NCBI GenBank assembly: GCA_046497275.1
Contig: JAWOFX010000088.1
Coordinates: forward strand, 64,670 to 128,669
Length of the DNA stretch: 64,000 bases
Direction of reading: 5' to 3'
Source of the DNA: Promethearchaeia archaeon
GTDB lineage: Archaea > Asgardarchaeota > Lokiarchaeia > Sigyniarchaeales > SOKP01
Shown here: positions 1-64,000 of the stretch, piece after piece
Numbering within the stretch: the first letter of the stretch is position 1
Layout of the letters: the number at the start of each line of letters is the position of its first letter
The notes under the pieces: model-generated
The model's database searches: none
Told to the model about the DNA's origin: nothing
The model's input: only the letters and a program-made list of their open reading frames with translations
Position numbers and translations under genes: made by a program

Positions 1-887
1 AAGTTCAAAAAATGAGCGAAAGAGCGGAAAATACAGGAAATGTACAGAGTCTTGATATGGACACATTAGTATCCTCTAAAACCTATGAAGCTTCATTATA
101 TTCCGTTGGAGGTAATCTAGATGCTATAGATAAGATACTTTCGGGTGAGATAAAAAATGCATTCGCTGCTGTGCGACCCCCAGGTCATCATTCGAACGCA
201 TATAAATGTGCGGGATTTTGTATCTTTAATAATATTGGTATCGCAACAGAATATTTATTTCGAGAGAAAAATGTTAAACGAGTAGCAATTATTGATTGGG
301 ATTGCCATCACGGAAATGGCACACAAGATATATTCTATGATGGATCAGAGAACGGAGAAGTAGTCATGTTAAGCTCACATCAAGATGGAAGGACACTTTA
401 TCCTGGAAGCGGTTTTACAAACGAGATTGGGTCGGGAAAGGGAGAGGGTAAAATTATAAATTATCCTATGCCCCCTCGCGCTGCTGAAGATATTATTCTG
501 CTCTTTTTTGATGAGATAATTGAACCTGTTTTAAATGAATTCAAACCGGAATTTATTTTAATTTCAGCGGGATTCGATATACATCATACCGATAGATTAA
601 CAAATATGGGTTGGACTTATCAAGGACCCGCTAACTATTTGAAAAAAATTAAGGAAATTGCTGAAAAATTCGCAAATGGAAGAATTTCGATTACCTTAGA
701 AGGAGGGTATGAGGCAGATAAGCAAGCAAGAGCAATATACAATTGCCTGAGGGTGTTAAATAATGAATATGATAAAATCATTGAGGAAAAACCCAGGAAA
801 TCAGATAAAGATGTATTAAATTATGTGAATAAGAAATTAATTCCTGATATTAAGCAGAACTTATCTTCATATTGGGAGTGCTTTTAA
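1..887 (+). CDS. Histone deacetylase / acetylpolyamine amidohydrolase family protein (arginase-deacetylase fold), 5'-partial
   Basis: ORF 12..887 carries the RPPGHH, DWDCHHGNGTQD, SAGFDIH and EGGY motifs. The frame stays open to base 3 and the residues that normally precede RPPGHH are missing, so the gene probably begins upstream of the window. Confidence 0.85.
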   Translation, partial: VQKMSERAENTGNVQSLDMDTLVSSKTYEASLYSVGGNLDAIDKILSGEIKNAFAAVRPPGHHSNAYKCAGFCIFNNIGIATEYLFREKNVKRVAIIDWDCHHGNGTQDIFYDGSENGEVVMLSSHQDGRTLYPGSGFTNEIGSGKGEGKIINYPMPPRAAEDIILLFFDEIIEPVLNEFKPEFILISAGFDIHHTDRLTNMGWTYQGPANYLKKIKEIAEKFANGRISITLEGGYEADKQARAIYNCLRVLNNEYDKIIEEKPRKSDKDVLNYVNKKLIPDIKQNLSSYWECF

Positions 888-1019
888 TCTTATTCCTAAT
901 TTTTATTTTTCCTTACTATTTTATCAATATTTAAAATAATTTTATAAACATAAAACCCATATTTATAATATTGTAAATCTAGATAAGTAACTTATTAATC
1001 ATCAATAAGAAGATATCTT

Positions 1020-1937
1020 ATGTCATATGAAAATGAAGGAAATGATGAAGAAGAAGAAAAAGAAATAAAAAGACCTTCTATTCCACCTCCAAAAATTCAA
1101 GCCCCAAAAATTAGACCTCCTCCAAGCCCCCCACCTAGAAGAACTCCTGAATCTGATATGACTCCATCGCAACCATCATCTGCACCACCCAAACCTCCAT
1201 CATCAATACCCACTCAATCGGCTCCACAACCAGAACAATATTCTCCACCTCCACCTCAACCTCAACCTGAAATGACTCCTACTACATCTATCCCAAGTGA
1301 ATCGCAATATAGTAATTTAGAAACACAATTAGAACAAAAAGACGTAAAAATTCAAGAATTGCAGAATCAAAATTCTAATTTAAATAGCTTACTACTGGAG
1401 AAAGATAATAATATTCAACAACTTAATAATAAAGTAAATTCTCTCCAAAATCAACTCCAAGAATATGAAACTCGTGTTAATCAACTTAATGAACAAAAAT
1501 CTAGTTTAGAATCACAAATACCTCAATTACAAAGCAACATTCAACAATTAGAACAGGAAAATGCTAATCTTAAACAACAAATATCTCCTCTACAATCTAA
1601 AATAGAACAATTAACAGAGGAAATTAATTATAAAAATAAAAGAATAGAGGAATTGAAAGAACCTAAGGCAGTTATGCCATCTAGTTTAGCGCAAGGGAAG
1701 ACATCTCAAGGATCTGACGATTATTCCAGTTCTTCTTTAGGTATGGGAACATCCTCGTCCTCAAGTAGTGTATCTGGGACTTCATTTACAGACACTAAAA
1801 GAAGAGTCTGTCCAAATTGTGGTGCATCTGGAGCAGCTATTAAAGAGGTAGAAGATAAAAATAAGATAATTAGCTATATCCCAAAACCGACGTATGCCAA
1901 GAAGAATGTGTGCACGAAATGTGGGTTTGAGTTCTAA
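1020..1937 (+). CDS. Hypothetical proline-rich / coiled-coil / C-terminal zinc-ribbon protein
   Basis: 305 aa. Acidic N-terminus, then a ~90-aa proline-rich tract (PPPK, PPPSPPPR, PPKPP, PPPPQPQP). A ~110-aa Q/N/E/L heptad-like segment follows, then a Ser-rich linker and a CPNC...CTKC zinc ribbon. No family recognised. Confidence 0.6.
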   Translation: MSYENEGNDEEEEKEIKRPSIPPPKIQAPKIRPPPSPPPRRTPESDMTPSQPSSAPPKPPSSIPTQSAPQPEQYSPPPPQPQPEMTPTTSIPSESQYSNLETQLEQKDVKIQELQNQNSNLNSLLLEKDNNIQQLNNKVNSLQNQLQEYETRVNQLNEQKSSLESQIPQLQSNIQQLEQENANLKQQISPLQSKIEQLTEEINYKNKRIEELKEPKAVMPSSLAQGKTSQGSDDYSSSSLGMGTSSSSSSVSGTSFTDTKRRVCPNCGASGAAIKEVEDKNKIISYIPKPTYAKKNVCTKCGFEF

Positions 1938-2315
1938 GAATTTTAATTTTTTTCATTTCCCTATAACTTTTGCGATCAACTGCGGATTTGAATTTTAATA
2001 ACGTACATTTCTTTTAATTCTTAAGAAAATGACCTAAAATTAAATAGTTTAGATTAAAGATCGTTATTTTTTATATTTAATAAAAATTTAAAATTTAAAT
2101 GTCTCAAGAAGATAATGGATTTTAATAAACATATTTCCGTGAACTTTTAAATACTTATTAGGATTATTATAAAAGAAAATTCCATTCTTACGAGTTTTTT
2201 TAAAAGTTCTATTCTATTAGAAATTATCAGAAACTCTATTAAACTAGATAATTATATATATCATAATTTCAATTATAATTCTAAATTATTTAAGCTTAAA
2301 AATTAATTTTTCTTC

Positions 2316-5300
2316 ATGTCTGGATTAGATGAAGGTCTTTTAGGACCAACAATCACGAAAAAGCGAGTTATTGCTCTTGCACTAGTCACTATCATAATGA
2401 TCGCTGCATTCGCATACTCTGTAATGATTTATAGCTGGTTATTTGGTTCACCCCGTAAAAGTCCAAATGAAAGATTAGAAGGTGCTCCAGAAGAGGATGC
2501 GTTATTAATTCTTCCTGAATCGGGGTACAATTGGAGTGAATTAGCGGAAAATTTAGATCTCGATGATCCTGATTTACTCGATCAATTGAGAGATTTACAT
2601 GATGGTAATATTGATTTATTAGATCTCTTACAATATGCTGAATTAGCGGCTGCCTTGGCAGGATCCGATATTGAAGTATTTCGAGTATATAATATTCCAT
2701 CCTATGAAGAAGTAAGTGAAAAATTATGGAAGTTTGAATGTTTTGATGAGTTTCTGGGTGATTCTTGGGAATGTAATGTACCTCTCCAAAATTATGATTT
2801 TTATTCATATAGTGATTATTACTCTAAACATTCTGGATTAAATATTTATAATATTTCAATGCCTTTATCTCCCGGTTTAGGTTCAAACTCTTTTATGATT
2901 CCAAATTTGTTCCCGAATCCTTATATCATGGAAAATAGCATTAAAGTTCCAAATATAACTCCCGGATCAGAAGTTTTAAGAAAAAATGCTTTTAATTCCA
3001 CTACATTAACTCTTGATTTTACATCTGAAAATTCTGTTAATATGACATATGAATTATTTGGATTAACATTACCAACTAATACAGAAATTAATAATTCTGC
3101 CTTAGATGAGGATTATACTCCAGCAATCATAAGAGATAGATATCTTCAACTCCCTCCCGATATTTCTACTTATTTAGATTTTAATGTTCACCCAAATATT
3201 AATTTTCATTACAATAATTTAAGAACCATCATAAATGATGAAGATACTTCTTTTGTTGTCGCTAATAAAATCAGAAATTATCTACAGGAAAACTTTAGTT
3301 TTGGATATAATGCTCTTGAAAATTCTCCCCCAGCTGATGGAGAGGATCTTGTGGAATGGTTCTGTTTTCATGAAGAGGGTATTTGGACTCACTTCGCTTC
3401 TGCCTTTTGCGTTTTCTGTAGGGCTTTTGGAGTTTCTTGCAGGTTTGTTGATGGATATAATTCCCGATATGCCGATACGGTAAACGATCCTATAATGGGA
3501 GATGGAATAGCTGTAAAATATAGAAATTTATACAATTGGGCGGAAGTTTACATACCAACTGATGTGTCTGGAAATGGCATATGGGTTCAAATGGATATGC
3601 TTTACGATTCTTTTGGAGGAGGTTCAGGAGTTGGACCAATATTAAATAATTATAATATAACTCTTTCCAGTAATTTTACATCTGGACCTCGAGGATCAAT
3701 TGCGCAACTTAATGCAACCTTGAGTAGTTCATATAATCTTTCTGTTTCTGATAAAAATATTCAATTTTATGATTATACTATGGATGAAATTTTAGGTTTT
3801 AGCACTACTGATTCAAACGGGTTAGCTACTTTCACATTTCCAATTGATGATAATCAAACTGTAGGACCACATATAATATATGCAAGCTATGGTGGCGCTG
3901 CTAATTTGACTTTTTATATCGTAGATGGTGATATACAAGTCAATTTAACCTCAGTTAGCCCACCGCAAGTTAATATTTCCCAAGACCCATATACCACAAT
4001 AAGTGGAACTGTAAGGGATCCAGTTAATGGAAAACCAGTGAAAAATGCAATTATGAATTTAATCTTATATCAAAAAGGTACAAATAATATTGTAAATCCT
4101 TCTTTCAGTCCTTCTTCAATAACAGCAAATGATAATGGAGTATTTAGCCAAACTGTAAATATAGATTCTTCGGTTCCTTATGGACAGTATGAAGTAAGAG
4201 TAGATTTTAATGGAAGTTGGGCTAATCCTTTAAGTCCATCATTTCCTTTCACATATCCATTTATTAACAATTACAGCAACAGATTAGATTTAAACGTTAC
4301 AAAAGAATTAACGTATTCATTGTGGTTTTATATTAATGATATCCCTGCTACTGATAATTCCAATCCCTTGGTATCTCGCTTTTCTACGATCGAACTGAAA
4401 GCGATTGTTTATAATGGAACAGGCGACTTAGCAAAAAATGAAATCATCGGATTTTATGATGGTTCTGGAACTTTAATTGGGCAAAATGTAAGTGATGAGA
4501 ATGGAGTTGCAATTTATAATTATAATGTTGGCATTAATGTTCCAGCAGGTCCAAATCAAATTATTTCCCGAATTGGAACTATTTCTAATAGTTCATATTA
4601 TATTTTAAATGCTCCAATAAATATCTATCCAATAGATTGCCCAAATCCTAATAGTGTCAGTCGAAGTTCTCTAGATGATGAAGATTTCACTATTCAAGGT
4701 TATTTAGAGGACGATTATTCTAATCCAATAAGAAGTGCGATAATTTATATTAATTTATACGATCAGAGTGACTCAGATGTCACATCCCAATACCTTGAAT
4801 ATGTCAGTGGATCTTTTATAACGGATAATAACGGCAACTTTTCTCTGCAGTTTGGAGTAGATAACATTACACCATTGAATAATTATACTCTTAATGTAAG
4901 CTTTTATGGACAATTTAATAATCCTTCTGTCAGTTTTGTTTCTTCTCAAACACAAGAATCTCCTTATGAATTAGAAGTCATTGATCCATATCAAATTGAT
5001 ATTTATTTTACAATCGATGGAACTCCAACAAAATTATTCTATAATGATGGAAATCCGCCTAAACGATATAATCTTGGTGAAAATATAAATTTTGGAGTTG
5101 AAATATATCAAGGTGGCAGTCCTGTTGATAATGACACAGTATATTTCTATGATTATGATGTTAGTAATGATATTCCGTTTCATACATATGAGTTTAATGG
5201 ATTTGAGACACCATTAGGGTATTACAATTTTTCTGTGAATACAGGAAGCTGGAATGCAGGATTACATGAAATTAGAGTAACTTATGGTAATTATGGTGTA

Positions 5301-6050
5301 TATAATTTTACTTACGTACTTATTAATAAATCTATTTCAATCAATACAAATTTGGATTCTCCAAGCGATTATACTATTCAAAGACTTTCAGAAAGCTTAA
5401 CTATTTCTGGGAACGTTTATGATTTTGATAGTCTCGATCATTTACGAGGTCTAGGAATAGGATTATATCTATTCGATATTAATGGTCAAGATTATTCAGA
5501 TGATTTGAATTTTGCATCTGGATATTCTCAAAATATGACTTTAGATCAAGATGGTACATTTCAGTTTGTTATTAATTCTGTAAATGAAATTCCGATAGGA
5601 GAATATAATTTAAGAGTTGATTTCAATGGAACGGTAATAGAATCCGCAATATATTTGTCTGATTATCTTGTTCATTCTTCAAGCTCTCCAATAAATATAA
5701 ATATTACAGCAGGAGTTCAGATTGATGGTAATTATGATACTGTTTATGATAAAGATCAATTTTATTACAACGATACAATGTATGTCTATGGATATTTAAA
5801 TTGGGATAATCTTACAGTTATGAATAATTATGAGGTAAATATAACGATACTTGATGCTTTAGACAATATATTGGAAACCAAAATTGCTACTACTGATCCA
5901 AGTGGATTTTTCAATACATCATTTACAGTTAAAAATTGGGATGAGGATACTACAAAAGTGATAGTCAATTTTTTACCCGAAGATAATTTTGACTTTCCTG
6001 ACTATTATTATGTTGAGGCAAAATCTCAACAAGTTTTTAGAGAGATTTGA
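2316..6050 (+). CDS. Giant membrane-anchored transglutaminase-like (apparently catalytically dead) surface repeat protein
   Basis: N-terminal TM helix (VIALALVTIIMIAAFAYSVMIYSWLF). Transglutaminase-core-like segment EGIWTHFASAF..RFVDGY..YNWAEVYIP..WVQMD at aa ~350-430. About 800 aa of repeated beta-rich modules follow, each with a T(T/S)DxNGxF-type motif. About 36 N-x-S/T sequons by manual count. Confidence 0.75.
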   Translation: MSGLDEGLLGPTITKKRVIALALVTIIMIAAFAYSVMIYSWLFGSPRKSPNERLEGAPEEDALLILPESGYNWSELAENLDLDDPDLLDQLRDLHDGNIDLLDLLQYAELAAALAGSDIEVFRVYNIPSYEEVSEKLWKFECFDEFLGDSWECNVPLQNYDFYSYSDYYSKHSGLNIYNISMPLSPGLGSNSFMIPNLFPNPYIMENSIKVPNITPGSEVLRKNAFNSTTLTLDFTSENSVNMTYELFGLTLPTNTEINNSALDEDYTPAIIRDRYLQLPPDISTYLDFNVHPNINFHYNNLRTIINDEDTSFVVANKIRNYLQENFSFGYNALENSPPADGEDLVEWFCFHEEGIWTHFASAFCVFCRAFGVSCRFVDGYNSRYADTVNDPIMGDGIAVKYRNLYNWAEVYIPTDVSGNGIWVQMDMLYDSFGGGSGVGPILNNYNITLSSNFTSGPRGSIAQLNATLSSSYNLSVSDKNIQFYDYTMDEILGFSTTDSNGLATFTFPIDDNQTVGPHIIYASYGGAANLTFYIVDGDIQVNLTSVSPPQVNISQDPYTTISGTVRDPVNGKPVKNAIMNLILYQKGTNNIVNPSFSPSSITANDNGVFSQTVNIDSSVPYGQYEVRVDFNGSWANPLSPSFPFTYPFINNYSNRLDLNVTKELTYSLWFYINDIPATDNSNPLVSRFSTIELKAIVYNGTGDLAKNEIIGFYDGSGTLIGQNVSDENGVAIYNYNVGINVPAGPNQIISRIGTISNSSYYILNAPINIYPIDCPNPNSVSRSSLDDEDFTIQGYLEDDYSNPIRSAIIYINLYDQSDSDVTSQYLEYVSGSFITDNNGNFSLQFGVDNITPLNNYTLNVSFYGQFNNPSVSFVSSQTQESPYELEVIDPYQIDIYFTIDGTPTKLFYNDGNPPKRYNLGENINFGVEIYQGGSPVDNDTVYFYDYDVSNDIPFHTYEFNGFETPLGYYNFSVNTGSWNAGLHEIRVTYGNYGVYNFTYVLINKSISINTNLDSPSDYTIQRLSESLTISGNVYDFDSLDHLRGLGIGLYLFDINGQDYSDDLNFASGYSQNMTLDQDGTFQFVINSVNEIPIGEYNLRVDFNGTVIESAIYLSDYLVHSSSSPININITAGVQIDGNYDTVYDKDQFYYNDTMYVYGYLNWDNLTVMNNYEVNITILDALDNILETKIATTDPSGFFNTSFTVKNWDEDTTKVIVNFLPEDNFDFPDYYYVEAKSQQVFREI

Positions 6051-6085
6051 GAAAGTGAAGAAAAAACATATAAATCAAAAATATT

Positions 6086-7690
6086 ATGAATCGAGAATTA
6101 TTATTTGGGAAAAATAGGAATTATAGTACATCCATATTTCTTTTTTTCATCCTTTTTGTAATTTTATTTAATTCAATTTCTATATTTGTTTTTGATGGAA
6201 TTAAGAGTTCTGAAAATAAAGATCAATATATTAAACAATCAGCTTGGACTTGGGCAACTTTAGATTTAACAAATCCAGAAGATATCAATAATTCCCGCTT
6301 TTCACATTTTTCAAATATTAGTATTGAAGGCAGACTTTACAATAAAATAACTGAAGATAATAAATCTGGTGAGATAATTGTCATTGAAGTTGATGGGAAT
6401 ATAGATACGAGATATTCTAGTGTTACAAATATAAATGGTATTTTTCAAATTAATTACACGATAGATCCCTCTCTTGATGTCTATTCACCTCATATAATAA
6501 AAGCAAAGGTCCAGGATTTAGAAACTGATCCCCCTGGAGGGGAAGTTGAATATGATGATTTTTACCGGATAAATGTAAACGCTACATCTTATCTTGATGT
6601 TACATTTTCCAATAAACCATATCTTCCTGATGAAGAATTTGATTTAATTGGATATTTGAGATATAATAATGAAAATGGAAATGGAATTCCAGGTGAATCG
6701 ATTACTTATTACTGGACCAATGGAACTTATGATTGGATACCTGGTAATTTTTTAACTAATGCGGCAGATGGATCAATTTCCGAAGTCATAAGTTTACCTA
6801 TCAACCCTCAATCAATCCATTTATTTTTAAATCTAAGTTATCCCGGTGATCTCCCAAATATAAAATCATCCCAGATAGTAATTGGTCCATTTGATATATT
6901 TTACAACATTTCATGTACTTGGAATATGTTAAACGAAACCTCTGAGGGTGGAGATTATACGATTAGAGGACAAATCTGGGAAAAAGGTAATCCTAGCCGT
7001 AAAATTTACAATAGGCAAGTGAATTTATATTATGAAGGAGAAGGTCTAATAGGAAGTGCAACTACAGATGCCAACGGAAATTTTTCTTTCATTTATTCAA
7101 TTCCCCCGGGTACAGGAAATAAATCCATCAGAATTCAATTAGTAAACACTGCAGGTTTGTTTTTGACCAATGAAACGCGGATATTAATCACGGCTGGAGT
7201 CCCAATCCTCCCTCCTGGCTTTAATATTAGACCTTTCCAATGGTTTTTTATAATAGGTCTTCCGATTATTATCGGAATAATTGCTGCACTTGGAATTTAC
7301 GGATATTTCTATTATAAAAAAGAAATATCTGCCTCGCGGCTAGTTAATATCCCACTTGAGGGAAAGATTAGAAATCTAAAAATATTAAAGGATTCCGGAA
7401 GAATAGAAGAGGCACTTTCATATCTATTTAATGCGATTTATGTTGAATTAGTTGGAGCAAAATACGGAAGAAAAAGAAAATTTAATGAAACAATCCGTGA
7501 TTTTGCTATAATTTCTGTGCAAGATTTTAAATTAGATCCCGCTAAAATATATCCTTTCATTCAAAAAATAGAACAAATAATTTATGCTCAACCCTTCAAA
7601 GTCACAGAAGAAGAATTTTATAAAACAATTGAGCTATTCTCGCCCGTATATTATCAATTAACGGGATACAAGTTTATTCTTAATTTTTAA
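6086..7690 (+). CDS. Membrane protein with extracellular repeat modules and a cytoplasmic DUF4129-like tail
   Basis: N-terminal TM, then the same repeat modules as the preceding gene (TNINGIFQINY, TNAADGSISEV, TTDANGNFSFIY). A second TM follows (FFIIGLPIIIGIIAALGIYGYFYY). The C-terminal ~95 aa is paralogous to ORF 7822..8193. Confidence 0.7.
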   Translation: MNRELLFGKNRNYSTSIFLFFILFVILFNSISIFVFDGIKSSENKDQYIKQSAWTWATLDLTNPEDINNSRFSHFSNISIEGRLYNKITEDNKSGEIIVIEVDGNIDTRYSSVTNINGIFQINYTIDPSLDVYSPHIIKAKVQDLETDPPGGEVEYDDFYRINVNATSYLDVTFSNKPYLPDEEFDLIGYLRYNNENGNGIPGESITYYWTNGTYDWIPGNFLTNAADGSISEVISLPINPQSIHLFLNLSYPGDLPNIKSSQIVIGPFDIFYNISCTWNMLNETSEGGDYTIRGQIWEKGNPSRKIYNRQVNLYYEGEGLIGSATTDANGNFSFIYSIPPGTGNKSIRIQLVNTAGLFLTNETRILITAGVPILPPGFNIRPFQWFFIIGLPIIIGIIAALGIYGYFYYKKEISASRLVNIPLEGKIRNLKILKDSGRIEEALSYLFNAIYVELVGAKYGRKRKFNETIRDFAIISVQDFKLDPAKIYPFIQKIEQIIYAQPFKVTEEEFYKTIELFSPVYYQLTGYKFILNF

Positions 7691-7821
7691 TATAAAGGAT
7701 TATCATAATGCAAAACAAATAAAATTAAAATAAGTTATTAAAAAAATAGATTACTACAAAGAAATTTAAATTTAAAAAAAATTATAAAATAAAAAAATAA
7801 AAAAAACTAATGTGAAAAAAA

Positions 7822-8193
7822 ATGGGTCTTTTCAGTAAAGATGTAAAACCACAATTCATAGATGTTGAACGCAAAAAAGAAAATCTTCGAATATTAATGA
7901 AAACCGAAAGATCTAAGGAAGCAATTGCCTACATATATCTTATCTATAATGATCTTATTAAGAATAAATATGAAAAACCTCGATTGGCTTATCAGACCAT
8001 ACGTGAGTATGCAATCGTAGCTGTAAATGAGTTAGGACAAAAACCCGAAACCATTTATCCCTTTATAAAAAAAATTGAAGATATAATATATGGGGGGGTT
8101 GAACCTACTAAAAAAGAATTTGAATTTACATTAAATATGTTTTCAAACCTTTATAATGAGATTACAGGCAAAAACTTTGGTTTCAATATTTAG
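7822..8193 (+). CDS. Stand-alone DUF4129-like protein
   Basis: 123 aa. Aligns by eye with the C-terminus of the upstream protein (IREYAIVAV / IRDFAIISV; IYPFIKKIEDIIYG / IYPFIQKIEQIIYA; LYNEITGK / YYQLTGY). Confidence 0.6.
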   Translation: MGLFSKDVKPQFIDVERKKENLRILMKTERSKEAIAYIYLIYNDLIKNKYEKPRLAYQTIREYAIVAVNELGQKPETIYPFIKKIEDIIYGGVEPTKKEFEFTLNMFSNLYNEITGKNFGFNI

Positions 8194-8242
8194 AGAAGAT
8201 TTTTTAAATATTTCATATAGATTTAAAGGAAAAAAATAAAAA

Positions 8243-9988
8243 ATGGCAAGTATTGAGAGTTCTACAAGAAAGAGTGTAAAGATTTCCAAGGGAATTTTAT
8301 ATATCTTCTTTACAGTTTACTTAATCGTTATAGGAGTATATTTAACAGGATTTATCGAATCCTATCAATCTACTAATCCCGGAGAATTGCCCGTTTTTAC
8401 TAATTATGTTCCTTTAGCTTGTTATTTGGGAGCAGCAGTTGTTGGAATTAGTTTTATTATTTTTATTCGCAATATAACAGCTCAAAAAACACGGGAACTG
8501 AAGTCTAAACGAAAATCACAAATCTCCCTTTTTAAACAAGCACTATTCATTATCATTTTTATATTTGCTTTTATCCCATTATTCTCTCCTATAATTGATC
8601 AAGGTGTAAATAATCATAATTTTTCAGTATATAATTCTGGGTGGAATGGTTCCTCAGATTTCAGACAAACGATGATTGATGAGGGTTATGATGTGATGTC
8701 AATCCAATCAAGTTTAAGTGCTACAGAGAGACTTGATAAGTCTATATGCTTAGTTTTATTGGGACCAAATCAATTTTATAATCCCCTTTTTGAAATTCCG
8801 TTTTTTGTTGATTTTTTTAATGGAGATAATGCGATCTTAATTTGTCACGATCATGGTTCAACTAGAGAATTATTATGGCAAATTCTCCTCTCAAGTTTAC
8901 TTAGTCCTAATGCTACTGAAATGATCCCAGTCACATTATTTGCGACTGGTTATCTAAGGGATAATGCATCTTATCTTACTAATCCAAAATTTCCAATAAT
9001 CACTCAATTTGAACCTCACCCCACTACTAATGGTATTGATGATGTTATTCTTTCTACAGCAACAAGCGCAGCGGGAGGTCCCCTTGTAGATATTTTTGGA
9101 TGGAATGTAATTGCTCGTGGTTCACCTTACAGTTTTGTAGACAGAAATGATGACGGTAGATTTAACTCTTCAGACGATTATTTAGATCTTTCTTTTATGG
9201 CAGCTGCATTACCCATCCCAGAGGAATATCTCAAATTACCACTCGGCGGAGATGAATTTACCCCTATCACTTTTATGACAAAAGATACGGGAAGTGCTCG
9301 TGTATTTGTGTCTTCAGATGCAAGTATGTGGAATAATGAACTAATCAATCTTCCCGGATATGATAATAAACAATTTGCAATTAATGTAATAGATTGGTTA
9401 ACTCGTCAAGATGAAGGAGACCCTAAGGATAATTGGATTGTAGCATTCGATGAAGCTCATATTCGTCCAGAACAATCGAGAGATTTAAGTTCTGCGGGAA
9501 TTTATGGCTATATTATGCAGTATATTATTCACTTAAGTACAAACCCAATAACTGCGTGGATTTATCCCTTGTTGGCAATTTATACTCTCAGACGTTATTT
9601 ACCGGGAGGTAAAAAGAAAAAAGAGAAGAAAAAAATAGAAGAAGAAGAAAAAAAGGAAGAGAAGATGAGATTTCGCACCTCTTCTTTTTTCGCAAAAAAA
9701 ATTGATTGGTATCGTGACAAAAGTCAATATAAAAAAGCTTTATTATTATTGAACCGTCGCTTAGAACGAAAGTTAAATGCCCAGTTAGGAGGGAAAAAAA
9801 TAACAACAGATAATGTAGTTAATCTAGTACGATCTAAAGAACCAAATATAAATAAAAGTAAACTTAAACGCATCTCCCGATTTATTGATAAAATAATATC
9901 CCTGAAATCAGGTAAGTTAAAAATTAAAGAAGAATCTGAATTCGAAGAATTTTTCTTTGAAATGGAATGGGTTGTTTCAAATATATAA
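8243..9988 (+). CDS. DUF4350-like membrane protein with Lys/Glu-rich cytoplasmic tail
   Basis: Three N-terminal TM helices and an extracellular ~330-aa domain beginning NFSVYNSGWNGSSDFRQTMIDEGYDV. A late TM is followed by a GGKKKKEKKKIEEEEKKEEK tail. Its position between the DUF4129-like and MoxR genes matches the known DUF4129/DUF4350/MoxR/DUF58 neighbourhood. The family call is an inference. Confidence 0.5.
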   Translation: MASIESSTRKSVKISKGILYIFFTVYLIVIGVYLTGFIESYQSTNPGELPVFTNYVPLACYLGAAVVGISFIIFIRNITAQKTRELKSKRKSQISLFKQALFIIIFIFAFIPLFSPIIDQGVNNHNFSVYNSGWNGSSDFRQTMIDEGYDVMSIQSSLSATERLDKSICLVLLGPNQFYNPLFEIPFFVDFFNGDNAILICHDHGSTRELLWQILLSSLLSPNATEMIPVTLFATGYLRDNASYLTNPKFPIITQFEPHPTTNGIDDVILSTATSAAGGPLVDIFGWNVIARGSPYSFVDRNDDGRFNSSDDYLDLSFMAAALPIPEEYLKLPLGGDEFTPITFMTKDTGSARVFVSSDASMWNNELINLPGYDNKQFAINVIDWLTRQDEGDPKDNWIVAFDEAHIRPEQSRDLSSAGIYGYIMQYIIHLSTNPITAWIYPLLAIYTLRRYLPGGKKKKEKKKIEEEEKKEEKMRFRTSSFFAKKIDWYRDKSQYKKALLLLNRRLERKLNAQLGGKKITTDNVVNLVRSKEPNINKSKLKRISRFIDKIISLKSGKLKIKEESEFEEFFFEMEWVVSNI

Positions 9989-10067
9989 TAATCATTTTAA
10001 AAAAATTTATAACAATTAATTACTATAATCAAAAAAAAGTAAAAAAAATAAAAAAGGTTTAAAAATT

Positions 10068-11048
10068 ATGACAGTACCGAGTAAAGGAGAGAAGTATGAC
10101 CACCCAGAATTGGATGTCACCCCCATTCGTGAGATTGCTCAAGATGTATTATCGGAAGTAAGTAGAGTGATCGTTGGATATGGGGAAACATTACAGCAAT
10201 TATTCATAGCTTTACTTGTAAATGGACATGTTCTTTTAGAAGGCGTTCCAGGTTTAGGAAAAACAGTGATGGCAAAAACTTTTGCTGAAACTCTTGGGAT
10301 AAGTTTTAGAAGAGTTCAATTTACACCAGATCTTTTACCCGCTGATATTACGGGAACTAAGATCTTTTCCCAAGAGAAAGGGAACTTTGTGCTTCAAAAA
10401 GGCCCACTATTCGCCAATTTAGTTCTTGCTGATGAAATAAATAGAAGTGCGCCTAAAACTCAAGCCGCGCTTCTTGAAGCTATGGCTGAGCGCCAAATCA
10501 CCATAGAAGGGGAAACATTAGCGCTTGAGAAACCCTTTATCGTAATAGCTACTGAAAATCCTATTGAGATGGAAGGCACATATCCGCTTCCGGAAGCACA
10601 GGTTGATAGATTCTTATTCAAACTCTGGTTAGATTATCCAGAACAAGATGAAGAAGTTGAGATTATGCGGCGGCAATTATCTGGCGATTTACCGTCTGTA
10701 CAACGAATTACGACTGGCTCTGAAATTTTAGCTGCCCAAAACTTAGTGAATCAAGTGTATATTGATGAGAGAATCCTTAAATATATCAGAGACCTTATTT
10801 TAAAGACCAGAAGTCATCCACAAGTACAAATGGGGTGTGGTCCACGTGCATCTTTAGTCTTGATGAAATGCTCGAAAGCACGAGCGGCTATCCTTGGACG
10901 AACATATGTAACACCTGATGATGTGCGTGCATTAACCGTTCCAGCCCTCAATCATAGACTTCTTTTAAAGCCGGAAGCTGAATTAGAAGGTCTTGATGTG
11001 AAAGCGGTTGTTAAGAATATACTTGAAGAAATTCCAATTCCGATATAA
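10068..11048 (+). CDS. moxR: MoxR-family AAA+ ATPase
   Basis: Walker A GVPGLGKT and Walker B LVLADEINRSAPKTQAALLEAM. Length of 326 aa and the C-terminal lid region are typical of MoxR (AAA_3). Confidence 0.9.
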   Translation: MTVPSKGEKYDHPELDVTPIREIAQDVLSEVSRVIVGYGETLQQLFIALLVNGHVLLEGVPGLGKTVMAKTFAETLGISFRRVQFTPDLLPADITGTKIFSQEKGNFVLQKGPLFANLVLADEINRSAPKTQAALLEAMAERQITIEGETLALEKPFIVIATENPIEMEGTYPLPEAQVDRFLFKLWLDYPEQDEEVEIMRRQLSGDLPSVQRITTGSEILAAQNLVNQVYIDERILKYIRDLILKTRSHPQVQMGCGPRASLVLMKCSKARAAILGRTYVTPDDVRALTVPALNHRLLLKPEAELEGLDVKAVVKNILEEIPIPI

Positions 11049-11116
11049 ATTGAGTATTTTTCTAGCGCTTGAATAAAGTGATATCACTATTAGAAAAGAA
11101 TGGAGGAAAATAAAAC

Positions 11117-12445
11117 TTGTTAGGTGGTAAAGGAAGAAGTTTAGTTATATTTAGCGTCTTTTTCCTTACAGCAGGATTTGCTTTTGTAAATTATTTCCTT
11201 GTATTTTTTGGAATAATTTTATTATTTAGTACAGTTGTGAGTCTTCCTCTTTTCTATTACCAAATGAACATTGAGGAATTGAAAGTTTCTCGAGAATTAG
11301 AAAAAGAGAAAGTCTTCAAAGATGATTTCGTTCATATTAAAGTAATTGTAGAAAATCGAGGCAAGAATAGTTTTGATTTTCTTGAAATTCGTGATTCTTA
11401 TAATCCTGAATTGTTTAGGCTTATTTTGGGAGAAAATTTCATAAGTACACGGATAGGTCCTAAAGAAATTATCAAGTTTTCCTATATTTTAGAACCAAAA
11501 GTACGAGGAACATATCCGATTGGTCCTTTAAGTGTGACAGTAAAAGATAGACTTGGATTTAATTCTGAAGAAAGGATAGTTCCAGAGAGTGTAACTGATA
11601 TTTTGATTTATCCTCCTTATGAAGATATAAAAAGAATTGAGATATTAGGTTCAAAACGTTCTCTTCAGCTAAACTATGGTATTCAAAGATCCAAACAAAA
11701 AGGATTGGGATCTGAGTTTTATGGAATGAGAAAATATGTGTTTGGAGATCAATTTCGATTAATCGATTGGAAAGCGAGTGCACGAACTCAAAAACTCATT
11801 GTCCGAGAATTTGAATCAGAACGAGATATAACCGTGATGATATTGGTTGATTCTTCGAATTCTATGGCAGGTGGCGCAATTGACAACACAAAATTCGAAT
11901 ATTCCATTAGAGCGTGTATGTTATTAACTAAAATTGCTCTTACACGCCGAGATAGTGTAGGTGTGTATACATTTTCAGATAAAAAGAACCTCCGCTTTTT
12001 AAAACCTGGAAGCGGTGATGATCATTTCTATCGCATTTTGGATTTTGTTGCGAGAGTAAAACCAGAAGGAAAATGTAAGATGGTAGAAGCACTTGATTAT
12101 TTCAATCGGAGGTTTCAAAAAAGAAGTTTAATTTTTCTAATTTCAGATTTGGAATCAGATATTAAAGAGATCCGACAGGCATTGAAGAAATTGGTTCCAT
12201 TTGATCACTCTGTGATTATTATTAATCCATTCTCTCCATGGTTTGAGATTCATGAAGTTGACTTATCAACAACAGATAAAGCATTAGCAGAAGCAATCGC
12301 AGAGGAGATGATGGAGCACATATTAAAAATCAGACAAGAAGTACGTAATATGGGTATGAATGTTATCACAGTTGGCCCGGATGATATGATGAATCAAGTA
12401 ATCGCTAATTATCTTGAAGCTAAGAAAAAGGGTAAAGCCTATTGA
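11117..12445 (+). CDS. DUF58 family protein (vWA-like), MoxR partner
   Basis: Two N-terminal TM helices, the signature YVFGDQFRLIDWKASARTQKLIVREFESE, and the vWA/MIDAS-like ILVDSSNSM. The track gives a TTG start. Confidence 0.85.
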   Translation: MLGGKGRSLVIFSVFFLTAGFAFVNYFLVFFGIILLFSTVVSLPLFYYQMNIEELKVSRELEKEKVFKDDFVHIKVIVENRGKNSFDFLEIRDSYNPELFRLILGENFISTRIGPKEIIKFSYILEPKVRGTYPIGPLSVTVKDRLGFNSEERIVPESVTDILIYPPYEDIKRIEILGSKRSLQLNYGIQRSKQKGLGSEFYGMRKYVFGDQFRLIDWKASARTQKLIVREFESERDITVMILVDSSNSMAGGAIDNTKFEYSIRACMLLTKIALTRRDSVGVYTFSDKKNLRFLKPGSGDDHFYRILDFVARVKPEGKCKMVEALDYFNRRFQKRSLIFLISDLESDIKEIRQALKKLVPFDHSVIIINPFSPWFEIHEVDLSTTDKALAEAIAEEMMEHILKIRQEVRNMGMNVITVGPDDMMNQVIANYLEAKKKGKAY

Positions 12446-12457
12446 GGTGAAAAAAAA

Positions 12458-13939
12458 ATGAAACGCTATTATCTCACAATATTGAGGATTTTAAATGCTC
12501 TTTTATTTGTATGGATTATATTCATTTTTCTTTCATTATTTGACTTTAGCGCAGTCTTAACAACCTCCGATAATGAATTAGTCATTTTAGATGTGATCTT
12601 ATCTATCAAGAATCTCATAAGTTATGGCTTGTATTTTATTTTATATTTAATAGCTTATGGGATCGCCTTCATTATGGCGGGTTTATTCTCACCTTTTGCA
12701 TTTTTTAATCTGAATTATACACTAACTTTTATTCAGCAATTCTTTAAAAATTACTTAAGTGTATGGTTTTCTTTCCCCGGAGGGGCAGCTCCGGAATTAT
12801 TTCAAGTTCCTCCCCTAATGTTGCAAGAATTATTACTTTTTACAGAAGATTTTTATCTCCTTATTTTCCAAATTCTCTTCATAATCGCAATAATTTATCT
12901 AATTAGGGGAATCATTTCAAGTGATCCTAAAATTAACATGAGGGCTTTAGGATGTTTAATCTTAATGATTGTCATTCCTCTCATAATTTTTGGATTTAGA
13001 GATATGTTAGCATTGTTTAATTTGGTAGAACCATTTAATTCTCTTGGTATAATAAATTTAAACGAGTTGGCAGATCCTTTAAGTCCATTATTTGATAATC
13101 TCCCTATTGACAACTTTTTTGCATTCCTAGCAAGTCCTGTGGCCTTATTCGCTATTTTTAGCTATTTATATTTGGAACTTGCATTCCAAATAAATTATAT
13201 AGACACAGTAACACGACCTTCATTAGAAAGAAGTGATAGGTTGGAAGCTCAGTTAAATTTACTAAGAAAAGAAGCGGGTCATATTACTGCAAACATTGAT
13301 AAAATAAAAGAAGAGGCTAAGAAGAAAAAAGAAGAATTAGGGATTGAAAGAGAATCTATCGGAAAATTTTTGACTCAAAAAGACAAAAAATTTTCATATG
13401 TAAAAGAAATGATTGAAAAAAGAAAATTAGAGTCTGAAGAAAAGAAACTGGTGCGCGCAGCTTCAAAAACAAGAAGATTGGGAAGATATATAGAAAGGTT
13501 ATTTAGAGAGGATTCTGAGGCAGAAGATACAATTACTGCAAAATCCTCGGCACCTAGAGCAAGAAACCTAGCCATTTCAACAATATCAAATGCAGCATTT
13601 AGATTAATTATGTTAATTTTAATCAGTTTTATTATAATACATCCGAAATGGTTTTTCAAAAATGTCTTTCAATTACCTCCAGCAATTACAGAAAGTGTCG
13701 CTACATTAAGTCCCGAAATAATTCTTATTCTATTATTACCAATCATTTTATTATTTCCAGTAATTGGTAAAATTATCTCTTATATAAAACATAGAACTCT
13801 TGTGTTGAGATTAAAGCAAGAGGGAAAAATTAAAGAAATACTCGCTTCAGTGGGTGATTATGTGAAGAAAGAAGAGATACCAGAAGACCAGACTGAAGAA
13901 GAAATACCTTTTTCGGAAATTGCGACAGAAGCTACATAA
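12458..13939 (+). CDS. Polytopic membrane protein with central cytoplasmic coiled-coil (last gene of the MoxR module)
   Basis: 493 aa. Multiple hydrophobic helices flank a K/E-rich segment (aa ~250-350). The start lies 12 nt after the DUF58 stop and is preceded by GAGGTG. No family recognised. Confidence 0.55.
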   Translation: MKRYYLTILRILNALLFVWIIFIFLSLFDFSAVLTTSDNELVILDVILSIKNLISYGLYFILYLIAYGIAFIMAGLFSPFAFFNLNYTLTFIQQFFKNYLSVWFSFPGGAAPELFQVPPLMLQELLLFTEDFYLLIFQILFIIAIIYLIRGIISSDPKINMRALGCLILMIVIPLIIFGFRDMLALFNLVEPFNSLGIINLNELADPLSPLFDNLPIDNFFAFLASPVALFAIFSYLYLELAFQINYIDTVTRPSLERSDRLEAQLNLLRKEAGHITANIDKIKEEAKKKKEELGIERESIGKFLTQKDKKFSYVKEMIEKRKLESEEKKLVRAASKTRRLGRYIERLFREDSEAEDTITAKSSAPRARNLAISTISNAAFRLIMLILISFIIIHPKWFFKNVFQLPPAITESVATLSPEIILILLLPIILLFPVIGKIISYIKHRTLVLRLKQEGKIKEILASVGDYVKKEEIPEDQTEEEIPFSEIATEAT

Positions 13940-13953
13940 ATAAAATAAAAAAT

Positions 13954-14883
13954 CTATAATTCTAACATAAATCTAGCTAATTCCTTTTTTCTCTGAAGAT
14001 TATTCATTAGAGTATTTGTTATAAAAACATTTATTCCTAAATCTTGAATCCTAGATTTCAGTTCTCTATCTTTATTATCAATAATGAAATTTCCTAAAAA
14101 CGATTGATAATATTTTGCTACTCCGAAACAAGAAACTTCCAAGTTTGCCCATTTTAATAATTTATCTGCTGGACCTTTAACAGTTTCTCCAGCAATAATA
14201 GGGCTAATTCCATAAACCTTTTCTTTTACTTTACTTAGAGCTTCCTTTATTCCATTTACCTTTAATATTGTTCCAATGGAAACTATTGGGTTGGAGGGAC
14301 AAATGATAATTCTCTTTGCTCTTTTTATTAAATCTAAAGAAATATCAATAGGATTTGCATTCTTTATCCCTTTAAATTCCACATCTAGAATTTTTGGATT
14401 ACATCCGTATTTTATATAATATTCTTCAAAATGAATAAGTCCTACATTTGTTTTGATATATGTTTGTACCTTTTCATTACACATAGGCATTATTTTCGCT
14501 TCTACATCTAACTTATGACAAATTTTTTCAGTTATTTCTGATTTAGAAAATCCTTCAGAAAAGAGGTCGCTTCTATAGATATGAGTAGCTAAATCCTTAT
14601 CACCCGCATTAAACCATGAAATATCATAAAATTTGGATAATTCCTTTAAACAATGATAACTCTCATTTTGAAACCCCCAGCCTTTCTCTCTATCAATGAC
14701 ATTAGCTAAAGTATAAGTAATTATATCTAAATCCGGACATATATAAAGTCCGAATAACTTTATATCATCGGCTGTATTTACTATGACTTTGATCCTTTTT
14801 TGATCGATTATATGAGCCAATCCATCAATAAATTTAGCCGCACCTACACCTCCAGCTAATAAGAGATAAAAATCATCATTCAT
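13954..14883 (-). CDS. cofD: 2-phospho-L-lactate transferase (F420 biosynthesis)
   Basis: LLAGGVGAAKFIDGL N-terminus, VIVNTADD, CPDLD, WFNAGDKDLATH, ICPSNPIVSIGTIL and SPIIAGETVKGPA are collinear with archaeal CofD. Confidence 0.85.
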   Translation of the reverse strand: MNDDFYLLLAGGVGAAKFIDGLAHIIDQKRIKVIVNTADDIKLFGLYICPDLDIITYTLANVIDREKGWGFQNESYHCLKELSKFYDISWFNAGDKDLATHIYRSDLFSEGFSKSEITEKICHKLDVEAKIMPMCNEKVQTYIKTNVGLIHFEEYYIKYGCNPKILDVEFKGIKNANPIDISLDLIKRAKRIIICPSNPIVSIGTILKVNGIKEALSKVKEKVYGISPIIAGETVKGPADKLLKWANLEVSCFGVAKYYQSFLGNFIIDNKDRELKSRIQDLGINVFITNTLMNNLQRKKELARFMLEL

Positions 14884-16300
14884 TTAAATTTTCACTTAAT
14901 TTGTATATTATTTCTTCTAAATTCTTACGTTTGGGTCGTTTTTGTAATTCTTTGGGATATCCTACAGTAATAAAGGCCATAGGATCAAACTCTTTAGGGA
15001 GTTTAAGTATTCTTTTAACTTGCTTTTTTGCAAATAAGGGAGCACAGTACCAAGAACCAGCTAAACCTTCAGATTCCATTGCTAATAGTAAATATATCGC
15101 AGATGTACTTATGCTTTGAACACCTAATAAATATTCATTTTGTAATCTTTTTTTATCAGGATAACTTTCCAAATCTGATTTATCTAAACATAATAATATT
15201 AAGATTGGAGCTTTTAGAAAACACTTTTTTGTTTTATCTATTTTATTATTGATAAATTTGGTAGATTTCCCATCTCTGCTTAAATCTTCCCTTAATTTTT
15301 CATTCATTTTATCAATTAAAATTTTTCTTGTTTTCCCTCTCTCTAAAACAATATATCTCCAGAATTGTCCATTATGAGCACTGGGAGCCCATCGAGAAAG
15401 ATCGATACATTTTTTTACTAAATCTATATTAACTGGTTTCTCTAAAAAATCTAATTTATAACTTCTTCTATTCATTAAGATTTTTTTTATATCTTCATTA
15501 TTTGCTTTCCTAAAAAGATCCTTACTCTTTTCTCTTAGAATTGAGTTAATTGAAACATCCTCTTTAATCTTATAATTATATCCCTTTATCAAGACAATGG
15601 GTATTGCTTCATCTGATTCTCCCATAACTAATTGAGCTGCAGCTGCAAGACTGTCTATTTGTCCTATTATAGTGGTTTTTAGCTCTTTTTCATACAAATC
15701 TTTTTCCCCTCTCTTATCTAATATGGGGGACATTCCGGATACACCAATAGCAGTCCCCACAGATCCAATCCTAAAAGATCTTCCAAAGGAATCAGAAATA
15801 ATTACTGCTAAATTTTTATTAGTTTTATTTTGGATATAGTGTCTAATTTTTCTTGCCTCATTGTCTGGATCATTGGGTAGGAGAGAGATCTTGTTATTTC
15901 CTTCCACATTGGATTTATCAATCCCAGCATCAGCACAAACAAAACCATGTTTCGTTTCGGTGATAAGGACATGTTCTGATTTTATTATTCTGTTTGATTC
16001 ATCGAGTATTGCTTGTATTAGTTCTGGATTCTTGATGGGTAAATTAGCCCTTTTGCTTTTTTTTTTGATACTATGATAAATATCAAATGCTCTTTCACTT
16101 GGGTGTATTTTATTTAAATCTTTTATTAAACCAAGACTTTTTGACACAATTATTTGCGCAATGACTAAAATATCTCCATTATCTAGAAAAACCTCATTTT
16201 TAGTTAAGCCTTCTATAATAAGCTCTGCAATATTATCCCCCTCTTTAATTAAGGGAATACCAGTGATTCCAATTAACTCAATACTATTTTTTTTTTGCAT
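14876..16300 (-). CDS. cofE: F420-0:gamma-glutamyl ligase fused to a C-terminal nitroreductase-like domain (FbiB-like architecture)
   Basis: The N-terminal ~265 aa are CofE-like (GIPLIKEGDNIAELI, ITETKHGFVCADAGID, AVIISDSFGRSFRIG). The C-terminal ~205 aa are nitroreductase-like (MNRRSYKLDF, WAPSAHNGQFWRYIVL). The gene overlaps cofD by 8 nt. Confidence 0.8.
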   Translation of the reverse strand: MQKKNSIELIGITGIPLIKEGDNIAELIIEGLTKNEVFLDNGDILVIAQIIVSKSLGLIKDLNKIHPSERAFDIYHSIKKKSKRANLPIKNPELIQAILDESNRIIKSEHVLITETKHGFVCADAGIDKSNVEGNNKISLLPNDPDNEARKIRHYIQNKTNKNLAVIISDSFGRSFRIGSVGTAIGVSGMSPILDKRGEKDLYEKELKTTIIGQIDSLAAAAQLVMGESDEAIPIVLIKGYNYKIKEDVSINSILREKSKDLFRKANNEDIKKILMNRRSYKLDFLEKPVNIDLVKKCIDLSRWAPSAHNGQFWRYIVLERGKTRKILIDKMNEKLREDLSRDGKSTKFINNKIDKTKKCFLKAPILILLCLDKSDLESYPDKKRLQNEYLLGVQSISTSAIYLLLAMESEGLAGSWYCAPLFAKKQVKRILKLPKEFDPMAFITVGYPKELQKRPKRKNLEEIIYKLSENLNE

Positions 16301-16449
16301 ATCATTATTAAATTTTAAAATTAAGGTTTGATAAAATTATGAATTAAATCATCTAAAATAATAGCATATTTTAAGGCAAAATGATTCTTTTCACAATTTT
16401 CTTTAAAAAGATTTATTTTTTTCATGAAAAAATCTTTCTTTAATAATTC

Positions 16450-17505
16450 TTAAATTCTTAAGTATTTATTTAGTTTTTTTCTTTTCATTTGGGCTTTCTC
16501 CTCATAATAGTCAGGTATAGCACAACAAGCAGAATAATATTTCAATTTCATCTCTGGAAAATTATTGTTTATCCATTTCAAAGTTTTTCTCGAAGGCATT
16601 TCAATTCGAGTTATTCCTGCTAAAATTGCCTTCTTCTCAATATTTTCACGTATTTTACCTCTTGGTCTCATGCAACCTAATGAAATTTCTTTATTGGGAA
16701 ATATGAAACGTGTTAATGCAATTATTTTTGCAATATCATACTTACTAGGGGTTTTGAATTTTTTTTTTGAATTTTTGGGAGGAATAAGAGCAATTAAGAC
16801 GATTATTGAGGGGTCTAAACCTATTTTTTTAATAAACCTAATACAATCTAATTCTTTACTAATATTTCCGTAATGTAGACCTACACAGATATGAGGAATA
16901 ACGTTTAAATTATATCTTTGAAATATTTTAACTGCTTCTTTATAATCCTCTGGTTTTTTATTTAGGTGATAAATATTTTGAATAATTTCGGGATCAATAT
17001 TGATATCAAATGAAATTATATCCACCTGAGCTTCTACTAATTTCTTAGCTGTCAGATCATTTAATAATCCGGTATGTATATTTATTATCAAGTCTGTTTC
17101 TTTTTTGATTTTTTTAATCGTATCAAGAAAGTCCAATAAAGGCACGGATCCGTCTTTCAAACATCCACCTGATATTAATGCTCCAACGCCTCCCTTTTTA
17201 TCATGATTCTTTAAATATTCATATAGTTTATCATTTGTGGTTAGACCTTTCATTCCTCTCAAATACTTTTTATTACAATGCTCACAATTTAATTCACAGT
17301 AATCTCCAGTGATACTTATAGCTGGATATCTATCATTTGGCACATAAACTTTTAAAAGATCCCCAAAATATTTTCTTTTCTTTTCTAAAGCAATTTCCAA
17401 AAATGGGTCAACTAATTCATCTTGAATTTTTATAAATTCTGAAAAATCTCTCCAAGATGCTTCATTTCGCTGAATTTTTGATATCAAATCTTCATTATTA
17501 TTCAT
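16450..17505 (-). CDS. Radical SAM protein, candidate subunit of the archaeal two-component lipoyl synthase (LipS1/LipS2 type)
   Basis: CELNCEHC (Cx3Cx2C) radical-SAM motif. BioB/LipA-like size of 351 aa. Overlaps the lplA-like gene by 8 nt. Confidence 0.55.
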   Translation of the reverse strand: MNNNEDLISKIQRNEASWRDFSEFIKIQDELVDPFLEIALEKKRKYFGDLLKVYVPNDRYPAISITGDYCELNCEHCNKKYLRGMKGLTTNDKLYEYLKNHDKKGGVGALISGGCLKDGSVPLLDFLDTIKKIKKETDLIINIHTGLLNDLTAKKLVEAQVDIISFDINIDPEIIQNIYHLNKKPEDYKEAVKIFQRYNLNVIPHICVGLHYGNISKELDCIRFIKKIGLDPSIIVLIALIPPKNSKKKFKTPSKYDIAKIIALTRFIFPNKEISLGCMRPRGKIRENIEKKAILAGITRIEMPSRKTLKWINNNFPEMKLKYYSACCAIPDYYEEKAQMKRKKLNKYLRI

Positions 17506-18277
17506 ATTTTCTCAACCATTTATCTTGATTATATTTCTCTGCAACGAGTTTTTTCGCCAAATTTAACTCATAATCAGAAAAATCTCCTTCTTGAAGATCA
17601 ATTTGGAATATTTTTTCAAACCCATTTTTTAAGAATTTTATAAATTTCAATTCTTCATAATTTTGAATTTTATCTTGAATTCCTACACATTTGGCTCTTA
17701 CAGATCTCACCATTTTGTTCTTAGAAACATTAGGAGGAGTTTTTAACACAGAATACATCAATTCGGGATCAATTTTTAATAATATCGTTCCATGCTGAAG
17801 TAAATAACCCTTTCTCCTTGCTTGAGCGTTTCCTGAAAATTTTTTACCATCTAAAAATATTGCTGGACAATGAATAATACCTTTTTCTGATTCTAATCCG
17901 TACATGTTTAAAGCTTCAATAATCCCTTGATTTATAAGTTCGAATTGTTCCAAAACTTTATAAGCATTAAGATTTTTTAAAAATCTAATTGAACACACAA
18001 TAGAATATGTTATCTCTCTCTTAGAATCATGAAAGACAGCTCCCCCTCCAGTAATTCTTCTCACAATATTAAAACCCCTTTTATTACAAAAATCCTCATC
18101 CACTTCATCTTTAAGACTTTGATTTCTTCCAATGGAGGCGGTCGATGGATTCCATTTATAAAACCTAATTGTATAGGGGGATTTTTTTTGAATTATTGCT
18201 TCTAAAATCGCTTCATCTAAAGCCATATTCCACAAACCATTTCTAATTTTTAACGGAATAAATCTCCATTGTTTCAT
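17498..18277 (-). CDS. lplA: Lipoate-protein ligase A, catalytic domain only
   Basis: RRITGGGAVFHDSKREITYS and GKKFSGNAQ (catalytic Lys) motifs. At 259 aa it matches the archaeal LplA-N type. Confidence 0.8.
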   Translation of the reverse strand: MKQWRFIPLKIRNGLWNMALDEAILEAIIQKKSPYTIRFYKWNPSTASIGRNQSLKDEVDEDFCNKRGFNIVRRITGGGAVFHDSKREITYSIVCSIRFLKNLNAYKVLEQFELINQGIIEALNMYGLESEKGIIHCPAIFLDGKKFSGNAQARRKGYLLQHGTILLKIDPELMYSVLKTPPNVSKNKMVRSVRAKCVGIQDKIQNYEELKFIKFLKNGFEKIFQIDLQEGDFSDYELNLAKKLVAEKYNQDKWLRKYE

Positions 18278-18285
18278 TGTTATTC

Positions 18286-19290
18286 TCAGAAATTTGTAAA
18301 ATTTTTTAGTTGATTGTATATTTGTTCTCTTTCTTTTTGATTTAATTTTCGTGGGAAATTATATATCGGTCCCGACGGTTTTGATGTATAATAAGGTCTA
18401 TTACAATCTGGACACCCAGTTGTCATGAAAGCTACACTTTCGTCGATGATAAATCGCAAATCATTTTTATTTATATTAAAATTGATTATCTCTCCCTTAT
18501 TATTAAATGTTATATCTCTTAGATTTTTATCATCATTAATTAGTAAATATCTGCCTAATTGACATTTCCTAAAATCTAATATTGTTGGTTGCTCCAAATG
18601 TTCTAATTTCGTTCCTTTGATGGGCATAAACGCAAATAAAGCGGGTGTAATACTATATTTTTTTAATTGATTAATTAATTCCATGATCTCTTTCTGTGTA
18701 TCTCCTAATCCCACTATTATATGTGTGGATATAGTACCTTCGCTAAATATCTTTGTCGATTCAATTAAAACATCATAATGATCTCCCCAATTATATGGAC
18801 TGTTTACAGAATTCCCTTTTACTCTTTCAAATGTTTTTTCGGTAGCAGCATCTAATGCAATTCCAACTCTTTGAACCCCTAAAATCTTAAGTTCTCGGAG
18901 CTTCTCCATCTTCATTGGAGGGATAGCAATAGATATAGGAATAGAAGTTTCTTTCTTTATTTCTGAGACAATTTCAACCAAATCTTTAAAATTTTGAGGA
19001 TAATTGAGAGTTTGGACGCATATTCTTTTAAATCTTTTTGAAGGGGTCATATATTTCAATTTAGTAAGAAAATCTATAAATGGATAAATGGGCCAGCTTA
19101 CTCGAGAGAGTTTATCTAATGAGGAATTAGAACTACGTGCTTGAGGGCAGAAACCACAATTTGCTGCACATCGTCCTTTAATATAAGTCATTATATAACA
19201 AGTTGTCGGAGAATCTTTGATTTTAATGCTTGAAGATAATCCTAGCTTCACAGCACTTCCAATACTTACCCTTATTTTATTTACATCCAT
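18286..19290 (-). CDS. Radical SAM protein, candidate second subunit of the archaeal lipoyl synthase (LipS1/LipS2 type)
   Basis: CAANCGFC (Cx3Cx2C) motif with additional C-terminal cysteines (TGCPDCNRPYY). First gene of the lipS-lplA-lipS string. Confidence 0.55.
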   Translation of the reverse strand: MDVNKIRVSIGSAVKLGLSSSIKIKDSPTTCYIMTYIKGRCAANCGFCPQARSSNSSLDKLSRVSWPIYPFIDFLTKLKYMTPSKRFKRICVQTLNYPQNFKDLVEIVSEIKKETSIPISIAIPPMKMEKLRELKILGVQRVGIALDAATEKTFERVKGNSVNSPYNWGDHYDVLIESTKIFSEGTISTHIIVGLGDTQKEIMELINQLKKYSITPALFAFMPIKGTKLEHLEQPTILDFRKCQLGRYLLINDDKNLRDITFNNKGEIINFNINKNDLRFIIDESVAFMTTGCPDCNRPYYTSKPSGPIYNFPRKLNQKEREQIYNQLKNFTNF

Positions 19291-19354
19291 TGCTTTAGTA
19301 TAATTTCTTCATAAAGTTAAGTTTTTTTCATAAATTTCATAATTTTTAATTAAT

Positions 19355-20446
19355 ATGAACATTATTTACATCGTTAATTTTTACATTTATAAGAACTTGA
19401 CTTCATTACCTACTGTAGGGGGAATAGAGGTCACCACTTTAGATATTATTCAAGAACTAAGAAATAGAGGACATAACGTTTGGGTCCCCTCAGAACAAGA
19501 ACAACCAAATTGGGTTGATCAAGAAAATGTTGATATAATTTGCTCCTCTAGTTTCGATCCAATTACTTTTTTTCAAGTTATCATGTATAAAAATAAATAT
19601 AAAAAAACTGCCGCCGTTGTTCAACACGCTCACACAACATATGAGGATTTAAAAGGAAATATTTTACCAGATAACGTATTTTTCAATAAATTATTAAAAT
19701 TATGGGTCAGAATCTTATACAGTCAAGCACATTTGTTAATAACACCCAGTGATTATGCAAGAAAATGTTTAGAAGCAATACAAAAAACTAGAACATATCC
19801 CATTTGGTCAGTCAGTAGTGGTATAATTATTGAAAAATTTGAAAAAGATAATGGATATGGCTTAAAATTCAGGAAATATCTTAAAAAAAATTATGGTATT
19901 CCTTTAGATGCAACGATTATTTTGAATGTTGGTTTAACCTGGAAAAGAAAACGAGTAGATATTTTTGGAAAAGTAGCAGAAAGATTCCCAAATTATTATT
20001 TTGTATGGGTAGGACCCATAAATGATAACCCCGATGTGGAGGATGTCTCAAAATTAGATAATGTTATATTTACGGGTTTTTATGATGATATACGTGAACC
20101 TTATTACGGCTCGGATGTTTTATTAGTTCCTACTGATGAGGAAAATTTATGCTTACCGTTAATCGAAGCATCTCTATGCAAATTACCCGTGGTCGCACGC
20201 GATATTCCTGCATTCGATTGGTTAGAGCATGAAATTTCTGCATATAAAGGAAATGAACTTGAAGATTTTACAGAAGGTATAAAAAAAATCATTAAAACCA
20301 GAGAATTTAAACAAAAATTAGTTGAAAATGCATGTGAAACTGCAAAGAATAAACACGATTTCAGTGAAACTGTTGACACAATTGAGGATTATTTCAATAA
20401 AGCGTTATTAATTAAAAAAGTCTGGGATAGAAAAAGAAGGAAATAA
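19355..20446 (+). CDS. Glycosyltransferase, GT4 (GT-B fold) family
   Basis: GGIEVTTLDIIQELRNRGHNVWV N-terminal domain and a C-terminal E-x7-E-like region (ENLCLPLIEASLCKLPVVA). Confidence 0.75.
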   Translation: MNIIYIVNFYIYKNLTSLPTVGGIEVTTLDIIQELRNRGHNVWVPSEQEQPNWVDQENVDIICSSSFDPITFFQVIMYKNKYKKTAAVVQHAHTTYEDLKGNILPDNVFFNKLLKLWVRILYSQAHLLITPSDYARKCLEAIQKTRTYPIWSVSSGIIIEKFEKDNGYGLKFRKYLKKNYGIPLDATIILNVGLTWKRKRVDIFGKVAERFPNYYFVWVGPINDNPDVEDVSKLDNVIFTGFYDDIREPYYGSDVLLVPTDEENLCLPLIEASLCKLPVVARDIPAFDWLEHEISAYKGNELEDFTEGIKKIIKTREFKQKLVENACETAKNKHDFSETVDTIEDYFNKALLIKKVWDRKRRK

Positions 20447-20460
20447 TTTTGACCCAAACT

Positions 20461-20952
20461 TTAAAAGTTATTGACTGAACTCTCTCCTTTTAATTGTTTT
20501 AGTGTCTTTTCCAGTATTTCTATTACTCTCTGTTTATATGATAGTTGTTCTGGATATTTATAGCTAAAATGTTTCCAATGCGGTCTTTGATGCCCTATTT
20601 TAAATTTAAGCCCTTTCATCGTCGTCATATAGGAATTTGAATCTAATTTTTCTGCAATTTGATCTGCGATTATATACCAATGATATTTTGTTCCAATAGA
20701 TGCTCCACTATTAATAGGAGACTTATGATATCTTCTTTTAATAGAATTAAAAGTTATATTCCATTTTTCTGGAGAGGTTTTCACTTCATACCATTTCCCA
20801 TTATCATAATTCCAATAATGTTTACCACCAACTCGCATTCCTGTATATGTCTTACCTTTATATTTTTTTAATGTGTTGTATTCTTTATTGTCAAATTTTT
20901 CTTTGAATTCATTTGAATTTAGAAAATGAGTAATTTCATATTCTTCCGACAT
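20461..20952 (-). CDS. Hypothetical basic Trp/Tyr/Lys-rich protein
   Basis: 163-aa ORF with a clean intergenic context. No motif recognised. Confidence 0.4.
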   Translation of the reverse strand: MSEEYEITHFLNSNEFKEKFDNKEYNTLKKYKGKTYTGMRVGGKHYWNYDNGKWYEVKTSPEKWNITFNSIKRRYHKSPINSGASIGTKYHWYIIADQIAEKLDSNSYMTTMKGLKFKIGHQRPHWKHFSYKYPEQLSYKQRVIEILEKTLKQLKGESSVNNF

Positions 20953-21170
20953 AATTTAAAAGAAAATTTCAAATTTTAAAAAGTCTAAGAGAGCTTAAAT
21001 TTAGTAAAAAATATTTTAGAATGAAAAAATAGAAAGATTTTATTGAAATATGGATTAATCTATTATTCTTTTTAATAATAGATTCTTTTTTTCGAAAAAA
21101 ATTTATTCCAGATTGTATTTACTCAATAAATATTATTATTGGCTAATCTAAGAGAAAATATTTGTAGTAG

Positions 21171-23957
21171 ATGAAAGATATGAAATATGAGCCTCAGAAA
21201 ATTGAAGAAAAATGGCAAGAAAGATGGAAAAGAGATAAAGTTTTTGAAGTAGATGTAGATCCAAAGAAAGATAAATATTATGTACTTGAGATGTACCCCT
21301 ATCCCTCTTCAAAGTTACATATGGGTCATTTAAGAAACTATTCAATAGGGGACTCATTTGCTCGTTATAAAAGAATGCAAGGATATAATGTATTATATCC
21401 TATGGGATATGATTCCTTTGGACTTCCAGCAGAAAATGCGGCCATAGATCATGGAGAAAACCCAGAAACCTGGACTAATACTAATATTTCAGCGATAAGG
21501 AGTCAACAACAGAGAATAGGACTTTCATATGATTGGACACGAATGATTTACAGCCATGATGCTAACTATTATAAATGGGATCAATATTTCTTTCTTAAAA
21601 TGTTAGAAAAAGATTTGGCCTATCGCCAAGAATCGTATGTTAATTGGTGTGAAAAATGTGCTACAGTTCTTGCAAATGAACAAGTTCAAGGAGGAAAATG
21701 TTGGCGTTGCGGTTCAGAAGTTACTCAAAAATTTTTAACACAATGGTTCTTGAAAATTAGAGCTTATGCAGAGGAATTATTAGATGGATTGGAAAAAGTT
21801 GATTGGCCAGAGAAAGTAATAGTTATGCAGCGGAATTGGATTGGAAAATCTGAGGGAACAGTAATAAAATTCCCAATCGTGGGTGAAAATCGTACCATAG
21901 ATATATTCACTACCAGAGCAGATACTATCTTTGGGGTGACATTTATGGTTTTTGCCCCTGAAAATCCTTGGGTAAGAAATTGGGTTGAAGGCACTGAATA
22001 TGAGGAGGAATTTGAAAAATTATATAATGATACGATGAAACAGAATCAATTTGAAAGGTCTGATGCAGATATTGAAAAAAAAGGGATGTTTATAGGCAAA
22101 TATGCCATAAATCCGCTGACCAATGAACAGATTCCAATTTATATAGGTAATTTTGTTATTTATGAATATGGGGCAGGTGCAATTATGGCAGTTCCCGCCC
22201 ATGATCAGAGAGATTTTGAATTTGCTAAGCAATACGGAATCCCAATTAAAATAGTGATCCAAGCTTTCGATTATGAATTGAATGCTGAGAAAATGACCCG
22301 TGCTTATGAAAGTGATGGAATATTAGTAAATTCTGGAGAATTTAATGGGATGGAAAACAGAAGAGCTATTCAAGCTATCAGTGAAAAATTAGAGGAAATA
22401 GATATGGGATATAGTACCACAAATTATAAATTAAGAGATTGGCTTATATCGAGACAAAGATACTGGGGTTGTCCAATACCAATAATTTTTTGCGAAAAAT
22501 GTGGTACAGTTCCCGTGCCTATAGAAGATTTGCCAGTAAAATTACCGAAAGATGTTAAATTCACGGGTATTGGTAATCCATTAAAAACGAGTAAAAATTT
22601 CTTGAATACTGAATGTCCAAAATGTGGAGGCAAAGCCACAAGAGAAACGGATACAATGGATACATTTGTTGATAGTGCTTGGTATTTTTTTAGATTTTGT
22701 GATCCTAACAACAAGAACAAACCATTTAGTAAGGAGAAAGTTGATTATTGGGGTAATGTTGATCAATACATAGGCGGAATTGAGCATGCGATTTTGCATT
22801 TATTATATGCTAGATTTTGGACTAAAGTTGGAAGAGATTTAAATCTCCATTCACATAATGAACCTTTTCAAGCGCTCTTAACGCAAGGAATGATAAATAA
22901 AATGCATCCTTATTGCCCGAAATGCGAAACTTTTGCGACCAAAGTTGAAAAAGATATGGAAAAATGTCCAAGATGTAGGACTGATTGGATTGAAAAAAGC
23001 GTTAAAATGAGTAAGAGCTTAGGAAATACTGTAGATCCCAATAATATTATGAAAAAATATGGTGCAGATTCTGCACGGTTCTTCATATTATTTGGAGCAA
23101 GCCCAAAGTCTGGTCTTGAATGGTCAGATGAAGGGGTTGATTTTGCATATAGATTCATGAATAATACACTCAAATTACTGACAGAAGTACCTGAAATTAT
23201 CAGAGAAAATAAAACCATCAGAGATGATTTAATTGAGTTTTATATGCATCACATAATAAAGAAGGTCACAGAAAATTTGAATAAAATTGATATTCGAGAT
23301 GCAGTCAATAATATTGTTCAGTTTAGTTCGGAGTTGAAAAATTATAAAAAAGAAGGCGTAAATAAAGAGTTATTCGATAAAATTAGGAAAAATTTGGTAC
23401 TTCTATTACATCCAATTGCTCCTCATATTACTGAGGAAATTTGGGAATTTCTAGGAGAAAATGATTATATCAGTTTAGCCTCATGGCCTAAATACAATAA
23501 AAAAATCCTTACAGATGAAAATAGCTTTAAATGGAATCTAAAAAATAACATCATTGAAGATATAAAAAACATTAAACAAGTGCTTAAAAAAGATTCTATA
23601 GATGAAATTAATCTTATTATTCCTGAAAATTGGAAGTATAACTTCTATTCAGATTTGATAAGATTAATAGAAAAGACCTTGGATCAAGGAGAAATTATGA
23701 AAAATTTAATGGAAAATTCAACATACAAAGCACACGGGAGTTTTATTAGTCAAACAGTAAATAAAATATTGAAAAATATTGGAAAATATTCGGATTTTAT
23801 TCTTTCTGTCGAAGATGAATACAAATTTTTTAAAGCAATTTCCCCAATTATCGAAAAACAATTTGAAACAACAGTAAATGTGAAAATGGAAAGTGAATCT
23901 GATAAAAAAAAAAAAGATCAAGCACTCCCAGGTAGACCCTCAATAATAATCGATTAG
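21171..23957 (+). CDS. leuS: Leucyl-tRNA synthetase, archaeal/eukaryal type
   Basis: HMGH ([13 protein letters not shown]) and KMSKS motifs, a CP1 editing insertion and zinc-binding CxxC pairs. 928 aa. Confidence 0.95.
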
Positions 23958-24300
23958 AATTTTTTTTAAACTCAATTTTTATTAAATAACATATTTGAAA
24001 TAAAAGATACTTAGTATAAACCTTATAAAAGAAGTCTATCAAAATTCTCTCATCTTTAACTCCAATAGTACTACCAACACCCTTTTTTTCATTCATTCTG
24101 GCCATTTTATACTTAATTATTTCGAAAAAGAATTTAAGGTAAGAAGAAGTCAATTGGTTGAAGTTTCTTATTAAAACTATTATATTAAAAAAGCATATTA
24201 GTGAAAATTTTTTTGTAATTAGTATATATTTTTCTTAAATAATTTAAATAGAAAAATATTAGAACTAATAGTAAATCTAAATTTATAGCATCAAAAATTA

Positions 24301-25170
24301 ATGACAATCTACGAGCTTAGTATAATCTCCACCACGGGGTTCCCATATTATAATAGAAAAATTAAACCAATCCCTAAAGGGGTTAAAGTACACTTAAGAT
24401 TCTTTGATTTTTCAGAAAAAGAAGAGAAAGATTTCGATGAAAAAGAGATTTTGGAATTTGATCTTAAAGCTGGATTAATCTCTGCCCTATTTGAATTTGC
24501 TCGTAATATTGATAAAAAAATAGAAGTTTTGGAGTTCCGACCTAAGAAAGGAACTGAAAAGGATTCTTCAATTAATAAAGATCTTAAAATTAAAGGGGAC
24601 GTACTTATTACGGTAACCACAGAAACTTATTTAAACCATAATCAAATCCAAAAAAAAATAGAAAAAATTTACGAGAATTTTATAAATCCAAAAGTACCTC
24701 TAGATTCTGCTTATGAAATATTAACTAATGAAGAGGATTCAATTATACAAATTCTAACTGATGAGAAAGCAAAAAATCATTTATTTAATCATGAAAAAGA
24801 TCTTAAAAAAATCTCGAATAAATTTCTAAGTGAAATGAGTAATTATGGACTTAGGGCAATCATATGCTGTACGTTTGATTTAAGTCCAATTATATGTTTT
24901 ACTGAAAATAAAGAATATAATCTTAATGATGTTGATGAAATTCTAAGAGGTATAGGAAAAATACCTGAAATTGACCCACTTAATTGGAAATATAGGCAGT
25001 CTAATTATGCAGGAAAACCACTCTGGGTTTTCATAATCAATAGTGGAGTCGGAGTCACTGTGGATGGTATTTTTGAAAACTATTTTTATTTGCTTTTAAC
25101 TGAACCAGATAGTTATATGGGGGAATTTCCACGAAGATTAGCCAATGAATTCAATAATTTATTAGGTTAA
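24301..25170 (+). CDS. Hypothetical protein, possible tandem longin/roadblock-like fold
   Basis: 289 aa. The N-terminus IYELSIISTTGFPYYNRKI ... LKAGLISALFEFARNI ... GDVLITVTTE follows the beta-beta-alpha-beta-beta-beta-alpha pattern of longin/roadblock-type domains. A second similar half is present (LRAIICCTFDLSPIICF ... LWVFIINSGVGVTVDG). The fold assignment is speculative. Confidence 0.45.
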   Translation: MTIYELSIISTTGFPYYNRKIKPIPKGVKVHLRFFDFSEKEEKDFDEKEILEFDLKAGLISALFEFARNIDKKIEVLEFRPKKGTEKDSSINKDLKIKGDVLITVTTETYLNHNQIQKKIEKIYENFINPKVPLDSAYEILTNEEDSIIQILTDEKAKNHLFNHEKDLKKISNKFLSEMSNYGLRAIICCTFDLSPIICFTENKEYNLNDVDEILRGIGKIPEIDPLNWKYRQSNYAGKPLWVFIINSGVGVTVDGIFENYFYLLLTEPDSYMGEFPRRLANEFNNLLG

Positions 25171-25227
25171 TTTTTTTATGTCGTTATACTTTTTTTTAAA
25201 ATATATAATTTTCTAAGAGGTTTTATT

Positions 25228-25770
25228 ATGAGTTTTAAAATTTTATCAGTAAATAAGCATATTAATCTTCTACATCCACGACAAACCATCTTATGTACTT
25301 CGCAATTCAAAGATAAAAAAAATGTTATCACTTTAGCTTGGACTATGATTATTAGTAGAACACCTCCTATCATAGCAATATCAATCGCGCCTCAGAGATT
25401 TTCTCATGATATGATTAAAAACTCAAAACAATTCACAATAAATATGCCCACTAAAGAAATAATAAAAGATGTCTACTATTGTGGAACTCATTCGGGGAGA
25501 AATATCAATAAATTTGAACAAACAAAATTAACTCCTCTTGAGGGAATTAATGTAAAATGTCCACGAATAAAGGAATGTTTTGCTCATATAGAATGCAAAG
25601 TTATTGATGAGAAAACTTATGGTGATCATACTCTTTTTATAGGGGAAGTTTTGACTTGCATCGTAAAAGAGGGACTACTCAAAGATGAAAGAATAAAAAA
25701 AGTAGAAATTCCTTATCATCTCGGCGCCAACCGATTTATTTATAATAAAAATGAAATAGAGAAAATTTAA
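25228..25770 (+). CDS. Flavin reductase-like (flavoredoxin) FMN-binding protein
   Basis: ITLAWTMIISRTPPIIAISIAPQRFSHDMI, CGTHSGRNINKFE and HIECKV..GDHTLFIGEV are typical of the flavin reductase-like domain. Confidence 0.65.
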   Translation: MSFKILSVNKHINLLHPRQTILCTSQFKDKKNVITLAWTMIISRTPPIIAISIAPQRFSHDMIKNSKQFTINMPTKEIIKDVYYCGTHSGRNINKFEQTKLTPLEGINVKCPRIKECFAHIECKVIDEKTYGDHTLFIGEVLTCIVKEGLLKDERIKKVEIPYHLGANRFIYNKNEIEKI

Positions 25771-25781
25771 AAAAATAAGAT

Positions 25782-26546
25782 TTATAACGATCTTTCTGCA
25801 GCTTTGATTATTTCCGCAAAAGAATCAGCTTCTAATGAAGCACCACCGACTAAACCACCGTCTATGTCTTCCTTTTCAAAAAGCTCTAACGCATTATCTG
25901 GCTTAACAGATCCTCCATACTGTATACGAACGGAATTTGAAACCTCTTTATCATATTTATCTTCTAATAATGTACGAATAAATTTATGAACTACAACTGC
26001 TTGTTCTGGTGTTGCAGTCTCTCCTGTTCCTATTGCCCAAATAGGTTCATATGCGATAACTAATCTCATGATTTCCTCTTTCGTTAATTCTGCAAAAGTA
26101 TTATCCATCTGATATTCAATTATTTTTTCCGTCTTTCCAGCTTTTCGTTCCTCTAAATGCTCTCCAATACATACTATTGGAGTAAACTCCATTGTTAATG
26201 CCTTTTTTACTTTCTTATTAATAAGTTCATCGGATTCATTGAAGATATTCCTCCGTTCACTGTGTCCCAATATTACATAATCAACACCCAAATTTTTTAA
26301 AAATAAGGGAGAAATCTCACCCGTAAATGCCCCTTTCTCTTCATAATACATATTTTGGGCTCCAAGTTTAATATTAGTCACTTTTAAAATACTCGCTTCT
26401 TGAAGGGCAGTGAACGGTGGTGCTATAACCATATCAACATCTTTTACATCTTGAACTAATGGTATTAGATTCTCAAGCATATCCCTAGCAGTTTTTGGTG
26501 AACCACGATTTAATTTCCAATTTCCGCCTACTATTGGTTTTCTCAT
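25782..26546 (-). CDS. tpiA: Triosephosphate isomerase, bacterial/eukaryal-type
   Basis: MRKPIVGGNWKLN, VILGHSERR, AYEPIWAIGTGETATPEQA and YGGSVKPDN motifs. I place the start at the internal Met (26546), because the 14 upstream codons of the track ORF are hydrophobic junk. Confidence 0.9.
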   Translation of the reverse strand: MRKPIVGGNWKLNRGSPKTARDMLENLIPLVQDVKDVDMVIAPPFTALQEASILKVTNIKLGAQNMYYEEKGAFTGEISPLFLKNLGVDYVILGHSERRNIFNESDELINKKVKKALTMEFTPIVCIGEHLEERKAGKTEKIIEYQMDNTFAELTKEEIMRLVIAYEPIWAIGTGETATPEQAVVVHKFIRTLLEDKYDKEVSNSVRIQYGGSVKPDNALELFEKEDIDGGLVGGASLEADSFAEIIKAAERSL

Positions 26547-26752
26547 ATAAAAAAACCTCAATATTATTATTATCTTTATAAAATACATCGCGTTATTTCA
26601 AATTATCATATAAAATCTATTTACTATAAGGTAACCAAAAAACCTATTCTTTTCATAATTTTATGAAATCAGGCTATTGTCTCTCTCTAAAGCAAATACA
26701 AATTACAGAGTTATATAAAAAGAGTATAAAATGTAAAAAAGAGGATTAAAAA

Positions 26753-27262
26753 TTATTCTTCCTTTTCTTTGGGTAATTTCTCTTCTAATTTTGTAGCTTT
26801 CAGAATTTTCTGAATCTCCTCCACATTAGGAGGCATTATTTCTGGCAATTCAAATTGTTCTCTTCTCCGTTCAATCGCAGATTGCATTGGAATTGCTTTT
26901 CCAAATTCAAAAACAGTGGATGCTTGTGAATAATAATATTCGGGCGCTTCTCCTCGTTCCACACTCATATTTTTTAAAATATTAAAAATCTCGGTTAATT
27001 CAACCTTTTGAGGACAAACCTCATCGCATGTATCGCATATTGTACATCCCCAAATCTCAAATGAGTGTTCCTCTCCAAATATTTTCTCCTTTAATCCTAA
27101 CAATGAGTCTAAAATTAACCTTCTTGGATTATACCGTCCTTCAGTAACCTGAGCCACAGGGCAGGCACCCGAGCAGGTGGCGCACTGGTAGCAATAAGCC
27201 AACGTACTCCCAATATCCTCCCCAAGAATCTTGTTTCTAAACTCAAAATCGATGGTGGCCAT
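26753..27262 (-). CDS. HdrC-like 4Fe-4S dicluster protein
   Basis: Two ferredoxin-type motifs, CYQCATCSGACP and CTICDTCDEVCP, in 169 aa. No HdrA/HdrB partner lies in the window. Confidence 0.55.
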   Translation of the reverse strand: MATIDFEFRNKILGEDIGSTLAYCYQCATCSGACPVAQVTEGRYNPRRLILDSLLGLKEKIFGEEHSFEIWGCTICDTCDEVCPQKVELTEIFNILKNMSVERGEAPEYYYSQASTVFEFGKAIPMQSAIERRREQFELPEIMPPNVEEIQKILKATKLEEKLPKEKEE

Positions 27263-27451
27263 TTTTTAAATCTCTCTCATACTAATTCCTTATCTAAATA
27301 ATATAAAAATGAGATATTAATTAAATTATTTCTTTTCCAAATTAAGTTAAAACTACTTTAAATAAGAATCTAAAACTCTTTCTCAGATAAATGAATGATT
27401 TATTTTTGAAATTAAAATTCATTCCATTTTCGAATAAAAAAAATAGAATTT

Positions 27452-28303
27452 TTGTCATTCGATTCTTTTATAAAATTATTTAAGAAAAGAATAGAAAAAG
27501 CTTTGAAAGTGAAAAACTATTGGGAATTTTTTATTCTCGTTTTTTTATATTCCTGGTTATTTTGGGTAATTTCAATCCTTAGCGGTGCAGATCTTTCATA
27601 CAGTCTCAGTTTAATTTTTTACTATTTAGGTGGTATTGGTCCTTCCTTAATGGGCATATTATTAACTTATCGAAATAAAGAAAAAGAAGATATTAAAGAT
27701 TTTTGGCTTCGTAGCATTGATCCAAGGCTTATTGAAGTAAAATGGTATATTTTAATCGTTTTAATCCTAATAATTCCAATATTAATTGGAATAGGTTTTG
27801 ATATACTCTTCGGAGGAATTGGTGCTACATATGAAGGATTTATTAATTTTCAAAATAATTATTTAGCTTTTTTGCCATATTTATTATTCCTTATTATTGC
27901 GGTGCTTGCAGAGGAGTTTGGGTGGCGTGGTTATGCCCAAGACGCTTTACAGAAAAGATTTTCAATTATTATATCTGGATTAATAGTTGGATTCTTCTGG
28001 TCATTATGGCATCTCCCTCTATTTTTTATTAAAGGAACATATCAAAACAGTCTAGGAATAGGCTCTTTTTCATTTTGGCTATTCTTTGTTTACATAATTC
28101 CTGAAAGCGTAATTTATGCTTGGATTTTTAATCTTAATAATCGAAGTATTTTATCTGCGATTCTTTATCATTTAATTGGAAATTTCTTAGGTGAAATGTT
28201 TAATCCCATTGGAATAACTCCTTTTGTACGCTTTTTAACTATTTTAATAATAGCGGTGACTCTCTCTTTGATATATTCTAGAAAAGCTGCTTCAGAGGGC
28301 TAA
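27452..28303 (+). CDS. CPBP-family intramembrane glutamic protease (CAAX protease / Rce1-like)
   Basis: Polytopic membrane protein with EEFGWRGY, FWSLWHLP and a distal HLIGN motif. TTG start in the track. Confidence 0.75.
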   Translation: MSFDSFIKLFKKRIEKALKVKNYWEFFILVFLYSWLFWVISILSGADLSYSLSLIFYYLGGIGPSLMGILLTYRNKEKEDIKDFWLRSIDPRLIEVKWYILIVLILIIPILIGIGFDILFGGIGATYEGFINFQNNYLAFLPYLLFLIIAVLAEEFGWRGYAQDALQKRFSIIISGLIVGFFWSLWHLPLFFIKGTYQNSLGIGSFSFWLFFVYIIPESVIYAWIFNLNNRSILSAILYHLIGNFLGEMFNPIGITPFVRFLTILIIAVTLSLIYSRKAASEG

Positions 28304-28627
28304 AAAATTGGATTATTTGCTTTTTCAAAGGAGATAAAAGATATCTTAATTAAAAGTTTGTCTCTTCGTTCAATGCATTTATTAAATATATCGTGCAAAA
28401 AAAGTTACAATTCAATAGTAATGGATTAGAATCCACGACTTATGTCTAATTTTATCAAAATAATTTATCAATCAATTAAACTAAATTATTTTAATAAATA
28501 AGAAAAACTGGCTCAATTTTATCCTTTAAAAATAAAAAAATTAAATAGTAGAAATAATTTGTAACTTATAATAATTTTATTATGTAAAATGTAGATTATC
28601 AATTAAAAACTCAATTGAGCTAAGAAA

Positions 28628-28981
28628 ATGAATATAGAAAAACTTAAAGAAATAAATATTGACATCACAGATGAAATGAAACAAGGAAAAACTGTCATCG
28701 ATGTATATACTGAATGGTGCGGACCTTGCAAATTTGTTTCACCCATTTTAGAAAAATTAAGTAATGAAGGATTAATAAATTTAAAAGAGGTAGACTTGGA
28801 CCAAAATAGACCTCTTGGAGCTATGTTTAATATACATGCTATTCCAACTCTATTATTCTTTAAAGATGGAAATCTTTTAGAACACTCTATCGATGTGAAT
28901 GGTCAAACCTTAGTAACTGGAGGGAAGATGGTTGGAGCGGCTGGAGAAGAGATTCTTCGATATATTATAAGCCAAATGTGA
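28628..28981 (+). CDS. Thioredoxin
   Basis: WCGPCK active site and a cis-Pro region (IHAIPTLLFFKDG). 117 aa. Confidence 0.85.
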   Translation: MNIEKLKEINIDITDEMKQGKTVIDVYTEWCGPCKFVSPILEKLSNEGLINLKEVDLDQNRPLGAMFNIHAIPTLLFFKDGNLLEHSIDVNGQTLVTGGKMVGAAGEEILRYIISQM

Positions 28982-29139
28982 TTTATTTTTCTAATCTTTT
29001 TATTTTACTTGTTTTAATTCACTAATTGTAAGAAATCTTTTTAGATATCATTAATACTTGGATTTTAATTAAAAATTTTAAATATAGTAGATTTTTTCAT
29101 TTATTACTAATATAACAGTCAAACTGGTAATCAATAATC

Positions 29140-29652
29140 ATGAATTATAATAGGAGCGATTTATTGCTCGCAGATGCAACAATGAATCAATTGCGTAATG
29201 CAATATATCATTTAGCTCGATTTCTGAACAGAAATGGTGTTCAAAATCTAAAGGAACGATTGCGACAAATGGGTAGAAATATTTCAAAAACATATATGAA
29301 ATATTGGATGCCCGTAGATAACGTTAACTTTAATAATATTAGAGAGGTTATTGCTACGATATATAAGGAGGTATTGAAAACCTCTGTATCGGTTGAATTA
29401 AATGAAGTAGAACAATTGATCATTGTAAATGATTCCAATTGCCCTTTATGTAAATATGAATATGATGATGTTGATGTAGCGGGATGTGAAATTATCTTAG
29501 GGATGATTTCCGAATTTATTAATATGATTAATGCCAATTCCAGAGAAAAATCTCTCCTTCTTCTAGAACCGATTAGGGTTCAAGAATCCAAAGCTCTCGG
29601 AAATAATACTTGTGTACAAATTTTCAAATACAAAGCAGGAGGAGTTCAATAA
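29140..29652 (+). CDS. V4R-domain protein (Bet3/TRAPP-related fold)
   Basis: 170 aa with NCPLC ... GCEIILGMISEFINM ... NNTCVQIF, the cysteine pattern of V4R domains. Confidence 0.6.
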   Translation: MNYNRSDLLLADATMNQLRNAIYHLARFLNRNGVQNLKERLRQMGRNISKTYMKYWMPVDNVNFNNIREVIATIYKEVLKTSVSVELNEVEQLIIVNDSNCPLCKYEYDDVDVAGCEIILGMISEFINMINANSREKSLLLLEPIRVQESKALGNNTCVQIFKYKAGGVQ

Positions 29653-31115
29653 TGGGTGCTGTAAAATGGTTAATGAAGAAAATCACGAAAGTATTCGGAA
29701 CAAACACAAGTTCTCTCTTTTATTCCTTGCTTTATAGGGAAATGCTTAAAGAAATAAATAATATTACTCATGATGAAGAATTATCCTTATTGGTTATGAG
29801 AGAGATTGGGAAAAAATCTGCAACGGAATCTTGTGAACGACATTCATCAATATTTAAATTTATGCCCGGAACACCTGAGAAAGTATTAGATTATTTCGAG
29901 ATACTTTGGGTAGTTGTCTTTGGAAAAGAATTAGAAAATCTCTCTTATGAGAAAATCCCTAAAGAGAATTCTCAATATAGTGATTATAAATTAAAAATTC
30001 AAAACTGTCCAATTTGCGCGAGTTATGGTACTGCTCCAGAAGATACGTTTGATGTATCTAAATTGAGTCCGGAATCTGAAGGAATGGCATGTGGCTTATG
30101 CGGAATGCTTCAGAGTGTTGCAAATTTCATTCTAAGAGTAAAACAAAATGATTATAGAATTAGAATGATTGAGCAAAAATGCATGGCTAAAGGTGATGAA
30201 TGTCTTCAATTACTCTGTGAAGTTTATGATTATACAGAATGGCAAGAATTTAAAGCCACGCAAAAAAAGGAGCAATTATTATCCAAAGTATATTTAGAAG
30301 AAGAAGAGGAGGAATTTCTTCCTAAATCCAAATTAGATCTTGTTGATAAACTACAAGATGCCTTTTCATTAGATAAATTAGAGGAAATAATTGATGAGCC
30401 CTTGGAATCGATTAAATCTAGAGTTGCAGAAATAATTCGCGATAAATTGGGAATGGAACCCGAACATTTTTTCGATTATTTCCGAAATTATGAAGATGAC
30501 ATGATACGTATCATTGGGTTTCTCTTTATCCATTTGTTAAATGAATATGGTCGTTTAGTAGAAAAACTTTTAGAAAATGAAACAATCGCAAAAGCTATTG
30601 GATATTTGTTTAAACAATTGAAAGAGATGATTCTTCTTTTCATCCCATTGGATGTCGTTAACGATTATCATACGTTATTAATTGATTTCTTGGATGGCTT
30701 AGCACCTACAGAAATGGTTGAAAATATTAAAGAATTTTCTGGAAAAGATGATCTAAATTATCTTTTTGAAGGGGCGAGAATGGCATTAGAGGATCTAGGT
30801 ATAGATTTTTCCGAATTGAAAGAAAATGTGTGGGAAGAACTTAAAAAGGAGCGTGAAGACGGTCTAATTTCAGCAGATCCTTCTATGATGGATAAAACTC
30901 AAGAAAGAGTCCCGAAAATAATTCGAATTATACAAGAATTAGTTATGCTTCTCACTGAGATTTTAACATTGCCCATACGAGTTGCCATTTCAGAAGGACA
31001 TTATGGAATAAAAACCGCAGTAAATTCGGTAGTTTCAGAAGAGGAAGGTTTAGCGGGCTCCATTAGAAATAGATTTGATAAGATTTTTGACGAAATCCAA
31101 GAATTAAGACAATAA
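29652..31115 (+). CDS. V4R-domain protein with acidic linker and ~270-aa helical C-terminal extension
   Basis: NCPICASYG ... MACGLCGMLQSVANFIL ... EQKCMAKGDECLQLLCEV matches the V4R signature, followed by an EEEEEE linker and a long helical tail. The ATG at 29652 overlaps the upstream stop (TAATG) and is preceded by GGAGG. Confidence 0.65.
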   Translation: MGAVKWLMKKITKVFGTNTSSLFYSLLYREMLKEINNITHDEELSLLVMREIGKKSATESCERHSSIFKFMPGTPEKVLDYFEILWVVVFGKELENLSYEKIPKENSQYSDYKLKIQNCPICASYGTAPEDTFDVSKLSPESEGMACGLCGMLQSVANFILRVKQNDYRIRMIEQKCMAKGDECLQLLCEVYDYTEWQEFKATQKKEQLLSKVYLEEEEEEFLPKSKLDLVDKLQDAFSLDKLEEIIDEPLESIKSRVAEIIRDKLGMEPEHFFDYFRNYEDDMIRIIGFLFIHLLNEYGRLVEKLLENETIAKAIGYLFKQLKEMILLFIPLDVVNDYHTLLIDFLDGLAPTEMVENIKEFSGKDDLNYLFEGARMALEDLGIDFSELKENVWEELKKEREDGLISADPSMMDKTQERVPKIIRIIQELVMLLTEILTLPIRVAISEGHYGIKTAVNSVVSEEEGLAGSIRNRFDKIFDEIQELRQ

Positions 31116-31213
31116 ATTCTGAAATATAATAATCTTTTTCTATTCTTTTTAATTTGAATTAATTTATTCTCTCCAAAGTAAAATATATTAAAAAAAAGAA
31201 TAAAATAATTATT

Positions 31214-31930
31214 TTATGTTCTTAGGCCAAGGAACATCCATAAACTAAAAGTCGCCATTACTAAACGAACAAATCCAATAGCTATTCCAGGATCCAATAT
31301 TGAGTCTAATGCTCCACATATAACAAAAACTAAAAAGGCGATTGAAAGATAAGTAAACTTTCTTCGTAATTCTCCTGTCGCTTGTTTGGCTTTAATTGCA
31401 AACCCTACTCCTTCGAATATTAATACTGTAATCAAAAAAATTGCAACAAGCCAAAATGTTGGGCTAGTTAAATTAAAACTTGAATTTAATAAATCTCCAG
31501 GTCCTAATGGATCAAATTCAAATGTTCCTAATAAAGGTTCAGTGGTAACGCTTGGAAAAAGATACATAAACGCAACGAATACAATCCCCAAAAAACCATA
31601 GATTACAACAATTATTGTTTTCTTCTTCGGAGCGAGAAGTTCGGAACCAAGATACATTGCAATCACTATGGCGGGAGCAACCCATGTATAGCTCAACCAC
31701 CCATAATAGATTTCTGGTTGGATATGACTTTCCAAAAATAAAGCAAATATATATTCAACAAACGGTCCAAGCCAAAATAGCCCGATAAAGATCATCATAG
31801 CTCCCGCATAATATAATAATTTCGCTCCCATTTTTCGGGCATTGATAAATGATAATAAACCGAAAATAACGGAAGTTAAAATGATAATCGATGCTGTTAT
31901 CCCGTCTAAATGACCAATTAAATTTACCAT
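31214..31930 (-). CDS. Hypothetical seven-helix membrane protein
   Basis: 238 aa with about seven hydrophobic helices. No retinal-Lys or other motif recognised. Confidence 0.5.
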   Translation of the reverse strand: MVNLIGHLDGITASIIILTSVIFGLLSFINARKMGAKLLYYAGAMMIFIGLFWLGPFVEYIFALFLESHIQPEIYYGWLSYTWVAPAIVIAMYLGSELLAPKKKTIIVVIYGFLGIVFVAFMYLFPSVTTEPLLGTFEFDPLGPGDLLNSSFNLTSPTFWLVAIFLITVLIFEGVGFAIKAKQATGELRRKFTYLSIAFLVFVICGALDSILDPGIAIGFVRLVMATFSLWMFLGLRT

Positions 31931-31970
31931 ATTTGATTCACTTAAAATTTAGTTAATTTTTATTTTATTT

Positions 31971-31980
31971 CCTAATTAGG
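31971..31980. promoter_or_regulatory. Perfect 10-bp palindrome CCTAATTAGG in a divergent intergenic region
   Basis: Read directly from the sequence. It lies 41 bp upstream of the 7-TM gene start. Related CTAAT-containing inverted repeats occur at 32079..32095 and 32104..32118. Confidence 0.3.
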
Positions 31981-32078
31981 GAATTTAATATTGCAATTAT
32001 TGTTGACAATATATATAATAATTTGTGTGATATTCAAATATATAAAATTAAGGAAAAAAGAAAATTTAAGGCATATTT

Positions 32079-32102
32079 GGAGATTCCTAATCTCCTTTTT
32101 TT
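32079..32102 (+). terminator. Hairpin plus T7 tract (terminator/attenuator-like) in the acylase leader region
   Basis: GGAGATT-CCT-AATCTCC is a perfect 7-bp stem, followed immediately by TTTTTTT. It lies ~100 nt upstream of the acylase start codon. Confidence 0.35.
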
Positions 32103-32198
32103 AAATCTAATTTAGATTCATAATCTTTATTTTTAAATAGTTTGAGATCATAACTATTATTTAATCAAATAATTTAAACCAAAAAAAGCAAAATCACT

Positions 32199-34775
32199 AT
32201 GAGAAACGATTCTCAGAATATTAAAAAAAATACAATAGCGTTTTCTAGTGCGCTAATAGTTACAATTTTATGCTTGGTAATTTTTTCGATGCCCTTACTT
32301 GGATTCTCTTTAGGAAATCTTTTATTTCCTGGGAATGGTCTTTGGACTGTGCCTGGAGAACCAGAGAGTCAACTTATCTATATAGATGGTATGGATGATG
32401 AAGTTACGATTATTCGAGACGAATGGGGTATCCCTCATATTTATGCTACAACTGATAATGATTTATTTTTTGCCCAGGGATATCTCCATGCTCAAGACAG
32501 ATATTTCCAGATGGATTTGATTCGTCGCCAAGTGCGCGGTCAATTATCAGAAATATTAGGAGAGGGTGCCCTAAATCAAGATAAGCTAATGCTTGCGATG
32601 GGAATGGAATATTGGGCAATAAAAACCGACCAAGAAATTAGAGCTAATTATTCTGAATTTTTACCTCCTTTTGAAAATTATGTTGAAGGTATTAATTATT
32701 ATTTAGAAACTCATAAAGATCAAAAACCGGTAGAATACCAGTTACTTGGGTTTGAGCCTAAACCCTGGACAAGCATCGATACTTTATGTCTCGTGCAAGA
32801 AATGGCACGTCAATTATCTTGGAATTATAATGACCTTTATCGGTACTCAAATTGGGCAGGATTAGGAAGAGATAAGTATCTTGAATTATTTAATCCTTTT
32901 CAACCTTATCAAATTCCAATTGTCCCTAATTATTCCAGTTATGAAACAACTCCTAAATTCTCTTCAAGTGGTTCACTAGCGCCCTCATCATTAAAATTGT
33001 CCGTAGATCATCTGATTAGTGGAATAGAAAGTATTGATTCTGAAAAGAAATTGATAGAGTCGCGAGAAATTACAGGTTCGAATAATTGGGTAATAGACGG
33101 CTCTAAATCAAATACAGGTAAACCCATTTTATGCAATGATATGCATCTTTCTTGGATTCTACCTGGAGTGTGGACAGAACAACATTTAGTTTCTGAAGAG
33201 ACAGGTATTAATTCATACGGATTTGCTATTCCTGGAATGCCATTAGTAGCAGTAGGTCATAATGAACATTTGGCATGGGGATTTACAAATACGGGATATG
33301 ATGTTATGGATTGGTATTATTATAACGAGAAGAATAGTACGCACTATCTCTATGAAGGAGAATATGAGTCTTTTGAAACCAGAGATTATACCATAAAAGT
33401 TGCTGGTGAGGAAGATGTTCAATTTACCGTAAGAGAAACAAAAGAAGGACCTGTCTTGACTGATTTTTTGGGTAGTAGAATCCCTTCTAATTTAACCCAA
33501 CCAAATATAATTTTTGCGGCACAATGGATGGGGAATGACATTTTCTATAATCTTTTAGCAGGGGAAGGTTTTAATCGTGCAAAAAATAGAGATGAGTTTA
33601 ATGAAGCCTCCAAATACTGGAGCACTTTAGCTCAAAATATTGTATATGCTGATGTAGATGGAAATATTGCGATACGTCCAACAGGCAGAGTTCCAATTAG
33701 AGATGATTCAAAGATTCCCTCATGGCATTTAGGAAATGGAACACTTCCTTATAATGGTTCTAATGGAGAAGGAAAATGGGTTGATGAAATACCCTTTGAT
33801 CAATTACCTAATAGCTTAAATCCGACGCAAGGATATTTGGCTTCGGCAAATCAAATCGCAGTTGGTCCAGAATATAATTTTAGTAAGTATTTCCTACAAA
33901 ACGAATATGCAAATGGATATAGAGCTCGGAGAATAAATGAGTTGCTAAATACAACTAATAATATCTCAGTAGAGAAAATGATGGAAATTCAATTGGATGT
34001 GAATTCCTCAGCAGCAAAAGCATTTATACCCACTTTAATTGAGGTGATTGAATACACTTATGGGGATACTATTCCGGAGGATCTTGATCAAGCTTTTACT
34101 ATTTTAAAAGACTGGAGATATATAATGGATAAAGACGAAGCTGCTCCAACGATCTATCGAAAATGGCGGGATTATTTTTATGCTTACACGTTCAATGATG
34201 ATATTAGTCATAACAACTTAAGTCGTGGACCTATGCTTGTTATGTTAGAATATTTAATGAATAACAAAACATCCCATTGGTTTAATGATACCTCTACTGG
34301 TACCCCAATATCACAAACTCGAAATCAAACGATGTTATTAGCTTTTAATGATACAATCGATTGGCTGGAAAATTTTTATGGCACTTCAGATGCATCACAA
34401 TGGAAATGGGGAGATATCCATAAATTATATTTTGAACATCTCTCTGGTCTATCCTTACTCAGTAAAGGACCATTTCCTGGTGATGGAGAAGGCTACACAG
34501 TAAATCCTGCGGGAGTTAGTATTCATAATGGTGTCGGTTTAGCTAGAGGGGGAGCATCAGAACGCATGATTGTTGATTTCAGCGATTTAGGAAATTCTAA
34601 GAGCGTCATACCATCGGGCCAATCAGGACATCCGCATCTTAAACATTATTCAGATCAACTTACAGAGTTATTCTTAAAAGGAAAATATCATTCTCAATAT
34701 TTCTATTACACACCAGCAAATTTTCCATCTATTGAAACAAGATTAATCTTTAGACCGGCGGGAGGTGTGTTCTAA
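32199..34775 (+). CDS. Penicillin/cephalosporin/AHL acylase family Ntn-hydrolase
   Basis: N-terminal TM/signal. DEWGIPHIYA..FFAQGYLHAQDRYFQMD (alpha subunit). GSNNWVIDG with the Ntn nucleophile Ser (beta subunit start). 858 aa. Confidence 0.85.
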   Translation: MRNDSQNIKKNTIAFSSALIVTILCLVIFSMPLLGFSLGNLLFPGNGLWTVPGEPESQLIYIDGMDDEVTIIRDEWGIPHIYATTDNDLFFAQGYLHAQDRYFQMDLIRRQVRGQLSEILGEGALNQDKLMLAMGMEYWAIKTDQEIRANYSEFLPPFENYVEGINYYLETHKDQKPVEYQLLGFEPKPWTSIDTLCLVQEMARQLSWNYNDLYRYSNWAGLGRDKYLELFNPFQPYQIPIVPNYSSYETTPKFSSSGSLAPSSLKLSVDHLISGIESIDSEKKLIESREITGSNNWVIDGSKSNTGKPILCNDMHLSWILPGVWTEQHLVSEETGINSYGFAIPGMPLVAVGHNEHLAWGFTNTGYDVMDWYYYNEKNSTHYLYEGEYESFETRDYTIKVAGEEDVQFTVRETKEGPVLTDFLGSRIPSNLTQPNIIFAAQWMGNDIFYNLLAGEGFNRAKNRDEFNEASKYWSTLAQNIVYADVDGNIAIRPTGRVPIRDDSKIPSWHLGNGTLPYNGSNGEGKWVDEIPFDQLPNSLNPTQGYLASANQIAVGPEYNFSKYFLQNEYANGYRARRINELLNTTNNISVEKMMEIQLDVNSSAAKAFIPTLIEVIEYTYGDTIPEDLDQAFTILKDWRYIMDKDEAAPTIYRKWRDYFYAYTFNDDISHNNLSRGPMLVMLEYLMNNKTSHWFNDTSTGTPISQTRNQTMLLAFNDTIDWLENFYGTSDASQWKWGDIHKLYFEHLSGLSLLSKGPFPGDGEGYTVNPAGVSIHNGVGLARGGASERMIVDFSDLGNSKSVIPSGQSGHPHLKHYSDQLTELFLKGKYHSQYFYYTPANFPSIETRLIFRPAGGVF

Positions 34776-34776
34776 T

Positions 34777-35175
34777 ATGGACCAAGATAAAAGAAATTTA
34801 ATAATTGGCACTTTGGTGACTCTGGGTCTTTCATCTCTTTTATCTCTGATTCCCGTATGGCAACTAATTTTTCTTGCAGGTCTAGTGGGAGGTTTTATAA
34901 ATAGAAAAATACTTTATGGTGCTTTAAGTGGTGCTATTGGAGGAGGGATCTTTTGGATTCTTTATATTATAGATGGTGTATTTTATAAAGGACTCTACAA
35001 TCTTTTCGATATATTTGGTGCTTTGATCATTGGTTCTGGAATGGGATGGATTATTTTACTATTAATTATTTTACTAGGATTTATGTTTGGATTTTTAGGA
35101 GGCTCACTCGGAAGCAGCGGAGGAAATTTGTTTTTATATTATTATAATAAACAATCATCCTCAGAAAGAAAATAA
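34777..35175 (+). CDS. Small Gly-rich membrane protein coupled to the acylase gene
   Basis: The ATG lies 1 nt after the acylase stop, with GGAGGTG ~10 nt upstream. Four hydrophobic helices. The track ORF begins at a GTG at 34765. Confidence 0.5.
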   Translation: MDQDKRNLIIGTLVTLGLSSLLSLIPVWQLIFLAGLVGGFINRKILYGALSGAIGGGIFWILYIIDGVFYKGLYNLFDIFGALIIGSGMGWIILLLIILLGFMFGFLGGSLGSSGGNLFLYYYNKQSSSERK

Positions 35176-35268
35176 GAGGCTTTTTGTTCTCTAAAGAAAA
35201 TTTAAAATTCATTTTTTTCTTTTTTTAATTTTTTGGTATAATCTGACTAAATAAAAGACTTAGAACAT

Positions 35269-37434
35269 TTATTTTAGTTTATTATTTTCATAGATCTCAT
35301 AAAACCAATCCACAATATATTGATAGAAAAATCTTTCTCGGAGAACGTCATAATGCGATTTTTCTCTAAGACTTGTAAGCTTTGCAATATCCTCTGATTT
35401 GATTTTCGATTGTTTAATTAAATTCATACGTGCTTTAAATTGATCGACCATATCTATCGGCCTTAGTATAATTGAAATCGCTTCTGAAATTGTATCAATT
35501 ATATCATTTAAGTTATCAATACCTAGTGATTTTTCTCGATTCGATTTTAATAAATAAGATTGAATTTTTTCTATGAGAGGATCTTTTCTTTCATAGTTAA
35601 TTAACTCTCTGTTTTTAATTAGATTGTCTAAAAACTTTATAATATCATTAATCACGACTATATCGATATTTAAATTCTCTAATTGTGTTTTCAACTTTAT
35701 TAGAAATTGTCTCTTTAGAAATTGTTTATATTTAATTATAATTGCCTCATTCTCTCTGATATCTGAGCAAACCTCAACTAATTCGCCTTTCGGTGTCGCA
35801 TAAGTGAATCCATGACCTTGCGGCCCTAAACCACCTAATAATACCATTGATAAGCTATGAAATTTATAAGAATCTGTTGATAATATCTCTTGTTCGTTAT
35901 CAAGAATATTCTTAGGGGAAACTAAATGCTTCTTAACTTCTCTCTCTTCTCGTTCTTGCAAAGTTCCATAATAATTTATACGATATCTATACAAAATATT
36001 AAATTCTAAAAAACCATCTTCCTTTAGCTCTTCTCTTCGGCTATTTTTATAATGTTTTTTAAATTCTTTGAGAAAATGTAGGGTTGACCCTAAATTCTTA
36101 ACACTCAATCCATAGATAGAGTATGCATTAAAGAAAGAATTTTTAATATAATAGATAAGTTGATCAATATTACTATAAAATGAATAAGCATTAGGATAAT
36201 TTACAAAATATTCATAAAGATTCCTTGGAAGAACTTTATATACAAAATAAATTAGAAAATCATTTACAGGACCAAAAAGATCTTTTAAATTGGCTAAAAA
36301 TAGTTTATCTTTCTTTATTTTTTTTATTTTTTTTAACTTTTGCTCATTAAGTTCTCTAGTTAATAAATTATATTTATTACAAAATCTTATGGTATCTATC
36401 ACTTTTCCTAGACTGGACGTTTGATATCCGACGGTCACATCTTGAATACAATTGATTATAAGTTGTGAAATAATTTTAAATCGATTTGGAATCTTTTCTA
36501 CTTCAATAAATATATCAAATTTATCCGAATTTTTAATTAGTTGCTTAAACTTATCAAAATGACCCGCTTCTAGATCTTTTGCTAATCCTTTGTAAAAATT
36601 TTCCTCAATTTTCTTTTTATTTTCTGCTTTTAAAAGAATCCGAGATAAATTAATCTCTCCCTCATCTTCAATTATATGATCTATTGTATATTTTATTTTC
36701 TGAAATTCTCCAGATTTTAGAGATTCTATTATTGTTTCAATAATTAATTCTTGAATATCGTTAGTATTTTTTTTTAATTTGTGATGAGAAATTTCATTTT
36801 TCTCTATAAATTTATAGAAGAAAATTAAGTATTTTAAATTTCCAATTCCTAAAAAATAATCAAATGAATCTCTGAATAATTTAGTCATAAAGGTTAAAAT
36901 TCTTTCCTTATTACTTCCCTTTTCAAATGATTTGTCTTCCTTATATTTCTCAATCCAATCTCTTAAATAAATTATAAAAAGAGGTAAATTATCTGTATTA
37001 TAAAAAATCTGAACATTTTTCTGACATCTTCTACAGAAATAAATCATTCTATTTTCATTGAATGCATAAGAACCCTCAGATATATCCTCTGAATGACATT
37101 CAGTACATAATTTTTCAAATAATAATTTTTCGATTAATTCTTCTAAAAATTCAATTTTAAGATTCTTGATAACTTCAAAATCAATAATCTCATTCTCTAT
37201 TAAAACCCAGAGATAAGATCCAAACTCTAAAAAAATAGGTTTGAAGAAACGAATTTTATCAGAATTATCTAACTTTTTATATTCTTGAGTTATATTATAG
37301 ATTTTCTCAGCGAGCTTTATTTCTTTAGTGGCGACTTTCTTTCTAATATCATTTAAATCCAGTTTGCCTTTTTTAATAATATTAAATATATCGTTTTTTA
37401 AATTGCCATAAAATTGCTCAGAGAGAATATGCAT
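35269..37434 (-). CDS. Hypothetical 721-aa helical protein with an internal zinc ribbon
   Basis: Long ORF 77 nt downstream of the Roadblock gene on the same strand. CTEC-x22-CRRC ribbon near aa 110-140. The rest is K/E/I/L-rich and predicted helical. No P-loop or other catalytic motif seen. Confidence 0.6.
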   Translation of the reverse strand: MHILSEQFYGNLKNDIFNIIKKGKLDLNDIRKKVATKEIKLAEKIYNITQEYKKLDNSDKIRFFKPIFLEFGSYLWVLIENEIIDFEVIKNLKIEFLEELIEKLLFEKLCTECHSEDISEGSYAFNENRMIYFCRRCQKNVQIFYNTDNLPLFIIYLRDWIEKYKEDKSFEKGSNKERILTFMTKLFRDSFDYFLGIGNLKYLIFFYKFIEKNEISHHKLKKNTNDIQELIIETIIESLKSGEFQKIKYTIDHIIEDEGEINLSRILLKAENKKKIEENFYKGLAKDLEAGHFDKFKQLIKNSDKFDIFIEVEKIPNRFKIISQLIINCIQDVTVGYQTSSLGKVIDTIRFCNKYNLLTRELNEQKLKKIKKIKKDKLFLANLKDLFGPVNDFLIYFVYKVLPRNLYEYFVNYPNAYSFYSNIDQLIYYIKNSFFNAYSIYGLSVKNLGSTLHFLKEFKKHYKNSRREELKEDGFLEFNILYRYRINYYGTLQEREEREVKKHLVSPKNILDNEQEILSTDSYKFHSLSMVLLGGLGPQGHGFTYATPKGELVEVCSDIRENEAIIIKYKQFLKRQFLIKLKTQLENLNIDIVVINDIIKFLDNLIKNRELINYERKDPLIEKIQSYLLKSNREKSLGIDNLNDIIDTISEAISIILRPIDMVDQFKARMNLIKQSKIKSEDIAKLTSLREKSHYDVLRERFFYQYIVDWFYEIYENNKLK

Positions 37435-37511
37435 AGCTCTACATTTTTATTAGAACAAGATAAGATTAATAAAATTATTTATAAAATAGTATAAGTGGTT
37501 TCAATTTAATT

Positions 37512-37883
37512 TTAATCTAATAACCCAGCAATCTTCTGTGAAACGCTCTGTATATTTAAGAAAACCATACCCAAACTCGATGCCTTCGACGCCAGAACAC
37601 AGAGTATCGCATTTTCGCCCGCACGAGAAAGTATTATAATTCCATCCAATCCCTCAATAAGAATTCTCTTTAAATCTCCTCTCGCTAACTCTTGAACAGC
37701 TCTCTCCGATACGCTAAGAATAGCAGCAGACATAGCACTAACAATACCATCATTCACATCTCCCGAAAGCGCAGAACAAATAGGTAACCCTTGGACAGAA
37801 ACAATCGCACTTCCTTGAATATCGGCATTGATTGCTTCCAAATTTCTCAGAATGTCTGTAAGCTCACTTATATTTTCTGACAT
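37512..37883 (-). CDS. Roadblock/LC7 (MglB-like) domain protein
   Basis: 123 aa. IQGSAIVSVQGLPICSAL ... IVSAMSAAILSVSERA ... IIILSRAGENAILCVLA fits the Robl/LC7 alpha-beta-alpha pattern. Confidence 0.8.
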   Translation of the reverse strand: MSENISELTDILRNLEAINADIQGSAIVSVQGLPICSALSGDVNDGIVSAMSAAILSVSERAVQELARGDLKRILIEGLDGIIILSRAGENAILCVLASKASSLGMVFLNIQSVSQKIAGLLD

Positions 37884-37906
37884 AATGGGGAAATAAGTAA
37901 TTAATA

Positions 37907-37952
37907 TATTGATTCTAATAAAGTAAGTAAAACAATATTAATATTGATTCTG
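37907..37952. repeat. Two exact 11-nt direct repeats (ATATTGATTCT) spaced 35 bp apart in a divergent promoter region
   Basis: Copies at 37907..37917 and 37942..37952, between the Roadblock gene (minus) and the MetAP gene (plus). Confidence 0.5.
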
Positions 37953-38241
37953 ACTAAATTCTTTTAAATTTTAATGTTTATGTATAGAATATTATTAATA
38001 ATAAATCTATATTAATTTTTTGCAAAAAACCATCAATGCATTTTTTAACGAATTTTAAATAATAATCCCCAAATTCTCTTTTTAAACAGATTGAAATACT
38101 TTTTTATAAAATGATAAATCCGCAAAATTATGTATGCATGAGTAATTCAAACTTTTTTTAGAAAAACTGATGGATTTAAAAAATATTATTATCCATTTTT
38201 CATTACCTAACCTAATGAATGAGACACGAAAAGAAAAAGAT

Positions 38242-39195
38242 ATGTCTGAAAAGAAAAATAATTCAGAGATTTCAGAGGAAAATGAAGAGGAGAAGCAATT
38301 AAAATTCGATTCTCTCAGAAAGGCTGGTGAAATAGCGCAAGAAGTAAAGAAATTCATCAAACCGAAGATTAAAATAGGTATGAAAGGATTAGATATAGTA
38401 TCTGCAGCGGAAAAGAAGATAAGTGAATTGGGAGGTGCTTGCGCATTTCCAGTTAATTTATCTATCAATAATATCGCTGCTCATTATACTTCTCCATTTC
38501 GTGAAGATGGATTAACTATAAAAGAAAATGATCTTGTGAAAATAGATTTGGGAGTGCATATTGAAGGATATATCGTTGATACAGCATTCACAGTAAATTT
38601 TAATCAAGATAAATCTCTAGAAAATATAATTACTGCCACTGACACGGCATTGCAAGCAGCAAAAATGATGGTGAAGCCAGGTGTGAACACAAAAGATATA
38701 GGAAAGAAGATAGAAAATATTGTTAGGGGGTTTAATTACAATCCAATTAAAGAATTGGGCGGTCATCAAATAGAACGCTGGAGACTTCACGGAACAAAGG
38801 ATCTCCCAGAATTAGGCTCTCAAGGTGGAGATGAAATAGAGGAAGGAGATGTGTTTGCTATTGAAATCTTTGCATCTACGGGAGCTGGATCGGTTCATAG
38901 TACAAATAGTTGCCATATATATGCGATTAATCCCTATACAGGGCGGGTTCCTTTAAGAAGAAAGAGCTCTAAGCAAATACTGGGATTTATAAATAGAAAT
39001 TATAAAACTCTTCCGTTTGCTGAACGCTGGCTTGGTCAAGAGTTTCAAATAGGGGTTGCTTTCGGAATACAAGAACTTGTCCAGAAAGATAAACTAAGAC
39101 AACATAATGTGCTTTCTGAAGAGAAAGACGCCTACGTTGCACAATCAGAAGAAACAATATTGATAACCGAAGATGGCTATGAACAATTAACATAG
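38242..39195 (+). CDS. map: Methionine aminopeptidase, type 2 (archaeal/eukaryal)
   Basis: AFPVNLSINNIAAHYTS, DLVKIDLGVHIEGYIVDTAFT, GHQIERW and FAIEIFASTG are metal-ligand motifs. I place the start at Met 38242, because the track ORF start (38170) adds 24 implausible residues. Confidence 0.85.
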   Translation: MSEKKNNSEISEENEEEKQLKFDSLRKAGEIAQEVKKFIKPKIKIGMKGLDIVSAAEKKISELGGACAFPVNLSINNIAAHYTSPFREDGLTIKENDLVKIDLGVHIEGYIVDTAFTVNFNQDKSLENIITATDTALQAAKMMVKPGVNTKDIGKKIENIVRGFNYNPIKELGGHQIERWRLHGTKDLPELGSQGGDEIEEGDVFAIEIFASTGAGSVHSTNSCHIYAINPYTGRVPLRRKSSKQILGFINRNYKTLPFAERWLGQEFQIGVAFGIQELVQKDKLRQHNVLSEEKDAYVAQSEETILITEDGYEQLT

Positions 39196-39249
39196 AATCA
39201 TAATTTATATTTTTGAACATCAAATTTAAAATAACTTCCTCTTCAAAAA

Positions 39250-40359
39250 ATGCGAAAATTAAGTATCTGCTTGGTTTCATTTAAAATTCCGCCCGATTCT
39301 CAAGACGGCACAGCAAAAACATTTAAAGGAATTTATAAATATCTCAAAAACCAAGGGCATAACGTGAAATTAATAACAGGAAAATGGAAATATGATTTAA
39401 AAGATCCAGACATAATACAAATTGATATAATTAATAAAAGATTTGTTTGGATCATCCCTTTTGCTCTCGGTGTTATAAAATATCTAAAATCCCATGATTT
39501 TGATATTATACATGGAAACAATCCTAAAGGAGTGCTACCTATTCTTTTAGCAAATAAAAAAAAATTCATCTCAATGATTCATGATTTAGGATATTTTACA
39601 AAAATTCCTTTTGAAAAATTTCTAATAAAGTATATAGCGAAGAATTCAACTTTTATCACAGTTCCTTCGACCCAAATAAAAAATAAATTGCTTAAGAATC
39701 TTAAAATCTTAAATCCCAATAAAATATTTAATTTATATAATGCCATAGAAGACAAATTTAAACCTTATCCCGAAAAAGCAGACAAACTTAAAGAACAATT
39801 AGGAATAAAAGGTCCAGTTTTAATTTATATAGGCCGTATTTCGTTTTATAAAGGAGTACATGATATTATTAAATCATATTATTTAGCTAAAGAAAAATTG
39901 AGAAATTTAAATCTCGTTATTGGAGGATTGCCTGATTTTAGGACACAAAAAAAATATGATTATTGGAAGAATAAATATAATGATATAAAATTTGTTGGAT
40001 TTATTCCCCCTGCTCAAATTCCTATATATTATTCAATGGGTGATATTTTCATAACTTATTCATATGCGTTTGAGGGGTTTGGATTGACCCCAATAGAAGC
40101 AATTGCTTGCGGAACACCAGTTATTTGTTCTTCCCTCCCAGTTTTTAAGGAAGTTTTGGGAGATAATGCAGTATTCTTACCACCCAGAAGTCCAAAATTA
40201 TTAGCAAAAGCCATTATTGCACTATTAGAGGATGATGAAAGAAGAAAGAAAATAATAGAAAACGCGCAAGAATTTATAAAACGTTATTCTTGGAATGCAG
40301 TAGGGAAAAAGCTTGAAAAAGTCTATATGCATTTCTTAAATTTAAAAACACATAATTAA
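39250..40359 (+). CDS. Glycosyltransferase, GT4 (GT-B fold) family
   Basis: C-terminal EGFGLTPIEAIACGTPVICS motif and an N-terminal Rossmann-like half. Confidence 0.75.
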   Translation: MRKLSICLVSFKIPPDSQDGTAKTFKGIYKYLKNQGHNVKLITGKWKYDLKDPDIIQIDIINKRFVWIIPFALGVIKYLKSHDFDIIHGNNPKGVLPILLANKKKFISMIHDLGYFTKIPFEKFLIKYIAKNSTFITVPSTQIKNKLLKNLKILNPNKIFNLYNAIEDKFKPYPEKADKLKEQLGIKGPVLIYIGRISFYKGVHDIIKSYYLAKEKLRNLNLVIGGLPDFRTQKKYDYWKNKYNDIKFVGFIPPAQIPIYYSMGDIFITYSYAFEGFGLTPIEAIACGTPVICSSLPVFKEVLGDNAVFLPPRSPKLLAKAIIALLEDDERRKKIIENAQEFIKRYSWNAVGKKLEKVYMHFLNLKTHN

Positions 40360-40396
40360 TAGATTTATATCTTAATATTTAAGAAATTTATATTTT

Positions 40397-41527
40397 TTAC
40401 TTGAACCATCTCGTTTGTCCGAGGGTAATGATTCGATATTTTTTTACACGATTATAATCATTCCAAAAACATCCATAACATTCTGGGATATTTTTTCTTG
40501 AATCAATTAATAAATTTCGAAAATTTTTGTATTTTGTTCCATTCCAAATCTCAGAAAATGAATTTTTATATATATTACCCATAATATATTTTTCATTTGT
40601 AAGATAACAACAAGGTAAAACTTTCCCTGTGGCTGTAATATAGGTTGAGATCCAAGGTGTTAAACATGGTGTTTCATTTTTTAGGGTTTTTCTGTGAAGT
40701 AGTTCCAATAATTTCTCTTTCCAATTGAATAAAAAATCTTTTTTCTGTTTTTCCATATTTGAAGTTATTATAGAATTTATTTTAGCTATGGTATTTTCTA
40801 TTTGTTCAGGACTAGGAACAATCCCTGAATCAACTCCAAAATCAAATACGGGTTCCAATCTAAAAGATTCTAATAATCCCCATTTTTTAAGATAATTATA
40901 CATCGGTTCATATTCATCTAAATTTTTCGCTTGTAGACAGCATAGTATACGTATCATAATTTTTTTTCTATCAATCTCTGAAAGCAATTTCTCAAAATTA
41001 TCAATACACTTATGAAATGTTGAGCTCTTAGTTATTTGTTCAAAAGATTCTGGGTTTGTTCCATGAAGTGAAAAAGTTAAAATAGATGGAGGATTCTCTA
41101 CTAATTTTGCAATATTCAGGGCATTCATAAGAGACATATTTGTTGGCATAGATGTTGTTATATGCTTTCGATTGCATAATGCTAAAAACTTATATATCTC
41201 AGTATTCATCAAAGGTTCACCTAAACCATTCAACGTGACATATAATGGGTGGATATTCTCAATTAAATTTTTGAATATCTTAAAAGAGATTACATTATTT
41301 AAATTTCTAATTTTTTTCAGATTATGTCTGTCGCACATAATACAATTAAAATTACATCTATCTGTAATTTCAATTTGAAGCCGAATTGGTCCATATTTAG
41401 ACGCCTTTGGAGTTCCCAATATTGAATAATAAAGAACACTGAATGCTTTCTTTATATTATATAAAGTTAGAAACTGATTATTTTTAAAAATTAGTAATAA
41501 ATCTTCCAGTCGCTTTTTTAATGACAT
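40397..41527 (-). CDS. Radical SAM protein with C-terminal SPASM-like cysteine cluster
   Basis: ITDRCNFNCIMC (Cx3Cx2C). C-terminal CLTPW..GKVLPCCYL..CYGCFW pattern. Confidence 0.7.
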   Translation of the reverse strand: MSLKKRLEDLLLIFKNNQFLTLYNIKKAFSVLYYSILGTPKASKYGPIRLQIEITDRCNFNCIMCDRHNLKKIRNLNNVISFKIFKNLIENIHPLYVTLNGLGEPLMNTEIYKFLALCNRKHITTSMPTNMSLMNALNIAKLVENPPSILTFSLHGTNPESFEQITKSSTFHKCIDNFEKLLSEIDRKKIMIRILCCLQAKNLDEYEPMYNYLKKWGLLESFRLEPVFDFGVDSGIVPSPEQIENTIAKINSIITSNMEKQKKDFLFNWKEKLLELLHRKTLKNETPCLTPWISTYITATGKVLPCCYLTNEKYIMGNIYKNSFSEIWNGTKYKNFRNLLIDSRKNIPECYGCFWNDYNRVKKYRIITLGQTRWFK

Positions 41528-41566
41528 TTCTGAGAATTGAAAAAATTAAAATTCTTTTAATATATT

Positions 41567-41779
41567 TTAACCCGCTGGAGAAAATATTAACGCAAAAATT
41601 CCAAGACGAGCTAATATTACTATAATTATAAGAGATGCAGCAAAAATTACCGTTGCTATTGGACTTATCTTGATACCAATTGAAGAATCTTCGAAAAATC
41701 TCATTAAACCAGCTCCACCCATCGGCATTGGAGCACTTCCCGATCTTCTTTTTTTCCTTCGCGATTGTCTTCTAGACAT
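41567..41779 (-). CDS. Preprotein translocase subunit Sec61-beta
   Basis: 70 aa. Basic N-terminus, GGAGLMRFFED, IKISPIATVIFAASLIIIVILARLG tail-anchor. Collinear with archaeal Sec61-beta. Confidence 0.75.
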   Translation of the reverse strand: MSRRQSRRKKRRSGSAPMPMGGAGLMRFFEDSSIGIKISPIATVIFAASLIIIVILARLGIFALIFSPAG

Positions 41780-41928
41780 CTTTTTTAAATCTATTATGTA
41801 TTATTATATTTAATATAAAGATTTTAACCTAAAAAACTATTTCTCAAAATTTAAACTCGCAAAAAATCCAAAAAGCAAGATTTTTTTAACTCATAAATTT
41901 AATTATCTTAAAAAAAATAAAAATACAA

Positions 41929-42225
41929 ATGCGGATTCGAGAATTTCAAGATTTAATACGTGATCTTTACTTCCATCAAGATTCTAAAAGAGGTTTTAAC
42001 AAATGTTTCTTATGGCTCGTTGAAGAAATTGGTGAATTAGCCAGTGTTTTAAAAGAGAAAGAGTTAAATATAGAATTTATTGGAGCAGAGATGGCAGATA
42101 TAATAGCTTGGATATTCACGTTAGCAAATTTGCTAAAAATAGATATCGAAACGGCTGTGATGAAAAAATATCCTAATAAATGTCCCAAATGTGGTTCTAA
42201 TCCATGTATATGTAATAAAAATTAA
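41929..42225 (+). CDS. MazG-like nucleotide pyrophosphohydrolase domain protein
   Basis: LVEEIGELA ... EMADIIAWIFTLAN (EExxE / ExxD type helices). C-terminal CPKCGSNPCIC. Confidence 0.65.
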   Translation: MRIREFQDLIRDLYFHQDSKRGFNKCFLWLVEEIGELASVLKEKELNIEFIGAEMADIIAWIFTLANLLKIDIETAVMKKYPNKCPKCGSNPCICNKN

Positions 42226-42330
42226 TAGTGAAGATTCTATTATTTTATTTTAAAGCGTGAAGAGAATAAACTTTAATAAATTTTTAAAATTGATTATATT
42301 AATTTTAGTTATTTAGGAAATGAAAAAAAA

Positions 42331-44178
42331 TTGCTAATGTTGAAAAAAAGAAAAATTTACTTGCTAACAACGATTTTCATATCAATCTTTATCATTAGTT
42401 CCTTTATTTCAATATTTGATTATAATACTTGCTATAATCGTTCAAATTATGAACTACCTAAGACAGCTTCAAGCATAGAAGGAGCTTCCGATATTATAAT
42501 CTCTAAAATTAATCGAACTATTGATATAAACGGATTTGGATTAACAAATTTTAAGGATTCTTTAACAATTAAAAATGAATATAATAATCCTGTCTCCTCA
42601 ATTTTGATAGGAATTCCATCTAATATTTATGATGATTTAATATATTATGAAGCAACTGGTATGGGGAAAAATAGTTTATTGGTGGAAGAGACTGATATCA
42701 TAATGGATAATAATAAAATGATGTTAGCAATATATTTTGATTCTCCACTGCTTCCTCAAGAATCTAAATCAATAATTCTCTCCCATTCTTATAAGGAACT
42801 TTTACAATACCAACCCTCAGGGGAAAATCAAAAGATTTCTTTTACTGGAATAGTTTATCCGCTTTTCCCTTATAAAGCAGAAGGATTAATAAAAACAATT
42901 GTTATTCTGCCAATTGGATCGACTATCATTAATTCCGATTTTTGGGGGGAGAATAACGATAATTTAATAATTTATGACCTTGAAGAATTAACCCAATCAT
43001 ATTTAGAACCATTTTTAGAAAACTTAGGGGAAGATAAAATAATTGAGTTATCATTCACCCATCCTTCCAAAACAAGATTGGAAATACAAAAATCCACAAG
43101 GGAAATAACAATTTCCCCGTGGGGAGTGATTAAAGTGAAAGAGAGTATTTTAATTAGGAATCTCGGCTCTATAGATCTTGGAAAATTTAACTTAAAAATA
43201 CCAAAAGGGGCTCGCAATGCGAAAACAACCGATCATTTAGGGGAAATTGATGGAACTACTGTGACAGATTTACCGAATAATCCCAAATCCAAACAAATTA
43301 ATCTGGATCTTACAAATAATAGGGTGACAATGAATCCAGACTCGAGTTTCAGATTTACATTAACATATCAATTAAATCTGGCAGATTATGTATCTTATAA
43401 CTGGTTCAAACAATCAATACAAATGGATATAATAACAACACGCTGTGATTTTTTAGTAAGAGATCAAATTACAAAAATCATCATAGAAAGCTCTCTTAGC
43501 ATAACTGATATTTCTAATCTTCCAAATGAATTTGATGAATCGGTTGCATCTAGCATTCTCGTCTATGAATCAGATTACATTAGCAATATTGAAGAGAATA
43601 AAATTTTATTGACTTATACTCTAGATATTTTTGAAATGTTCCTCAGACCGCTAATAATTTTATTATTAATTGCATCACTGTGTTCGGGGTTTATCCTTTT
43701 TATTAAGAAAAGAAAGCAAATGGGCATTTTACCTATGATTGAAAAAGAAGAGATTCCTATAAAAGAGATCAGAGAGTTTTGTTCACTCTATGAGCAAAAA
43801 AATGCCCTTACATTAGAAATTCGAGAAGCAGAAGAGGAACTTAAGCGACGTAAATTAACTAAAAAACAATATCGTAATCTTGTTGATAAAAATGAATCAA
43901 AACTAAAGGATATTGATGAGGAAATAAAACCTTTTAAGAAAGAATTGATGGAAACAAATCAAACTTTTGAAAGCATGATAAAAAAACTAGATGTTTTAGA
44001 AGCGGAACGGCAAACGGTCGAGGATGGATTAAAATTATTGGAAAGCAGATATAAAAAAGGGAAACTTCCTTCAAGATCAGCTTATGTAAAATTAACCAAT
44101 GATTTTTTAAATAGACGAAAAAAGATTGACAGAACAATATCTCGTTTTATACAACAATTACGTTCTTATCTCCTTTAA
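42331..44178 (+). CDS. Ribophorin I / OST1-like protein (oligosaccharyltransferase accessory subunit homolog)
   Basis: Signal-anchor, INRTIDING near the N-terminus, and TREITISPWGVIKVKESILIRNLG. The last aligns by eye with human RPN1 [24 protein letters not shown]. A single late TM and a cytoplasmic coiled-coil tail reproduce the ribophorin I architecture. The start could be TTG 42331 or ATG 42337. Confidence 0.65.
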   Translation: MLMLKKRKIYLLTTIFISIFIISSFISIFDYNTCYNRSNYELPKTASSIEGASDIIISKINRTIDINGFGLTNFKDSLTIKNEYNNPVSSILIGIPSNIYDDLIYYEATGMGKNSLLVEETDIIMDNNKMMLAIYFDSPLLPQESKSIILSHSYKELLQYQPSGENQKISFTGIVYPLFPYKAEGLIKTIVILPIGSTIINSDFWGENNDNLIIYDLEELTQSYLEPFLENLGEDKIIELSFTHPSKTRLEIQKSTREITISPWGVIKVKESILIRNLGSIDLGKFNLKIPKGARNAKTTDHLGEIDGTTVTDLPNNPKSKQINLDLTNNRVTMNPDSSFRFTLTYQLNLADYVSYNWFKQSIQMDIITTRCDFLVRDQITKIIIESSLSITDISNLPNEFDESVASSILVYESDYISNIEENKILLTYTLDIFEMFLRPLIILLLIASLCSGFILFIKKRKQMGILPMIEKEEIPIKEIREFCSLYEQKNALTLEIREAEEELKRRKLTKKQYRNLVDKNESKLKDIDEEIKPFKKELMETNQTFESMIKKLDVLEAERQTVEDGLKLLESRYKKGKLPSRSAYVKLTNDFLNRRKKIDRTISRFIQQLRSYLL

Positions 44179-44230
44179 ATTTTTATATTCAGATGGATTA
44201 GCTAATAATAGACCTTATTTATGATAAAAA

Positions 44231-44857
44231 ATGAGACTCTGGTTATTTGATATCCTTGCATGTCCGATATGCAAGCATTATCCACTTAAGTTATACATCT
44301 TTTCGTATCAAGCAGAAGAAGATAAATTCAAAAAATATCTTAAAGATTACAATGAGAATACTTTTAATTATGAAAATCAGGATATTTTAAAAATATCTCA
44401 AGATAGTGAAGAAAAAATTTTGATTAAGGATGAAATTGTAATTGAGAAAAAACCTATAATTAAATATCTTGAAGATATTCTCACTAGTGTTGAAGAATTA
44501 AAAAATATCGAAGATCTGAGTTCTTACGAAAAAAGCAAGAAATGCCTTTCCATTGCAAGAGAAAAGATTTTTGAGCAATTAATTGAATTCTCCAAAAAAT
44601 CAGACTTAGATCACATTGAATCTATAATACCTGAACTTATTTTTCTGAATAAATTAAAAATTGACGCAGAAATTGAATCTGGTATTTTATTCTGCAATGA
44701 ATGCAATAGATGGTTTCCCATTATCGATACAATTCCTCGGATGTTACCAGATGAGTATAGAGACAAAGCAAAGGAACTCGATTTCTTAAAAAGCAAAAAG
44801 GATATATTAAATGAAGAATTTTTTAATTTGGATCTAAAACCTTTTAATCTACAATAA
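44231..44857 (+). CDS. Trm112-like zinc-knuckle protein with ~130-aa internal insertion
   Basis: N-terminal LFDILACPICKHYPLKL and C-terminal GILFCNECNRWFPIIDTIPRMLPDE are the two halves of the Trm112 fold. They are separated by an acidic helical insert. Confidence 0.6.
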   Translation: MRLWLFDILACPICKHYPLKLYIFSYQAEEDKFKKYLKDYNENTFNYENQDILKISQDSEEKILIKDEIVIEKKPIIKYLEDILTSVEELKNIEDLSSYEKSKKCLSIAREKIFEQLIEFSKKSDLDHIESIIPELIFLNKLKIDAEIESGILFCNECNRWFPIIDTIPRMLPDEYRDKAKELDFLKSKKDILNEEFFNLDLKPFNLQ

Positions 44858-44864
44858 ATTGTAG

Positions 44865-44871
44865 TTAAATA
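44865..44871 (+). promoter_or_regulatory. TATA-like box upstream of tRNA-Gln
   Basis: TTAAATA is centred ~26 nt upstream of tRNA position 1, the usual archaeal TATA spacing. Confidence 0.3.
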
Positions 44872-44893
44872 CCATTATTACTAATTATACAAA

Positions 44894-44996
44894 AGCCCGG
44901 TGGTGTAGCGGCCAAGCATCTGGGGCCTTGAAGATGCTTTAATTCCTAAGGCTTTAGGGACACCCCGTGACCACGGTTCGAATCCGTGCCGGGCTA
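44894..44996 (+). tRNA. tRNA-Gln (anticodon UUG) with a 30-nt intron
   Basis: Acceptor AGCCCGG/CCGGGCU with the A1:U72 pair typical of archaeal tRNA-Gln. D arm GUGU/GCAU, anticodon stem UGGGG/CCCCG, loop CCUUGA-A, T arm CACGG-UUCGAAU-CCGUG, discriminator A, no encoded CCA. It is the only GC-rich island in its intergenic region. Confidence 0.85.
44932..44961 (+). other. tRNA intron at the canonical 37/38 position
   Basis: 30 nt separate the anticodon-loop 5' part (CCUUGA) from A38 and the 3' stem CCCCG. The boundary is ambiguous by 1 nt because of the repeated A. Confidence 0.7.
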
Positions 44997-45168
44997 TCTA
45001 TATTTTCTTTACTGAAGTTTTTCTTATAAAAGTCTTATTCTTGAGTTATGGAAATTTATTTATTAAAACCATTTCGATAAATTGAAAAAAAAATAATAAT
45101 TATGAAAACAAAAAGCAGAATTTAATTATAAAAAAATAATATTTATCACAATTAAAAAGCAGAATTTT

Positions 45169-46263
45169 ATGAGTCTTTCTGGAAAAAAAATTTGGGTTGA
45201 TATAGAACAACCGAAGGCAGCAATAATGCTTTATTCTCTCATAAAGCAGTTTGAGTATGATGAGATTGATTTACTTATAACTGCTCGAGATTATGATTCC
45301 ACATACCAAATCCTGGATGATCATGAGATAAAATATATTAAAGTTGGAAAGCATGGCGGTGCCAACTTAGAAAATAAATTAAAAGCACATATTGATCGAT
45401 TAAGTGATTTATTTCCTCATGTTATTCGATTCAATCCGGATTATTTTGTAAACTTTATGTCTGTAGAGGGTATCCGAATAGCTTATGGATTAAAAATACC
45501 CTCTATAGGCTTCAATGATGAGCCGAGAAATGTACCTGTATGTAAATTAATTTTCCCTTTCATTGATAATGTAATTACTCCAGAGTGTATTCCTAAAGAG
45601 GCATATGTTGAACTATATGCCGATCCAAAGAAGATAATAAGATATAAAGGGATTGATGAGATTGCTTGGCTTTCAGATTTCAAACCAAATCCAAAAATTT
45701 TAGAGGATTATGATTTAAAAAAAGGAGAATATGTAATAATGCGAAGTGAACCATCTGCAGCCTGTTATTTTATAGATAAGTTGAAACCAGATGAAACTTT
45801 ATTAAGTGAAATCTTCCCGCCAATACATAAAAAATTCCCTAATCACAAATATTTTCTCTTAGCAAGAAATAGGAATCAGGAGGATTATTTACACAATAAA
45901 TTAAAAAAATACAAGGATAATCCAAATTTAGTCATAACTCGTTATTTACCACATTTAGATGATTTTTGTTTTTATAGTGGGCTAGTTATTAGTGGAGGAG
46001 GAACAATAGTTAGAGAGTCCAGTTTGCTGAGCGTTCCAAGTATAGAATTCTTTCCCGGACCAACAGCTCCACAAGAAATGTTTTTAAAAAATAATGGCTT
46101 TCCTTTAGAACATATCGAAGAATTAGATAGAATTATAAAAAGATCCATTTATGTTCTTAAAGAGGGTTTTGATACTACGAGAATCAAAAATTTTAAAAAC
46201 AGAGTTAAGCAATTTGAAAATCCTATAAAAATTTGTTATAATTATGTTAGAATAAATATTTAA
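45169..46263 (+). CDS. DUF354 family protein (GT-B-like, putative glycosyltransferase)
   Basis: KIWVDIEQPKAAIMLYSLI..LLITARDYDSTYQIL..VGKHGGANLENKL N-terminus and ISGGGTIVRESSLLSVPSIEF in the C-terminal half. 364 aa, typical of archaeal DUF354. Confidence 0.6.
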   Translation: MSLSGKKIWVDIEQPKAAIMLYSLIKQFEYDEIDLLITARDYDSTYQILDDHEIKYIKVGKHGGANLENKLKAHIDRLSDLFPHVIRFNPDYFVNFMSVEGIRIAYGLKIPSIGFNDEPRNVPVCKLIFPFIDNVITPECIPKEAYVELYADPKKIIRYKGIDEIAWLSDFKPNPKILEDYDLKKGEYVIMRSEPSAACYFIDKLKPDETLLSEIFPPIHKKFPNHKYFLLARNRNQEDYLHNKLKKYKDNPNLVITRYLPHLDDFCFYSGLVISGGGTIVRESSLLSVPSIEFFPGPTAPQEMFLKNNGFPLEHIEELDRIIKRSIYVLKEGFDTTRIKNFKNRVKQFENPIKICYNYVRINI

Positions 46264-46286
46264 TTAAAAAATTCAAATCTATAAAA

Positions 46287-47651
46287 ATGGAATCTCCAAC
46301 AGACATTCAATGGGACTTTTTTAGCATCCTTTTTCTCTTATTTTCAGCGACTATAGGATTTATCATAACATATTTAATTATGCCACATTTAATCAGATAC
46401 ATGAAAAAGAAAGGTTTTATGGGAATTGATATCCATAAAAATTCCAAACCAGAAGTTGCTGAATCCGGAGGGTTGGGGATGCTAATAGGATTCATTGCAT
46501 CATCAACTTTTTTATATCTCGTTTTTCCTCTGTATAGAAATATCATTTTAATTGTCCAAATGACACTTATTATTGCAGGGGTTATTGGATTTATTGACGA
46601 TAGAATTAGATTGAGAACCCGCTATAAATTATTATTAACTCTTAGTCTTGGAATTATAATTTTCCTCTCTAACTATTTAGAATTTATAAATATTAAAAAT
46701 CCAGTGCTTCCAATTTTAAGCCAGTTAAGACTTAATTTAATTTATCCAATTTTAATTCCTTTAGTGGTAACAGTATTCGCAAATACTGTTAATATGTTAG
46801 AGGGATATAATGGAGAAGGATCTGGTACAAGTATCATCTCTATTGCTTTTCTATTAATATGCAGTTTAATTTGGAATACAATGGAAGGTTTAATGTTTTC
46901 TCTGATTTCTCTTTCGGTTATAATACCATTTTATTTTTTCAATAAGTATCCGGCAAAAGTCTTTCCAGGTGATGTTGGAACACTCTCTATGGGTGTTATG
47001 ATAGCAAGTATCGCTCTTTTTGGTGGCTTACTGCCTGCGGCATTCTGTACACTTTTAACTCATGTATTTAACAGTTTTTATTATATATCTTCTGTAAGAG
47101 GGTTTTTTGAGAGTGAGAAAATTCATGAATTAAGAGATGATATTATCTTACTTGGAGATGATAAAATTAAGCCCTCGGAGGAAAAAGAAGCTCTTCTCAC
47201 CATGCCACGTCTTATTTTAGTCAAAGGTCCTTTAACTGAATCTAAATTGGTTAAAAATCTCTTCCTAATATCACTTATTAGCGGTTTTTTAGGAATTATA
47301 ACCACTTTTCTTATGTGTTGGACTATAGGAGAAATCAATATCCTTTATCTTCTAACCTTTTCCATACCATGTTTTATTATGATTGGATTATTAGTATTTT
47401 TCTTTCCAAGAATTAGAGATATTGCTCTTCAGATGATAATATTATATTTTATCGGAATTATAATATTGTATCTTATAGATTTTCTAATAGTTCCAATTCA
47501 AATAACTGTAGATTTATATTTTATTAAAATACCCGTAAATATTTTACTTTCAATACTTATAATTATTCCAGGATTAATTTTATGGTACATAATAACTATT
47601 TTTTACGTGAATAGGAAATTAACTTTAAATAATAAATCAATTCAAAAATAA
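46287..47651 (+). CDS. UDP-GlcNAc:dolichyl-phosphate GlcNAc-1-phosphate transferase (Alg7/AglH, MraY-WecA superfamily)
   Basis: Polytopic membrane protein with IGFIDDRIRL, NTVNMLEGYNGEGSG (compare the Alg7 NxxNxxAGxNGLE motif) and VFPGDVGTLSMG. Confidence 0.75.
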   Translation: MESPTDIQWDFFSILFLLFSATIGFIITYLIMPHLIRYMKKKGFMGIDIHKNSKPEVAESGGLGMLIGFIASSTFLYLVFPLYRNIILIVQMTLIIAGVIGFIDDRIRLRTRYKLLLTLSLGIIIFLSNYLEFINIKNPVLPILSQLRLNLIYPILIPLVVTVFANTVNMLEGYNGEGSGTSIISIAFLLICSLIWNTMEGLMFSLISLSVIIPFYFFNKYPAKVFPGDVGTLSMGVMIASIALFGGLLPAAFCTLLTHVFNSFYYISSVRGFFESEKIHELRDDIILLGDDKIKPSEEKEALLTMPRLILVKGPLTESKLVKNLFLISLISGFLGIITTFLMCWTIGEINILYLLTFSIPCFIMIGLLVFFFPRIRDIALQMIILYFIGIIILYLIDFLIVPIQITVDLYFIKIPVNILLSILIIIPGLILWYIITIFYVNRKLTLNNKSIQK

Positions 47652-47815
47652 AAGGGATTTATATCAAAGGATATAGAAATCTATTAATTGCTACAAAATA
47701 GGAGATTCATCTGAAAACGAAGTTTCGAATCATCACTTTTATTTCTTATTTATTTATATCGCTAATTCTATTTTTTTTCTTTATTTTATTTTATTCCGTT
47801 GATCTTTTTAACATC

Positions 47816-50185
47816 TTGACAGATTGGTCTTTTTTTATTACCATTGTTTTCTATATAATAAGCTTAGAAGAGTTCTATGTGTATGTAAAGAATGGTCAGA
47901 GAAGTGAACTTTCTGATATTGTTGCGATTATTTTTTTCTTCTTTTTAATCTATTTTTTAACGAAAGATCTTCTGACCTCTTTAATGGGTTCTTTTTCCAT
48001 TTATCTTTGGGTTGGAGTTGCTGAATTAAAGGAATATCCTGTAATAAACAAGATTTTGGTAATTTCTTTAGTGACTTACAATATAATTTTCGTTTCTGGA
48101 TTAATTTCAAAATTTTTAAATAATCCTATTGTTTTAAATACTTCTTTTTCCTTTTCCTTTTGGATAATTTTGATTTTAGGATTTATTTTATTCGGACGAA
48201 AATATATTGTCGTTTGGAGATTTATGAGTCCCCAATATCTAACGCTTTTTCTCTATATTCTCGGCTGGATTGGTGTAGTATTCATAAATCAATATACTCC
48301 CATCGATTTTCTTCAATATATTTATATTATTCTAATTCTCATGAATGTATTGATTTATTTCTTTTCTGGATTTTTATTGGATAAACTTCTGGGTATTAAG
48401 AGAATAAATAATGAAAAAATTAATTCCATCGTTAATGAAGTAAAAAAAAATATTGGAATTAATAGTAATGTTAAAATAGGGCTTGGAAAATATCCCATTG
48501 TGAACGCAATGGCCTACGGGCCTTTTTTAGACAAGAGGATTGCGATTATTGCTGAAGATCTTGAAAAAATTCCAGAAGATGAGATAAAGGGAATTATTGC
48601 TCATGAATTAGCCCATACCAAAGCTAATCATACTTTAATATTAGGGTTTATAACTATATTCGATTTAATTATAAGAGGAATTATTGGATTTCCAGCAACT
48701 TATTACGATTACACATTTGGTAATCCTCAAATCCCATTCATCTTTTTTCTCGTGATTAATTTTGGAGTCTATATATTTTTATATTTTTTCGTAAGAATTT
48801 TAGAAGGTTTTGCAGATAGGATTGCTAAGAATTCAGGTTATGGGCAAGAACTTGTAAAAGCTCTCTATAATTTAGAGAGTTTTTATGCTTCAGGCAGAGA
48901 AATTGGATTAAATACTATGCTATTATGCGAAGAAAAAATCTCCAGAGAAAATAAGATATTAGATTATATGGAAACGGCTCAATATCTCAATAATTCAATT
49001 ATAAAACCGTCTAAAATCTCTCTTCTTGGGAATTTCCTTAACTCGCATCCCCCGACTTATCATAGAGTTATAGCAATTTTAAGCGATGAGATAAGTCCTT
49101 ATAAAGAAACCTTGTTACCTCTAATGCATCTAAGATCTAAAAATCAGAAAAAATTTGCTCAACAATATAATAAAACAAGAAAAAAATTCAAAGAAATCAC
49201 AAATCAAAAATTCAAAGAGATGTTTAATATCGAAGATATATCTAAATTTCTTAGTACTTTGGAACTTAGAGAAAAACACAAACATGAACTTTTCAAAAAT
49301 TATCTATTCAAAAATCTTATTACAGGAAAATATATCTATGGGCAAGTAAGAGATATTAAGTTTGAAAATGATATCAATAATTTCTTCTATGAAATTTTCA
49401 ATCACGAAACAATGATAATTGAAAATTTAAACTCTTCGCACTATACGAAAAAAGAAGTTAATGTCGGTGATCATTATATTTTTTCAAAAAAAAAATTATT
49501 GAAGCTAAAAAGGATTCAATTTGATGAGGACTATAATAATGGATTTTATTATTTCTCAGATAAATATAATCTTGAAATTAAAAAGGCTATTAAAAAAACC
49601 AAAATACCGTTCTCGGTAGAAAATCTCCAAAATTTTGTCGGTAATGAAGTATTTTTTAAAAAAAGAGGAGTATTAGAAATAGCCCACTGCACCTCTCTTT
49701 ATGAAAAAGAAGAAAAATTAGAGGAATATGTGATAAAATTAAAAAACTCTTTTCATGATATTGAAGGATATGAAACTACGGCTTTAAAATTAAAAGAATT
49801 ACTTATTAAACCTAAAAATATTCAATTTGAAATTAAGAAAAATGAACAAAATAAGGATGATACCAGAAAAATTTTAAACTGGATATTGAAAAATCAAATT
49901 AGAACGTATTTTTATTTGAAAAAACCTGTAAATAACTTAGAAATTGGTTATCTTCAAAATATTTTTCATAATTCAGAACAAGAAAAACAAATGAAAAAAT
50001 TTCCATTATTTATAGAAATAAGAACAATTTTTAACGAATTTAAAAAAATAAATTTGGAAATAATTGAATTTGTAAGCTTTGCATTCAATACTGGAATTAT
50101 TCAACTGAAATCTGAAATAAGCCTCTTTTCAAAAATTGGATATCATCTCTTAAAAAAAATAAAACCACAAAAGATCTATATATAG
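47816..50185 (+). CDS. M48-family (HtpX/Ste24-like) zinc metalloprotease with long N-terminal membrane domain and ~380-aa C-terminal extension
   Basis: HELAH (IIAHELAHTKANH) lies after about six TM helices, with two further TMs and a downstream Glu region. The Lys-rich C-terminal half has no recognisable motif. TTG start in the track. Confidence 0.65.
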   Translation: MTDWSFFITIVFYIISLEEFYVYVKNGQRSELSDIVAIIFFFFLIYFLTKDLLTSLMGSFSIYLWVGVAELKEYPVINKILVISLVTYNIIFVSGLISKFLNNPIVLNTSFSFSFWIILILGFILFGRKYIVVWRFMSPQYLTLFLYILGWIGVVFINQYTPIDFLQYIYIILILMNVLIYFFSGFLLDKLLGIKRINNEKINSIVNEVKKNIGINSNVKIGLGKYPIVNAMAYGPFLDKRIAIIAEDLEKIPEDEIKGIIAHELAHTKANHTLILGFITIFDLIIRGIIGFPATYYDYTFGNPQIPFIFFLVINFGVYIFLYFFVRILEGFADRIAKNSGYGQELVKALYNLESFYASGREIGLNTMLLCEEKISRENKILDYMETAQYLNNSIIKPSKISLLGNFLNSHPPTYHRVIAILSDEISPYKETLLPLMHLRSKNQKKFAQQYNKTRKKFKEITNQKFKEMFNIEDISKFLSTLELREKHKHELFKNYLFKNLITGKYIYGQVRDIKFENDINNFFYEIFNHETMIIENLNSSHYTKKEVNVGDHYIFSKKKLLKLKRIQFDEDYNNGFYYFSDKYNLEIKKAIKKTKIPFSVENLQNFVGNEVFFKKRGVLEIAHCTSLYEKEEKLEEYVIKLKNSFHDIEGYETTALKLKELLIKPKNIQFEIKKNEQNKDDTRKILNWILKNQIRTYFYLKKPVNNLEIGYLQNIFHNSEQEKQMKKFPLFIEIRTIFNEFKKINLEIIEFVSFAFNTGIIQLKSEISLFSKIGYHLLKKIKPQKIYI

Positions 50186-50224
50186 CAATAAAATTTAATT
50201 TCAATAGTTTTTTTTAAAAGTTAC

Positions 50225-51178
50225 ATGTTAGAACGGATACACCATTTAATAAATCTCATAAGAGTAAGACAATATTACAAAAACGTTTTAGTCTTTGTTG
50301 GATTGTTCTTTAGTGTTAATTTATTTACTGTTGAATATTGGTATCCGTTAATTATTGGATTTATTTTACTCTGTCTAACCTCCTCCGTCAATTATATTGT
50401 AAATGATATAGTAGATATTGAAAGTGATAAGAAACATCCTGATAAGTTAAAAAAAAAACCTCTCGCATCCGGAGATTTATCTATTTCTTTTGCGGTTGGT
50501 TTATTGATATTAATCGTTTTTATAATTATAATTAGTTTATTATTTATTGTTCCAAATATCCCTTTCGCTATTTTATTACTTTTAATAATTTTTACCGGTC
50601 AACTTTATAATCATTTTTTTAAAAGATATGCTTTTATTGATATTTTATCTCTATCAACAGGATATTTATGGAGAGCCTTGGCTGGCTGCGTATTGATTAA
50701 TCAATTTATTTCCGCATGGTTATTTCTTTCCATATTTGAACTTGCTCTTTTTTTAGTAATTTCAAAAAGAAAAGGAGATCTTATGATATTGGGGAGTAAA
50801 GAAGATGCGGTAAAACATAAAAAGGTGTATAATCAATATTCGATAAAATTGTTAGATCAATTTCACGTAATAACTGCTGGCTCTATTTTTATGACTTATA
50901 GCCTTTATTTAATTTTCAAGTTCGAATTATTTACTGAGGGTGAGTTTAATCCAAATGAATATATAACAATCCTTACAATTCCAATTATTCTTTTTATATT
51001 AATGCGTTATATGTATCTTACATCAGCAAAACCCGAGCTAGCAAGAAACATTGAGAAAGCACTTTTTGATAAAGGTATCTTAATAGCAGGAATATTTTTA
51101 GGAGCAATTTTATTATATTCATTTTATTTTGAACAAATTATAGAAATTCTAAACCTTATTTTTAATTTAAATCTTTAA
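50225..51178 (+). CDS. UbiA-family prenyl-phosphate transferase, decaprenyl-phosphate phosphoribosyltransferase (DPPR synthase)-like
   Basis: NYIVNDIVDIESDKKHPDKLKKKPLASGDLS (NDxxDxxxD followed by HPxK..P.ASG) and about eight TM helices. Confidence 0.65.
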   Translation: MLERIHHLINLIRVRQYYKNVLVFVGLFFSVNLFTVEYWYPLIIGFILLCLTSSVNYIVNDIVDIESDKKHPDKLKKKPLASGDLSISFAVGLLILIVFIIIISLLFIVPNIPFAILLLLIIFTGQLYNHFFKRYAFIDILSLSTGYLWRALAGCVLINQFISAWLFLSIFELALFLVISKRKGDLMILGSKEDAVKHKKVYNQYSIKLLDQFHVITAGSIFMTYSLYLIFKFELFTEGEFNPNEYITILTIPIILFILMRYMYLTSAKPELARNIEKALFDKGILIAGIFLGAILLYSFYFEQIIEILNLIFNLNL

Positions 51179-51201
51179 AAAAATAATAATTAAAAAAAAA
51201 A

Positions 51202-51888
51202 TTGACAAATATCCGATTAGATCTCCATGTTCATACAACATTTTCGGTCGATTCTTTAATTCCCCCTCAAAAATTAATAAAATATGCCATAAATAAAGGC
51301 TTAGATGGCTTAGCAATATGTGATCATAACACAATTAAAGCTTATGATAAGTTAAAAAGAAATGCTGAAGAGAATGATTTTTTATTAATACCTGGAATGG
51401 AGATTGAAACAAAAGTCGGGGAAGTAATCGGGCTTTTTATTGAAAATGAAATTAATACAAATAATAAGGATTTTTTTGAAATTGTCCATCAAATTAGGGA
51501 TTGTAATGGTCTAGTGATCATTCCTCATCCATTTGATTTTTTAAGACGAAATCATCTAAAAACAGATCTATTAAGCGACAAAATTATACAAAAATATATC
51601 GATGGTGTAGAAATCATCAATTCTCGAATAATTTTTAATTATTGCATCAAAAAAGCTCTAAAATTTAAAAATAAATATAATTTATTTGAAACAGCTGGTT
51701 CCGATGCTCATTATTACAAAGAAATTGGAAATGGTTTCACTTTAATAAAAAATTTTGATGGAAATTCACTTGATGAGGTTAAGAAGGCTTTATTATCTAA
51801 AAAATCAAAAAGTTTGGGTAAAAGATCTTCCCCTCTTTATCATATGATAACTGTATTAAATAAATTAAAAATGAGACAATACTTTTAA
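51202..51888 (+). CDS. PHP-domain metal-dependent phosphoesterase
   Basis: DLHVHTTFSVDS, ICDHNT, IIPHPFD and GSDAH metal-ligand motifs. TTG start. Confidence 0.75.
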   Translation: MTNIRLDLHVHTTFSVDSLIPPQKLIKYAINKGLDGLAICDHNTIKAYDKLKRNAEENDFLLIPGMEIETKVGEVIGLFIENEINTNNKDFFEIVHQIRDCNGLVIIPHPFDFLRRNHLKTDLLSDKIIQKYIDGVEIINSRIIFNYCIKKALKFKNKYNLFETAGSDAHYYKEIGNGFTLIKNFDGNSLDEVKKALLSKKSKSLGKRSSPLYHMITVLNKLKMRQYF

Positions 51889-51894
51889 AAAATA

Positions 51895-53052
51895 ATGAGT
51901 TCATCTAAAAATCCCAAAATTTTTGTTGTTAAAACAAAACCAGAAACGGTTTTACAAGATTATCAACGCCTTATGCATATGGCGAATTATATAGATCATT
52001 TTTCTAAAGAACAAAAGATTTTGCTGAAATTAAATTTGAGTTGGTCGAAGTTTTTTCCCGCTTGTTCGAGTCCTCCATGGCAATTGGAAGGAGTTTTAAA
52101 AACGATGGTTGGTGACGGGTTTAACCCCCGAAATTTGTTTACTTGCGAGAATAGAACAGTTGTCACTAATATCGCACGTGGGTTGAGGGGGAATCGTTGG
52201 GCACCCATCATAAAAGAGTATGGCGTTTGGTTTGTGCCATTAACACGGGTTCCTTTTGTCCCTTATGAATCTCTCCGAGATGAGTTTCTTACATTAAAGA
52301 ATAAAGAACTTCATGCATTGGATTCAAAAATTTTTCCCGATGGATTTAGCATTCCTAAATTCTATCTGAATAAGCCGATCATTCATATGCCAACCATAAA
52401 AACTCATGGGCATACAGGAGTAAAAAAAGGGAATAGGAGACAGGGTCTTACTTGCTGTATGAAAAACGCATTTGGAGGATTACTTACTAAAAGAAGGCAC
52501 TTTTCTCATCAATTTATGTCAGAAGTACTCGTAGATCTATTAATCATTCAGAAACAAATTCATCCAGAAATCATGGGTATTGTTGACGGGACTGTATGCG
52601 GGGATGGTGCTGGTCCACGTACGATGATTCCGAGAATTAAAAATTATTTACTCGGGGGTTACGATCAAGTTGCAGTTGATTCCGTGGTAGCAAAAATGCT
52701 TGGTTTTGAACCATTAAAGTTGCCCGCAATTAAATTAGCCCATGACGAAGGTCTTGGGTGTGGTGATTTTGATCAAATAGAAATAATAGGTGAAGATATA
52801 TCCAATGTTAATTGGAATTTTACTTTGAAACGGAGCTTGGTTATTTGGGGAGATCAAATGGTTAGAAAAGGACCTTTGAGTTTTTTACACCCTCTCTTTC
52901 ATAATAGGTTATTTATGGCACTCCCTATACTTGGAAGCCTAGTTTTTCATGATATGTTCTGGTATCCAACAATAGGAAAACAGAGAATCAAAAAATTTAT
53001 GACTACAAAATGGGGGAAATTATTTCAAGAATATCCGGCTGATTCAGATTAG
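51895..53052 (+). CDS. DUF362 domain protein
   Basis: KILLKLNLSW, IHMPTIKTHGHTG, IVDGTVCGDGAGP and DQVAVDSVVAKMLGFEP are collinear with DUF362. Confidence 0.6.
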   Translation: MSSSKNPKIFVVKTKPETVLQDYQRLMHMANYIDHFSKEQKILLKLNLSWSKFFPACSSPPWQLEGVLKTMVGDGFNPRNLFTCENRTVVTNIARGLRGNRWAPIIKEYGVWFVPLTRVPFVPYESLRDEFLTLKNKELHALDSKIFPDGFSIPKFYLNKPIIHMPTIKTHGHTGVKKGNRRQGLTCCMKNAFGGLLTKRRHFSHQFMSEVLVDLLIIQKQIHPEIMGIVDGTVCGDGAGPRTMIPRIKNYLLGGYDQVAVDSVVAKMLGFEPLKLPAIKLAHDEGLGCGDFDQIEIIGEDISNVNWNFTLKRSLVIWGDQMVRKGPLSFLHPLFHNRLFMALPILGSLVFHDMFWYPTIGKQRIKKFMTTKWGKLFQEYPADSD

Positions 53053-53070
53053 AAAAATATAAAAGAGAGA

Positions 53071-54483
53071 TTAAACAACTTCTAATGTTTCCTCCGGAAT
53101 TTCACTACAAATCTTTTCTAGATCTATCCCTCTGTTTTTCAACCATTTCTTCCTTATGAAATAATAGACTATAGCAATAATATATAAACCCATTACAATG
53201 AGGATGATATATAATTCTGCTAACATTATCGCAAATATAGAAAGAGAACTATAAATTACGTTAAAAACTATTAACGCTAACAAATATTTCTTTTTGATTT
53301 TAAATCTAGACTTTTCTAAGAGTTCTGGATATTTTTTTCTAAGTAAGTATGGAATAAATGCTAAAATAATTGAGGGGATTGCTATAGTCAGAGAATTATA
53401 ATATTGTAGATCTTCAAAATTGGGTTGGAATAATAATAATATTATGGATGATATACAGAAAAAAGTAACGGCCCAATGAGGTGTTCCATATCTTTTATTC
53501 ACTTTCGACAAAATATAAGGAAGCATCCGATCTCTTGCCGCAGAAAACAGATCTCTTGAGTATGCTAGAATGATTGCATGAATCGTTGATGCTATAGCAA
53601 TTAAAATTAAAATATTTAAAAACAATAAGAATACTCCATCTATTCCTATTTGAGTAAATACATCTATAATGGTTATATTTTCGTCTTTTAATGTCGCCTC
53701 TTGAAAAACAGTAAAATCTAAAACCCCTGTCATAATTATTGAAACTAAAATATAGAGGATCAAAATCATAATCAAGGAAATAAAAAGCCCTAAAGGGACA
53801 TTCCTCTTGGGATTTTTAATTTCACCACCAATTTCAACAATAGCATTAAATCCCGCAAATGAAAAACTCAATAACACAGCTCCCAGAAATATTCCCATTA
53901 TCCCCGTAGGAAATAGTCCTCCTGTACCAACACCCGTTAATTTATTAATTTCAATGTTAGGAAGACCAAATATTATGAATAATATCAAAATAAGGAAATC
54001 CCCTAAGATAGCAAGAAGTATTTGAACCCATCCCGCAAATTTCACATTAAAAATATTTATAACATAGAATATAACTAAGATGATGATTGCTGAAATATTC
54101 AAAGTACCCGGAATTAACTCATTGAAATATTGCCCAAAACCAAGAGATAAAAATGCTATTGATCCAATAATGTGTATTATAATTGAAAATAAGACAATGA
54201 ATCCAATGAAGGAATTCAATAATCTCGAAGAATATACCCATGTACCTCCGCTAACTGGAAATGCTGATACAATATAATAAATAATAATAGCATTAATAAC
54301 ATTAGGAATACCAGCAATTATAAATGCTAACCAGAGTGCCGGACCTGTTTCTGCTGCCGCTGATCCCGTCTGTATTAAAATTCCTGCCCCAACAATATAT
54401 CCAAAAAGAAAAAATACAACAGAAACTAATCCCAGTTCTCTACGTAATTTTTTGTTTTCTTTTTTTCCTTTTTCTTCTACCAT
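53071..54483 (-). CDS. APC-superfamily amino acid/polyamine permease
   Basis: 470 aa with about 12 TM helices. N-terminal LRRELGLVSVVFFLFGYIVGAGI motif. Confidence 0.75.
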   Translation of the reverse strand: MVEEKGKKENKKLRRELGLVSVVFFLFGYIVGAGILIQTGSAAAETGPALWLAFIIAGIPNVINAIIIYYIVSAFPVSGGTWVYSSRLLNSFIGFIVLFSIIIHIIGSIAFLSLGFGQYFNELIPGTLNISAIIILVIFYVINIFNVKFAGWVQILLAILGDFLILILFIIFGLPNIEINKLTGVGTGGLFPTGIMGIFLGAVLLSFSFAGFNAIVEIGGEIKNPKRNVPLGLFISLIMILILYILVSIIMTGVLDFTVFQEATLKDENITIIDVFTQIGIDGVFLLFLNILILIAIASTIHAIILAYSRDLFSAARDRMLPYILSKVNKRYGTPHWAVTFFCISSIILLLFQPNFEDLQYYNSLTIAIPSIILAFIPYLLRKKYPELLEKSRFKIKKKYLLALIVFNVIYSSLSIFAIMLAELYIILIVMGLYIIAIVYYFIRKKWLKNRGIDLEKICSEIPEETLEVV

Positions 54484-54665
54484 TGGTAATGATCTTCTTT
54501 TTATGTATATTTTAATCTTCTATTTTATTTTACTACCTAATTCTCAATTACCATAATATTCAATTTTTATGATATAGAAAAATATAAAAACCTAATATTG
54601 AAAATGAATTAATTTTTACAAAAAAATTGCTAGTCAAACTCAATCCTTTAATATAAGTATTAAAT

Positions 54666-55535
54666 CTATTTAGGAAATTGTTTTATTAATCTTTTTTGAT
54701 TGATGATATCAAATGCTTCATAAATAGTAATCTTACAATTCAAAAGACCAAAAACCAAAGTTTTGAGAAGCTCAATATTATTGTTCAAAAATGAAATATA
54801 ATTTAATTCTTTTTTAAGCTTTTCTTTTATCTCTTTATCTGTTTTTTTCAATTCAAAAAATTTCAAATAGTTCTCTTCATTAACCTTAATCCCTTTTCTC
54901 AAAGCTAAAATAATAGCTGAAGCTTCGTGTTTAGAGATATTTTGGAATAGTTTATGAAATTTAAATTTTGACGACTTTAATTCATTTATTAAATAGATTA
55001 TAACTTTCTCTTGATTACCGAAAAGACTATAAATTTCTGTGATAAGTTCTAAACTCAGAGGAAATACTCCTCTACCAATCTTAAAAGTAAGTTTTAGTTT
55101 ACTATTGCTTTCATCTTCTACATTCTTAACACAATTTTTAACGTTTGAGAGGAGTTCTTTTTTATTATAGAATGTTTTTGAATAGAAAAAATGTCCATCT
55201 AAAAATACAATCAATCCAATAGTTTTTCCTGGATCTATTGAAAGTAGTAATTTTGAGTGATTTCCGAAACCACAATGGTAAATCTTAAGAAAATTAAAAA
55301 AATACTTATCAAAATTCTCTTCATCCTTATATGGAATAAAATTTACTTTTTTATTGTTATAATTATTGATTTTAAAAACTTCTTTTAAGGTTGTAAGAAC
55401 TATTGAATCAACATTTGGAATATGTTGTCCTAAATTCAAGACTGTGAATGGAATTCCTAATTTCTTCAATTCTTTATTGAGTCTGAAGAAAAATTTTGAA
55501 TTATTTGTAATTACAAATACTATTTTTTCTCTCAA
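54666..55535 (-). CDS. Hypothetical protein with possible RNase H-fold (RuvC-like) nuclease core
   Basis: LLLSIDPGKTIGLIVFLDG (IDPG..G first-strand Asp), a later LINELK Glu and KHEASAIILALRK resembling the RuvC C-terminal helix. Weak pattern match only. Confidence 0.3.
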   Translation of the reverse strand: MREKIVFVITNNSKFFFRLNKELKKLGIPFTVLNLGQHIPNVDSIVLTTLKEVFKINNYNNKKVNFIPYKDEENFDKYFFNFLKIYHCGFGNHSKLLLSIDPGKTIGLIVFLDGHFFYSKTFYNKKELLSNVKNCVKNVEDESNSKLKLTFKIGRGVFPLSLELITEIYSLFGNQEKVIIYLINELKSSKFKFHKLFQNISKHEASAIILALRKGIKVNEENYLKFFELKKTDKEIKEKLKKELNYISFLNNNIELLKTLVFGLLNCKITIYEAFDIINQKRLIKQFPK

Positions 55536-55755
55536 ATCAATTAAATCAATGTAATAAAAATTAAAAATTTTAAAGAAACTTCTTCTTTTTAAAACCCTAA
55601 ATTACATCGAAAATGATAAAAATGAAGAATATGTTTATTATTTCTTTATGTTAAAATTTTTTATACGATAAACATCTTCTTCTTATTCAAAGCTCCGTGA
55701 TTGAAATTTAAATAAATTAATTTATTAAAGGAACACATTAAATATATTGTGAAAA

Positions 55756-56457
55756 ATGAATTTCCCAACTCCTAAACTTAAAAATATTTTTCAGAAAAAA
55801 TTTCCAATAGATGGAATTCTTTCAATTTGGGGTGATTTCGGGGTTGGAAAAACAACTTTAGCATTACAAATATCCATTTTATCAATAGAGAAACGAAAGA
55901 AAGTGATATATTTTTATACAAAACCTAATTTTCCCTATAAAAAATTATTCACTCTCGCTGAGGATAATTTTTCTCAAGATATATCTCCATTTCATTCTCT
56001 CTTTGATCTTATAACAATCAAAGATTTTTCTCAATTATACTCCATTATTTTAAATTTAGAATATCTATTTTTGACAGAAAAAAATTATAATTTAAAAACT
56101 TATCTTATTGTAATTGATTCTTTAACAGATTTATATAAATCTGAACTGAATTTCAACAATGTTGATCAAAATGTGCGTTTAAATTATCAATTAAATCAAA
56201 TCTTAGCAACATTAAAATATTTAAAACACAAATATGATTTGGATTTATTGATTATTAATGAAACAAGTAGAACAAATCAAATCGGTGAAATTAAAGAAAC
56301 TCAAAGTGGTGGAAAAGTGATGGAGTATTGGATTACTGATTCTATTAAAATAGAAAGAACAAATGTTTTAAATAAACGAAAATTTAAAATCAACCGTTTT
56401 GATAAGAATAAAAACTATGAAATAATTTTAAAAATTAATGAAACAGGATTCGAATGA
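55756..56457 (+). CDS. RadB/KaiC-like RecA-superfamily ATPase
   Basis: Walker A GDFGVGKTTLALQI and Walker B YLIVIDSLTDLY. 233 aa with no N-terminal HhH domain. Confidence 0.6.
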   Translation: MNFPTPKLKNIFQKKFPIDGILSIWGDFGVGKTTLALQISILSIEKRKKVIYFYTKPNFPYKKLFTLAEDNFSQDISPFHSLFDLITIKDFSQLYSIILNLEYLFLTEKNYNLKTYLIVIDSLTDLYKSELNFNNVDQNVRLNYQLNQILATLKYLKHKYDLDLLIINETSRTNQIGEIKETQSGGKVMEYWITDSIKIERTNVLNKRKFKINRFDKNKNYEIILKINETGFE

Positions 56458-56630
56458 ATAATTCTTCACGAGTTTCTAATTTTATAAATTCAATTCTTTA
56501 TCTTTGGAATTAAAAGTAAAATGATCTAAAAATCTCTATTTTCGAATATTTAACTTTATAGTTCTGATACTAAAATATTTTGAATTAAGAATTATATATA
56601 TAAATAATAACCTTATGAGATGGTTGATTA

Positions 56631-57644
56631 ATGAAAAGTAGGGATCCTAAAAAGAAAAGGAAAGAACGTCTTAAGTTGTCAAAATATTTGCAAAAAAATA
56701 TTCCGAACTATTTTCAAAATAGAGGAGAATTAATTGAATTAATTGAAACAATAGCAGAAGCTACAATTCCAATAAGAGGTTTATTAGAAAGAGGGATAAC
56801 TTCCAGAGAAATTAATTATAGAATGAATATTACAGAAAGACAAGAGATAGCTAAAAATATATATGAAGAGGAACAAATCCATGAGGATGTCTTAACTCAT
56901 TCTATTATTTTAAAAGCTATCCAAGAGGCAGATGTTGATTTTGCTTTTATTGCATCCGAAGAAGCAGAACCTATTATAGGAAACGGAAGATTCGGAATTA
57001 CTATTGATCCTGTTGATGGATCTTCAAATGTAGCGGTAAATAGGACTGTTGGAACGATAGTAGGGATTTATCAAGGAGAAGAGGGGATTATTTGTTCTTT
57101 TTATGTATTGTATGGAATCTTCACAAATCTTATTTTATCTATTAATGGAAAGGTCGCTGAGTTCATATTGGATTTAACACCTTATTCTATGACATTTTAC
57201 CATTTTATATTTTTAGAAGAATTAAAAATGCCTAACCCAGAGCAAGGAGGTATAAGATGTTTGGGTGGAGATCCAAATGAATGGCCAGAAATATGTAATA
57301 AATATAAAAATTTGTTGATAAAAAAGAATTTTAAAGACCGATATTCTGGATCTTTCGTTGGAGATTTTCATGCTGTTATTAAATATGGTGGAATTTATTC
57401 TTATTTTCCCTCACCAAAACCTAAATTACGTCTTTACTATGAATGGATACCATTAGCTTTTATATGTAAATCTCTCGGGGGGGAATTTTTGATTATTGGA
57501 AATGAACAAGATAGCGAGAAAATAAAAAGGATTGAAAATGTTCCCTCTTTAACTATTGAAAATTTAGAGAAAATTCATTACAACGTTTGTGGTGGTCTCA
57601 TTGGGAGTAAGTATGCCGTTAACCTCTATAATCAAGTAGAATAA
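56631..57644 (+). CDS. fbp: Fructose-1,6-bisphosphatase, class I (bacterial/eukaryal type)
   Basis: EEQIHEDVL, ASEEAE, ITIDPVDGSSNVAVNRTVGTIVGIY and LRLYYEWIPLAFICKSLGG are collinear with class I FBPase. Confidence 0.8.
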   Translation: MKSRDPKKKRKERLKLSKYLQKNIPNYFQNRGELIELIETIAEATIPIRGLLERGITSREINYRMNITERQEIAKNIYEEEQIHEDVLTHSIILKAIQEADVDFAFIASEEAEPIIGNGRFGITIDPVDGSSNVAVNRTVGTIVGIYQGEEGIICSFYVLYGIFTNLILSINGKVAEFILDLTPYSMTFYHFIFLEELKMPNPEQGGIRCLGGDPNEWPEICNKYKNLLIKKNFKDRYSGSFVGDFHAVIKYGGIYSYFPSPKPKLRLYYEWIPLAFICKSLGGEFLIIGNEQDSEKIKRIENVPSLTIENLEKIHYNVCGGLIGSKYAVNLYNQVE

Positions 57645-57660
57645 AAATTGAATAATATAA

Positions 57661-58911
57661 ATGAAAATAAATAATTCTCAGATAAAATCTAGTAAGCTCA
57701 AGGTTCTAGAAGAAGGAAAGGCTAAGTTTTTTCTTTTCAATAAAGATGTTGATTCTATACCTACTAAATCAATGGATGTTTTTTTTAATAAAAAGATGGA
57801 AATCAACCGAGATATAACAAAATTAGCTGTGGATGCTTATTGCGAACTTTATGATGAGAACGATTTAACTATTGTAGATTCAATGGCAGGATCTGGAATT
57901 GGCTCAATTCGACTATTGAAAGAATCTAAAAATATAAAAAAGATATATATTAATGATATCAACCCAGTAGCAGAAGAATTAATCATAAAAAATCTTGATT
58001 TGAATAACTTGCTTAAAGGTGACAGAGAAATAATCGTCTCAAGAAAAGAGGCAAATTTTTTATTCAGTGAAATTACAGAAAATTATCTAACAAACATTCC
58101 TTCTAATCAAGAAAAACCGCATATCATTTCTATTGATCCATTTGGAACGCCTAATCTCTATACAGACGGAGCATTTAAGGCTATTAAAAAACAAAATGGA
58201 TTATTATGCATAACAGCAACAGACACTGCTGTTCTTTTTGGAGTAAAACCTAACGCATGTCGTAGAAAATATATGGCAAAGCCTTTGCATAATGAGTTTT
58301 GTAAAGAAACAGGTGCACGAATTTTATTATATTTTATTTCTCGTATCGCAAATATTAATGGTTTAGGGATTAAGCCCTTACTTACCTTTTATCATAGCCA
58401 TTTTATTAGAATATTTGTAACTACAATTTCAAGTAAAAAGACAATTGCAAAACAATTAGATAATTATGGGTATATAATCTATTGCAATGAATGTGGTAAT
58501 CGATTCATTTTGAAAGATAATCCAATACACGACAGAGTTAAATGTGGATTATGTGGAGAGAAATCTGACTTAGATTACGCAGGACCTATATGGGTGGAAA
58601 ATATTCATGATTATGATTTCCTTAGCAAAATTGGATCCTTAAATAAAAAATCTAAAATAAAAAATAGAGATAAATTGAATCGTATATTAGAATTTTGTAA
58701 AGAAGAATATGAAATGCCAATCTCCTATTATGACATTCATAGGTTATGTAAACAAATTAAATCCTCCCATGTTCCAACAATGGAGCATCTCTTAAAAGAT
58801 TTGAATAATAATAATTATAAAGCCTCAAGAACTCATTTTAGCTTTACTTCAATAAAGACGGATGCAAATATTAATTCTATTAAAAAAATTATATTAAATT
58901 TGGATAAGTAG
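57661..58911 (+). CDS. trm1: tRNA (guanine26-N2)-dimethyltransferase
   Basis: FFNKKMEINRD, DSMAGSGIGSIR and IDPFGTPNLY motifs, plus the C-terminal CNECG..CGLCG zinc motif. Confidence 0.85.
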   Translation: MKINNSQIKSSKLKVLEEGKAKFFLFNKDVDSIPTKSMDVFFNKKMEINRDITKLAVDAYCELYDENDLTIVDSMAGSGIGSIRLLKESKNIKKIYINDINPVAEELIIKNLDLNNLLKGDREIIVSRKEANFLFSEITENYLTNIPSNQEKPHIISIDPFGTPNLYTDGAFKAIKKQNGLLCITATDTAVLFGVKPNACRRKYMAKPLHNEFCKETGARILLYFISRIANINGLGIKPLLTFYHSHFIRIFVTTISSKKTIAKQLDNYGYIIYCNECGNRFILKDNPIHDRVKCGLCGEKSDLDYAGPIWVENIHDYDFLSKIGSLNKKSKIKNRDKLNRILEFCKEEYEMPISYYDIHRLCKQIKSSHVPTMEHLLKDLNNNNYKASRTHFSFTSIKTDANINSIKKIILNLDK

Positions 58912-58920
58912 GTAGATGAA

Positions 58921-59559
58921 ATGACTTCAGATGATTCCCATCGTCATAAACGAGATAAACATTATAAAAAAGCCAAAAAAGAAGGATATAGAGCACGTTC
59001 AGCATATAAACTTATAGATATTCAGAACAAATTTAATATTTTTAAACGGGCATTTTATATTTTAGATATTGGTAGTGCCCCTGGTTCTTGGCTTCAAGTA
59101 GCAAGAAAATATGCTGAAGAAAATATAGAAAAATATCGAGACAAATATTATCATCGAAATGAATATAGAATACTTGGGGTAGATATTAATAAAGTCTCTC
59201 CAATTGAGAATGTAGAAACGATTAAATTAGATGCAACCAAACCCGAATTTAAGGATAAAATTATATCTTATTTCGGCGACAAATTAGATTTGCTCTTATC
59301 CGATGCGTCAATTAATAAATCTGGCAACAAATTTGCCGATCATGTCAAACAAATACGTTTATGCTATCACATTCTTGATCTTGGTAAAGAATTCTTAAAA
59401 TATAAGGGAAATATGGTAATTAAGTGTTTTCAAGGCACTGATTTTAAGGATTTTTATGATAATTTTAAAAAAGAATTTAAGTTTGGAAAAGCCTATAAAC
59501 CAAAAGCATCCAAAAAAAAAAGTAATGAAATTTACCTTATAGGAATAGACAAGATTTAA
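58921..59559 (+). CDS. rlmE: 23S rRNA U2552 2'-O-ribose methyltransferase (FtsJ/RlmE)
   Basis: YRARSAYKLIDIQNKFNIF, LDIGSAPGSWLQV, LSDAS and VIKCFQG motifs. Confidence 0.85.
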   Translation: MTSDDSHRHKRDKHYKKAKKEGYRARSAYKLIDIQNKFNIFKRAFYILDIGSAPGSWLQVARKYAEENIEKYRDKYYHRNEYRILGVDINKVSPIENVETIKLDATKPEFKDKIISYFGDKLDLLLSDASINKSGNKFADHVKQIRLCYHILDLGKEFLKYKGNMVIKCFQGTDFKDFYDNFKKEFKFGKAYKPKASKKKSNEIYLIGIDKI

Positions 59560-59561
59560 TT

Positions 59562-60185
59562 TTATTGTTCCTCATATAAATTATCTCGATATTCTTCAAA
59601 ATCTACTGTATATTCTTCACCCTTTAAAGACATTTTTATCCATTCAGTAAGCCATGGGCAATGGTGGGGATTATAAATATCAGGATTATCATCTGAACAT
59701 TGTTCAATGAATGGACATATAAAACAAGGCTGTCTGCTAAATTTATCCCAAATCCAATCTTGTTTACTTTTATCTATTTTAATTTCTTCTGATTCTAATC
59801 CCTCGTCATCTAATTCCTTTATTGCAAAGATATGCTTACTCCAACTTGCGTCGATCAATTCTCTCTTAACTTTAATTTTCGATTGTAATGCAAGAATATC
59901 AACAATCTCATCTAACTTATTCCTTTCTATTTCTGTTTTTTCTACTAATTCATTGAATAAAAGATCTTCTTCCCTATTAATAATTTCAAGAACTTCTTTC
60001 TCTTGTTTCTTTAAACTGCGTGTTAGATCCTTGCGCCGTTCTTCAATCCGCTCAATTCGTCTCTCTGTAGTTGTTTTTTCCTCCTCTTGACTTTCCATTC
60101 GTTCTTTTACTTTACATTTATGACGGCTTAAATACACAAACCATTTCCCACAGTAAGGACATTGTTCTTTTTTCTTTTTAGCCAT
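59562..60185 (-). CDS. TFE-beta / RPC34 (RPC39)-like protein with winged helix and C-terminal four-Cys (Fe-S type) domain
   Basis: The C-terminal PCFICPFIEQCSDDNPDIYNPHHCPWLTEWI matches the C..CP....C......I.P..C.....W pattern of RPC34/TFE-beta cubane domains. A central winged-helix-like segment is present. An extra N-terminal CPYC..HKC zinc knuckle and a charged coiled region precede it. Confidence 0.55.
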   Translation of the reverse strand: MAKKKKEQCPYCGKWFVYLSRHKCKVKERMESQEEEKTTTERRIERIEERRKDLTRSLKKQEKEVLEIINREEDLLFNELVEKTEIERNKLDEIVDILALQSKIKVKRELIDASWSKHIFAIKELDDEGLESEEIKIDKSKQDWIWDKFSRQPCFICPFIEQCSDDNPDIYNPHHCPWLTEWIKMSLKGEEYTVDFEEYRDNLYEEQ

Positions 60186-60437
60186 ATGATAATCGCCTTG
60201 ATATTAATCCGTTAAATTACATTTCGAAGAATAGTTATTAAAAATCTTGTTCATGTTTATAAAATTAGTATTTTAGGATTATTCAAAATATCTTTTTAAA
60301 TTTTAATAATAAAACACATATATACTATAATTTTATCTTTATGATTAATTAAAAATTAATTTTTTGTTTTTATAATTATTAATATCTATTTAGATTAGAA
60401 ATTACCAATAATTAAATATTATCAGCACACGTCAAGG

Positions 60438-61253
60438 ATGGATCTTTCTAAATTTTTAAATATTGAAAATACTCAGATTATCGATTTGGAAAAAAAATTT
60501 AAGCAATATAAGTCTCAAAAACAACATATCACTCTCCCTTTAGGAGCAAAAAATTTTGACTTAATATTAGAAGGAGGATTCCGTTCTGGAAATATATATC
60601 TGGTATTTGGGGGTGCACGAACTGGGAAAACACAACTTTGCCATCAAATTTGTGTACAAGCTTATAAAAAATTATCTCATGATAAGAACTCTAAAGTTTA
60701 TGAGTATATTATTTATTTTGATACAGAAAATACGTTTCGACCTGAAAGAATTAAAGAATTATCTGAATTGACTAAAATTTCCTATACTAATGTTTTAGAA
60801 TCTATATTAGTATCTAATATACTTAGCAACTCTGCATTGTTAATGAAGATGAATGATTTCGAAGAAACTTTAAAAGAAAAATCCATAAAAGTTCTTATAA
60901 TCGATACAATTAATAATCATTATAGATCCGAGAAAAGTTCCAATGAATTCTCCTTTAATAAAACAAAAGCAGAATTTACAAAAATATTGGAAAAAATCAG
61001 AAGTTTAACACTCAAATACAACCTTATTACTGTTTTAACTGCTCAAATTGCATCTAATTTTATAGAATCTTCAATAATTAGCGAATATCCTGTAGGATTA
61101 CAATATTTAAATCATTATTTCTCGGAGGAATTATATTTAAAGCATAGAGAAGAGAAAAAATGTTATGCTCATCTCGTTAATTCTCATATTCTTCCAGAAC
61201 GGAAAATTCTCTATAAGATTACCAAAAAAGGAATTACCGACTTTAAACTTTGA
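60438..61253 (+). CDS. RadA/Rad51-family recombinase paralog lacking the N-terminal HhH domain
   Basis: GGFRSGNIYLVFGGARTGKTQLCHQICVQA (Walker A), YFDTENTFRPERIKEL and VLIIDTINNHYR (Walker B). 271 aa. Confidence 0.7.
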   Translation: MDLSKFLNIENTQIIDLEKKFKQYKSQKQHITLPLGAKNFDLILEGGFRSGNIYLVFGGARTGKTQLCHQICVQAYKKLSHDKNSKVYEYIIYFDTENTFRPERIKELSELTKISYTNVLESILVSNILSNSALLMKMNDFEETLKEKSIKVLIIDTINNHYRSEKSSNEFSFNKTKAEFTKILEKIRSLTLKYNLITVLTAQIASNFIESSIISEYPVGLQYLNHYFSEELYLKHREEKKCYAHLVNSHILPERKILYKITKKGITDFKL

Positions 61254-61257
61254 ATCA

Positions 61258-62088
61258 TTAAACCAGCTTATTTTCAAATTCTTTGAAGGAAATATACTTA
61301 AATTGCTTACTATCAGAGTTTGATAGAGAATTCACGAAATAGACGTCATTATCCATTTGATCTACTAACTCTTCGATTAATTTTTTAGCGTAGATAAGTT
61401 TCTTTCTTTTAATCTCATTCGCTTTTCTATTTCTAATAAATTCTGGTTTTGAATATTTTCCTACAATTTTATTAAAATCCATACCAATGAAGAAAATTTT
61501 TTGATTTGAGAGAATGAGATTTCGAATAAAATATAATATTCTATCTCCATCAGTAAACCCTCCTGGATTTAAAATCGGTCCCTTGGGTTTTACTTGTGTT
61601 GTTCCAATAACATTCTCCTTCTTAATTATCTCTTTTTCGAATTGTTTTACTTTATCAATATTGTCACCGTGCCCATGAACTATAACAAACTTCGCATATT
61701 CAAATTCCGCTTTAGTTATGCCATCAAGATCCGTAAAAAGACCGTGAATTGGTATATTCATTTCCTTCAATAAGACTGATGCTCCATCCGCAGCTAAATG
61801 AACAAGATTCGCAAAATAGGACTTTTTTCTATTATCAAATAATCTGTTTACTGTCTCTTCTAAACTTGGGCCGCAGCCGTATATTAGAATATTGGAATAA
61901 TTCTGAATATCTGTTCGAAAGTTGGCAAGTATTTTCTCAACCGTCCATTCTACGTTTTTTTCCTTGAAAATATTTAATAAAATATCTCTTGCTTTCCTGT
62001 CCATCTCTCGATTAAATTGAAAATCCCTAAGAATTCTTTCATAAATAGTTTTAAAATCCTCATATCTGTCAAGTATTTTCTTATTCAT
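61258..62088 (-). CDS. MptE-like (DUF115) 6-hydroxymethylpterin diphosphokinase family protein
   Basis: IYGCGPSLEE, LAADGASVLL, LFTDLDG and VHGHGDN motifs. Confidence 0.55.
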   Translation of the reverse strand: MNKKILDRYEDFKTIYERILRDFQFNREMDRKARDILLNIFKEKNVEWTVEKILANFRTDIQNYSNILIYGCGPSLEETVNRLFDNRKKSYFANLVHLAADGASVLLKEMNIPIHGLFTDLDGITKAEFEYAKFVIVHGHGDNIDKVKQFEKEIIKKENVIGTTQVKPKGPILNPGGFTDGDRILYFIRNLILSNQKIFFIGMDFNKIVGKYSKPEFIRNRKANEIKRKKLIYAKKLIEELVDQMDNDVYFVNSLSNSDSKQFKYISFKEFENKLV

Positions 62089-62403
62089 TTCACTTAAACC
62101 TCAAACATCCGAAAGAAAAGATAAAAGGACTTCAAGAATATAAATTATAATTTTTTTCTTTTTTCTATTTCAAAAATATTAGTTGATTTATCAATATTCG
62201 TGTAGTTATAATGCCTATCACAAACCATAATTACGAAGAAGAACCAGTTCATTATGATTCTCACCAATCTAATGAAGAAAAGAAGAAGTTAAAAATTCGG
62301 TTTTATAAAATTTTTTCCAAATTTTTATATTTTTTCTAAAATTACTCTGAATTGTCATTAAAATTGAATTCAATTTTTCAATAATATAAAAGAGTTGTAA
62401 TAA

Positions 62404-62823
62404 ATGTCAGAAGTAAAAGATGGCTTATATTATACGAAGTCACACCAATGGTTCAATCCCCAAAACCACGCAGTTGGGATAACTGCTTACGCAGCCGAGC
62501 AATTAGGTGAGATATCTTTCGTTGATGTTGACCCTATTCAAGGTGAGGAAGTTTCCCAAGTCGAATTTGATGGTGATGAACCAGCTAGCGATCCCTTAGA
62601 TGCTACAGTAGAATCTAGCAAAGCAGTTGGAGACATTTACAGTCCTGTTTCTGGAACTGTTTCAGAAACTAATGGAGATTTATTAGATTATCCAGAGAGA
62701 GTAAATGAAGACCCTTACGGAGAAGGATGGCTTTTCAAAGTAGATCCTTCCAATTGGGATGCAGAAAAAGGAAATTTAATGGATGCAGGCGCATACAAAG
62801 AATTTATTGCTGGATTAGAATAA
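62404..62823 (+). CDS. gcvH: Glycine cleavage system H protein (lipoyl carrier)
   Basis: YYTKSHQW, GITAYAAEQLGEI, VESSKAVGDIYSPVSGTV (lipoyl-Lys) and PYGEGWLFKV motifs. Confidence 0.85.
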   Translation: MSEVKDGLYYTKSHQWFNPQNHAVGITAYAAEQLGEISFVDVDPIQGEEVSQVEFDGDEPASDPLDATVESSKAVGDIYSPVSGTVSETNGDLLDYPERVNEDPYGEGWLFKVDPSNWDAEKGNLMDAGAYKEFIAGLE

Positions 62824-62875
62824 GAGTTTAAGTTATAACATAATTACTTTCTTTTTTTTTATTTTAAAACATCCT

Positions 62876-64000
62876 ATGAACGATTCAAATAAATTTAAAT
62901 TAGGCTTAATTGTTAATCCAATAGCAGGTATGGGTGGTTCCGTAGGACTTAAGGGAACAGATGGAAGGGAGATATTGGAAAAAGCAATTTCTCTTGGAGC
63001 TCAACCGAATGCTTTAAATAGAACTAAAGAATTATTAGAGCAGCTAAAGTCCGTAAGATCTAAATTACATTTCATAACGTGTCCAAAATATATGGGAGAA
63101 TTTGCTTTAAAGGAATATGGCTTTAAATATAGAGTGCTTGAAGATCCGATCTTTGAGAATTACGGAGATATATATGATACAACACAAAAACATACAAAGA
63201 AAGCTGCTGAAATCTTAAAAAATATTGAGGATATTAAATTAATTATATTTGTGGGAGGAGATGGCACTGCTCGCGGTATACAGAACGTTGTTGGTACCAC
63301 CATACCAAGCGTGGGAGTACCTGCTGGGGTGAAAATTTATTCAAGCGTATTTGCTATGAATCCACGTGTCGCCTCTAATTTAATACTTCGTTTTTTATGG
63401 GATGAAATTCCTCTTAAACAAGCAGAAGTATTAGATATTGATGAGGAGAAGTTTCGAGATGGAAAATTAGTATCCCAACTTCATGGATATCTCTTAGTTC
63501 CCTATGCCCCCGATTTTTCACAGTGCTCAAAAATGGGGAGTCCAGACTCAGATTTAGACAATCAAGAGAGAATCGCGAAAAGAATCGTTGAAAATCTCGA
63601 AGAAGATATGAATTATCTTATCGGGCCTGGAACTACTACAAAAGCTATCACTGATATCTTAAACCAAGAGAAAACGATACTTGGGGTGGATTTACTGAGA
63701 AATAAAGAAATTATTGCAAAGGATTTAAACGAGGAAGAAATACTCAATATAATTGACGATGATGAGACAAAAATAATTATTTCACCAATCGGAAGGCAAG
63801 GCTTTATACTAGGGAGAGGTAATTTACAATTTTCTCCCGCTGTGATTAAGAAAGTGGGCATTCAAAATATCATCATTATTTCAACCAAATATAAACTACA
63901 TACCATTACAAACCAGATTCTAAGAACTGATATCAGAGATTTAGAATTAGATGACAAAATAAGAGGATTATATAAAGTAATTATTGATTACGATGAGATT
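62876..64000 (+). CDS. ATP-NAD kinase-like protein (COG3199-type), 3'-partial
   Basis: My own translation from ATG 62876 is stop-free to the window end. It gives LGLIVNPIAGMGGSVGLKGTDG, IIFVGGDGTARGI and VPAGVKIYSS (GGDGT kinase motif). It is absent from the ORF track because no stop lies inside the window. Confidence 0.7.
   Translation, partial: MNDSNKFKLGLIVNPIAGMGGSVGLKGTDGREILEKAISLGAQPNALNRTKELLEQLKSVRSKLHFITCPKYMGEFALKEYGFKYRVLEDPIFENYGDIYDTTQKHTKKAAEILKNIEDIKLIIFVGGDGTARGIQNVVGTTIPSVGVPAGVKIYSSVFAMNPRVASNLILRFLWDEIPLKQAEVLDIDEEKFRDGKLVSQLHGYLLVPYAPDFSQCSKMGSPDSDLDNQERIAKRIVENLEEDMNYLIGPGTTTKAITDILNQEKTILGVDLLRNKEIIAKDLNEEEILNIIDDDETKIIISPIGRQGFILGRGNLQFSPAVIKKVGIQNIIIISTKYKLHTITNQILRTDIRDLELDDKIRGLYKVIIDYDEI

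Follow-up and report, generated by a model that had tools for sequence, protein, structure and literature searches.

Paired MoxR ATPases and vWA proteins act as remodeller and adaptor on dedicated complexes, as described for NorQ/NorD (PMC9976466) and RavA/ViaA (PMC3893208). Such components are also encountered together with repeat-built surface proteins: the Esr threat-sensing pathway unites an Ig-repeat surface filament, a transglutaminase (TGase), MoxR and a vWA protein, and has a divergent sensor and conserved MoxR and vWA components (bioRxiv 10.64898/2026.09.08.750141), while PFNA comprises an FN3 surface protein with MoxR, DUF58 and a TGase (PMC8430577). Moreover, P. aeruginosa transcribes tgpA together with the two genes upstream of it; the gene is essential, and the TGase domain of its product is periplasmic (PMC3507681). 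A literature search retrieved neither a functional study of the bacterial DUF4129-DUF4350-MoxR-DUF58 neighbourhood nor a paper on the module in Asgard archaea. For the longer DUF4129-DUF4350-MoxR-DUF58-SpoIIM-RDD arrangement, we likewise know of no functional study.

This paper describes a seven-gene cluster in a stretch of 64,000 nucleotides from a Promethearchaeia archaeon (GCA_046497275.1 JAWOFX010000088.1:64670-128669), referred to below as the window, which represents the Asgard version of a widespread, uncharacterised prokaryotic gene set. An earlier sequence-only reading of the window had delineated the cluster, assigned its genes to families and proposed that it encodes an ATP-driven chaperone machine by which a glycosylated structure of the cell surface is assembled or remodelled. 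These claims were evaluated by profile searches, topology prediction and comparison of gene neighbourhoods.

Results

Organization of the cluster

Seven open reading frames, O1 to O7, span positions 2316-13939 of the window, and their coordinates were found exactly as in the sequence-only reading; all of them, and the features described within them, lie on the + strand. Their close packing was likewise borne out, with intergenic gaps of 35, 131, 49, 79, 68 and 12 nt in the order O1 to O7 (12-131 nt). Gaps in the cluster are short and stable, with a median of 3 nt between O6 and O7 in the family. Topology was predicted on the basis of a hydropathy scan and the positive-inside rule, and agreed with the membrane anchoring described earlier: only MoxR (O5) and O3 are predicted to be soluble, and the DUF4129 modules, the DUF58 body and MoxR are placed on the cytoplasmic side. 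The clustering of the genes is far beyond chance, with order and strand kept in relatives and in distant Asgard archaea that have unrelated flanking genes, and the module is therefore treated here as a unit.

MoxR, DUF58 and the O7 family

O5 (10068-11048, 326 aa) is a MoxR-family AAA+ ATPase, with Pfam matches to AAA_3 (E 3e-64, 215 bits, cut-off 27) and AAA_lid_2 (E 2e-23, 82 bits), an intact Walker A motif (GVPGLGKT at residue 59) and, read by eye from the sequence, an intact Walker B motif (LVLADE). The O6 gene (11117-12445, 442 aa, TTG start) lies directly beside it at a distance of 68 nt and encodes a protein that matches DUF58 (E 4e-34, 118 bits, cut-off 23.4), VWA_2 (E 1e-11) and, at residues 61-143, a BatD-like family. 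Both assignments made in the sequence-only reading thus pass the Pfam cut-offs directly. At its N-terminus O6 has a membrane hairpin of two helices, which is followed by a beta-sandwich domain and a vWA-like domain; the body of the protein is predicted to be cytoplasmic. Its MIDAS motif (D245-S-S-N-S) is intact, and the Asp, the Ser and the Ser/Thr are each present in 64 of 64 homologues. The N-terminus that follows the TTG start is conserved at the protein level, since tblastn matches begin upstream of the first ATG.

O7 (12458-13939, 493 aa) is a polytopic membrane protein: about 7-8 TM helices are predicted, and a coiled coil at about aa 245-370 lies on the cytoplasmic side. It gave no Pfam match and no PDB fold match, and hhalign showed no relation to SpoIIM. 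It has 398 relatives at E <= 0.001, and the named ones among the 120 listed are from Asgard archaea, where O7 homologues follow DUF58 also in distant clusters (hhalign 99.8-100%); O7 thus represents an orphan family that is so far restricted to Asgard archaea. Assignment of the cluster to the Bat/cmd-type MoxR operons, in which DUF58 is followed by BatA/BatB-type membrane vWA proteins and TPR proteins, was considered and rejected, as a Pfam scan detected no second vWA protein and no TPR protein.

O2, O3 and the DUF4129 module

O2 (6086-7690, 534 aa) is a bitopic protein that consists of an N-terminal anchor, an Ig-like repeat ectodomain (residues 36-385), a second TM helix (386-404) and a tail (405-534; DUF4129-family module at 7298-7687) that is predicted to be cytoplasmic and in which the invariant residues of O2 are concentrated. 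It has 285 relatives at E <= 0.001, and all named ones among the 120 listed are Asgard proteins. O3 (7822-8193, 123 aa), a free soluble DUF4129-family protein, shares 41% identity with O2 residues 422-533 (E 2e-21) and is a paralogue of the O2 tail. Its AF2 model has five helices (pLDDT 86.7), predicting a five-helix bundle, of which the nearest PDB folds are HEPN-domain proteins at a non-significant level.

The designation of these modules as DUF4129-like was recovered indirectly. Pfam DUF4129 (PF13559) gave no match at E <= 10 in O3 or the O2 tail and was absent from 32 O2 homologues scanned, and hhalign against single or haloarchaeal DUF4129 sequences was not significant. A profile of O3 and O2 tails (A7), searched against 1.84 billion representatives, retrieved 113 proteins, including the C-termini of TGase proteins at library-wide E-values of 1e-7 to 1e-4. 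Among the distant matches subjected to Pfam scanning, 15 of 43 were DUF4129-positive at E <= 0.01 (best 4.6e-12). Moreover, in five of six fused proteins that were scanned individually, Pfam DUF4129 was located at the coordinates matched by A7; the A7 and Pfam matches are at 1059-1171 and 1096-1158 in P0336, at 1396-1494 and 1424-1489 in P0339, and at 1119-1229 and 1157-1213 in P0345. The direct Pfam assignment therefore failed, whereas a transitive profile link to Pfam-positive DUF4129 domains at the same position supports the family membership.

The DUF4350 protein O4

O4 (8243-9988, 581 aa) is a membrane protein that has three TM helices in its N-terminal part. These are followed by the DUF4350 ectodomain at about aa 122-408 (nt 8606-9466), after which a weak fourth TM helix leads into a conserved cytoplasmic tail rich in Lys and Glu. 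The earlier DUF4350-like call holds at the level of the family, although not by the score of the window protein itself, which remains below the Pfam DUF4350 (PF14258) gathering score (21.2 bits, cut-off 30.4). PF14258 was matched by 30 of 33 O4 homologues (best E 3.4e-10), with 72.6 and 48.3 bits for the Asgard orthologues in loci L090 and L089, and hhalign of O4 with an annotated DUF4350 protein of the haloarchaeon Haladaptatus gave 98% probability (E 1e-13, 230 columns). In addition, all nine tblastn matches of O4 in plasmids were on haloarchaeal replicons, eight on DUF4350-annotated genes and one on an unannotated stretch.

O1 and its transglutaminase fold

O1 (2316-6050, 1244 aa) is a type-II anchored surface protein in which a single N-terminal TM helix is followed by a TGase-fold domain and by Ig-like beta-sandwich units, estimated at roughly eight from the ~795 aa C-terminal of the TGase domain. 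Pfam detected Transglut_core at residues 306-428 (nt 3231-3599; E 4e-14, 53 bits, cut-off 23), as well as the Ig-like Big_3_5, MG2 and CarboxypepD_reg. The closest PDB relative of the TGase-domain profile is P. aeruginosa TgpA (6g49, E 2.7e-4).

The fold of the transglutaminase-like superfamily (PF01841) is therefore present as the sequence-only reading had it, but not the Cys-His-Asp triad: W357 replaces the catalytic Cys and Y406 the His, and only D427 is retained. The Trp was aligned to the Cys position in alignments with 6g49, 3isr and the PNGase 2f4m, and the loss of Cys and His was also assessed by comparison with fused Asgard relatives. In the Lokiarchaeia O1 family the Cys column is occupied by Trp in 50 of 58 and by Tyr in 6 of 58 proteins, and the Asp is kept in 54 of 58. 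The replacement of Cys by Trp and of His by Tyr across this family makes crosslinking or protease chemistry unlikely, and the domain is probably not an enzyme. Membership of O1 in the TgpA family was rejected, as O1 has no TgpA_N match and one TM helix, and DUF4129 resides on O2 and O3 instead.

Sequons, conservation gradient and the possibility of sensing

The extracytoplasmic parts had been described as sequon-rich and greatly enlarged at this locus. The first trait was substantiated, with 36 N-glycosylation sequons in the O1 ectodomain (z = 4.6 vs shuffles) and 12 in that of O2 (z = 3.5 vs shuffles); sequons are confined to the ectodomains, with 0-1 in the cytoplasmic parts, and their enrichment is common to the whole family. 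The ectodomains are large as well, but this is a lineage-wide trait and not a peculiarity of the window, where O1 (1244 aa) is shorter than the median of its relatives (1476 aa); fused Asgard and haloarchaeal relatives also have Ig repeats. The sequon-rich ectodomains evolve fast (mean pairwise identity 38% in that of O2 and 43% in the Ig region of O1), whereas MoxR (87%, 67 homologues), DUF58 (84%), the O2 tail (74%) and O3 (73%) are highly conserved.

The same gradient from fast ectodomains to slow cytoplasmic parts would be expressed by an outside-in sensing system of the Esr/PFNA type, the main rival to remodelling from within. The variable Ig-repeat ectodomains would then be receptors for a partner cell, a virus or a surface, and binding would be relayed through the membrane to the DUF4129 tails, to be read by MoxR and DUF58. 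The union of repeat surface protein, TGase, MoxR and vWA/DUF58 in Esr and PFNA speaks for such a route, as does the score of O5 above the bpMoxR Pfam cut-off (33.3 vs 27 bits). Against it, Pfam analysis of the cluster and the inspected flanks revealed no kinase, phosphatase, FHA, beta-propeller, transcription factor or effector, leaving the pathway with no obvious output component, and the Esr TGase is proposed to be a covalent sensor anchor while the O1 fold has no nucleophile. Sensing is considered unlikely. Membership in Esr or the MoxR-vWA-beta-propeller conflict systems was rejected, since Pfam detected no beta-propeller, kinase/FHA or effector module in the cluster or its neighbours.

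Distribution in Asgard archaea and beyond

In 80 Promethearchaeota species representatives, O1-O7 order and strand were kept in essentially every locus that was long enough, a synteny that in part reflects shared ancestry, since flanking genes are syntenic too. Housekeeping genes flank the cluster in 109 species representatives, and its chromosomal position does not vary among them. More distant Asgard lineages have both the seven-gene (split) version and a five-gene (fused) version with different flanking genes; in the latter, O1 and O2 form one chain composed of TGase, Ig repeats, membrane helix and DUF4129. The six fused relatives scanned contained the TGase, five of them DUF4129 and two a weak TgpA_N match. 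On these architectures, O1 and O2 are best read as two halves, the split form, of a TgpA-like TGase-Ig-TM-DUF4129 protein.

The core is older than Asgard: Rhizobium has DUF4129-DUF4350-MoxR-DUF58 and Nocardia DUF4129-MoxR-DUF58, and in haloarchaea DUF4350-MoxR is accompanied by DUF58 and by a protein that combines Ig repeats with DUF4129. The full gene set is not obligatory, as a Helarchaeota locus has no DUF58 beside MoxR and the haloarchaeal clusters are rearranged and have no TGase. The survey accords with the earlier claim of a widespread MoxR/DUF58/DUF4129/DUF4350/TGase neighbourhood, exemplified by Rhizobium, Nocardia, haloarchaea and several Asgard lineages, and shows strong conservation of O1-O7 in Lokiarchaeia-type Asgard archaea.

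The stable housekeeping flanks and the very high conservation of MoxR and DUF58 would also fit a core cellular function in general envelope or membrane-protein maintenance, with a client encoded elsewhere (a respiratory, secretion or glycosylation complex) and the co-encoded membrane proteins confined to scaffolding or regulation, a role that has been suggested in Bat/cmd-type MoxR operons and in MoxR1/RipA. MoxR clients are indeed often encoded outside the operon, including Complex I for RavA/ViaA (PMC3893208) and RipA/Tat for MoxR1 (PMC4810496). Five co-inherited membrane proteins with conserved cytoplasmic modules would, however, be a costly scaffold, and the recurrence of the DUF4129/DUF4350 partnership with MoxR/DUF58 across phyla argues that the partners themselves are the substrate or complex. 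Maintenance of a remote client is judged rather improbable. That the cluster belongs to the MoxR-vWA ternary systems of antiviral defence or biological conflict, its surface proteins sensing invaders or serving as decoys, is given scarcely any probability. MoxR-vWA modules recur in such systems (PMC7159879, PMC8195603) and the surface-exposed parts evolve fast, but the cluster holds a fixed position between housekeeping genes in the 109 species representatives whereas defence islands are typically patchy and mobile, no effector domain was detected, and PADLOC matched no model beyond generic P-loop similarity for any of the seven proteins.

Discussion

The most plausible interpretation of the cluster is the one put forward in the sequence-only reading, a chaperone machine that is driven by ATP and serves a glycosylated surface structure; it fits the MoxR/vWA precedent. 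In the specific form proposed here, tentatively and at somewhat less than an even chance, DUF4129 would provide cytoplasmic handles through which MoxR and DUF58 assemble or remodel a glycoprotein complex that spans the membrane. With gene content, motif integrity, the conservation pattern, the split/fused relationship and the predicted topology in hand, we infer as follows which parts are in contact, which way the action runs and what it does in the cell.

The seven genes would encode one membrane-spanning machine. At the outside, the presumably dead TGase fold of O1 on its Ig-like stalk, the Ig-like ectodomain of O2 and the DUF4350 domain of O4 may together constitute a heavily N-glycosylated, fast-evolving surface assembly, in which the Lokiarchaeia TGase fold would be used for binding or as a scaffold, not as an enzyme. 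At the inside, the DUF4129 helical module (the O2 tail and free O3), the conserved O4 tail and the O7 coiled coil would be located beside the membrane-tethered DUF58 protein and a soluble MoxR hexamer. The analogy with all MoxR/vWA pairs studied so far makes DUF58 the putative adaptor. Its MIDAS site may bind an acidic residue of a handle on the cytoplasmic side, which is most probably DUF4129, and DUF58 would pass this handle on to MoxR, which would remodel the complex by ATP hydrolysis. In this way the surface proteins could be assembled, matured, turned over or switched in conformation from inside the cell.

Comparison with known systems places this candidate machine among several partial relatives. 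In P. aeruginosa TgpA, the TGase fold also faces outward and DUF4129 follows a membrane helix, and distant matches of the O3/O2-tail profile carry TgpA_N, Transglut_core and DUF4129. TgpA differs in being one chain (TgpA_N/DUF3488, TGase and DUF4129) with a polytopic N-terminal domain and, in contrast to O1, an active Cys-His-Asp triad; its TGase activity has been measured, and it is an essential protein. In the window this chain is split into O1 and O2, Ig-like repeats are added, the N-terminal part is a single helix, and Cys and His are lost. The two genes upstream of tgpA (PA2875-PA2874) presumably encode MoxR and DUF58, and compared with the TgpA cluster the window has an extra DUF4350 protein, a free DUF4129 protein and the O7 family.

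The Rhizobium plasmid neighbourhood shares the central order DUF4129, DUF4350, MoxR, DUF58, as Nocardia does in part, but in bacteria DUF4129 and DUF4350 occur in small proteins (251 and 424 aa, respectively) that have neither Ig repeats nor a TGase, and the downstream membrane partners are SpoIIM and RDD instead of O7. In haloarchaea, a ~700-aa protein with the architecture of O2 (N-terminal anchor, CarboxypepD_reg/Ig repeats, C-terminal DUF4129) adjoins DUF4350 and MoxR, and its ectodomain profile matches that of O2 (96.8% probability, E 2e-10), whereas its tail gives no significant alignment with Loki tails. These clusters differ further in that they have no TGase, a rearranged order and strand of the genes, and other small accessory membrane proteins. 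Haloarchaeal DUF4350-MoxR clusters are also listed with DUF8044, DUF7269, DUF7519, DUF7982 and DUF8163.

Esr (Actinomycetales) and PFNA (Bifidobacterium) likewise bring together MoxR and DUF58/vWA with a surface protein made of repeats and a membrane protein resembling a transglutaminase; they are divergent outside and conserved in MoxR/vWA. Both differ from O1-O7 in having Ser/Thr kinase, phosphatase and FHA proteins, and Esr also in its beta-propeller sensor head and Esx secretion link; DUF4129 and DUF4350 are not reported in either. Finally, RavA-ViaA, NorQ-NorD, CbbQ-CbbO and CoxD-CoxE resemble the cluster in combining an AAA+ MoxR ring with a vWA/MIDAS adaptor for a dedicated complex. In these studied pairs soluble adaptors serve client enzymes, which are reactivated or supplied with a cofactor, whereas in O1-O7 the putative adaptor is membrane-tethered and the candidate clients are the tails of surface proteins.

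Gene content and organization of the cluster

The seven open reading frames O1 to O7 were recovered on the plus strand at exactly the coordinates at which the sequence-only reading had placed them (window 2316-13939). The window is part of a metagenome-assembled genome from Promethearchaeia (Lokiarchaeia-type Asgard), and O2 matches an NCBI protein labeled "Promethearchaeia archaeon" at 100% identity. The intergenic gaps from O1 to O7 are, in order, 35, 131, 49, 79, 68, and 12 nt, and the cluster, in a genome of ~30% GC, is bordered by an AT-rich spacer of 378 nt on its 5' side and by a convergent gene that starts 14 nt from its 3' end. Direct Pfam matches were obtained for O1 (transglutaminase (TGase) core with Ig-like, MG2, and CarboxypepD_reg repeats), O5 (MoxR AAA_3 ATPase with AAA_lid_2 domain), and O6 (DUF58 with vWA domain). 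The Walker A motif is present in O5, its Walker B motif was read from the sequence as LVLADE, and the MIDAS motif of DUF58 is invariant among the O6 homologs. The membrane protein O4 scored 21 bits with the DUF4350 Pfam model, under the cut-off of 30.4 bits; the same model was matched by 30 of 33 O4 homologs (best E 3.4e-10), and the O4 family profile aligned to annotated haloarchaeal DUF4350 with 98% probability (E 1e-13). No Pfam or NCBIfam match was found for the Ig-repeat protein O2, the small free protein O3, or the polytopic membrane/coiled-coil protein O7.

The start codon of O6 is a TTG at window 11117, and the gene callers of related genomes took an ATG 49 codons downstream, yielding 393 aa. 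Because tblastn identity of ~80% continues upstream of that ATG and runs through a two-helix hairpin, many database DUF58 entries of the O6 clade are probably truncated at the N-terminus.

Structure prediction (AF2) modeled O3 as a confident five-helix bundle (pLDDT 86.7). Its top Foldseek matches were HEPN proteins, and a HEPN-like fold was rejected in view of E values of at least 0.24, a TM score of ~0.5, and the lack of the Rx4-6H motif of HEPN nucleases; likewise, O3 showed no relation to DUF8044, which is encoded as a small protein ahead of DUF4350 in haloarchaea. For O7, 398 relatives were retrieved at E <= 0.001; of the 120 matches listed, those that carry a name are Asgard proteins. 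The AF2 model of O7 has no fold neighbor in the PDB. Where O7 stands in this cluster, bacteria have SpoIIM/RDD and haloarchaea have small DUF membrane proteins, and no relation of O7 to SpoIIM, DUF7519, DUF7982, or DUF1616 was detected.

The DUF4129 link and the transglutaminase fold of O1

O3 and the tail of O2 are paralogs (41% identity). A Pfam scan of both returned zero matches, and hhalign comparisons of their joint profile with DUF4129 (single Halobellus and Nocardia sequences, and the haloarchaeal family) gave nothing significant. The sole route to a link was an exhaustive HMMER search of 1.84 billion representatives with the profile of O3 and O2 tails, which matched only 113 proteins, always at or near the C-terminus. 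The most distant group of these matches consists of proteins of 1150-1850 aa from other Asgard lineages, labeled Hel-, Frey-, and Hod-/Promethearchaeota, six of which (1154-1506 aa) were scanned singly with Pfam. Transglut_core was found in all six and Ig-like repeats in five; DUF4129 was matched at the same coordinates as the profile in five, with scores above the gathering threshold in three, and TgpA_N matched weakly in two. The designation "DUF4129-like" was thereby confirmed, and with DUF58 recovered directly, and DUF4350 and DUF4129 through homologs or profiles, the gene inventory of the sequence-only reading was right. The cytoplasmic tail of O4 is a candidate third module of this kind, aligning in register at P = 0.03 only. 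Judging from the fused TGase/DUF4129 proteins among the profile matches, O1 and O2 together make up one TgpA-like protein that is split in two.

The best solved relative of the O1 TGase-domain profile is TgpA of P. aeruginosa (PDB 6g49). In the alignments of O1 to 6g49, 3isr, and the PNGase 2f4m, a Trp stands in the column of the catalytic Cys; this residue is found in 50 of 58 O1 family members, with Tyr in six; Tyr also occupies the His position (H-x-W) in the family, and the Asp is retained. O1 is predicted to be a pseudo-enzyme because both the catalytic Cys and His are replaced; the TGase-like fold noted earlier stands, but it should not be read as an enzyme. Of the fused Asgard relatives, the one from Freyarchaeota is alone in keeping the Cys, and most have Ser with the His retained. 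The inactivated TGase domain is better conserved than the Ig stalk of O1 (57% versus 43% pairwise identity), which suggests a binding or scaffold role for the fold. The enlargement of the surface proteins is lineage-wide and not special to this cluster, where O1, at 1244 aa, is shorter than the median of its relatives (1476 aa).

Conservation of the gene neighborhood

Few conserved prokaryotic neighborhoods that lack an assigned function are as common as the clusters in which MoxR and DUF58 are joined by TGase, DUF4129, and DUF4350 partners, and a literature search found no functional paper on the neighborhood and none on its Asgard version. When each GTDB species was represented by a single genome, an O2 relative was present in 109 species. 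The labels of the 80 retained loci are Promethearchaeota or Asgard candidate phyla, except for three "uncultured archaeon" entries and one labeled bacterium, and in essentially every sufficiently long locus the order and strand of O1 to O7 were kept (tblastn of the window proteins). Since the flanks of close relatives are syntenic as well, with histone-deacetylase family and coiled-coil genes upstream and CofD/F420 genes downstream, the synteny among them is partly evidence of shared ancestry. The stronger evidence for a unit is provided by more distant Asgard loci with different neighbors. The order fused TGase/DUF4129, DUF4350, MoxR, DUF58, and O7 homolog was found in Freyarchaeota (L090) and in a Promethearchaeota locus (L092). 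A divergent lineage (L093) has all seven genes in split form, interrupted by one unrelated gene, and a Helarchaeota locus (L089) is limited to the fused protein, DUF4350, and MoxR.

Outside Asgard archaea, a Rhizobium plasmid encodes DUF4129, DUF4350, MoxR, DUF58, SpoIIM, and RDD, and Nocardia encodes DUF4129, MoxR, DUF58, and SpoIIM. In haloarchaea, DUF4350-MoxR lies beside DUF58 and a ~700-aa protein with the architecture of O2 (Ig repeats followed by DUF4129). The survey bore out both the widespread neighborhood described in the sequence-only reading and its synteny in related genomes, and the cluster is the Asgard variant of a known, functionally uncharacterized kind of system. A defense system is highly improbable, as PADLOC returned generic P-loop matches only and the location of the cluster is fixed and of a housekeeping kind.

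Several loci deserve separate mention. The apparent absence of O4 to O7 from a "complete chromosome" MAG (L036, CP070831.1) is an assembly artefact and not a natural split of the cluster, because 100-N scaffold gaps at 5677-5776 and 12220-12319 bracket O1 to O3. The locus deposited as "Candidatus Nanopelagicaceae bacterium" (L045, DATKTW010000073.1) holds a full Loki-type cluster (O2 45% and MoxR 82% identical) and is probably a mis-binned Asgard contig inside a bacterial MAG. Roadblock/LC7 and thymidylate kinase genes recur upstream beside the module in L089, L092, and L093, which are otherwise differently arranged, and an Arf-family small GTPase lies directly upstream in L092 and nearby in L001/L002. 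Directly upstream of the cluster (window 1020-1937, plus strand) a 305-aa protein is encoded whose N-terminus is rich in Pro and Ser, followed by a long coiled coil and, at the C-terminus, a CxxC...CxxC zinc ribbon; its gene has a syntenic counterpart in 56 of 83 loci, and it is probably outside the core module, because it is missing from the Freyarchaeota and L092 versions.

Predicted topology, sequons, and conservation gradient

Topology was predicted by a hydropathy scan and the positive-inside rule. O1 would have one N-terminal helix with the remainder outside, and O2 an anchor, an ectodomain (residues 36-385), a helix (386-404), and a cytoplasmic tail (405-534). O3 and O5 are predicted to be soluble. 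O4 is predicted to have three helices, the DUF4350 ectodomain, a weak fourth helix, and a Lys/Glu-rich cytoplasmic tail; O6 an N-terminal helical hairpin and a cytoplasmic body; and O7 ~7-8 helices and a cytoplasmic coiled coil. The distribution of N-glycosylation sequons supports the predicted layout, with 3.0 per 100 aa in the O1 ectodomain (z = 4.6 versus shuffles) and 3.4 in that of O2 (z = 3.5), 0-1 in total in the cytoplasmic parts, a window background of 0.8 per 100 aa, and the same pattern in homologs.

Mean pairwise identity is high in the cytoplasmic parts (MoxR 87%, DUF58 84%, O2 tail 74%, O3 73%) and low in the extracellular parts (O2 ectodomain 38%, O1 Ig region 43%), a gradient that would place the functional core at the cytoplasmic DUF4129/DUF58/MoxR interface.

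Elsewhere in the window, on the plus strand, are a Ribophorin I homolog (42331-44178, Pfam E 2.9e-18), a GlcNAc-1-P-transferase-family gene (46287-47651, Glycos_transf_4, E 3.6e-30), and a GT4 glycosyltransferase (19355-20446); the N-glycosylation machinery genes lie ~28 kb from the sequon-rich O1 and O2. Ribophorin I is an oligosaccharyltransferase subunit and a known Asgard eukaryotic-signature protein. An 858-aa penicillin-amidase-family (Ntn hydrolase) protein is encoded at 32199-34775 (plus strand, Pfam E 2e-196).

Proposed mechanism and relation to known systems

The earlier idea of an ATP-driven chaperone machine for a glycosylated surface structure is the best available interpretation. 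Within the co-encoded surface proteins, conservation on the cytoplasmic side is confined to the DUF4129 modules, the O4 tail, and the O7 coiled coil, and we infer the contacts, direction of action, and cellular role as follows. MoxR and DUF58 would act on the cytoplasmic DUF4129 handles, and this action would lead to assembly, maturation, recycling, or switching of a trans-membrane complex whose outer face would be a glycosylated O1/O2/O4 assembly; the proposal is tentative, its chance falling a little below even.

In a bolder and improbable extension, DUF4129 would be a general cytoplasmic handle that lets a membrane-tethered DUF58/MoxR motor, powered by ATP, exert force through the membrane on surface proteins made of TGase folds and Ig repeats. 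The Lokiarchaeia would have turned this into a near-universal housekeeping machine with the dead TGase fold as binding module and O7 as lineage-specific polytopic partner, and the machine would control how the main glycoprotein coat is displayed, extended, or shed in cells without an ordered S-layer.

The Asgard version is unusually informative, as its parts are on distinct genes, each is placed cleanly on one membrane side by predicted topology, the enzyme fold appears visibly inactivated, and the gradient points to the cytoplasmic interface. The Asgard archaea that were first brought into culture belong to the Lokiarchaeia, and should O1 and O2 prove to be major surface glycoproteins of that class, the cluster offers concrete cell-surface targets in cultured strains.

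Outside-in sensing, modeled on the Esr pathway and the PFNA cluster, draws on the likewise combined repeat surface proteins, TGase, MoxR, and DUF58/vWA of those systems, but is rather unlikely, as no kinase, FHA protein, or effector was found. A MoxR/DUF58 client encoded elsewhere, instead of the co-encoded DUF4129 modules, is somewhat less likely still. 

The main proposal, that MoxR and DUF58 would act on DUF4129 handles, is put forward because these handles are among the few conserved cytoplasmic features of the surface proteins, DUF58 is tethered, and vWA adaptors bind targets in studied systems. In every MoxR/vWA pair studied, the vWA protein serves as adaptor and attaches to a dedicated target via its MIDAS, and the AAA+ ring remodels that target (PMC9976466, PMC3893208), whereas in the present cluster the putative adaptor, DUF58, is membrane-tethered.

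Follow-up and report, generated by a model that had tools for sequence, protein, structure and literature searches.

What does a Roadblock/LC7 protein work with when the gene beside it encodes a large protein of no recognisable kind rather than a small GTPase? An earlier note on this DNA put the two forward as a candidate for a new, Asgard-specific regulatory pair. We analysed the locus, which comes from a Loki-type Asgard archaeon, within a 64-kb window, the whole stretch of DNA under study, and its layout is as that note described: a 123-aa Roadblock gene is followed, after 77 nt and on the same strand, by a 721-aa ORF. The features of the locus are as follows.

37512..37883, minus strand: Roadblock/LC7 gene, 123 aa, Pfam PF03259, full-length MglB/LAMTOR2 type
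37435..37511, minus strand: spacer of 77 nt, with a T-rich TATA-like element at ~37466-37487
35269..37434 (including the stop codon), minus strand: 721-aa large ORF, from an undescribed family of Loki/Hel-type Asgard archaea
36637..37434, minus strand: N-terminal extension of the large protein (aa 1-266), helices and a predicted Zn-ribbon, lineage-specific
37024-37107, minus strand: Cys4 motif CTEC-x20-CRRC (aa 110-137)
36139..36636, minus strand: helical arm of the conserved core (aa 267-432), all-helical in the model
35761..36138, minus strand: alpha/beta module (aa 433-558), from the secondary structure of the AlphaFold model
35791-35835, minus strand: invariant Gly-rich loop GGLGPQGHGFTYATP (aa 534-548), inside the alpha/beta module
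35272..35760, minus strand: C-terminal helical bundle (aa 559-721), with D664, Q665, R669, H694, R701 and the motif KSHYDVLRER
38170..39195, plus strand: type II methionine aminopeptidase (MetAP), divergent neighbour, NCBIfam TIGR00501
29140-29652, plus strand: TRAPPC3/V4R-like protein by sequence, 170 aa, first gene of a convergent neighbour pair (29140..31115)
29652-31115, plus strand: 487-aa partner of the TRAPPC3-like protein; the stop and start codons share one base

The large ORF lacks a P-loop, having no [AG]xxxxGK[ST] motif and no Pfam match to Ras, Arf or Roc, and it is helical and rich in K, E, I and L, which together make up 44.7% of its residues; its model is mostly helical. A six-frame scan of the window found three P-loop ORFs only, two of them Rad51/RadA-like and the third an AAA+ ATPase of the MoxR type, none of them a GTPase, and no GTPase flanks the pair in related loci. 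The earlier note was correct on the ORF and on the window, but the missing GTPase that it stressed is no anomaly in itself: as Tran et al. 2024 (PMC10933270) describe, Roadblock, longin and TRAPPC3 genes of Asgard archaea do not as a rule share an operon with a GTPase, and a GTPase-free window is therefore no argument against a functional module. Genes for Roadblock, longin and TRAPPC3 proteins and for small GTPases number in the dozens in Asgard archaea but seldom lie together (PMC10933270), so that working partners cannot be matched. Genomes offer few clues to such pairings, and a Roadblock gene that adjoins the same partner in ~60 species-level genomes is one of them.

The Roadblock ORF matches Pfam PF03259 with E=6e-16 and 58.3 bits (gathering cutoff 23) over residues 20-98, corresponding to profile positions 13-91 of 91. 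Among solved chains it aligns with 9jue_D over residues 7-123 (E=8e-27), with the Thorarchaeota protein Thor-RB 7f8m over residues 2-118 (E=4e-18) and with LAMTOR2 over residues 16-116 (E~8e-4), and matches to dynein LC7 cover residues 5-77 only. The protein thus has the full-length MglB/LAMTOR2 architecture with its C-terminal helix and not the truncated LC7 type. PDB 9JUE, a deposited structure, is ~50% identical to this Roadblock. At least 350 protein clusters match it at E<=1e-10, and the best 120 of these are all 123 aa long and 81-100% identical. PADLOC has no match for it.

The large protein belongs to a new, previously undescribed family. Searches of Pfam, NCBIfam, PADLOC and PDB sequences gave nothing for it, and a profile search of 1.84 billion proteins retrieved its own family alone, in 99 representative clusters. 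All named members come from Loki- or Hel-type Asgard archaea; the label 'Asgard-specific' is correct in kind, although too broad. Fold searches agree with the profile and sequence searches in placing the ORF outside any known family. AlphaFold models the protein with confidence (pLDDT 81-82; the 721-aa model has pLDDT 81.9 and pTM 0.70), yet Foldseek gave a best E of 0.25 against PDB and 0.035 against BFVD for the 721-aa model. For a model of aa 420-721 the best match had E=0.013, a probability of 0.18 and a TM-score of 0.12, and the helical arm matched only generic PPR, TPR and PCI helical-repeat proteins (E>=0.25).

These searches bear directly on whether the large protein might belong, in a strongly diverged form that was missed, to a known family (a DENN/longin GAP or GEF, a CATCHR tether or a PCI/TPR scaffold, for example). 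Of 28 members, 5 do have sub-threshold Pfam matches to exocyst and ZW10 helical domains (E 0.04-0.7), and the top Foldseek matches are helical-repeat proteins, with BBSome BBS2 at E=0.013. However, no match is significant or consistent, TM-scores lie at ~0.1, hhalign of the core against the Roadblock profile gave a probability of 0.3% and the profile search found the family alone. We regard this explanation as very improbable.

Several specific candidates were rejected. The topology of the alpha/beta module (alpha-beta-beta-alpha-beta-beta...) had looked suggestive of Roadblock/longin; a hidden Roadblock/longin domain is rejected by the same hhalign comparison, and there is no significant Foldseek match to this fold among the matches listed, where the sole related entry is chain 8dhb_I of the FLCN GAP complex (E=0.78, probability 0.04). 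A DENN/FLCN-like GEF or GAP is rejected since neither the query nor the 28 family members scanned have a Pfam DENN match and the FLCN complex chain scores no better than this. A CATCHR/exocyst tether is not supported, the Pfam matches being scattered. hhalign was negative for homology between the large protein and its TRAPPC3-like neighbours. A role in anti-phage defence was set aside with the PADLOC result for this protein, and a viral origin was rejected since no relative turned up in 2.9 million viral contigs.

The defining unit of the family is a C-terminal alpha/beta module of ~300 aa with the signature GGxGPxGxGF-Y-TP-GE-E-C, to which invariant His, Cys, His, Asp and Arg residues are added. 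Residues H503, G535, G537, P538, G540, G542, F543, T547, P548, E554 and C556 are invariant in every clade, as are D664, Q665, R669, H694 and R701 of the C-terminal bundle. The site is common to all clades, including unlinked paralogues and the Helarchaeota forms, and the remote relatives P0128 and P0155 keep most of its residues while their N-terminal repeats differ. In distant relatives an array of ~37-aa helical repeats stands in place of the helical arm. The Gly-rich loop itself has a pLDDT below 50 within the confident module and is predicted to be flexible, as is typical of ligand-binding loops.

Such a site raises the possibility that the large protein is itself a regulated enzyme or switch, with a metal- or nucleotide/phosphate-binding site in a new fold that the Roadblock protein would modulate directly. 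The invariance of the Gly-rich loop and of the His/Cys/His, acidic and Arg residues, mostly retained in P0128 and P0155, is consistent with this, as is the predicted flexibility of the loop. Against it, Foldseek reveals no likeness to a known nucleotide-binding or hydrolase fold, and the paralogues retain the site with no Roadblock gene adjacent to them. The GxxGxGF stretch presumably resembles the G2 box of GHKL proteins, but other GHKL motifs and the fold search do not support this: there is no G1 or N-box in register and no match to the Bergerat fold, and a GHKL-type ATP lid is kept as no more than a weak lead. We consider an enzyme or switch of this kind unlikely. A broader version is improbable to a similar degree. 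In it, the protein would found a new fold whose GGxGPxGxGF loop and His/Cys/His residues bind a nucleotide or metal, and with the Roadblock dimer and possibly the TRAPPC3-like pair it would make up a switch or exchange-factor complex that is Loki-specific and lacks counterparts in eukaryotes and bacteria. If this were true, Roadblock would here regulate a machine with a non-P-loop protein at its centre.

The N-terminal extension is homologous among forms of 720-763 aa and missing from short forms of 430-540 aa, and no separate gene for it was found in the loci of short-form genomes examined. It contains the single Cys4 motif noticed previously, in which the cysteines C110, C113, C134 and C137 are spaced as CTEC-x20-CRRC and not with the x22 spacing first given. 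All four are conserved in the consensus of the long forms, the model places beta strands around them at aa 107-146, and Foldseek aligns 52 columns of the extension to a RING-type protein with a probability of 0.94. As judged from sequence and model, this region is a Zn-ribbon with two CxxC knuckles on beta hairpins, and metal binding is predicted. The ribbon reported by the earlier note is therefore present, but it is confined to the extension of a subset of members and is not a family-wide feature.

To assess the pairing, we compared family genes in species-representative genomes. The Roadblock gene followed by the large gene is found in 59 of 79 assessable cases (three further family genes lie at contig ends and are not counted among the 79), and the same arrangement occurs on additional metagenome contigs. 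The linkage is ancestral in the family tree, being present in the main clade as well as in the basal L082/L084 branch, and it persists while the large protein diverges to ~45% identity. The two genes are thus adjacent and co-conserved in relatives. Nevertheless, the linkage is widespread but facultative and not obligatory: it is missing from one clade of paralogues, from a remote branch, from the Helarchaeota forms and from a clade of ~760-aa proteins whose gene has been relocated. In one lineage, L090-L093, the large gene has been deleted in place and a degraded C-terminal relic remains at the same position, which indicates that the position beside Roadblock is the ancestral site. The Roadblock proteins of these loci show no change at any of 64 near-invariant positions. 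Since unlinked paralogues keep the invariant site, the core activity of the large protein needs no dedicated Roadblock gene.

On this basis we tentatively read the two genes as an ancestrally linked, facultative Roadblock-platform module of Loki-type Asgard archaea with a novel partner. The Roadblock dimer would act as a docking platform, the large protein would be one client of that dimer, as a scaffold or effector subunit, and the complex would regulate one or more small GTPases with genes at other sites in the genome, perhaps with the neighbouring TRAPPC3-like pair as a participant. The gene identities, the conserved arrangement and the new family with its conserved module are established; that the two proteins touch, that a GTPase is involved and which way regulation runs is what we infer. 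The reading is supported by the co-directional adjacency, the short spacer, the persistence of both across divergence, the ancestral linkage and the relic. It is also supported by what is known of the components: the Roadblock superfamily is established both as a platform on which small GTPases act and as their regulator (PMC10933270), and beside the pair lies a TRAPPC3-like gene, TRAPP being a Rab exchange factor (PMC8204870, PMC10152722). It is weakened by the dispensable linkage, by the invariant site that unlinked paralogues keep, by the synteny of the whole block, by a Roadblock that stays unchanged after deletion of the large gene, by the difference in evolutionary rate and by the TATA-like spacer.

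The last three points also count in favour of a rival reading, in which the two genes are neighbours by descent only, in a slow-rearranging housekeeping block, each with its own promoter, with no interaction between the products and with other partners for Roadblock. Of 54 assessable loci, 53 have MetAP (288.8 bits against NCBIfam TIGR00501, cutoff 222.65) upstream of Roadblock in divergent orientation, and the entire block is conserved. With ~14 genes in synteny and the MetAP-Roadblock neighbourhood equally conserved, adjacency alone is weak evidence. The spacer between Roadblock and the large gene has a median of 73 nt and a maximum of 208 nt in 63 pairs. In relatives it carries a T-rich element centred ~36 nt before the ATG of the large gene and no SD-like motif, while Roadblock has a better-conserved leader of its own. 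The spacer looks like an internal promoter; Rfam found no structured RNA in it or elsewhere in the window, and a sigma-70 promoter/terminator scan was disregarded as not applicable to archaea. The large gene, in turn, has been relocated or deleted while Roadblock stays the same. The two proteins also evolve at very different rates (identity among relatives is 82-93% for Roadblock but 45-55% for the large protein), as would be expected if Roadblock serves several partners. On the other side, the co-directional arrangement with ~73 nt between the genes survives deep divergence beside an insertion hot-spot just downstream of the large gene, and not one of the 63 pairs has an insertion between the two. 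We regard common descent alone as a serious possibility, if a somewhat doubtful one. The regulatory pair put forward by the earlier note survives in part: of the refuting conditions that it named, those on co-conservation and on membership of a known family came out in its favour, but facultative linkage, in-place deletion, unequal conservation, a MetAP gene as tightly linked to Roadblock and a promoter-like spacer speak against a dedicated relationship.

The insertion hot-spot affects the position of the TRAPPC3-like pair. Of 56 assessable loci, 49 have the pair no more than 6 kb downstream and 7 lack it over that distance, and in 20 loci it is displaced; where the large gene is deleted, the pair still adjoins Roadblock. 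The profile of the 170-aa family matches the Thorarchaeota TRAPPC3 structures 7yh2 (E=1.3e-6) and 7yh3 (E=2.6e-6), although the single sequence matches Pfam TRAPP below the cutoff (E=0.018), and residues C101, C104, C116 and C158 are invariant in the family. By its profile similarity and its putative Zn-site Cys ligands, the 170-aa neighbour is classed as a TRAPPC3/Bet3-V4R protein. The 487-aa protein gave only E=0.024 and a probability of 2% in hhalign, and a PDB profile search returned ARL2BP alone (E=0.19). No longin gene is present at the locus.

These neighbours could be taken further, as parts of a four-component proto-TRAPP-like exchange-factor module in which the 170-aa and 487-aa proteins, both Bet3/TRAPPC3-like, would form a core together with a Roadblock dimer in place of the longin pair, and the large protein would serve like the large specificity subunits of TRAPPII/III. 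TRAPP is built of longin pairs flanked by Bet3-family subunits, with large subunits in addition (PMC10933270, PMC8204870). The match of the 170-aa family to solved Asgard TRAPPC3 structures at E~1e-6, the stop-to-start overlap of the two conserved convergent genes and their retention beside Roadblock after loss of the large gene would fit such a module. However, the pair is on the opposite strand and often parted from the large gene by insertions, neither hhalign nor the PDB profile search supports a TRAPP-like nature of the 487-aa protein, the large protein has no similarity to TRAPPC8-11, and Tran et al. prefer a ligand-binding role for Asgard TRAPPC3/V4R proteins (PMC10933270). A proto-TRAPP assembly is quite unlikely in our judgement. 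What the locus shares with TRAPP is a TRAPPC3-like neighbour, a large protein of helical build and, in Roadblock, a platform fold similar to longin; the opposite strands, the lack of a longin subunit and a large protein unrelated to TRAPPC8-11 set the locus apart.

Other known systems share single aspects of the module that we tentatively favour. MglB-MglA and the Streptomyces conservon CvnB-CvnD have a full-length MglB/LAMTOR2-type Roadblock in common with it, including a match to CvnB5, but here no GTPase is adjacent or in the window and the downstream partner has neither a P-loop nor a known fold. Myxococcus MglB belongs to a bipartite Roadblock-containing GAP complex with a non-GTPase accessory protein (PMC9481161). 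This co-regulator is a precedent for a Roadblock with a non-GTPase partner, although we found no relation to it in sequence or fold, and that system is still centred on an identified GTPase. In Ragulator, LAMTOR2/3 and LAMTOR4/5 dimers assemble on LAMTOR1, and if our inference is right the same logic would apply here, with a Roadblock dimer bound by a scaffold that is itself no GTPase but positions GTPases encoded elsewhere; LAMTOR2 is also the closest eukaryotic match to this Roadblock. LAMTOR1, however, is a short, extended wrapping peptide (PMC10933270), whereas the partner here is a folded multidomain protein of about 450-760 aa with an invariant polar site, and no homology was detected. 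An Asgard neighbourhood described by Liu et al. (preprint, 10.1101/2020.10.19.343400) combines a LAMTOR1-like Roadblock, a Rab-like GTPase and a DENN protein. It resembles our locus in having a Roadblock-superfamily gene in a conserved Asgard context with a larger putative regulator, but GTPase and DENN are both missing here by Pfam and among the Foldseek matches listed. Identity with that LAMTOR1-Rab-DENN operon was ruled out on these grounds.

If the two proteins bind each other, they would provide a tractable system of two to four proteins for the pre-eukaryotic use of a Roadblock platform, within reach of recombinant expression. If they do not, the relevance for eukaryogenesis is limited, since the family does not extend beyond the Loki/Hel branch and lacks homologues in eukaryotes. 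The family would still be a clean target for a new fold or function: it is well folded in models, has no detectable relative and carries a strikingly invariant putative ligand site. The block in which the locus lies also includes genes for ribophorin I, Sec61-beta, MazG and GT4, besides MetAP, Roadblock, the large gene, the TRAPPC3-like pair, thioredoxin, ferredoxin and TIM.

The pair consists of a Roadblock/LC7 gene and, after a spacer of 77 nt, a large ORF on the same strand:

37512–37883, minus strand: Roadblock/LC7 gene, 123 aa (Pfam PF03259, E = 6e-16, 58 bits against a cutoff of 23)
35269–37434, minus strand: large gene, 721 aa, no significant family match

The earlier note, made from the sequence alone, described this locus correctly in identity, position and strand. 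The 123-aa protein is a normal member of the Roadblock/LC7 family. The large protein is, as claimed, rich in K, E, I and L (44.7% together) and devoid of a P-loop (no Walker A motif), and it carries a single Cys4 motif; only the spacing given for this motif (x22) was wrong, the actual arrangement being CTEC-x20-CRRC. A six-frame scan of the window found three P-loops, one in a MoxR AAA+ ATPase and the others in two Rad51/RadA-like proteins, so that the window encodes no small GTPase, again as claimed. The pair thus differs from MglB–MglA and the conservons, which have their own GTPase. The Roadblock gene has a GC content of 40% and the large gene of 25%, in an AT-rich window of about 30%.

The large protein has no significant match in Pfam, NCBIfam or PADLOC, nor among PDB sequences, which were searched both with the single sequence and with the family profile. 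Scanning 28 family members singly against Pfam gave scattered sub-threshold matches, with no Pfam family in more than three members. Membership of a known unrelated family, which the earlier note had named as a refutation of its proposal, was not found in these four databases, and we consider it very improbable that such a family was missed. A word-indexed search retrieved 64 homologous proteins, and a profile search run exhaustively over 1.84 billion representatives retrieved only 99 family members. All named members are from Asgard archaea, the majority under the labels Lokiarchaeota or Promethearchaeota; among the named full-length members, those from Helarchaeota diverge most. Some assemblies with the gene are labelled Thor, Odin, Hermod or Hod; we distrust these labels because the synteny is near-identical to that of Loki loci and because nearly identical loci bear different phylum labels (L003 and L008 Thor, L063 Hod).

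The family comprises short forms (∼ 430–540 aa) and long forms (720–764 aa). Since the short forms align to residues ∼ 270–721 of the window's protein (∼ 50% identity), the N-terminal ∼ 266 aa, including the Zn-ribbon, is an extension of a subset only. The extension is homologous across all long forms and does not occur as a separate gene among the loci examined. The C-terminal ∼ 47 aa of a peptidase C25 protein, P0157 (518 aa, on a 1.7-kb ENA contig), resemble a helical stretch of the family (profile positions 344–390, E = 2e-4); either chance or a chimeric assembly may explain this resemblance. In L086 and L087, the Helarchaeota homologue also has a C25 peptidase gene ∼ 3 kb away.

The AlphaFold2 model of the large protein (55 sequences) is confident, with a pLDDT of 81.9 and a pTM of 0.70. 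In the model, helices lead into a beta Zn-ribbon (residues 107–146) and a helical arm to about residue 432, followed by an alpha/beta region (437–557) and a helical bundle (559–720). A separate model of residues 420–721 is equally confident (pLDDT 81.2, pTM 0.77). Foldseek found no known fold among solved structures and viral models: the full-length model gave at best E = 0.25 in the PDB (TM ∼ 0.1; generic PPR, TPR and PCI repeats) and a non-significant E = 0.035 in BFVD, and the conserved module at best E = 0.013 in the PDB (probability 0.18, TM 0.12). In BFVD, only one local match is credible: over 52 columns, the Zn-ribbon matches a RING-type protein with a probability of 0.94. The topology of the alpha/beta module is suggestive of a Roadblock fold, but profile–profile comparison gave this 0.3% probability, and it was rejected.

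In an alignment of 22 sequences taken from every clade, the following residues are invariant: F387, H503, G535, G537, P538, G540, G542, F543, T547, P548, E554, C556, A564, L581, I656, D664, Q665, R669, L689, H694, L698, R701 and F703. Two remote relatives from less AT-rich organisms, P0128 and P0155, retain H...GG-GP-G-G(F/L)-Y-TP-GE--E-C ... TH-D-L--R-F, and their N-terminal part differs, being an array of ∼ 37-aa helical repeats. Within the confident module of the AlphaFold2 models, only the Gly-rich loop is predicted with low confidence. Judging from alignment and model, the invariant residues may form a site intrinsic to the protein, for a ligand, a metal or catalysis, and this site would define the family. 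Such a putative site would suit the reading, which we consider unlikely, that the large protein is an enzyme or switch of new fold and is regulated by Roadblock.

Linkage was scored at 80 loci from species-representative genomes, with 82 readable family genes. A Roadblock gene, nearly always of 123 aa, lies immediately upstream on the same strand in 59 of these; 20 are unlinked, and 3 lie at contig ends and are not assessable. Independent look-ups gave additional linked cases. Over 63 linked pairs (with the window and the first four loci added), the spacer has a median length of 73 nt and varies between 10 and 208 nt. In a rough neighbour-joining tree, the Helarchaeota forms lie outside and are unlinked, whereas both a basal Loki-type branch (L082/L084) and the large main clade are linked. 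A monophyletic paralogue clade is almost wholly unlinked and occurs in unrelated contexts, at times in tandem arrays, and a ∼ 760-aa subgroup nested in the main clade (L014, L015, L018, L100, L101) has been relocated elsewhere. Several genomes, e.g., L026 and L083, contain an unlinked paralogue besides the linked copy. This clade pattern and the genomes with both copies indicate that the orthologous line was ancestrally linked and that duplicates lost the linkage; the co-conservation in relatives whose absence would have refuted the earlier note is thus found.

The tandem arrays hold two or three copies (L076, 2209–7293; L078, 5809–9007; L080, 5866–9065), in surroundings unrelated to the Roadblock block (ribosomal protein S8e-like, HypA-like and proteasome-subunit-like ORFs, from reading N-terminal sequences). 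The relocated copies of ∼ 760 aa have further GTPase and Roadblock genes in their vicinity (L015, 4985–7109; L018, 284–1687 and 9004–11128; L100, 2136–3539). Their neighbours encode a protein of 363 aa that combines a Zn-ribbon, a long linker and a divergent Roadblock, one of 312 aa whose P-loop is of the Arf type (GLDxAGKT), and a GTPase of 467 aa that matches Arf and Gtr1/RagA in Pfam. These are paralogues distinct from the window's Roadblock, and since such genes are common in Loki genomes, the proximity may be due to chance.

The Roadblock protein itself matches at least 350 clusters; the best 120 matches listed are all 123 aa long and 81–100% identical, whereas the large protein is only 45–55% identical over a comparable set of genomes. 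One Roadblock cluster has the large gene downstream in six of six contigs. In another, from contigs of Loki's Castle-type sediment, Roadblock directly abuts the convergent neighbour (L090–L092); L093 has an unrelated 363-aa gene at this position. The 324-nt gap in these contigs (∼ 4373–4696) encodes a degraded fragment of the C-terminus of the large protein, a 43-codon relic (4524–4652) that matches residues 672–714 with 49% identity (E ∼ 1e-7) and has an internal stop codon. The large gene was therefore deleted in place in this lineage. Its Roadblock is intact and carries the consensus residue at each of the 64 positions whose conservation across linked Roadblocks reaches 97% or more. Either Roadblock is independent of the large protein or these genomes have a relocated copy elsewhere.

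The pair is embedded in a conserved gene block. On one side are genes for ribophorin I, Sec61-beta, MazG, DUF354 or radical SAM, GT4 and, divergent from Roadblock, type II methionine aminopeptidase (TIGR00501, above cutoff); on the other, convergent side are a pair of 170-aa and ∼ 490-aa genes, thioredoxin, a ferredoxin-like gene and TIM. In the window, the following features belong to this region:

24301–25170, plus strand: 289-aa ORF, conserved at this place of the block in relatives (genes of 289 aa in L001, L002, L004); no significant match in Pfam, NCBIfam or PDB sequences
29140–29652 and 29652–31115, plus strand: TRAPPC3-like 170-aa gene and 487-aa partner, stop and start overlapping by one base
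31214–35175: 238-aa membrane-like ORF, 858-aa penicillin amidase (PF01804, E = 2e-196), 136-aa membrane-like ORF
41567–44178: Sec61-beta, 70 aa (PF03911); MazG, 98 aa; ribophorin I-like, 615 aa (PF04597, E = 3e-18; C-terminal coiled-coil tail)

The last group, at the outer end of the conserved block, contains eukaryotic-type translocon and N-glycosylation genes. The third, which separates the TRAPPC3-like pair from the large gene, is an insertion hot-spot: at least 10 other loci have a penicillin-amidase gene at this position (e.g., L005, L006, L010, L028, L035, L038, L068, L094), and at many others the convergent genes are just 3–56 nt apart. The adjacency of methionine aminopeptidase and Roadblock (53/54) is as conserved as that of Roadblock and the large gene. 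The main rival to a functional pairing is inherited adjacency in a stable housekeeping block, without interaction, which has perhaps one chance in three.

The profile of the 170-aa family matches solved Thorarchaeota TRAPPC3 structures (E ∼ 1e-6). Its 487-aa partner is very highly conserved (mean column identity 78%; 65–74% identity in most relatives) and has no recognisable family; the sole match is ARL2BP (E = 0.19), and kinship with TRAPPC3 is not established. The listed start of this ORF (TTG, 29610) is probably wrong, as orthologues begin at the ATG at 29652. A proto-TRAPP-like assembly of four proteins would draw on this neighbourhood; we rate it a slim prospect. The pair is set apart from Ragulator and TRAPP, as no homology to either was detected for its large subunit.

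We tentatively prefer, at somewhat less than even odds, a facultative module in which a Roadblock dimer would serve as platform, the large protein would be one of its clients, and GTPases encoded elsewhere in the genome would be regulated. Such a module fits what is known of the Roadblock superfamily and the finding that, in Asgard archaea, the Roadblock, longin or TRAPPC3 partners of a GTPase are as a rule encoded apart from it (PMC10933270). The pair also differs from the published Asgard LAMTOR1-like/Rab/DENN neighbourhood, and the closest Roadblock structure, PDB 9JUE, contains no relative of the large protein. Our literature search found no paper on this gene neighbourhood or protein family. 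The observation of the earlier note is thus confirmed, and its interpretation as a new Asgard regulatory pair partly supported: the linkage is ancestral, and a functional pairing is a hypothesis with some evidence against exclusivity. What is truly new is the large-protein family, together with its ancestral linkage to a Roadblock of high conservation.

A sigma-70 promoter scan was discarded, as the model is inapplicable to archaea. Aligning 42 distinct spacers at the start codon revealed a T-rich TATA-like element centred ∼ 36 nt before the ATG of the large gene and no SD-like motif for this gene. From this alignment, the spacer may plausibly act as an internal promoter, an oligo-T terminator or both. 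Conservation is higher in the Roadblock leader, which carries a GTTGAT SD-like motif; the start codon of Roadblock appears to be TTG in most relatives and is ATG in the window's copy.

Follow-up and report, generated by a model that had tools for sequence, protein, structure and literature searches.

Ribophorin I, or Ost1, is a non-catalytic helper subunit of the eukaryotic oligosaccharyltransferase (OST), by which sugars are attached to newly made proteins, and it counts among the eukaryotic signature proteins linked to the translocon. A first-pass annotation of a 64-kb stretch of archaeal DNA (the window) assigned one reading frame to this family. The locus raises the question whether the encoded protein is a genuine Ost1 and, if so, what such a subunit would do at an archaeal membrane. 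That ribophorin I belongs to the listed eukaryotic signature proteins of Asgard archaea, as the annotation had stated, agrees with the literature (PMC10307638).

The gene and its product

The reading frame is uninterrupted (42331–44178, plus strand) and comprises 615 aa counted from a TTG codon. The true start is likely the ATG at 42337, which is the start used in an identical NCBI record and agrees with the N-terminal 'MxxKKK' shared by the homologues. The Ost1/ribophorin I gene would thus occupy positions 42337–44178 of the plus strand and encode 613 aa. The identical NCBI protein (ACQERB_01580, 613 aa) originates from a 'Promethearchaeati archaeon' MAG. PF04597 is precomputed for this record, which carries the label 'hypothetical' since the Ost1 family is not represented by a model in NCBIfam. 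The gene is native to the archaeon; its GC content is 0.297 compared to 0.298 for the window, and its GC3 of 0.231 is in line with the adjacent genes. A scan for sigma-70 promoters and terminators around the gene, based on a model inapplicable to archaea, gave 23 sites compared to 22.4 expected from shuffled sequence, and Rfam and tRNA scans of the entire 64-kb window gave no matches.

Homology to ribophorin I

The protein is a genuine Ost1/ribophorin I orthologue. The Pfam profile Ribophorin_I (PF04597) matches it with 66.6 bits (E = 2.9e-18), above the gathering cutoff of 25, the best stretch pairing residues 56–285 with profile positions 2–234. A profile of 50 homologues searched against the PDB with hmmsearch found human RPN1 (6s7o_E) with E = 3.8e-10 over chain residues 88–458, the transmembrane (TM) helix included. 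With hhalign, 340 columns were aligned with human RPN1 at a probability of 96.1 % (E = 3.4e-9), starting at residue 84 and extending into the TM helix. The similarity to the eukaryotic protein therefore reaches far beyond the short motifs from which the first-pass annotation had partly argued.

Two such motifs had been equated with human RPN1. One of them, TREITISPWGVIKVKESILIRNLG, is indeed placed on the proposed 24-residue human segment in the hmmsearch as well as the hhalign alignment, and a count from the printed alignment gives 10 of 24 identical residues. The other correspondence, between INRTIDI (residues 58–64 of the archaeal protein) and VKRTVDL (residues 36–42 of human RPN1), is no more than plausible, and the sole agreement with it comes from the start of the Pfam match, where residue 56 falls on profile position 2. 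The pairing requires a two-residue indel, the significant RPN1 alignments start C-terminal of the motif (residue 84 or profile position 104), and a sub-profile of the N-terminal residues 44–135 did not retrieve RPN1 from the PDB at E ≤ 10.

The tail behaves differently from the ectodomain. Comparison of the family profile with the human RPN1 tail (residues 459–607) by hhalign gave a probability of 0.4 % (E = 0.16), i.e. no sequence-level similarity, so that the homology of the two tails is founded on their fold. A pattern 'GKL...Y...KID' that had seemed common to both tails was dropped after this comparison.

Domain architecture and fold

The product is a type I membrane protein with an export signal, a large extracytoplasmic domain and one TM helix near the C-terminal third. 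A hydropathy scan gave exactly two hydrophobic segments (residues 6–31 and 427–459), and the AlphaFold (AF2) model (pLDDT 83.5) consists of an N-terminal helix (2–23), an ectodomain made up entirely of beta structure (53–429, about 380 aa), a TM helix (431–461) and a helical tail (about 150 aa). In this respect the layout described in the first-pass annotation holds, from the N-terminal hydrophobic segment to the single TM helix and the cytoplasmic tail; the coiled coil assigned to the tail gives way to a four-helix bundle.

The N-terminal signal sequence (residues 1–31; 42337–42429, plus strand) is made up of KKRK and a 21-residue hydrophobic helix, with residues 24–44 disordered in the AF2 model, and is weakly conserved (27 % identity). 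By analogy with the orthologue of Prometheoarchaeum MK-D1, whose signal peptide is cleavable in HeLa cells (PMC11417166), it may be a cleavable signal peptide rather than a signal anchor. Two extracellular beta-sandwich domains follow. Domain 1 comprises residues 48–245 (42478–43071, plus strand), delimited by the Pfam match, the AF2 strands at 53–242 and hhalign. Domain 2, which is opened by the motif TREITISPWGVIKVKE, comprises residues 246–429 (43072–43623, plus strand; AF2 strands 248–429) and is covered by the hmmsearch and hhalign alignments. The TM helix (residues 430–461; 43624–43719, plus strand) contains LRPLIILLLIASLCSGFILFI, is aligned with its counterpart in human RPN1, carries the invariant residues R437 and P438 and is followed by a KKRK stop-transfer sequence. 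The cytoplasmic four-helix bundle (residues 474–613; 43756–44175, plus strand) is formed by helices 475–503, 509–540, 542–573 and 580–610 of the model. Coiled-coil Pfam matches of the tail (DUF3450, crescentin and others) were all far under their thresholds, and the four-helix bundle is preferred.

A Foldseek search with the model against the PDB returned human and yeast RPN1/Ost1 chains as the eight best matches (E = 1e-34 to 9e-23). At the top stands human RPN1 from the Sec61-TRAP-OST-A translocon in its ribosome-bound state (8b6l_O, E = 1.4e-34), aligned over 614 columns, i.e. the whole model. Ectodomain and TM helix superpose on the solved RPN1/Ost1 structures as a two-domain beta-sandwich with TMt values of 0.66–0.72, the highest with 6s7t_E (0.72), at an identity to human RPN1 of 14–16 %. 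The first unrelated fold follows with E = 5.7e-8, about 15 orders of magnitude behind.

The cytoplasmic tail

A structural counterpart of the tail is 8whn_A (E = 2e-33 by sequence; Foldseek TMt 0.89, rmsd 2.0 Å, 44 % identity), which represents the crystal structure of the cytoplasmic domain of MK-D1 OST1 (PMC11417166). In pull-downs, human ribosomes were recovered with this domain but not with the ectodomain; ribosome binding by an Asgard Ost1 has been observed for the MK-D1 tail only and with human ribosomes only, not with Asgard ones (PMC11417166). In the present protein the tail is the most conserved region, with 64 % identity among distant homologues compared to 41–43 % in the ectodomain, and carries a net basic charge (34 K+R versus 25 D+E). 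By analogy with MK-D1, both properties would be consistent with ribosome binding. Among 254 clusters the tail is invariably C-terminal in proteins of Ost1 length.

Relation to known Ost1 proteins

A relative that has been studied experimentally is OST1 of Candidatus Prometheoarchaeum syntrophicum MK-D1 (WP_147663064.1; 8WHN; Carilo et al., J Biol Chem 2024, PMC11417166). It shares the architecture and is near-equal in length (the MK-D1 constructs extend to residue 607), its tail aligns end to end, and the motif RYK(R/K)GKLPS is common to both proteins in the last helices. The present gene differs in that it stems from another organism, namely a MAG of about 30 % GC. Typical Asgard-labelled homologues are about 44–48 % identical over the full length.

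Human RPN1, a subunit of both OST-A and OST-B (6S7O, 6S7T, 8B6L), is likewise a type I protein, in which two lumenal beta-sandwiches and one TM helix are followed by a bundle of four helices in the cytosol, and with 607 aa it is close in length to the archaeal 613 aa; the differences lie in the low identity and in the tail sequence. A further difference would concern location. Since MK-D1 possesses no internal membranes (PMC11417166), the archaeal Ost1 would be expected in the cell membrane, unlike human RPN1. Yeast Ost1 (6EZN, 6C26, 7OCI, 8AGB) shows the same fold of ectodomain and TM helix (TMt 0.66–0.70, E about 1e-24), but the chain as deposited has 476 aa compared to 607 aa in human RPN1, and the alignments end at about 450 columns, short of the tail. 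The Asgard Ost1 is therefore similar to the long form, as represented by RPN1.

All of the closest homologues come from archaea. In TACK archaea, Ost1-like proteins, e.g. HDI01309.1 of Bathyarchaeota, have the same length and the C-terminal tail, and most carry PF04597; however, tail identity is only 23–30 %, arginine is more frequent, and the motif reads RYRRGEISKGAY compared to RYKKGKLPSRSAY in the present protein. Since a distant homologue cluster includes a Bathyarchaeota protein, the Ost1 family is not strictly Asgard-specific. Distant tail matches of about 605–614 aa had been considered as eukaryotic RPN1; this was rejected, as they look archaeal and one of their clusters contains a Bathyarchaeota protein.

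A conserved gene neighbourhood

Related genome loci were retrieved with patterns from the Ost1 C-terminal tail motif, a set which is biased to close relatives, and 79 of these 80 loci are labelled Asgard or uncultured archaeon. Together with the identical protein in the Promethearchaeati MAG, this upholds the Asgard lineage deduced in the first-pass annotation. Ost1 is part of a conserved block of 12 genes, which includes those for Sec61beta, a Trm112-like protein, an Alg7-like protein and an M48 protease, and the gene order around the present copy is rearranged relative to most relatives.

Upstream of Ost1, a type II methionine aminopeptidase gene (38170–39195, plus strand; TIGR00501, 288.8 bits versus a cutoff of 222.65) occurs in 65 of the 80 loci and a GT4 (group 1) glycosyltransferase gene (39250–40359, plus strand; PF00534, 126 bits) in 66 of 80, at a conserved position. 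The radical SAM/SPASM gene that follows (40397–41527, minus strand; PF04055 and PF13186) is a lineage-specific insertion into the block, being present in just one of the 80 related loci, that of the closest relative (L004). The Sec61beta gene (41567–41779, minus strand; PF03911, 43.9 bits) lies in opposite orientation at most 1 kb upstream of Ost1 in 72 of 74 related loci. Between the two genes there is a MazG-like gene (41929–42225, plus strand; PF03819), which is found on the minus strand in 68 loci and on the plus strand here and in three loci including L004 and L005.

Directly downstream of Ost1, in 74 of 74 loci and with a typical gap of 23–24 bp, a long Trm112-family gene is located (44231–44857, plus strand; PF03966), which is probably co-transcribed with Ost1. 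Its product of 207 aa (AF2 pLDDT 92.6) has eukaryotic Trm112 as best folds, and, as in those proteins, an inserted helical domain interrupts the zinc-knuckle. Small membrane ORFs resembling Ost4 or Ost5 were sought in the 312-bp gap after this gene, and none was credible. Next comes a DUF354 gene of the conserved block (45169–46263, plus strand; PF04007, 132 bits), which is located upstream on the minus strand in 64 loci; in the present locus and in L004 it is found downstream and on the plus strand. With regard to a function similar to Agl24 or Alg13/14, DUF354 had no match among PDB sequences, and the Agl24 paper makes no mention of it.

An Alg7/AglH-like GlcNAc-1-phosphate transferase gene (46287–47651, plus strand; PF00953) follows Ost1 in 51 of 54 loci; its best PDB match is human DPAGT1 (2e-13) compared to 3e-7 for MraY. 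The gene for a large membrane metalloprotease of the M48 (HtpX/Ste24) type (47816–50185, plus strand; PF01435) lies downstream in 53 of 54 loci. The protease had weak HtpX matches in NCBIfam and no match among PDB sequences. Finally, a UbiA-family polyprenyl-phosphate transferase gene (50225–51178, plus strand; PF01040), present in 58 of 80 loci, encodes a protein that resembles decaprenyl-phosphate phosphoribosyltransferase under the curated cutoff. A neighbourhood of Sec61beta, Alg7-like protein, glycosyltransferases, methionine aminopeptidase and M48 protease fits a role in N-glycosylation and in the maturation of proteins during their translation.

Proposed function and alternative explanations

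The reading preferred here, to which a probability of roughly 85 % is given, is that the gene encodes the Asgard Ost1 orthologue, a predicted OST subunit docked to AglB/STT3, with a tail that binds the ribosome by Sec61 and couples N-glycosylation to translocation. Ectodomain and TM helix would dock onto the catalytic AglB/STT3 at the cell membrane. The cytoplasmic bundle would bind the large ribosomal subunit next to the Sec61 channel, and N-glycosylation would thereby be coupled to co-translational translocation, by analogy with the mammalian OST-A translocon. AglB/STT3 would be encoded elsewhere in the genome. Pfam scans of the 64-kb window found neither AglB/STT3 nor Ost3/6 nor any other OST partner such as TMEM258/Ost5, and a WWDYG-type motif is absent from all its six frames. 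In MK-D1, aglB and Ost3/6 are reported to lie elsewhere in the genome (PMC11284389, PMC11417166). The multi-subunit OST suggested in the first-pass annotation remains an inference. In published AlphaFold models MK-D1 OST1 is placed in an OST-like assembly, and the putative physical association of Asgard Ost1 with AglB rests on those models (PMC11417166). Points against the preferred reading are the absence of OST partners from the window, the dissimilar sequences of the archaeal and human tails and the use of human instead of Asgard ribosomes in the binding experiment; in addition, glycoproteomics of MK-D1 found one highly glycosylated protein only and no clearly eukaryote-like glycan traits (PMC11284389).

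A true Ost1 homologue might also act mainly as a ribosome receptor or Sec61 accessory factor independently of AglB, its recruitment to the OST being a later eukaryotic innovation. This is considered unlikely, although several observations speak for it: the ribosome-binding bundle is far more constrained than the ectodomain, the invariant partners are Sec61beta and the Trm112 family while AglB is absent from both the window and the conserved block, and the glycosylation genes of MK-D1 are reported as not clustered near aglB (PMC11284389). A simple membrane anchor, however, would hardly be expected to keep the full two-domain Ost1 fold in ectodomain and TM helix, which is conserved across Asgard archaea and Bathyarchaeota; moreover, the block also holds the Alg7-like transferase and glycosyltransferases, and the published models place OST1 in the OST-like assembly.

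Two further explanations, which deny a native Ost1 altogether, are refuted. The likeness could be due to chance or convergence of a generic beta-sandwich surface protein with a helical tail, as might be argued from the low identity in structural alignments, the INRTIDI motif that is not independently significant and the tail devoid of sequence similarity to the human one. Against this, all three independent profile methods are significant, the leading structural matches in the whole PDB are without exception RPN1/Ost1 and far ahead of any other fold, and domain order, TM position and total length coincide with human RPN1. Apart from the eukaryotic flavour of the family, nothing speaks for contamination with eukaryotic DNA or for a recent horizontal transfer of the gene from a eukaryote; base composition matches the neighbouring genes, the flanking genes are archaeal, the block recurs in the 80 loci, nearly all of them Asgard MAGs, and archaea alone provide the closest homologues.

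The Trm112 partner invites a more speculative proposal. The block of MetAP2, GT4, DUF354, MazG, Sec61beta, Ost1, Trm112, Alg7-like protein, M48 and UbiA might form a co-translational maturation module at the Asgard membrane, in which the long Trm112 would be an unrecognised eukaryote-type signature protein whose cooperation with the predicted ribosome-binding tail of Ost1 might be physical or functional. As a whole this proposal is regarded as doubtful.

Significance

Asgard Ost1 was reportedly described already in 2017. It was studied experimentally in 2024, when the tail was crystallised and ribosome binding shown (PMC11417166). Because of this earlier work no new principle arises from the present copy, which is an ordinary member of a family already described in Asgard archaea. 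The gene block is apparently unreported, and its conservation as well as the invariant long Trm112 partner may be new.

The inheritance of the ER's Sec61/OST/TRAP machinery from an Asgard-like ancestor is argued for on the basis of translocon-linked eukaryotic signature proteins. In this context the Ost1 gene confirms the Asgard origin of the window and supplies a well-conserved genomic marker block. Cooperation between Trm112 and Ost1, if true, would link the methylation of ribosomes or translation factors to the translocon. The near-universal arrangement of Sec61beta, Ost1 and Trm112, together with the eukaryote-like long Trm112, bears on a pre-eukaryotic coupling of translation, translocation and glycosylation.

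Reading frame and domain layout of Ost1

The Ost1 gene is an uninterrupted open reading frame at 42331–44178 on the plus strand, comprising 615 amino acids (aa) if counted from its TTG codon. An in-frame ATG six bases further on (42337) gives a protein of 613 aa. The latter start was adopted because an NCBI entry (hypothetical protein ACQERB_01580 [Promethearchaeati archaeon]) shares 100 % of the sequence of the 613-aa form and because the N-terminus of this form, MLKKRK, fits the consensus MxxKKK of 50 homologues. The label of this entry is explained by NCBIfam, which holds no model for the Ost1/ribophorin I family.

A Kyte-Doolittle scan reveals exactly two hydrophobic segments in the protein, residues 6–31 and 427–459. 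The AlphaFold2 (AF2) model, built from a 50-sequence alignment (mean pLDDT 83.5, pTM 0.63), consists of an N-terminal helix (residues 2–23), a disordered linker (24–44), an ectodomain made up only of beta-strands (53 to 429), a single long helix containing LRPLIILLLIASLCSGFILFI (431–461) and four cytoplasmic helices (475–503, 509–540, 542–573 and 580–610). Since scan and model display these parts, the reading frame and the ribophorin I-like layout described in the first-pass annotation are confirmed, apart from two elements. The N-terminal helix, formerly regarded as a signal anchor, is probably a cleaved signal; the signal peptide of OST1 from Candidatus Prometheoarchaeum syntrophicum (MK-D1) is recognized and cleaved in HeLa cells (PMC11417166). 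The tail, formerly read as a coiled coil, is a four-helix bundle according to the AF2 model and its match to a crystal structure, and all coiled-coil Pfam matches scored far below threshold.

Relationship to eukaryotic ribophorin I

The Pfam profile Ribophorin_I (PF04597) matches the protein strongly (E = 2.9e-18, 66.6 bits, gathering cutoff 25), with residues 56–285 as the best stretch against profile positions 2–234. A profile of 50 Asgard homologues compared with all PDB sequences retrieved human RPN1 (6s7o_E, E = 3.8e-10) over chain residues 88–458, from the ectodomain through into the transmembrane helix. In hhalign the Asgard family and human RPN1 were aligned over 340 columns with a probability of 96.1 % (E = 3.4e-9); residues 31–173 and 459–607 of the human sequence were verified on the PDB chain and 88–458 were taken from the profile-search alignment. 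The similarity thus extends well beyond a short motif. In a Foldseek search of the PDB with the AF2 model, the eight best matches are all RPN1/Ost1 chains, headed by 8b6l_O of the human OST-A in the ribosome-bound translocon (E = 1.4e-34 across 614 columns) and including 6s7o_E, 8pn9_E and 6s7t_E (TMt 0.72) as well as the yeast chains 8agb_E, 7oci_A, 6ezn_A and 6c26_1 (~1e-24). The earliest unrelated fold in the list follows at 5.7e-8. Chance similarity was excluded as the source of the likeness to RPN1.

Two short motifs had been equated with human counterparts in the first-pass annotation. This was correct for TREITISPWGVIKVKESILIRNLG, which hmmsearch and hhalign alike place opposite the 24-residue human RPN1 stretch, with 10 of 24 residues identical (counted from the alignment). 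The second pairing, of INRTIDI (residues 58–64) with VKRTVDL, is plausible but unproven. VKRTVDL does exist in human RPN1 (residues 36–42), and the Pfam boundary, which sets residue 56 at profile position 2, is the one result compatible with the pairing. However, both significant RPN1 alignments begin downstream of INRTIDI, the pairing requires a 2-residue indel, and a profile of residues 44–135 alone did not retrieve RPN1 from the PDB. With this correction and those concerning tail and signal, the interpretation as ribophorin I is supported, and the protein is a straightforward Ost1/ribophorin I orthologue.

The cytoplasmic tail

The tail matches PDB 8WHN, the 1.95-Å crystal structure of the cytoplasmic domain of MK-D1 OST1 (PMC11417166), both by sequence (E = 2e-33) and by structure (Foldseek: TMt 0.89, rmsd 2.0 Å, 44 % identity). 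In pull-downs this MK-D1 domain bound human ribosomes whereas the ectodomain did not (PMC11417166). Among distant homologues the tail is conserved far better than any other part of the protein (64 % identity; 41–43 % for the two beta domains, 27 % for the signal region), and it is net basic with 34 K+R versus 25 D+E. Searched exhaustively with phmmer, the tail on its own yielded 254 clusters (50 % identity) at E <= 1e-3, and in these the domain always forms the C-terminal end of a protein of ~560–650 aa; shorter matches look like contig fragments. Five of seven distant matches inspected passed the Ribophorin_I threshold and one distant cluster contains a Bathyarchaeota protein, in agreement with published work that places OST1 in both Asgard and TACK archaea (PMC11417166). 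A profile of the Asgard tail showed no detectable sequence similarity to the tail of human RPN1 (probability 0.4 %), so that it is fold and position which argue for homology of these two tails.

Gene neighbourhood

The Ost1 gene lies in a 12-gene block (35269–51178) which is kept across most of 80 related loci from species-representative genomes. These are labelled as Asgard (Promethearchaeota, Hod-, Hermod-, Thor- and Odinarchaeota) or 'uncultured archaeon', except for one contig labelled 'Candidatus Nanopelagicaceae bacterium' (L068, DATKTW010000090.1). The Ost1 locus on this contig is complete and of Asgard type (43 % identity, residues 1–613), and the contig is probably mis-binned into a bacterial MAG. 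Two MAGs contain two separate Ost1 loci each (L029/L037 in isolate bin60, L040/L050 in isolate DZ3M.111), representing either true paralogues or mixed-strain bins.

The dominant order is p721< Robl< MetAP> GT4> DUF354< MazG< Sec61b< Ost1> Trm112> Alg7-like> M48> UbiA>. It begins with a 721-aa protein (p721; 35269–37434, minus strand) found in 31 related loci, followed by Roadblock/LC7 (37512–37883, minus strand), a type II methionine aminopeptidase (MetAP2; TIGR00501, over its cutoff) and a GT4 glycosyltransferase, and it ends with a UbiA-family polyprenyl-phosphate transferase. Sec61beta is situated on the opposite strand within 1 kb upstream of Ost1 in 72 of 74 loci, and a Trm112-family gene directly downstream in all 74, typically with 23–24 bp between the Ost1 stop and the Trm112 start. 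Further downstream are an Alg7-like gene (51 of 54 loci) and an M48 protease (53 of 54). The Alg7-like gene (46287–47651, plus strand) encodes a PF00953 transferase with human DPAGT1/Alg7 as closest solved structure (2e-13, versus 3e-7 for MraY). The linkage of Ost1 to Sec61beta and the Alg7-like gene is conserved, and the block combines genes for the translocon, OST, lipid-linked oligosaccharides and co-translational maturation.

The window deviates from the dominant order at three points. DUF354 is located downstream on the plus strand, MazG (41929–42225) is likewise encoded on the plus strand, and between GT4 and Sec61beta a radical SAM/SPASM gene (40397–41527, minus strand) is inserted. 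As a whole this rearrangement is common only to the nearest relative (L004), whose Ost1 is 65 % identical; in 64–68 other loci MazG and DUF354 are upstream on the minus strand. Since GC and GC3 of the Ost1 gene match those of its neighbours, the gene is native, and contamination was excluded as its source. Eme et al. 2023 and the 2024 JBC paper, the two key papers on the Asgard translocon, make no mention of the block, although other literature may describe it.

Elsewhere in the window, three large ORFs of 534, 493 and 501 aa (6086–7690, 12458–13939 and 29610–31115, all plus strand) share with p721 the lack of a Pfam match at E <= 0.001. Besides Roadblock/LC7, the Asgard/eukaryote-like repertoire includes an Rce1-like CAAX protease (27452–28303) and two RadA/Rad51-family genes (55756–56457 and 60438–61253), one of them weak or divergent, all on the plus strand. 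No tRNA genes were found in the whole 64 kb, nor Rfam families at gathering thresholds.

Proposed function of Ost1 and its neighbours

The analysis establishes homology, topology and the fold of each domain, and it shows that the basic cytoplasmic bundle is strongly constrained. The orthologous MK-D1 tail binds ribosomes (PMC11417166). Ost1 would reside in the cell membrane beside Sec61 and AglB and may tether the translating ribosome; nascent chains would thereby be glycosylated co-translationally, similar to the mammalian OST-A translocon. The main alternative, an archaeal Ost1 that acts as a translocon or ribosome accessory factor independently of AglB, is considered unlikely. It would fit the stronger constraint on the tail, the report of only one highly glycosylated protein in MK-D1 (PMC11284389) and the absence of AglB from the conserved block. 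In the window itself, neither AglB/STT3 nor Ost3/6 was found by Pfam scans covering nearly every ORF of 110 aa or more, and no WWDYG-like motif occurs in any frame. The retention of the full Ost1 ectodomain and the co-location of lipid-linked-oligosaccharide genes speak against this alternative.

The DUF354 protein (45169–46263, plus strand), without a match among PDB sequences, adjoins the Alg7/DPAGT1-like GlcNAc-1-P transferase. Because Alg13/14 homologues are reportedly missing from most Asgard genomes (Agl24 study), it may catalyse the second step of chitobiose-core synthesis. The multi-pass M48 membrane metalloprotease (789 aa; 47816–50185, plus strand) has only weak HtpX matches, none among PDB sequences, and a C-terminal extension (about 350 aa) that lacks annotation. 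It may be allied to either Ste24 or HtpX and might have a part in translocon quality control.

The Trm112-family protein (about 207 aa; 44231–44857, plus strand) has 507 homologues, and all named ones are from Asgard-labelled MAGs. Its N-terminal (1–21) and C-terminal (139–177) pieces match the Trm112 zinc-knuckle, which is split by some 120 inserted residues between them. The best 18 PDB matches of its very confident AF2 model (pLDDT 92.6, pTM 0.88) are all eukaryotic Trm112/TRMT112, aligned over ~180 columns and the whole target (probability 0.84–1.00, TMt up to 0.66), whereas for the short archaeal Trm112 proteins no more than 27–31 columns align. Judged by this model, the invariant partner of Ost1 seems to be a long Trm112 of the eukaryotic type.

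The finding of Ost1 is correct but already known, since the family was reported in Asgard archaea in earlier work (cited as reference 3 in Eme et al. 2023, PMC10307638), the tail was characterized structurally and biochemically in 2024 (PMC11417166) and the protein described here is a plain orthologue. Two papers of 2024 disagree about MK-D1: Ost1 is absent according to the glycoproteomics paper (PMC11284389), whereas the JBC paper describes its expression (WP_147663064.1) and the crystal structure of its tail (8WHN; PMC11417166). In the literature searched, no paper treating Trm112 and Asgard together was found, and the long protein may represent a eukaryote-type Trm112 not yet reported from Asgard archaea. 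What modest interest remains attaches to this long Trm112 and to the conserved Sec61beta/Ost1/Trm112 block.
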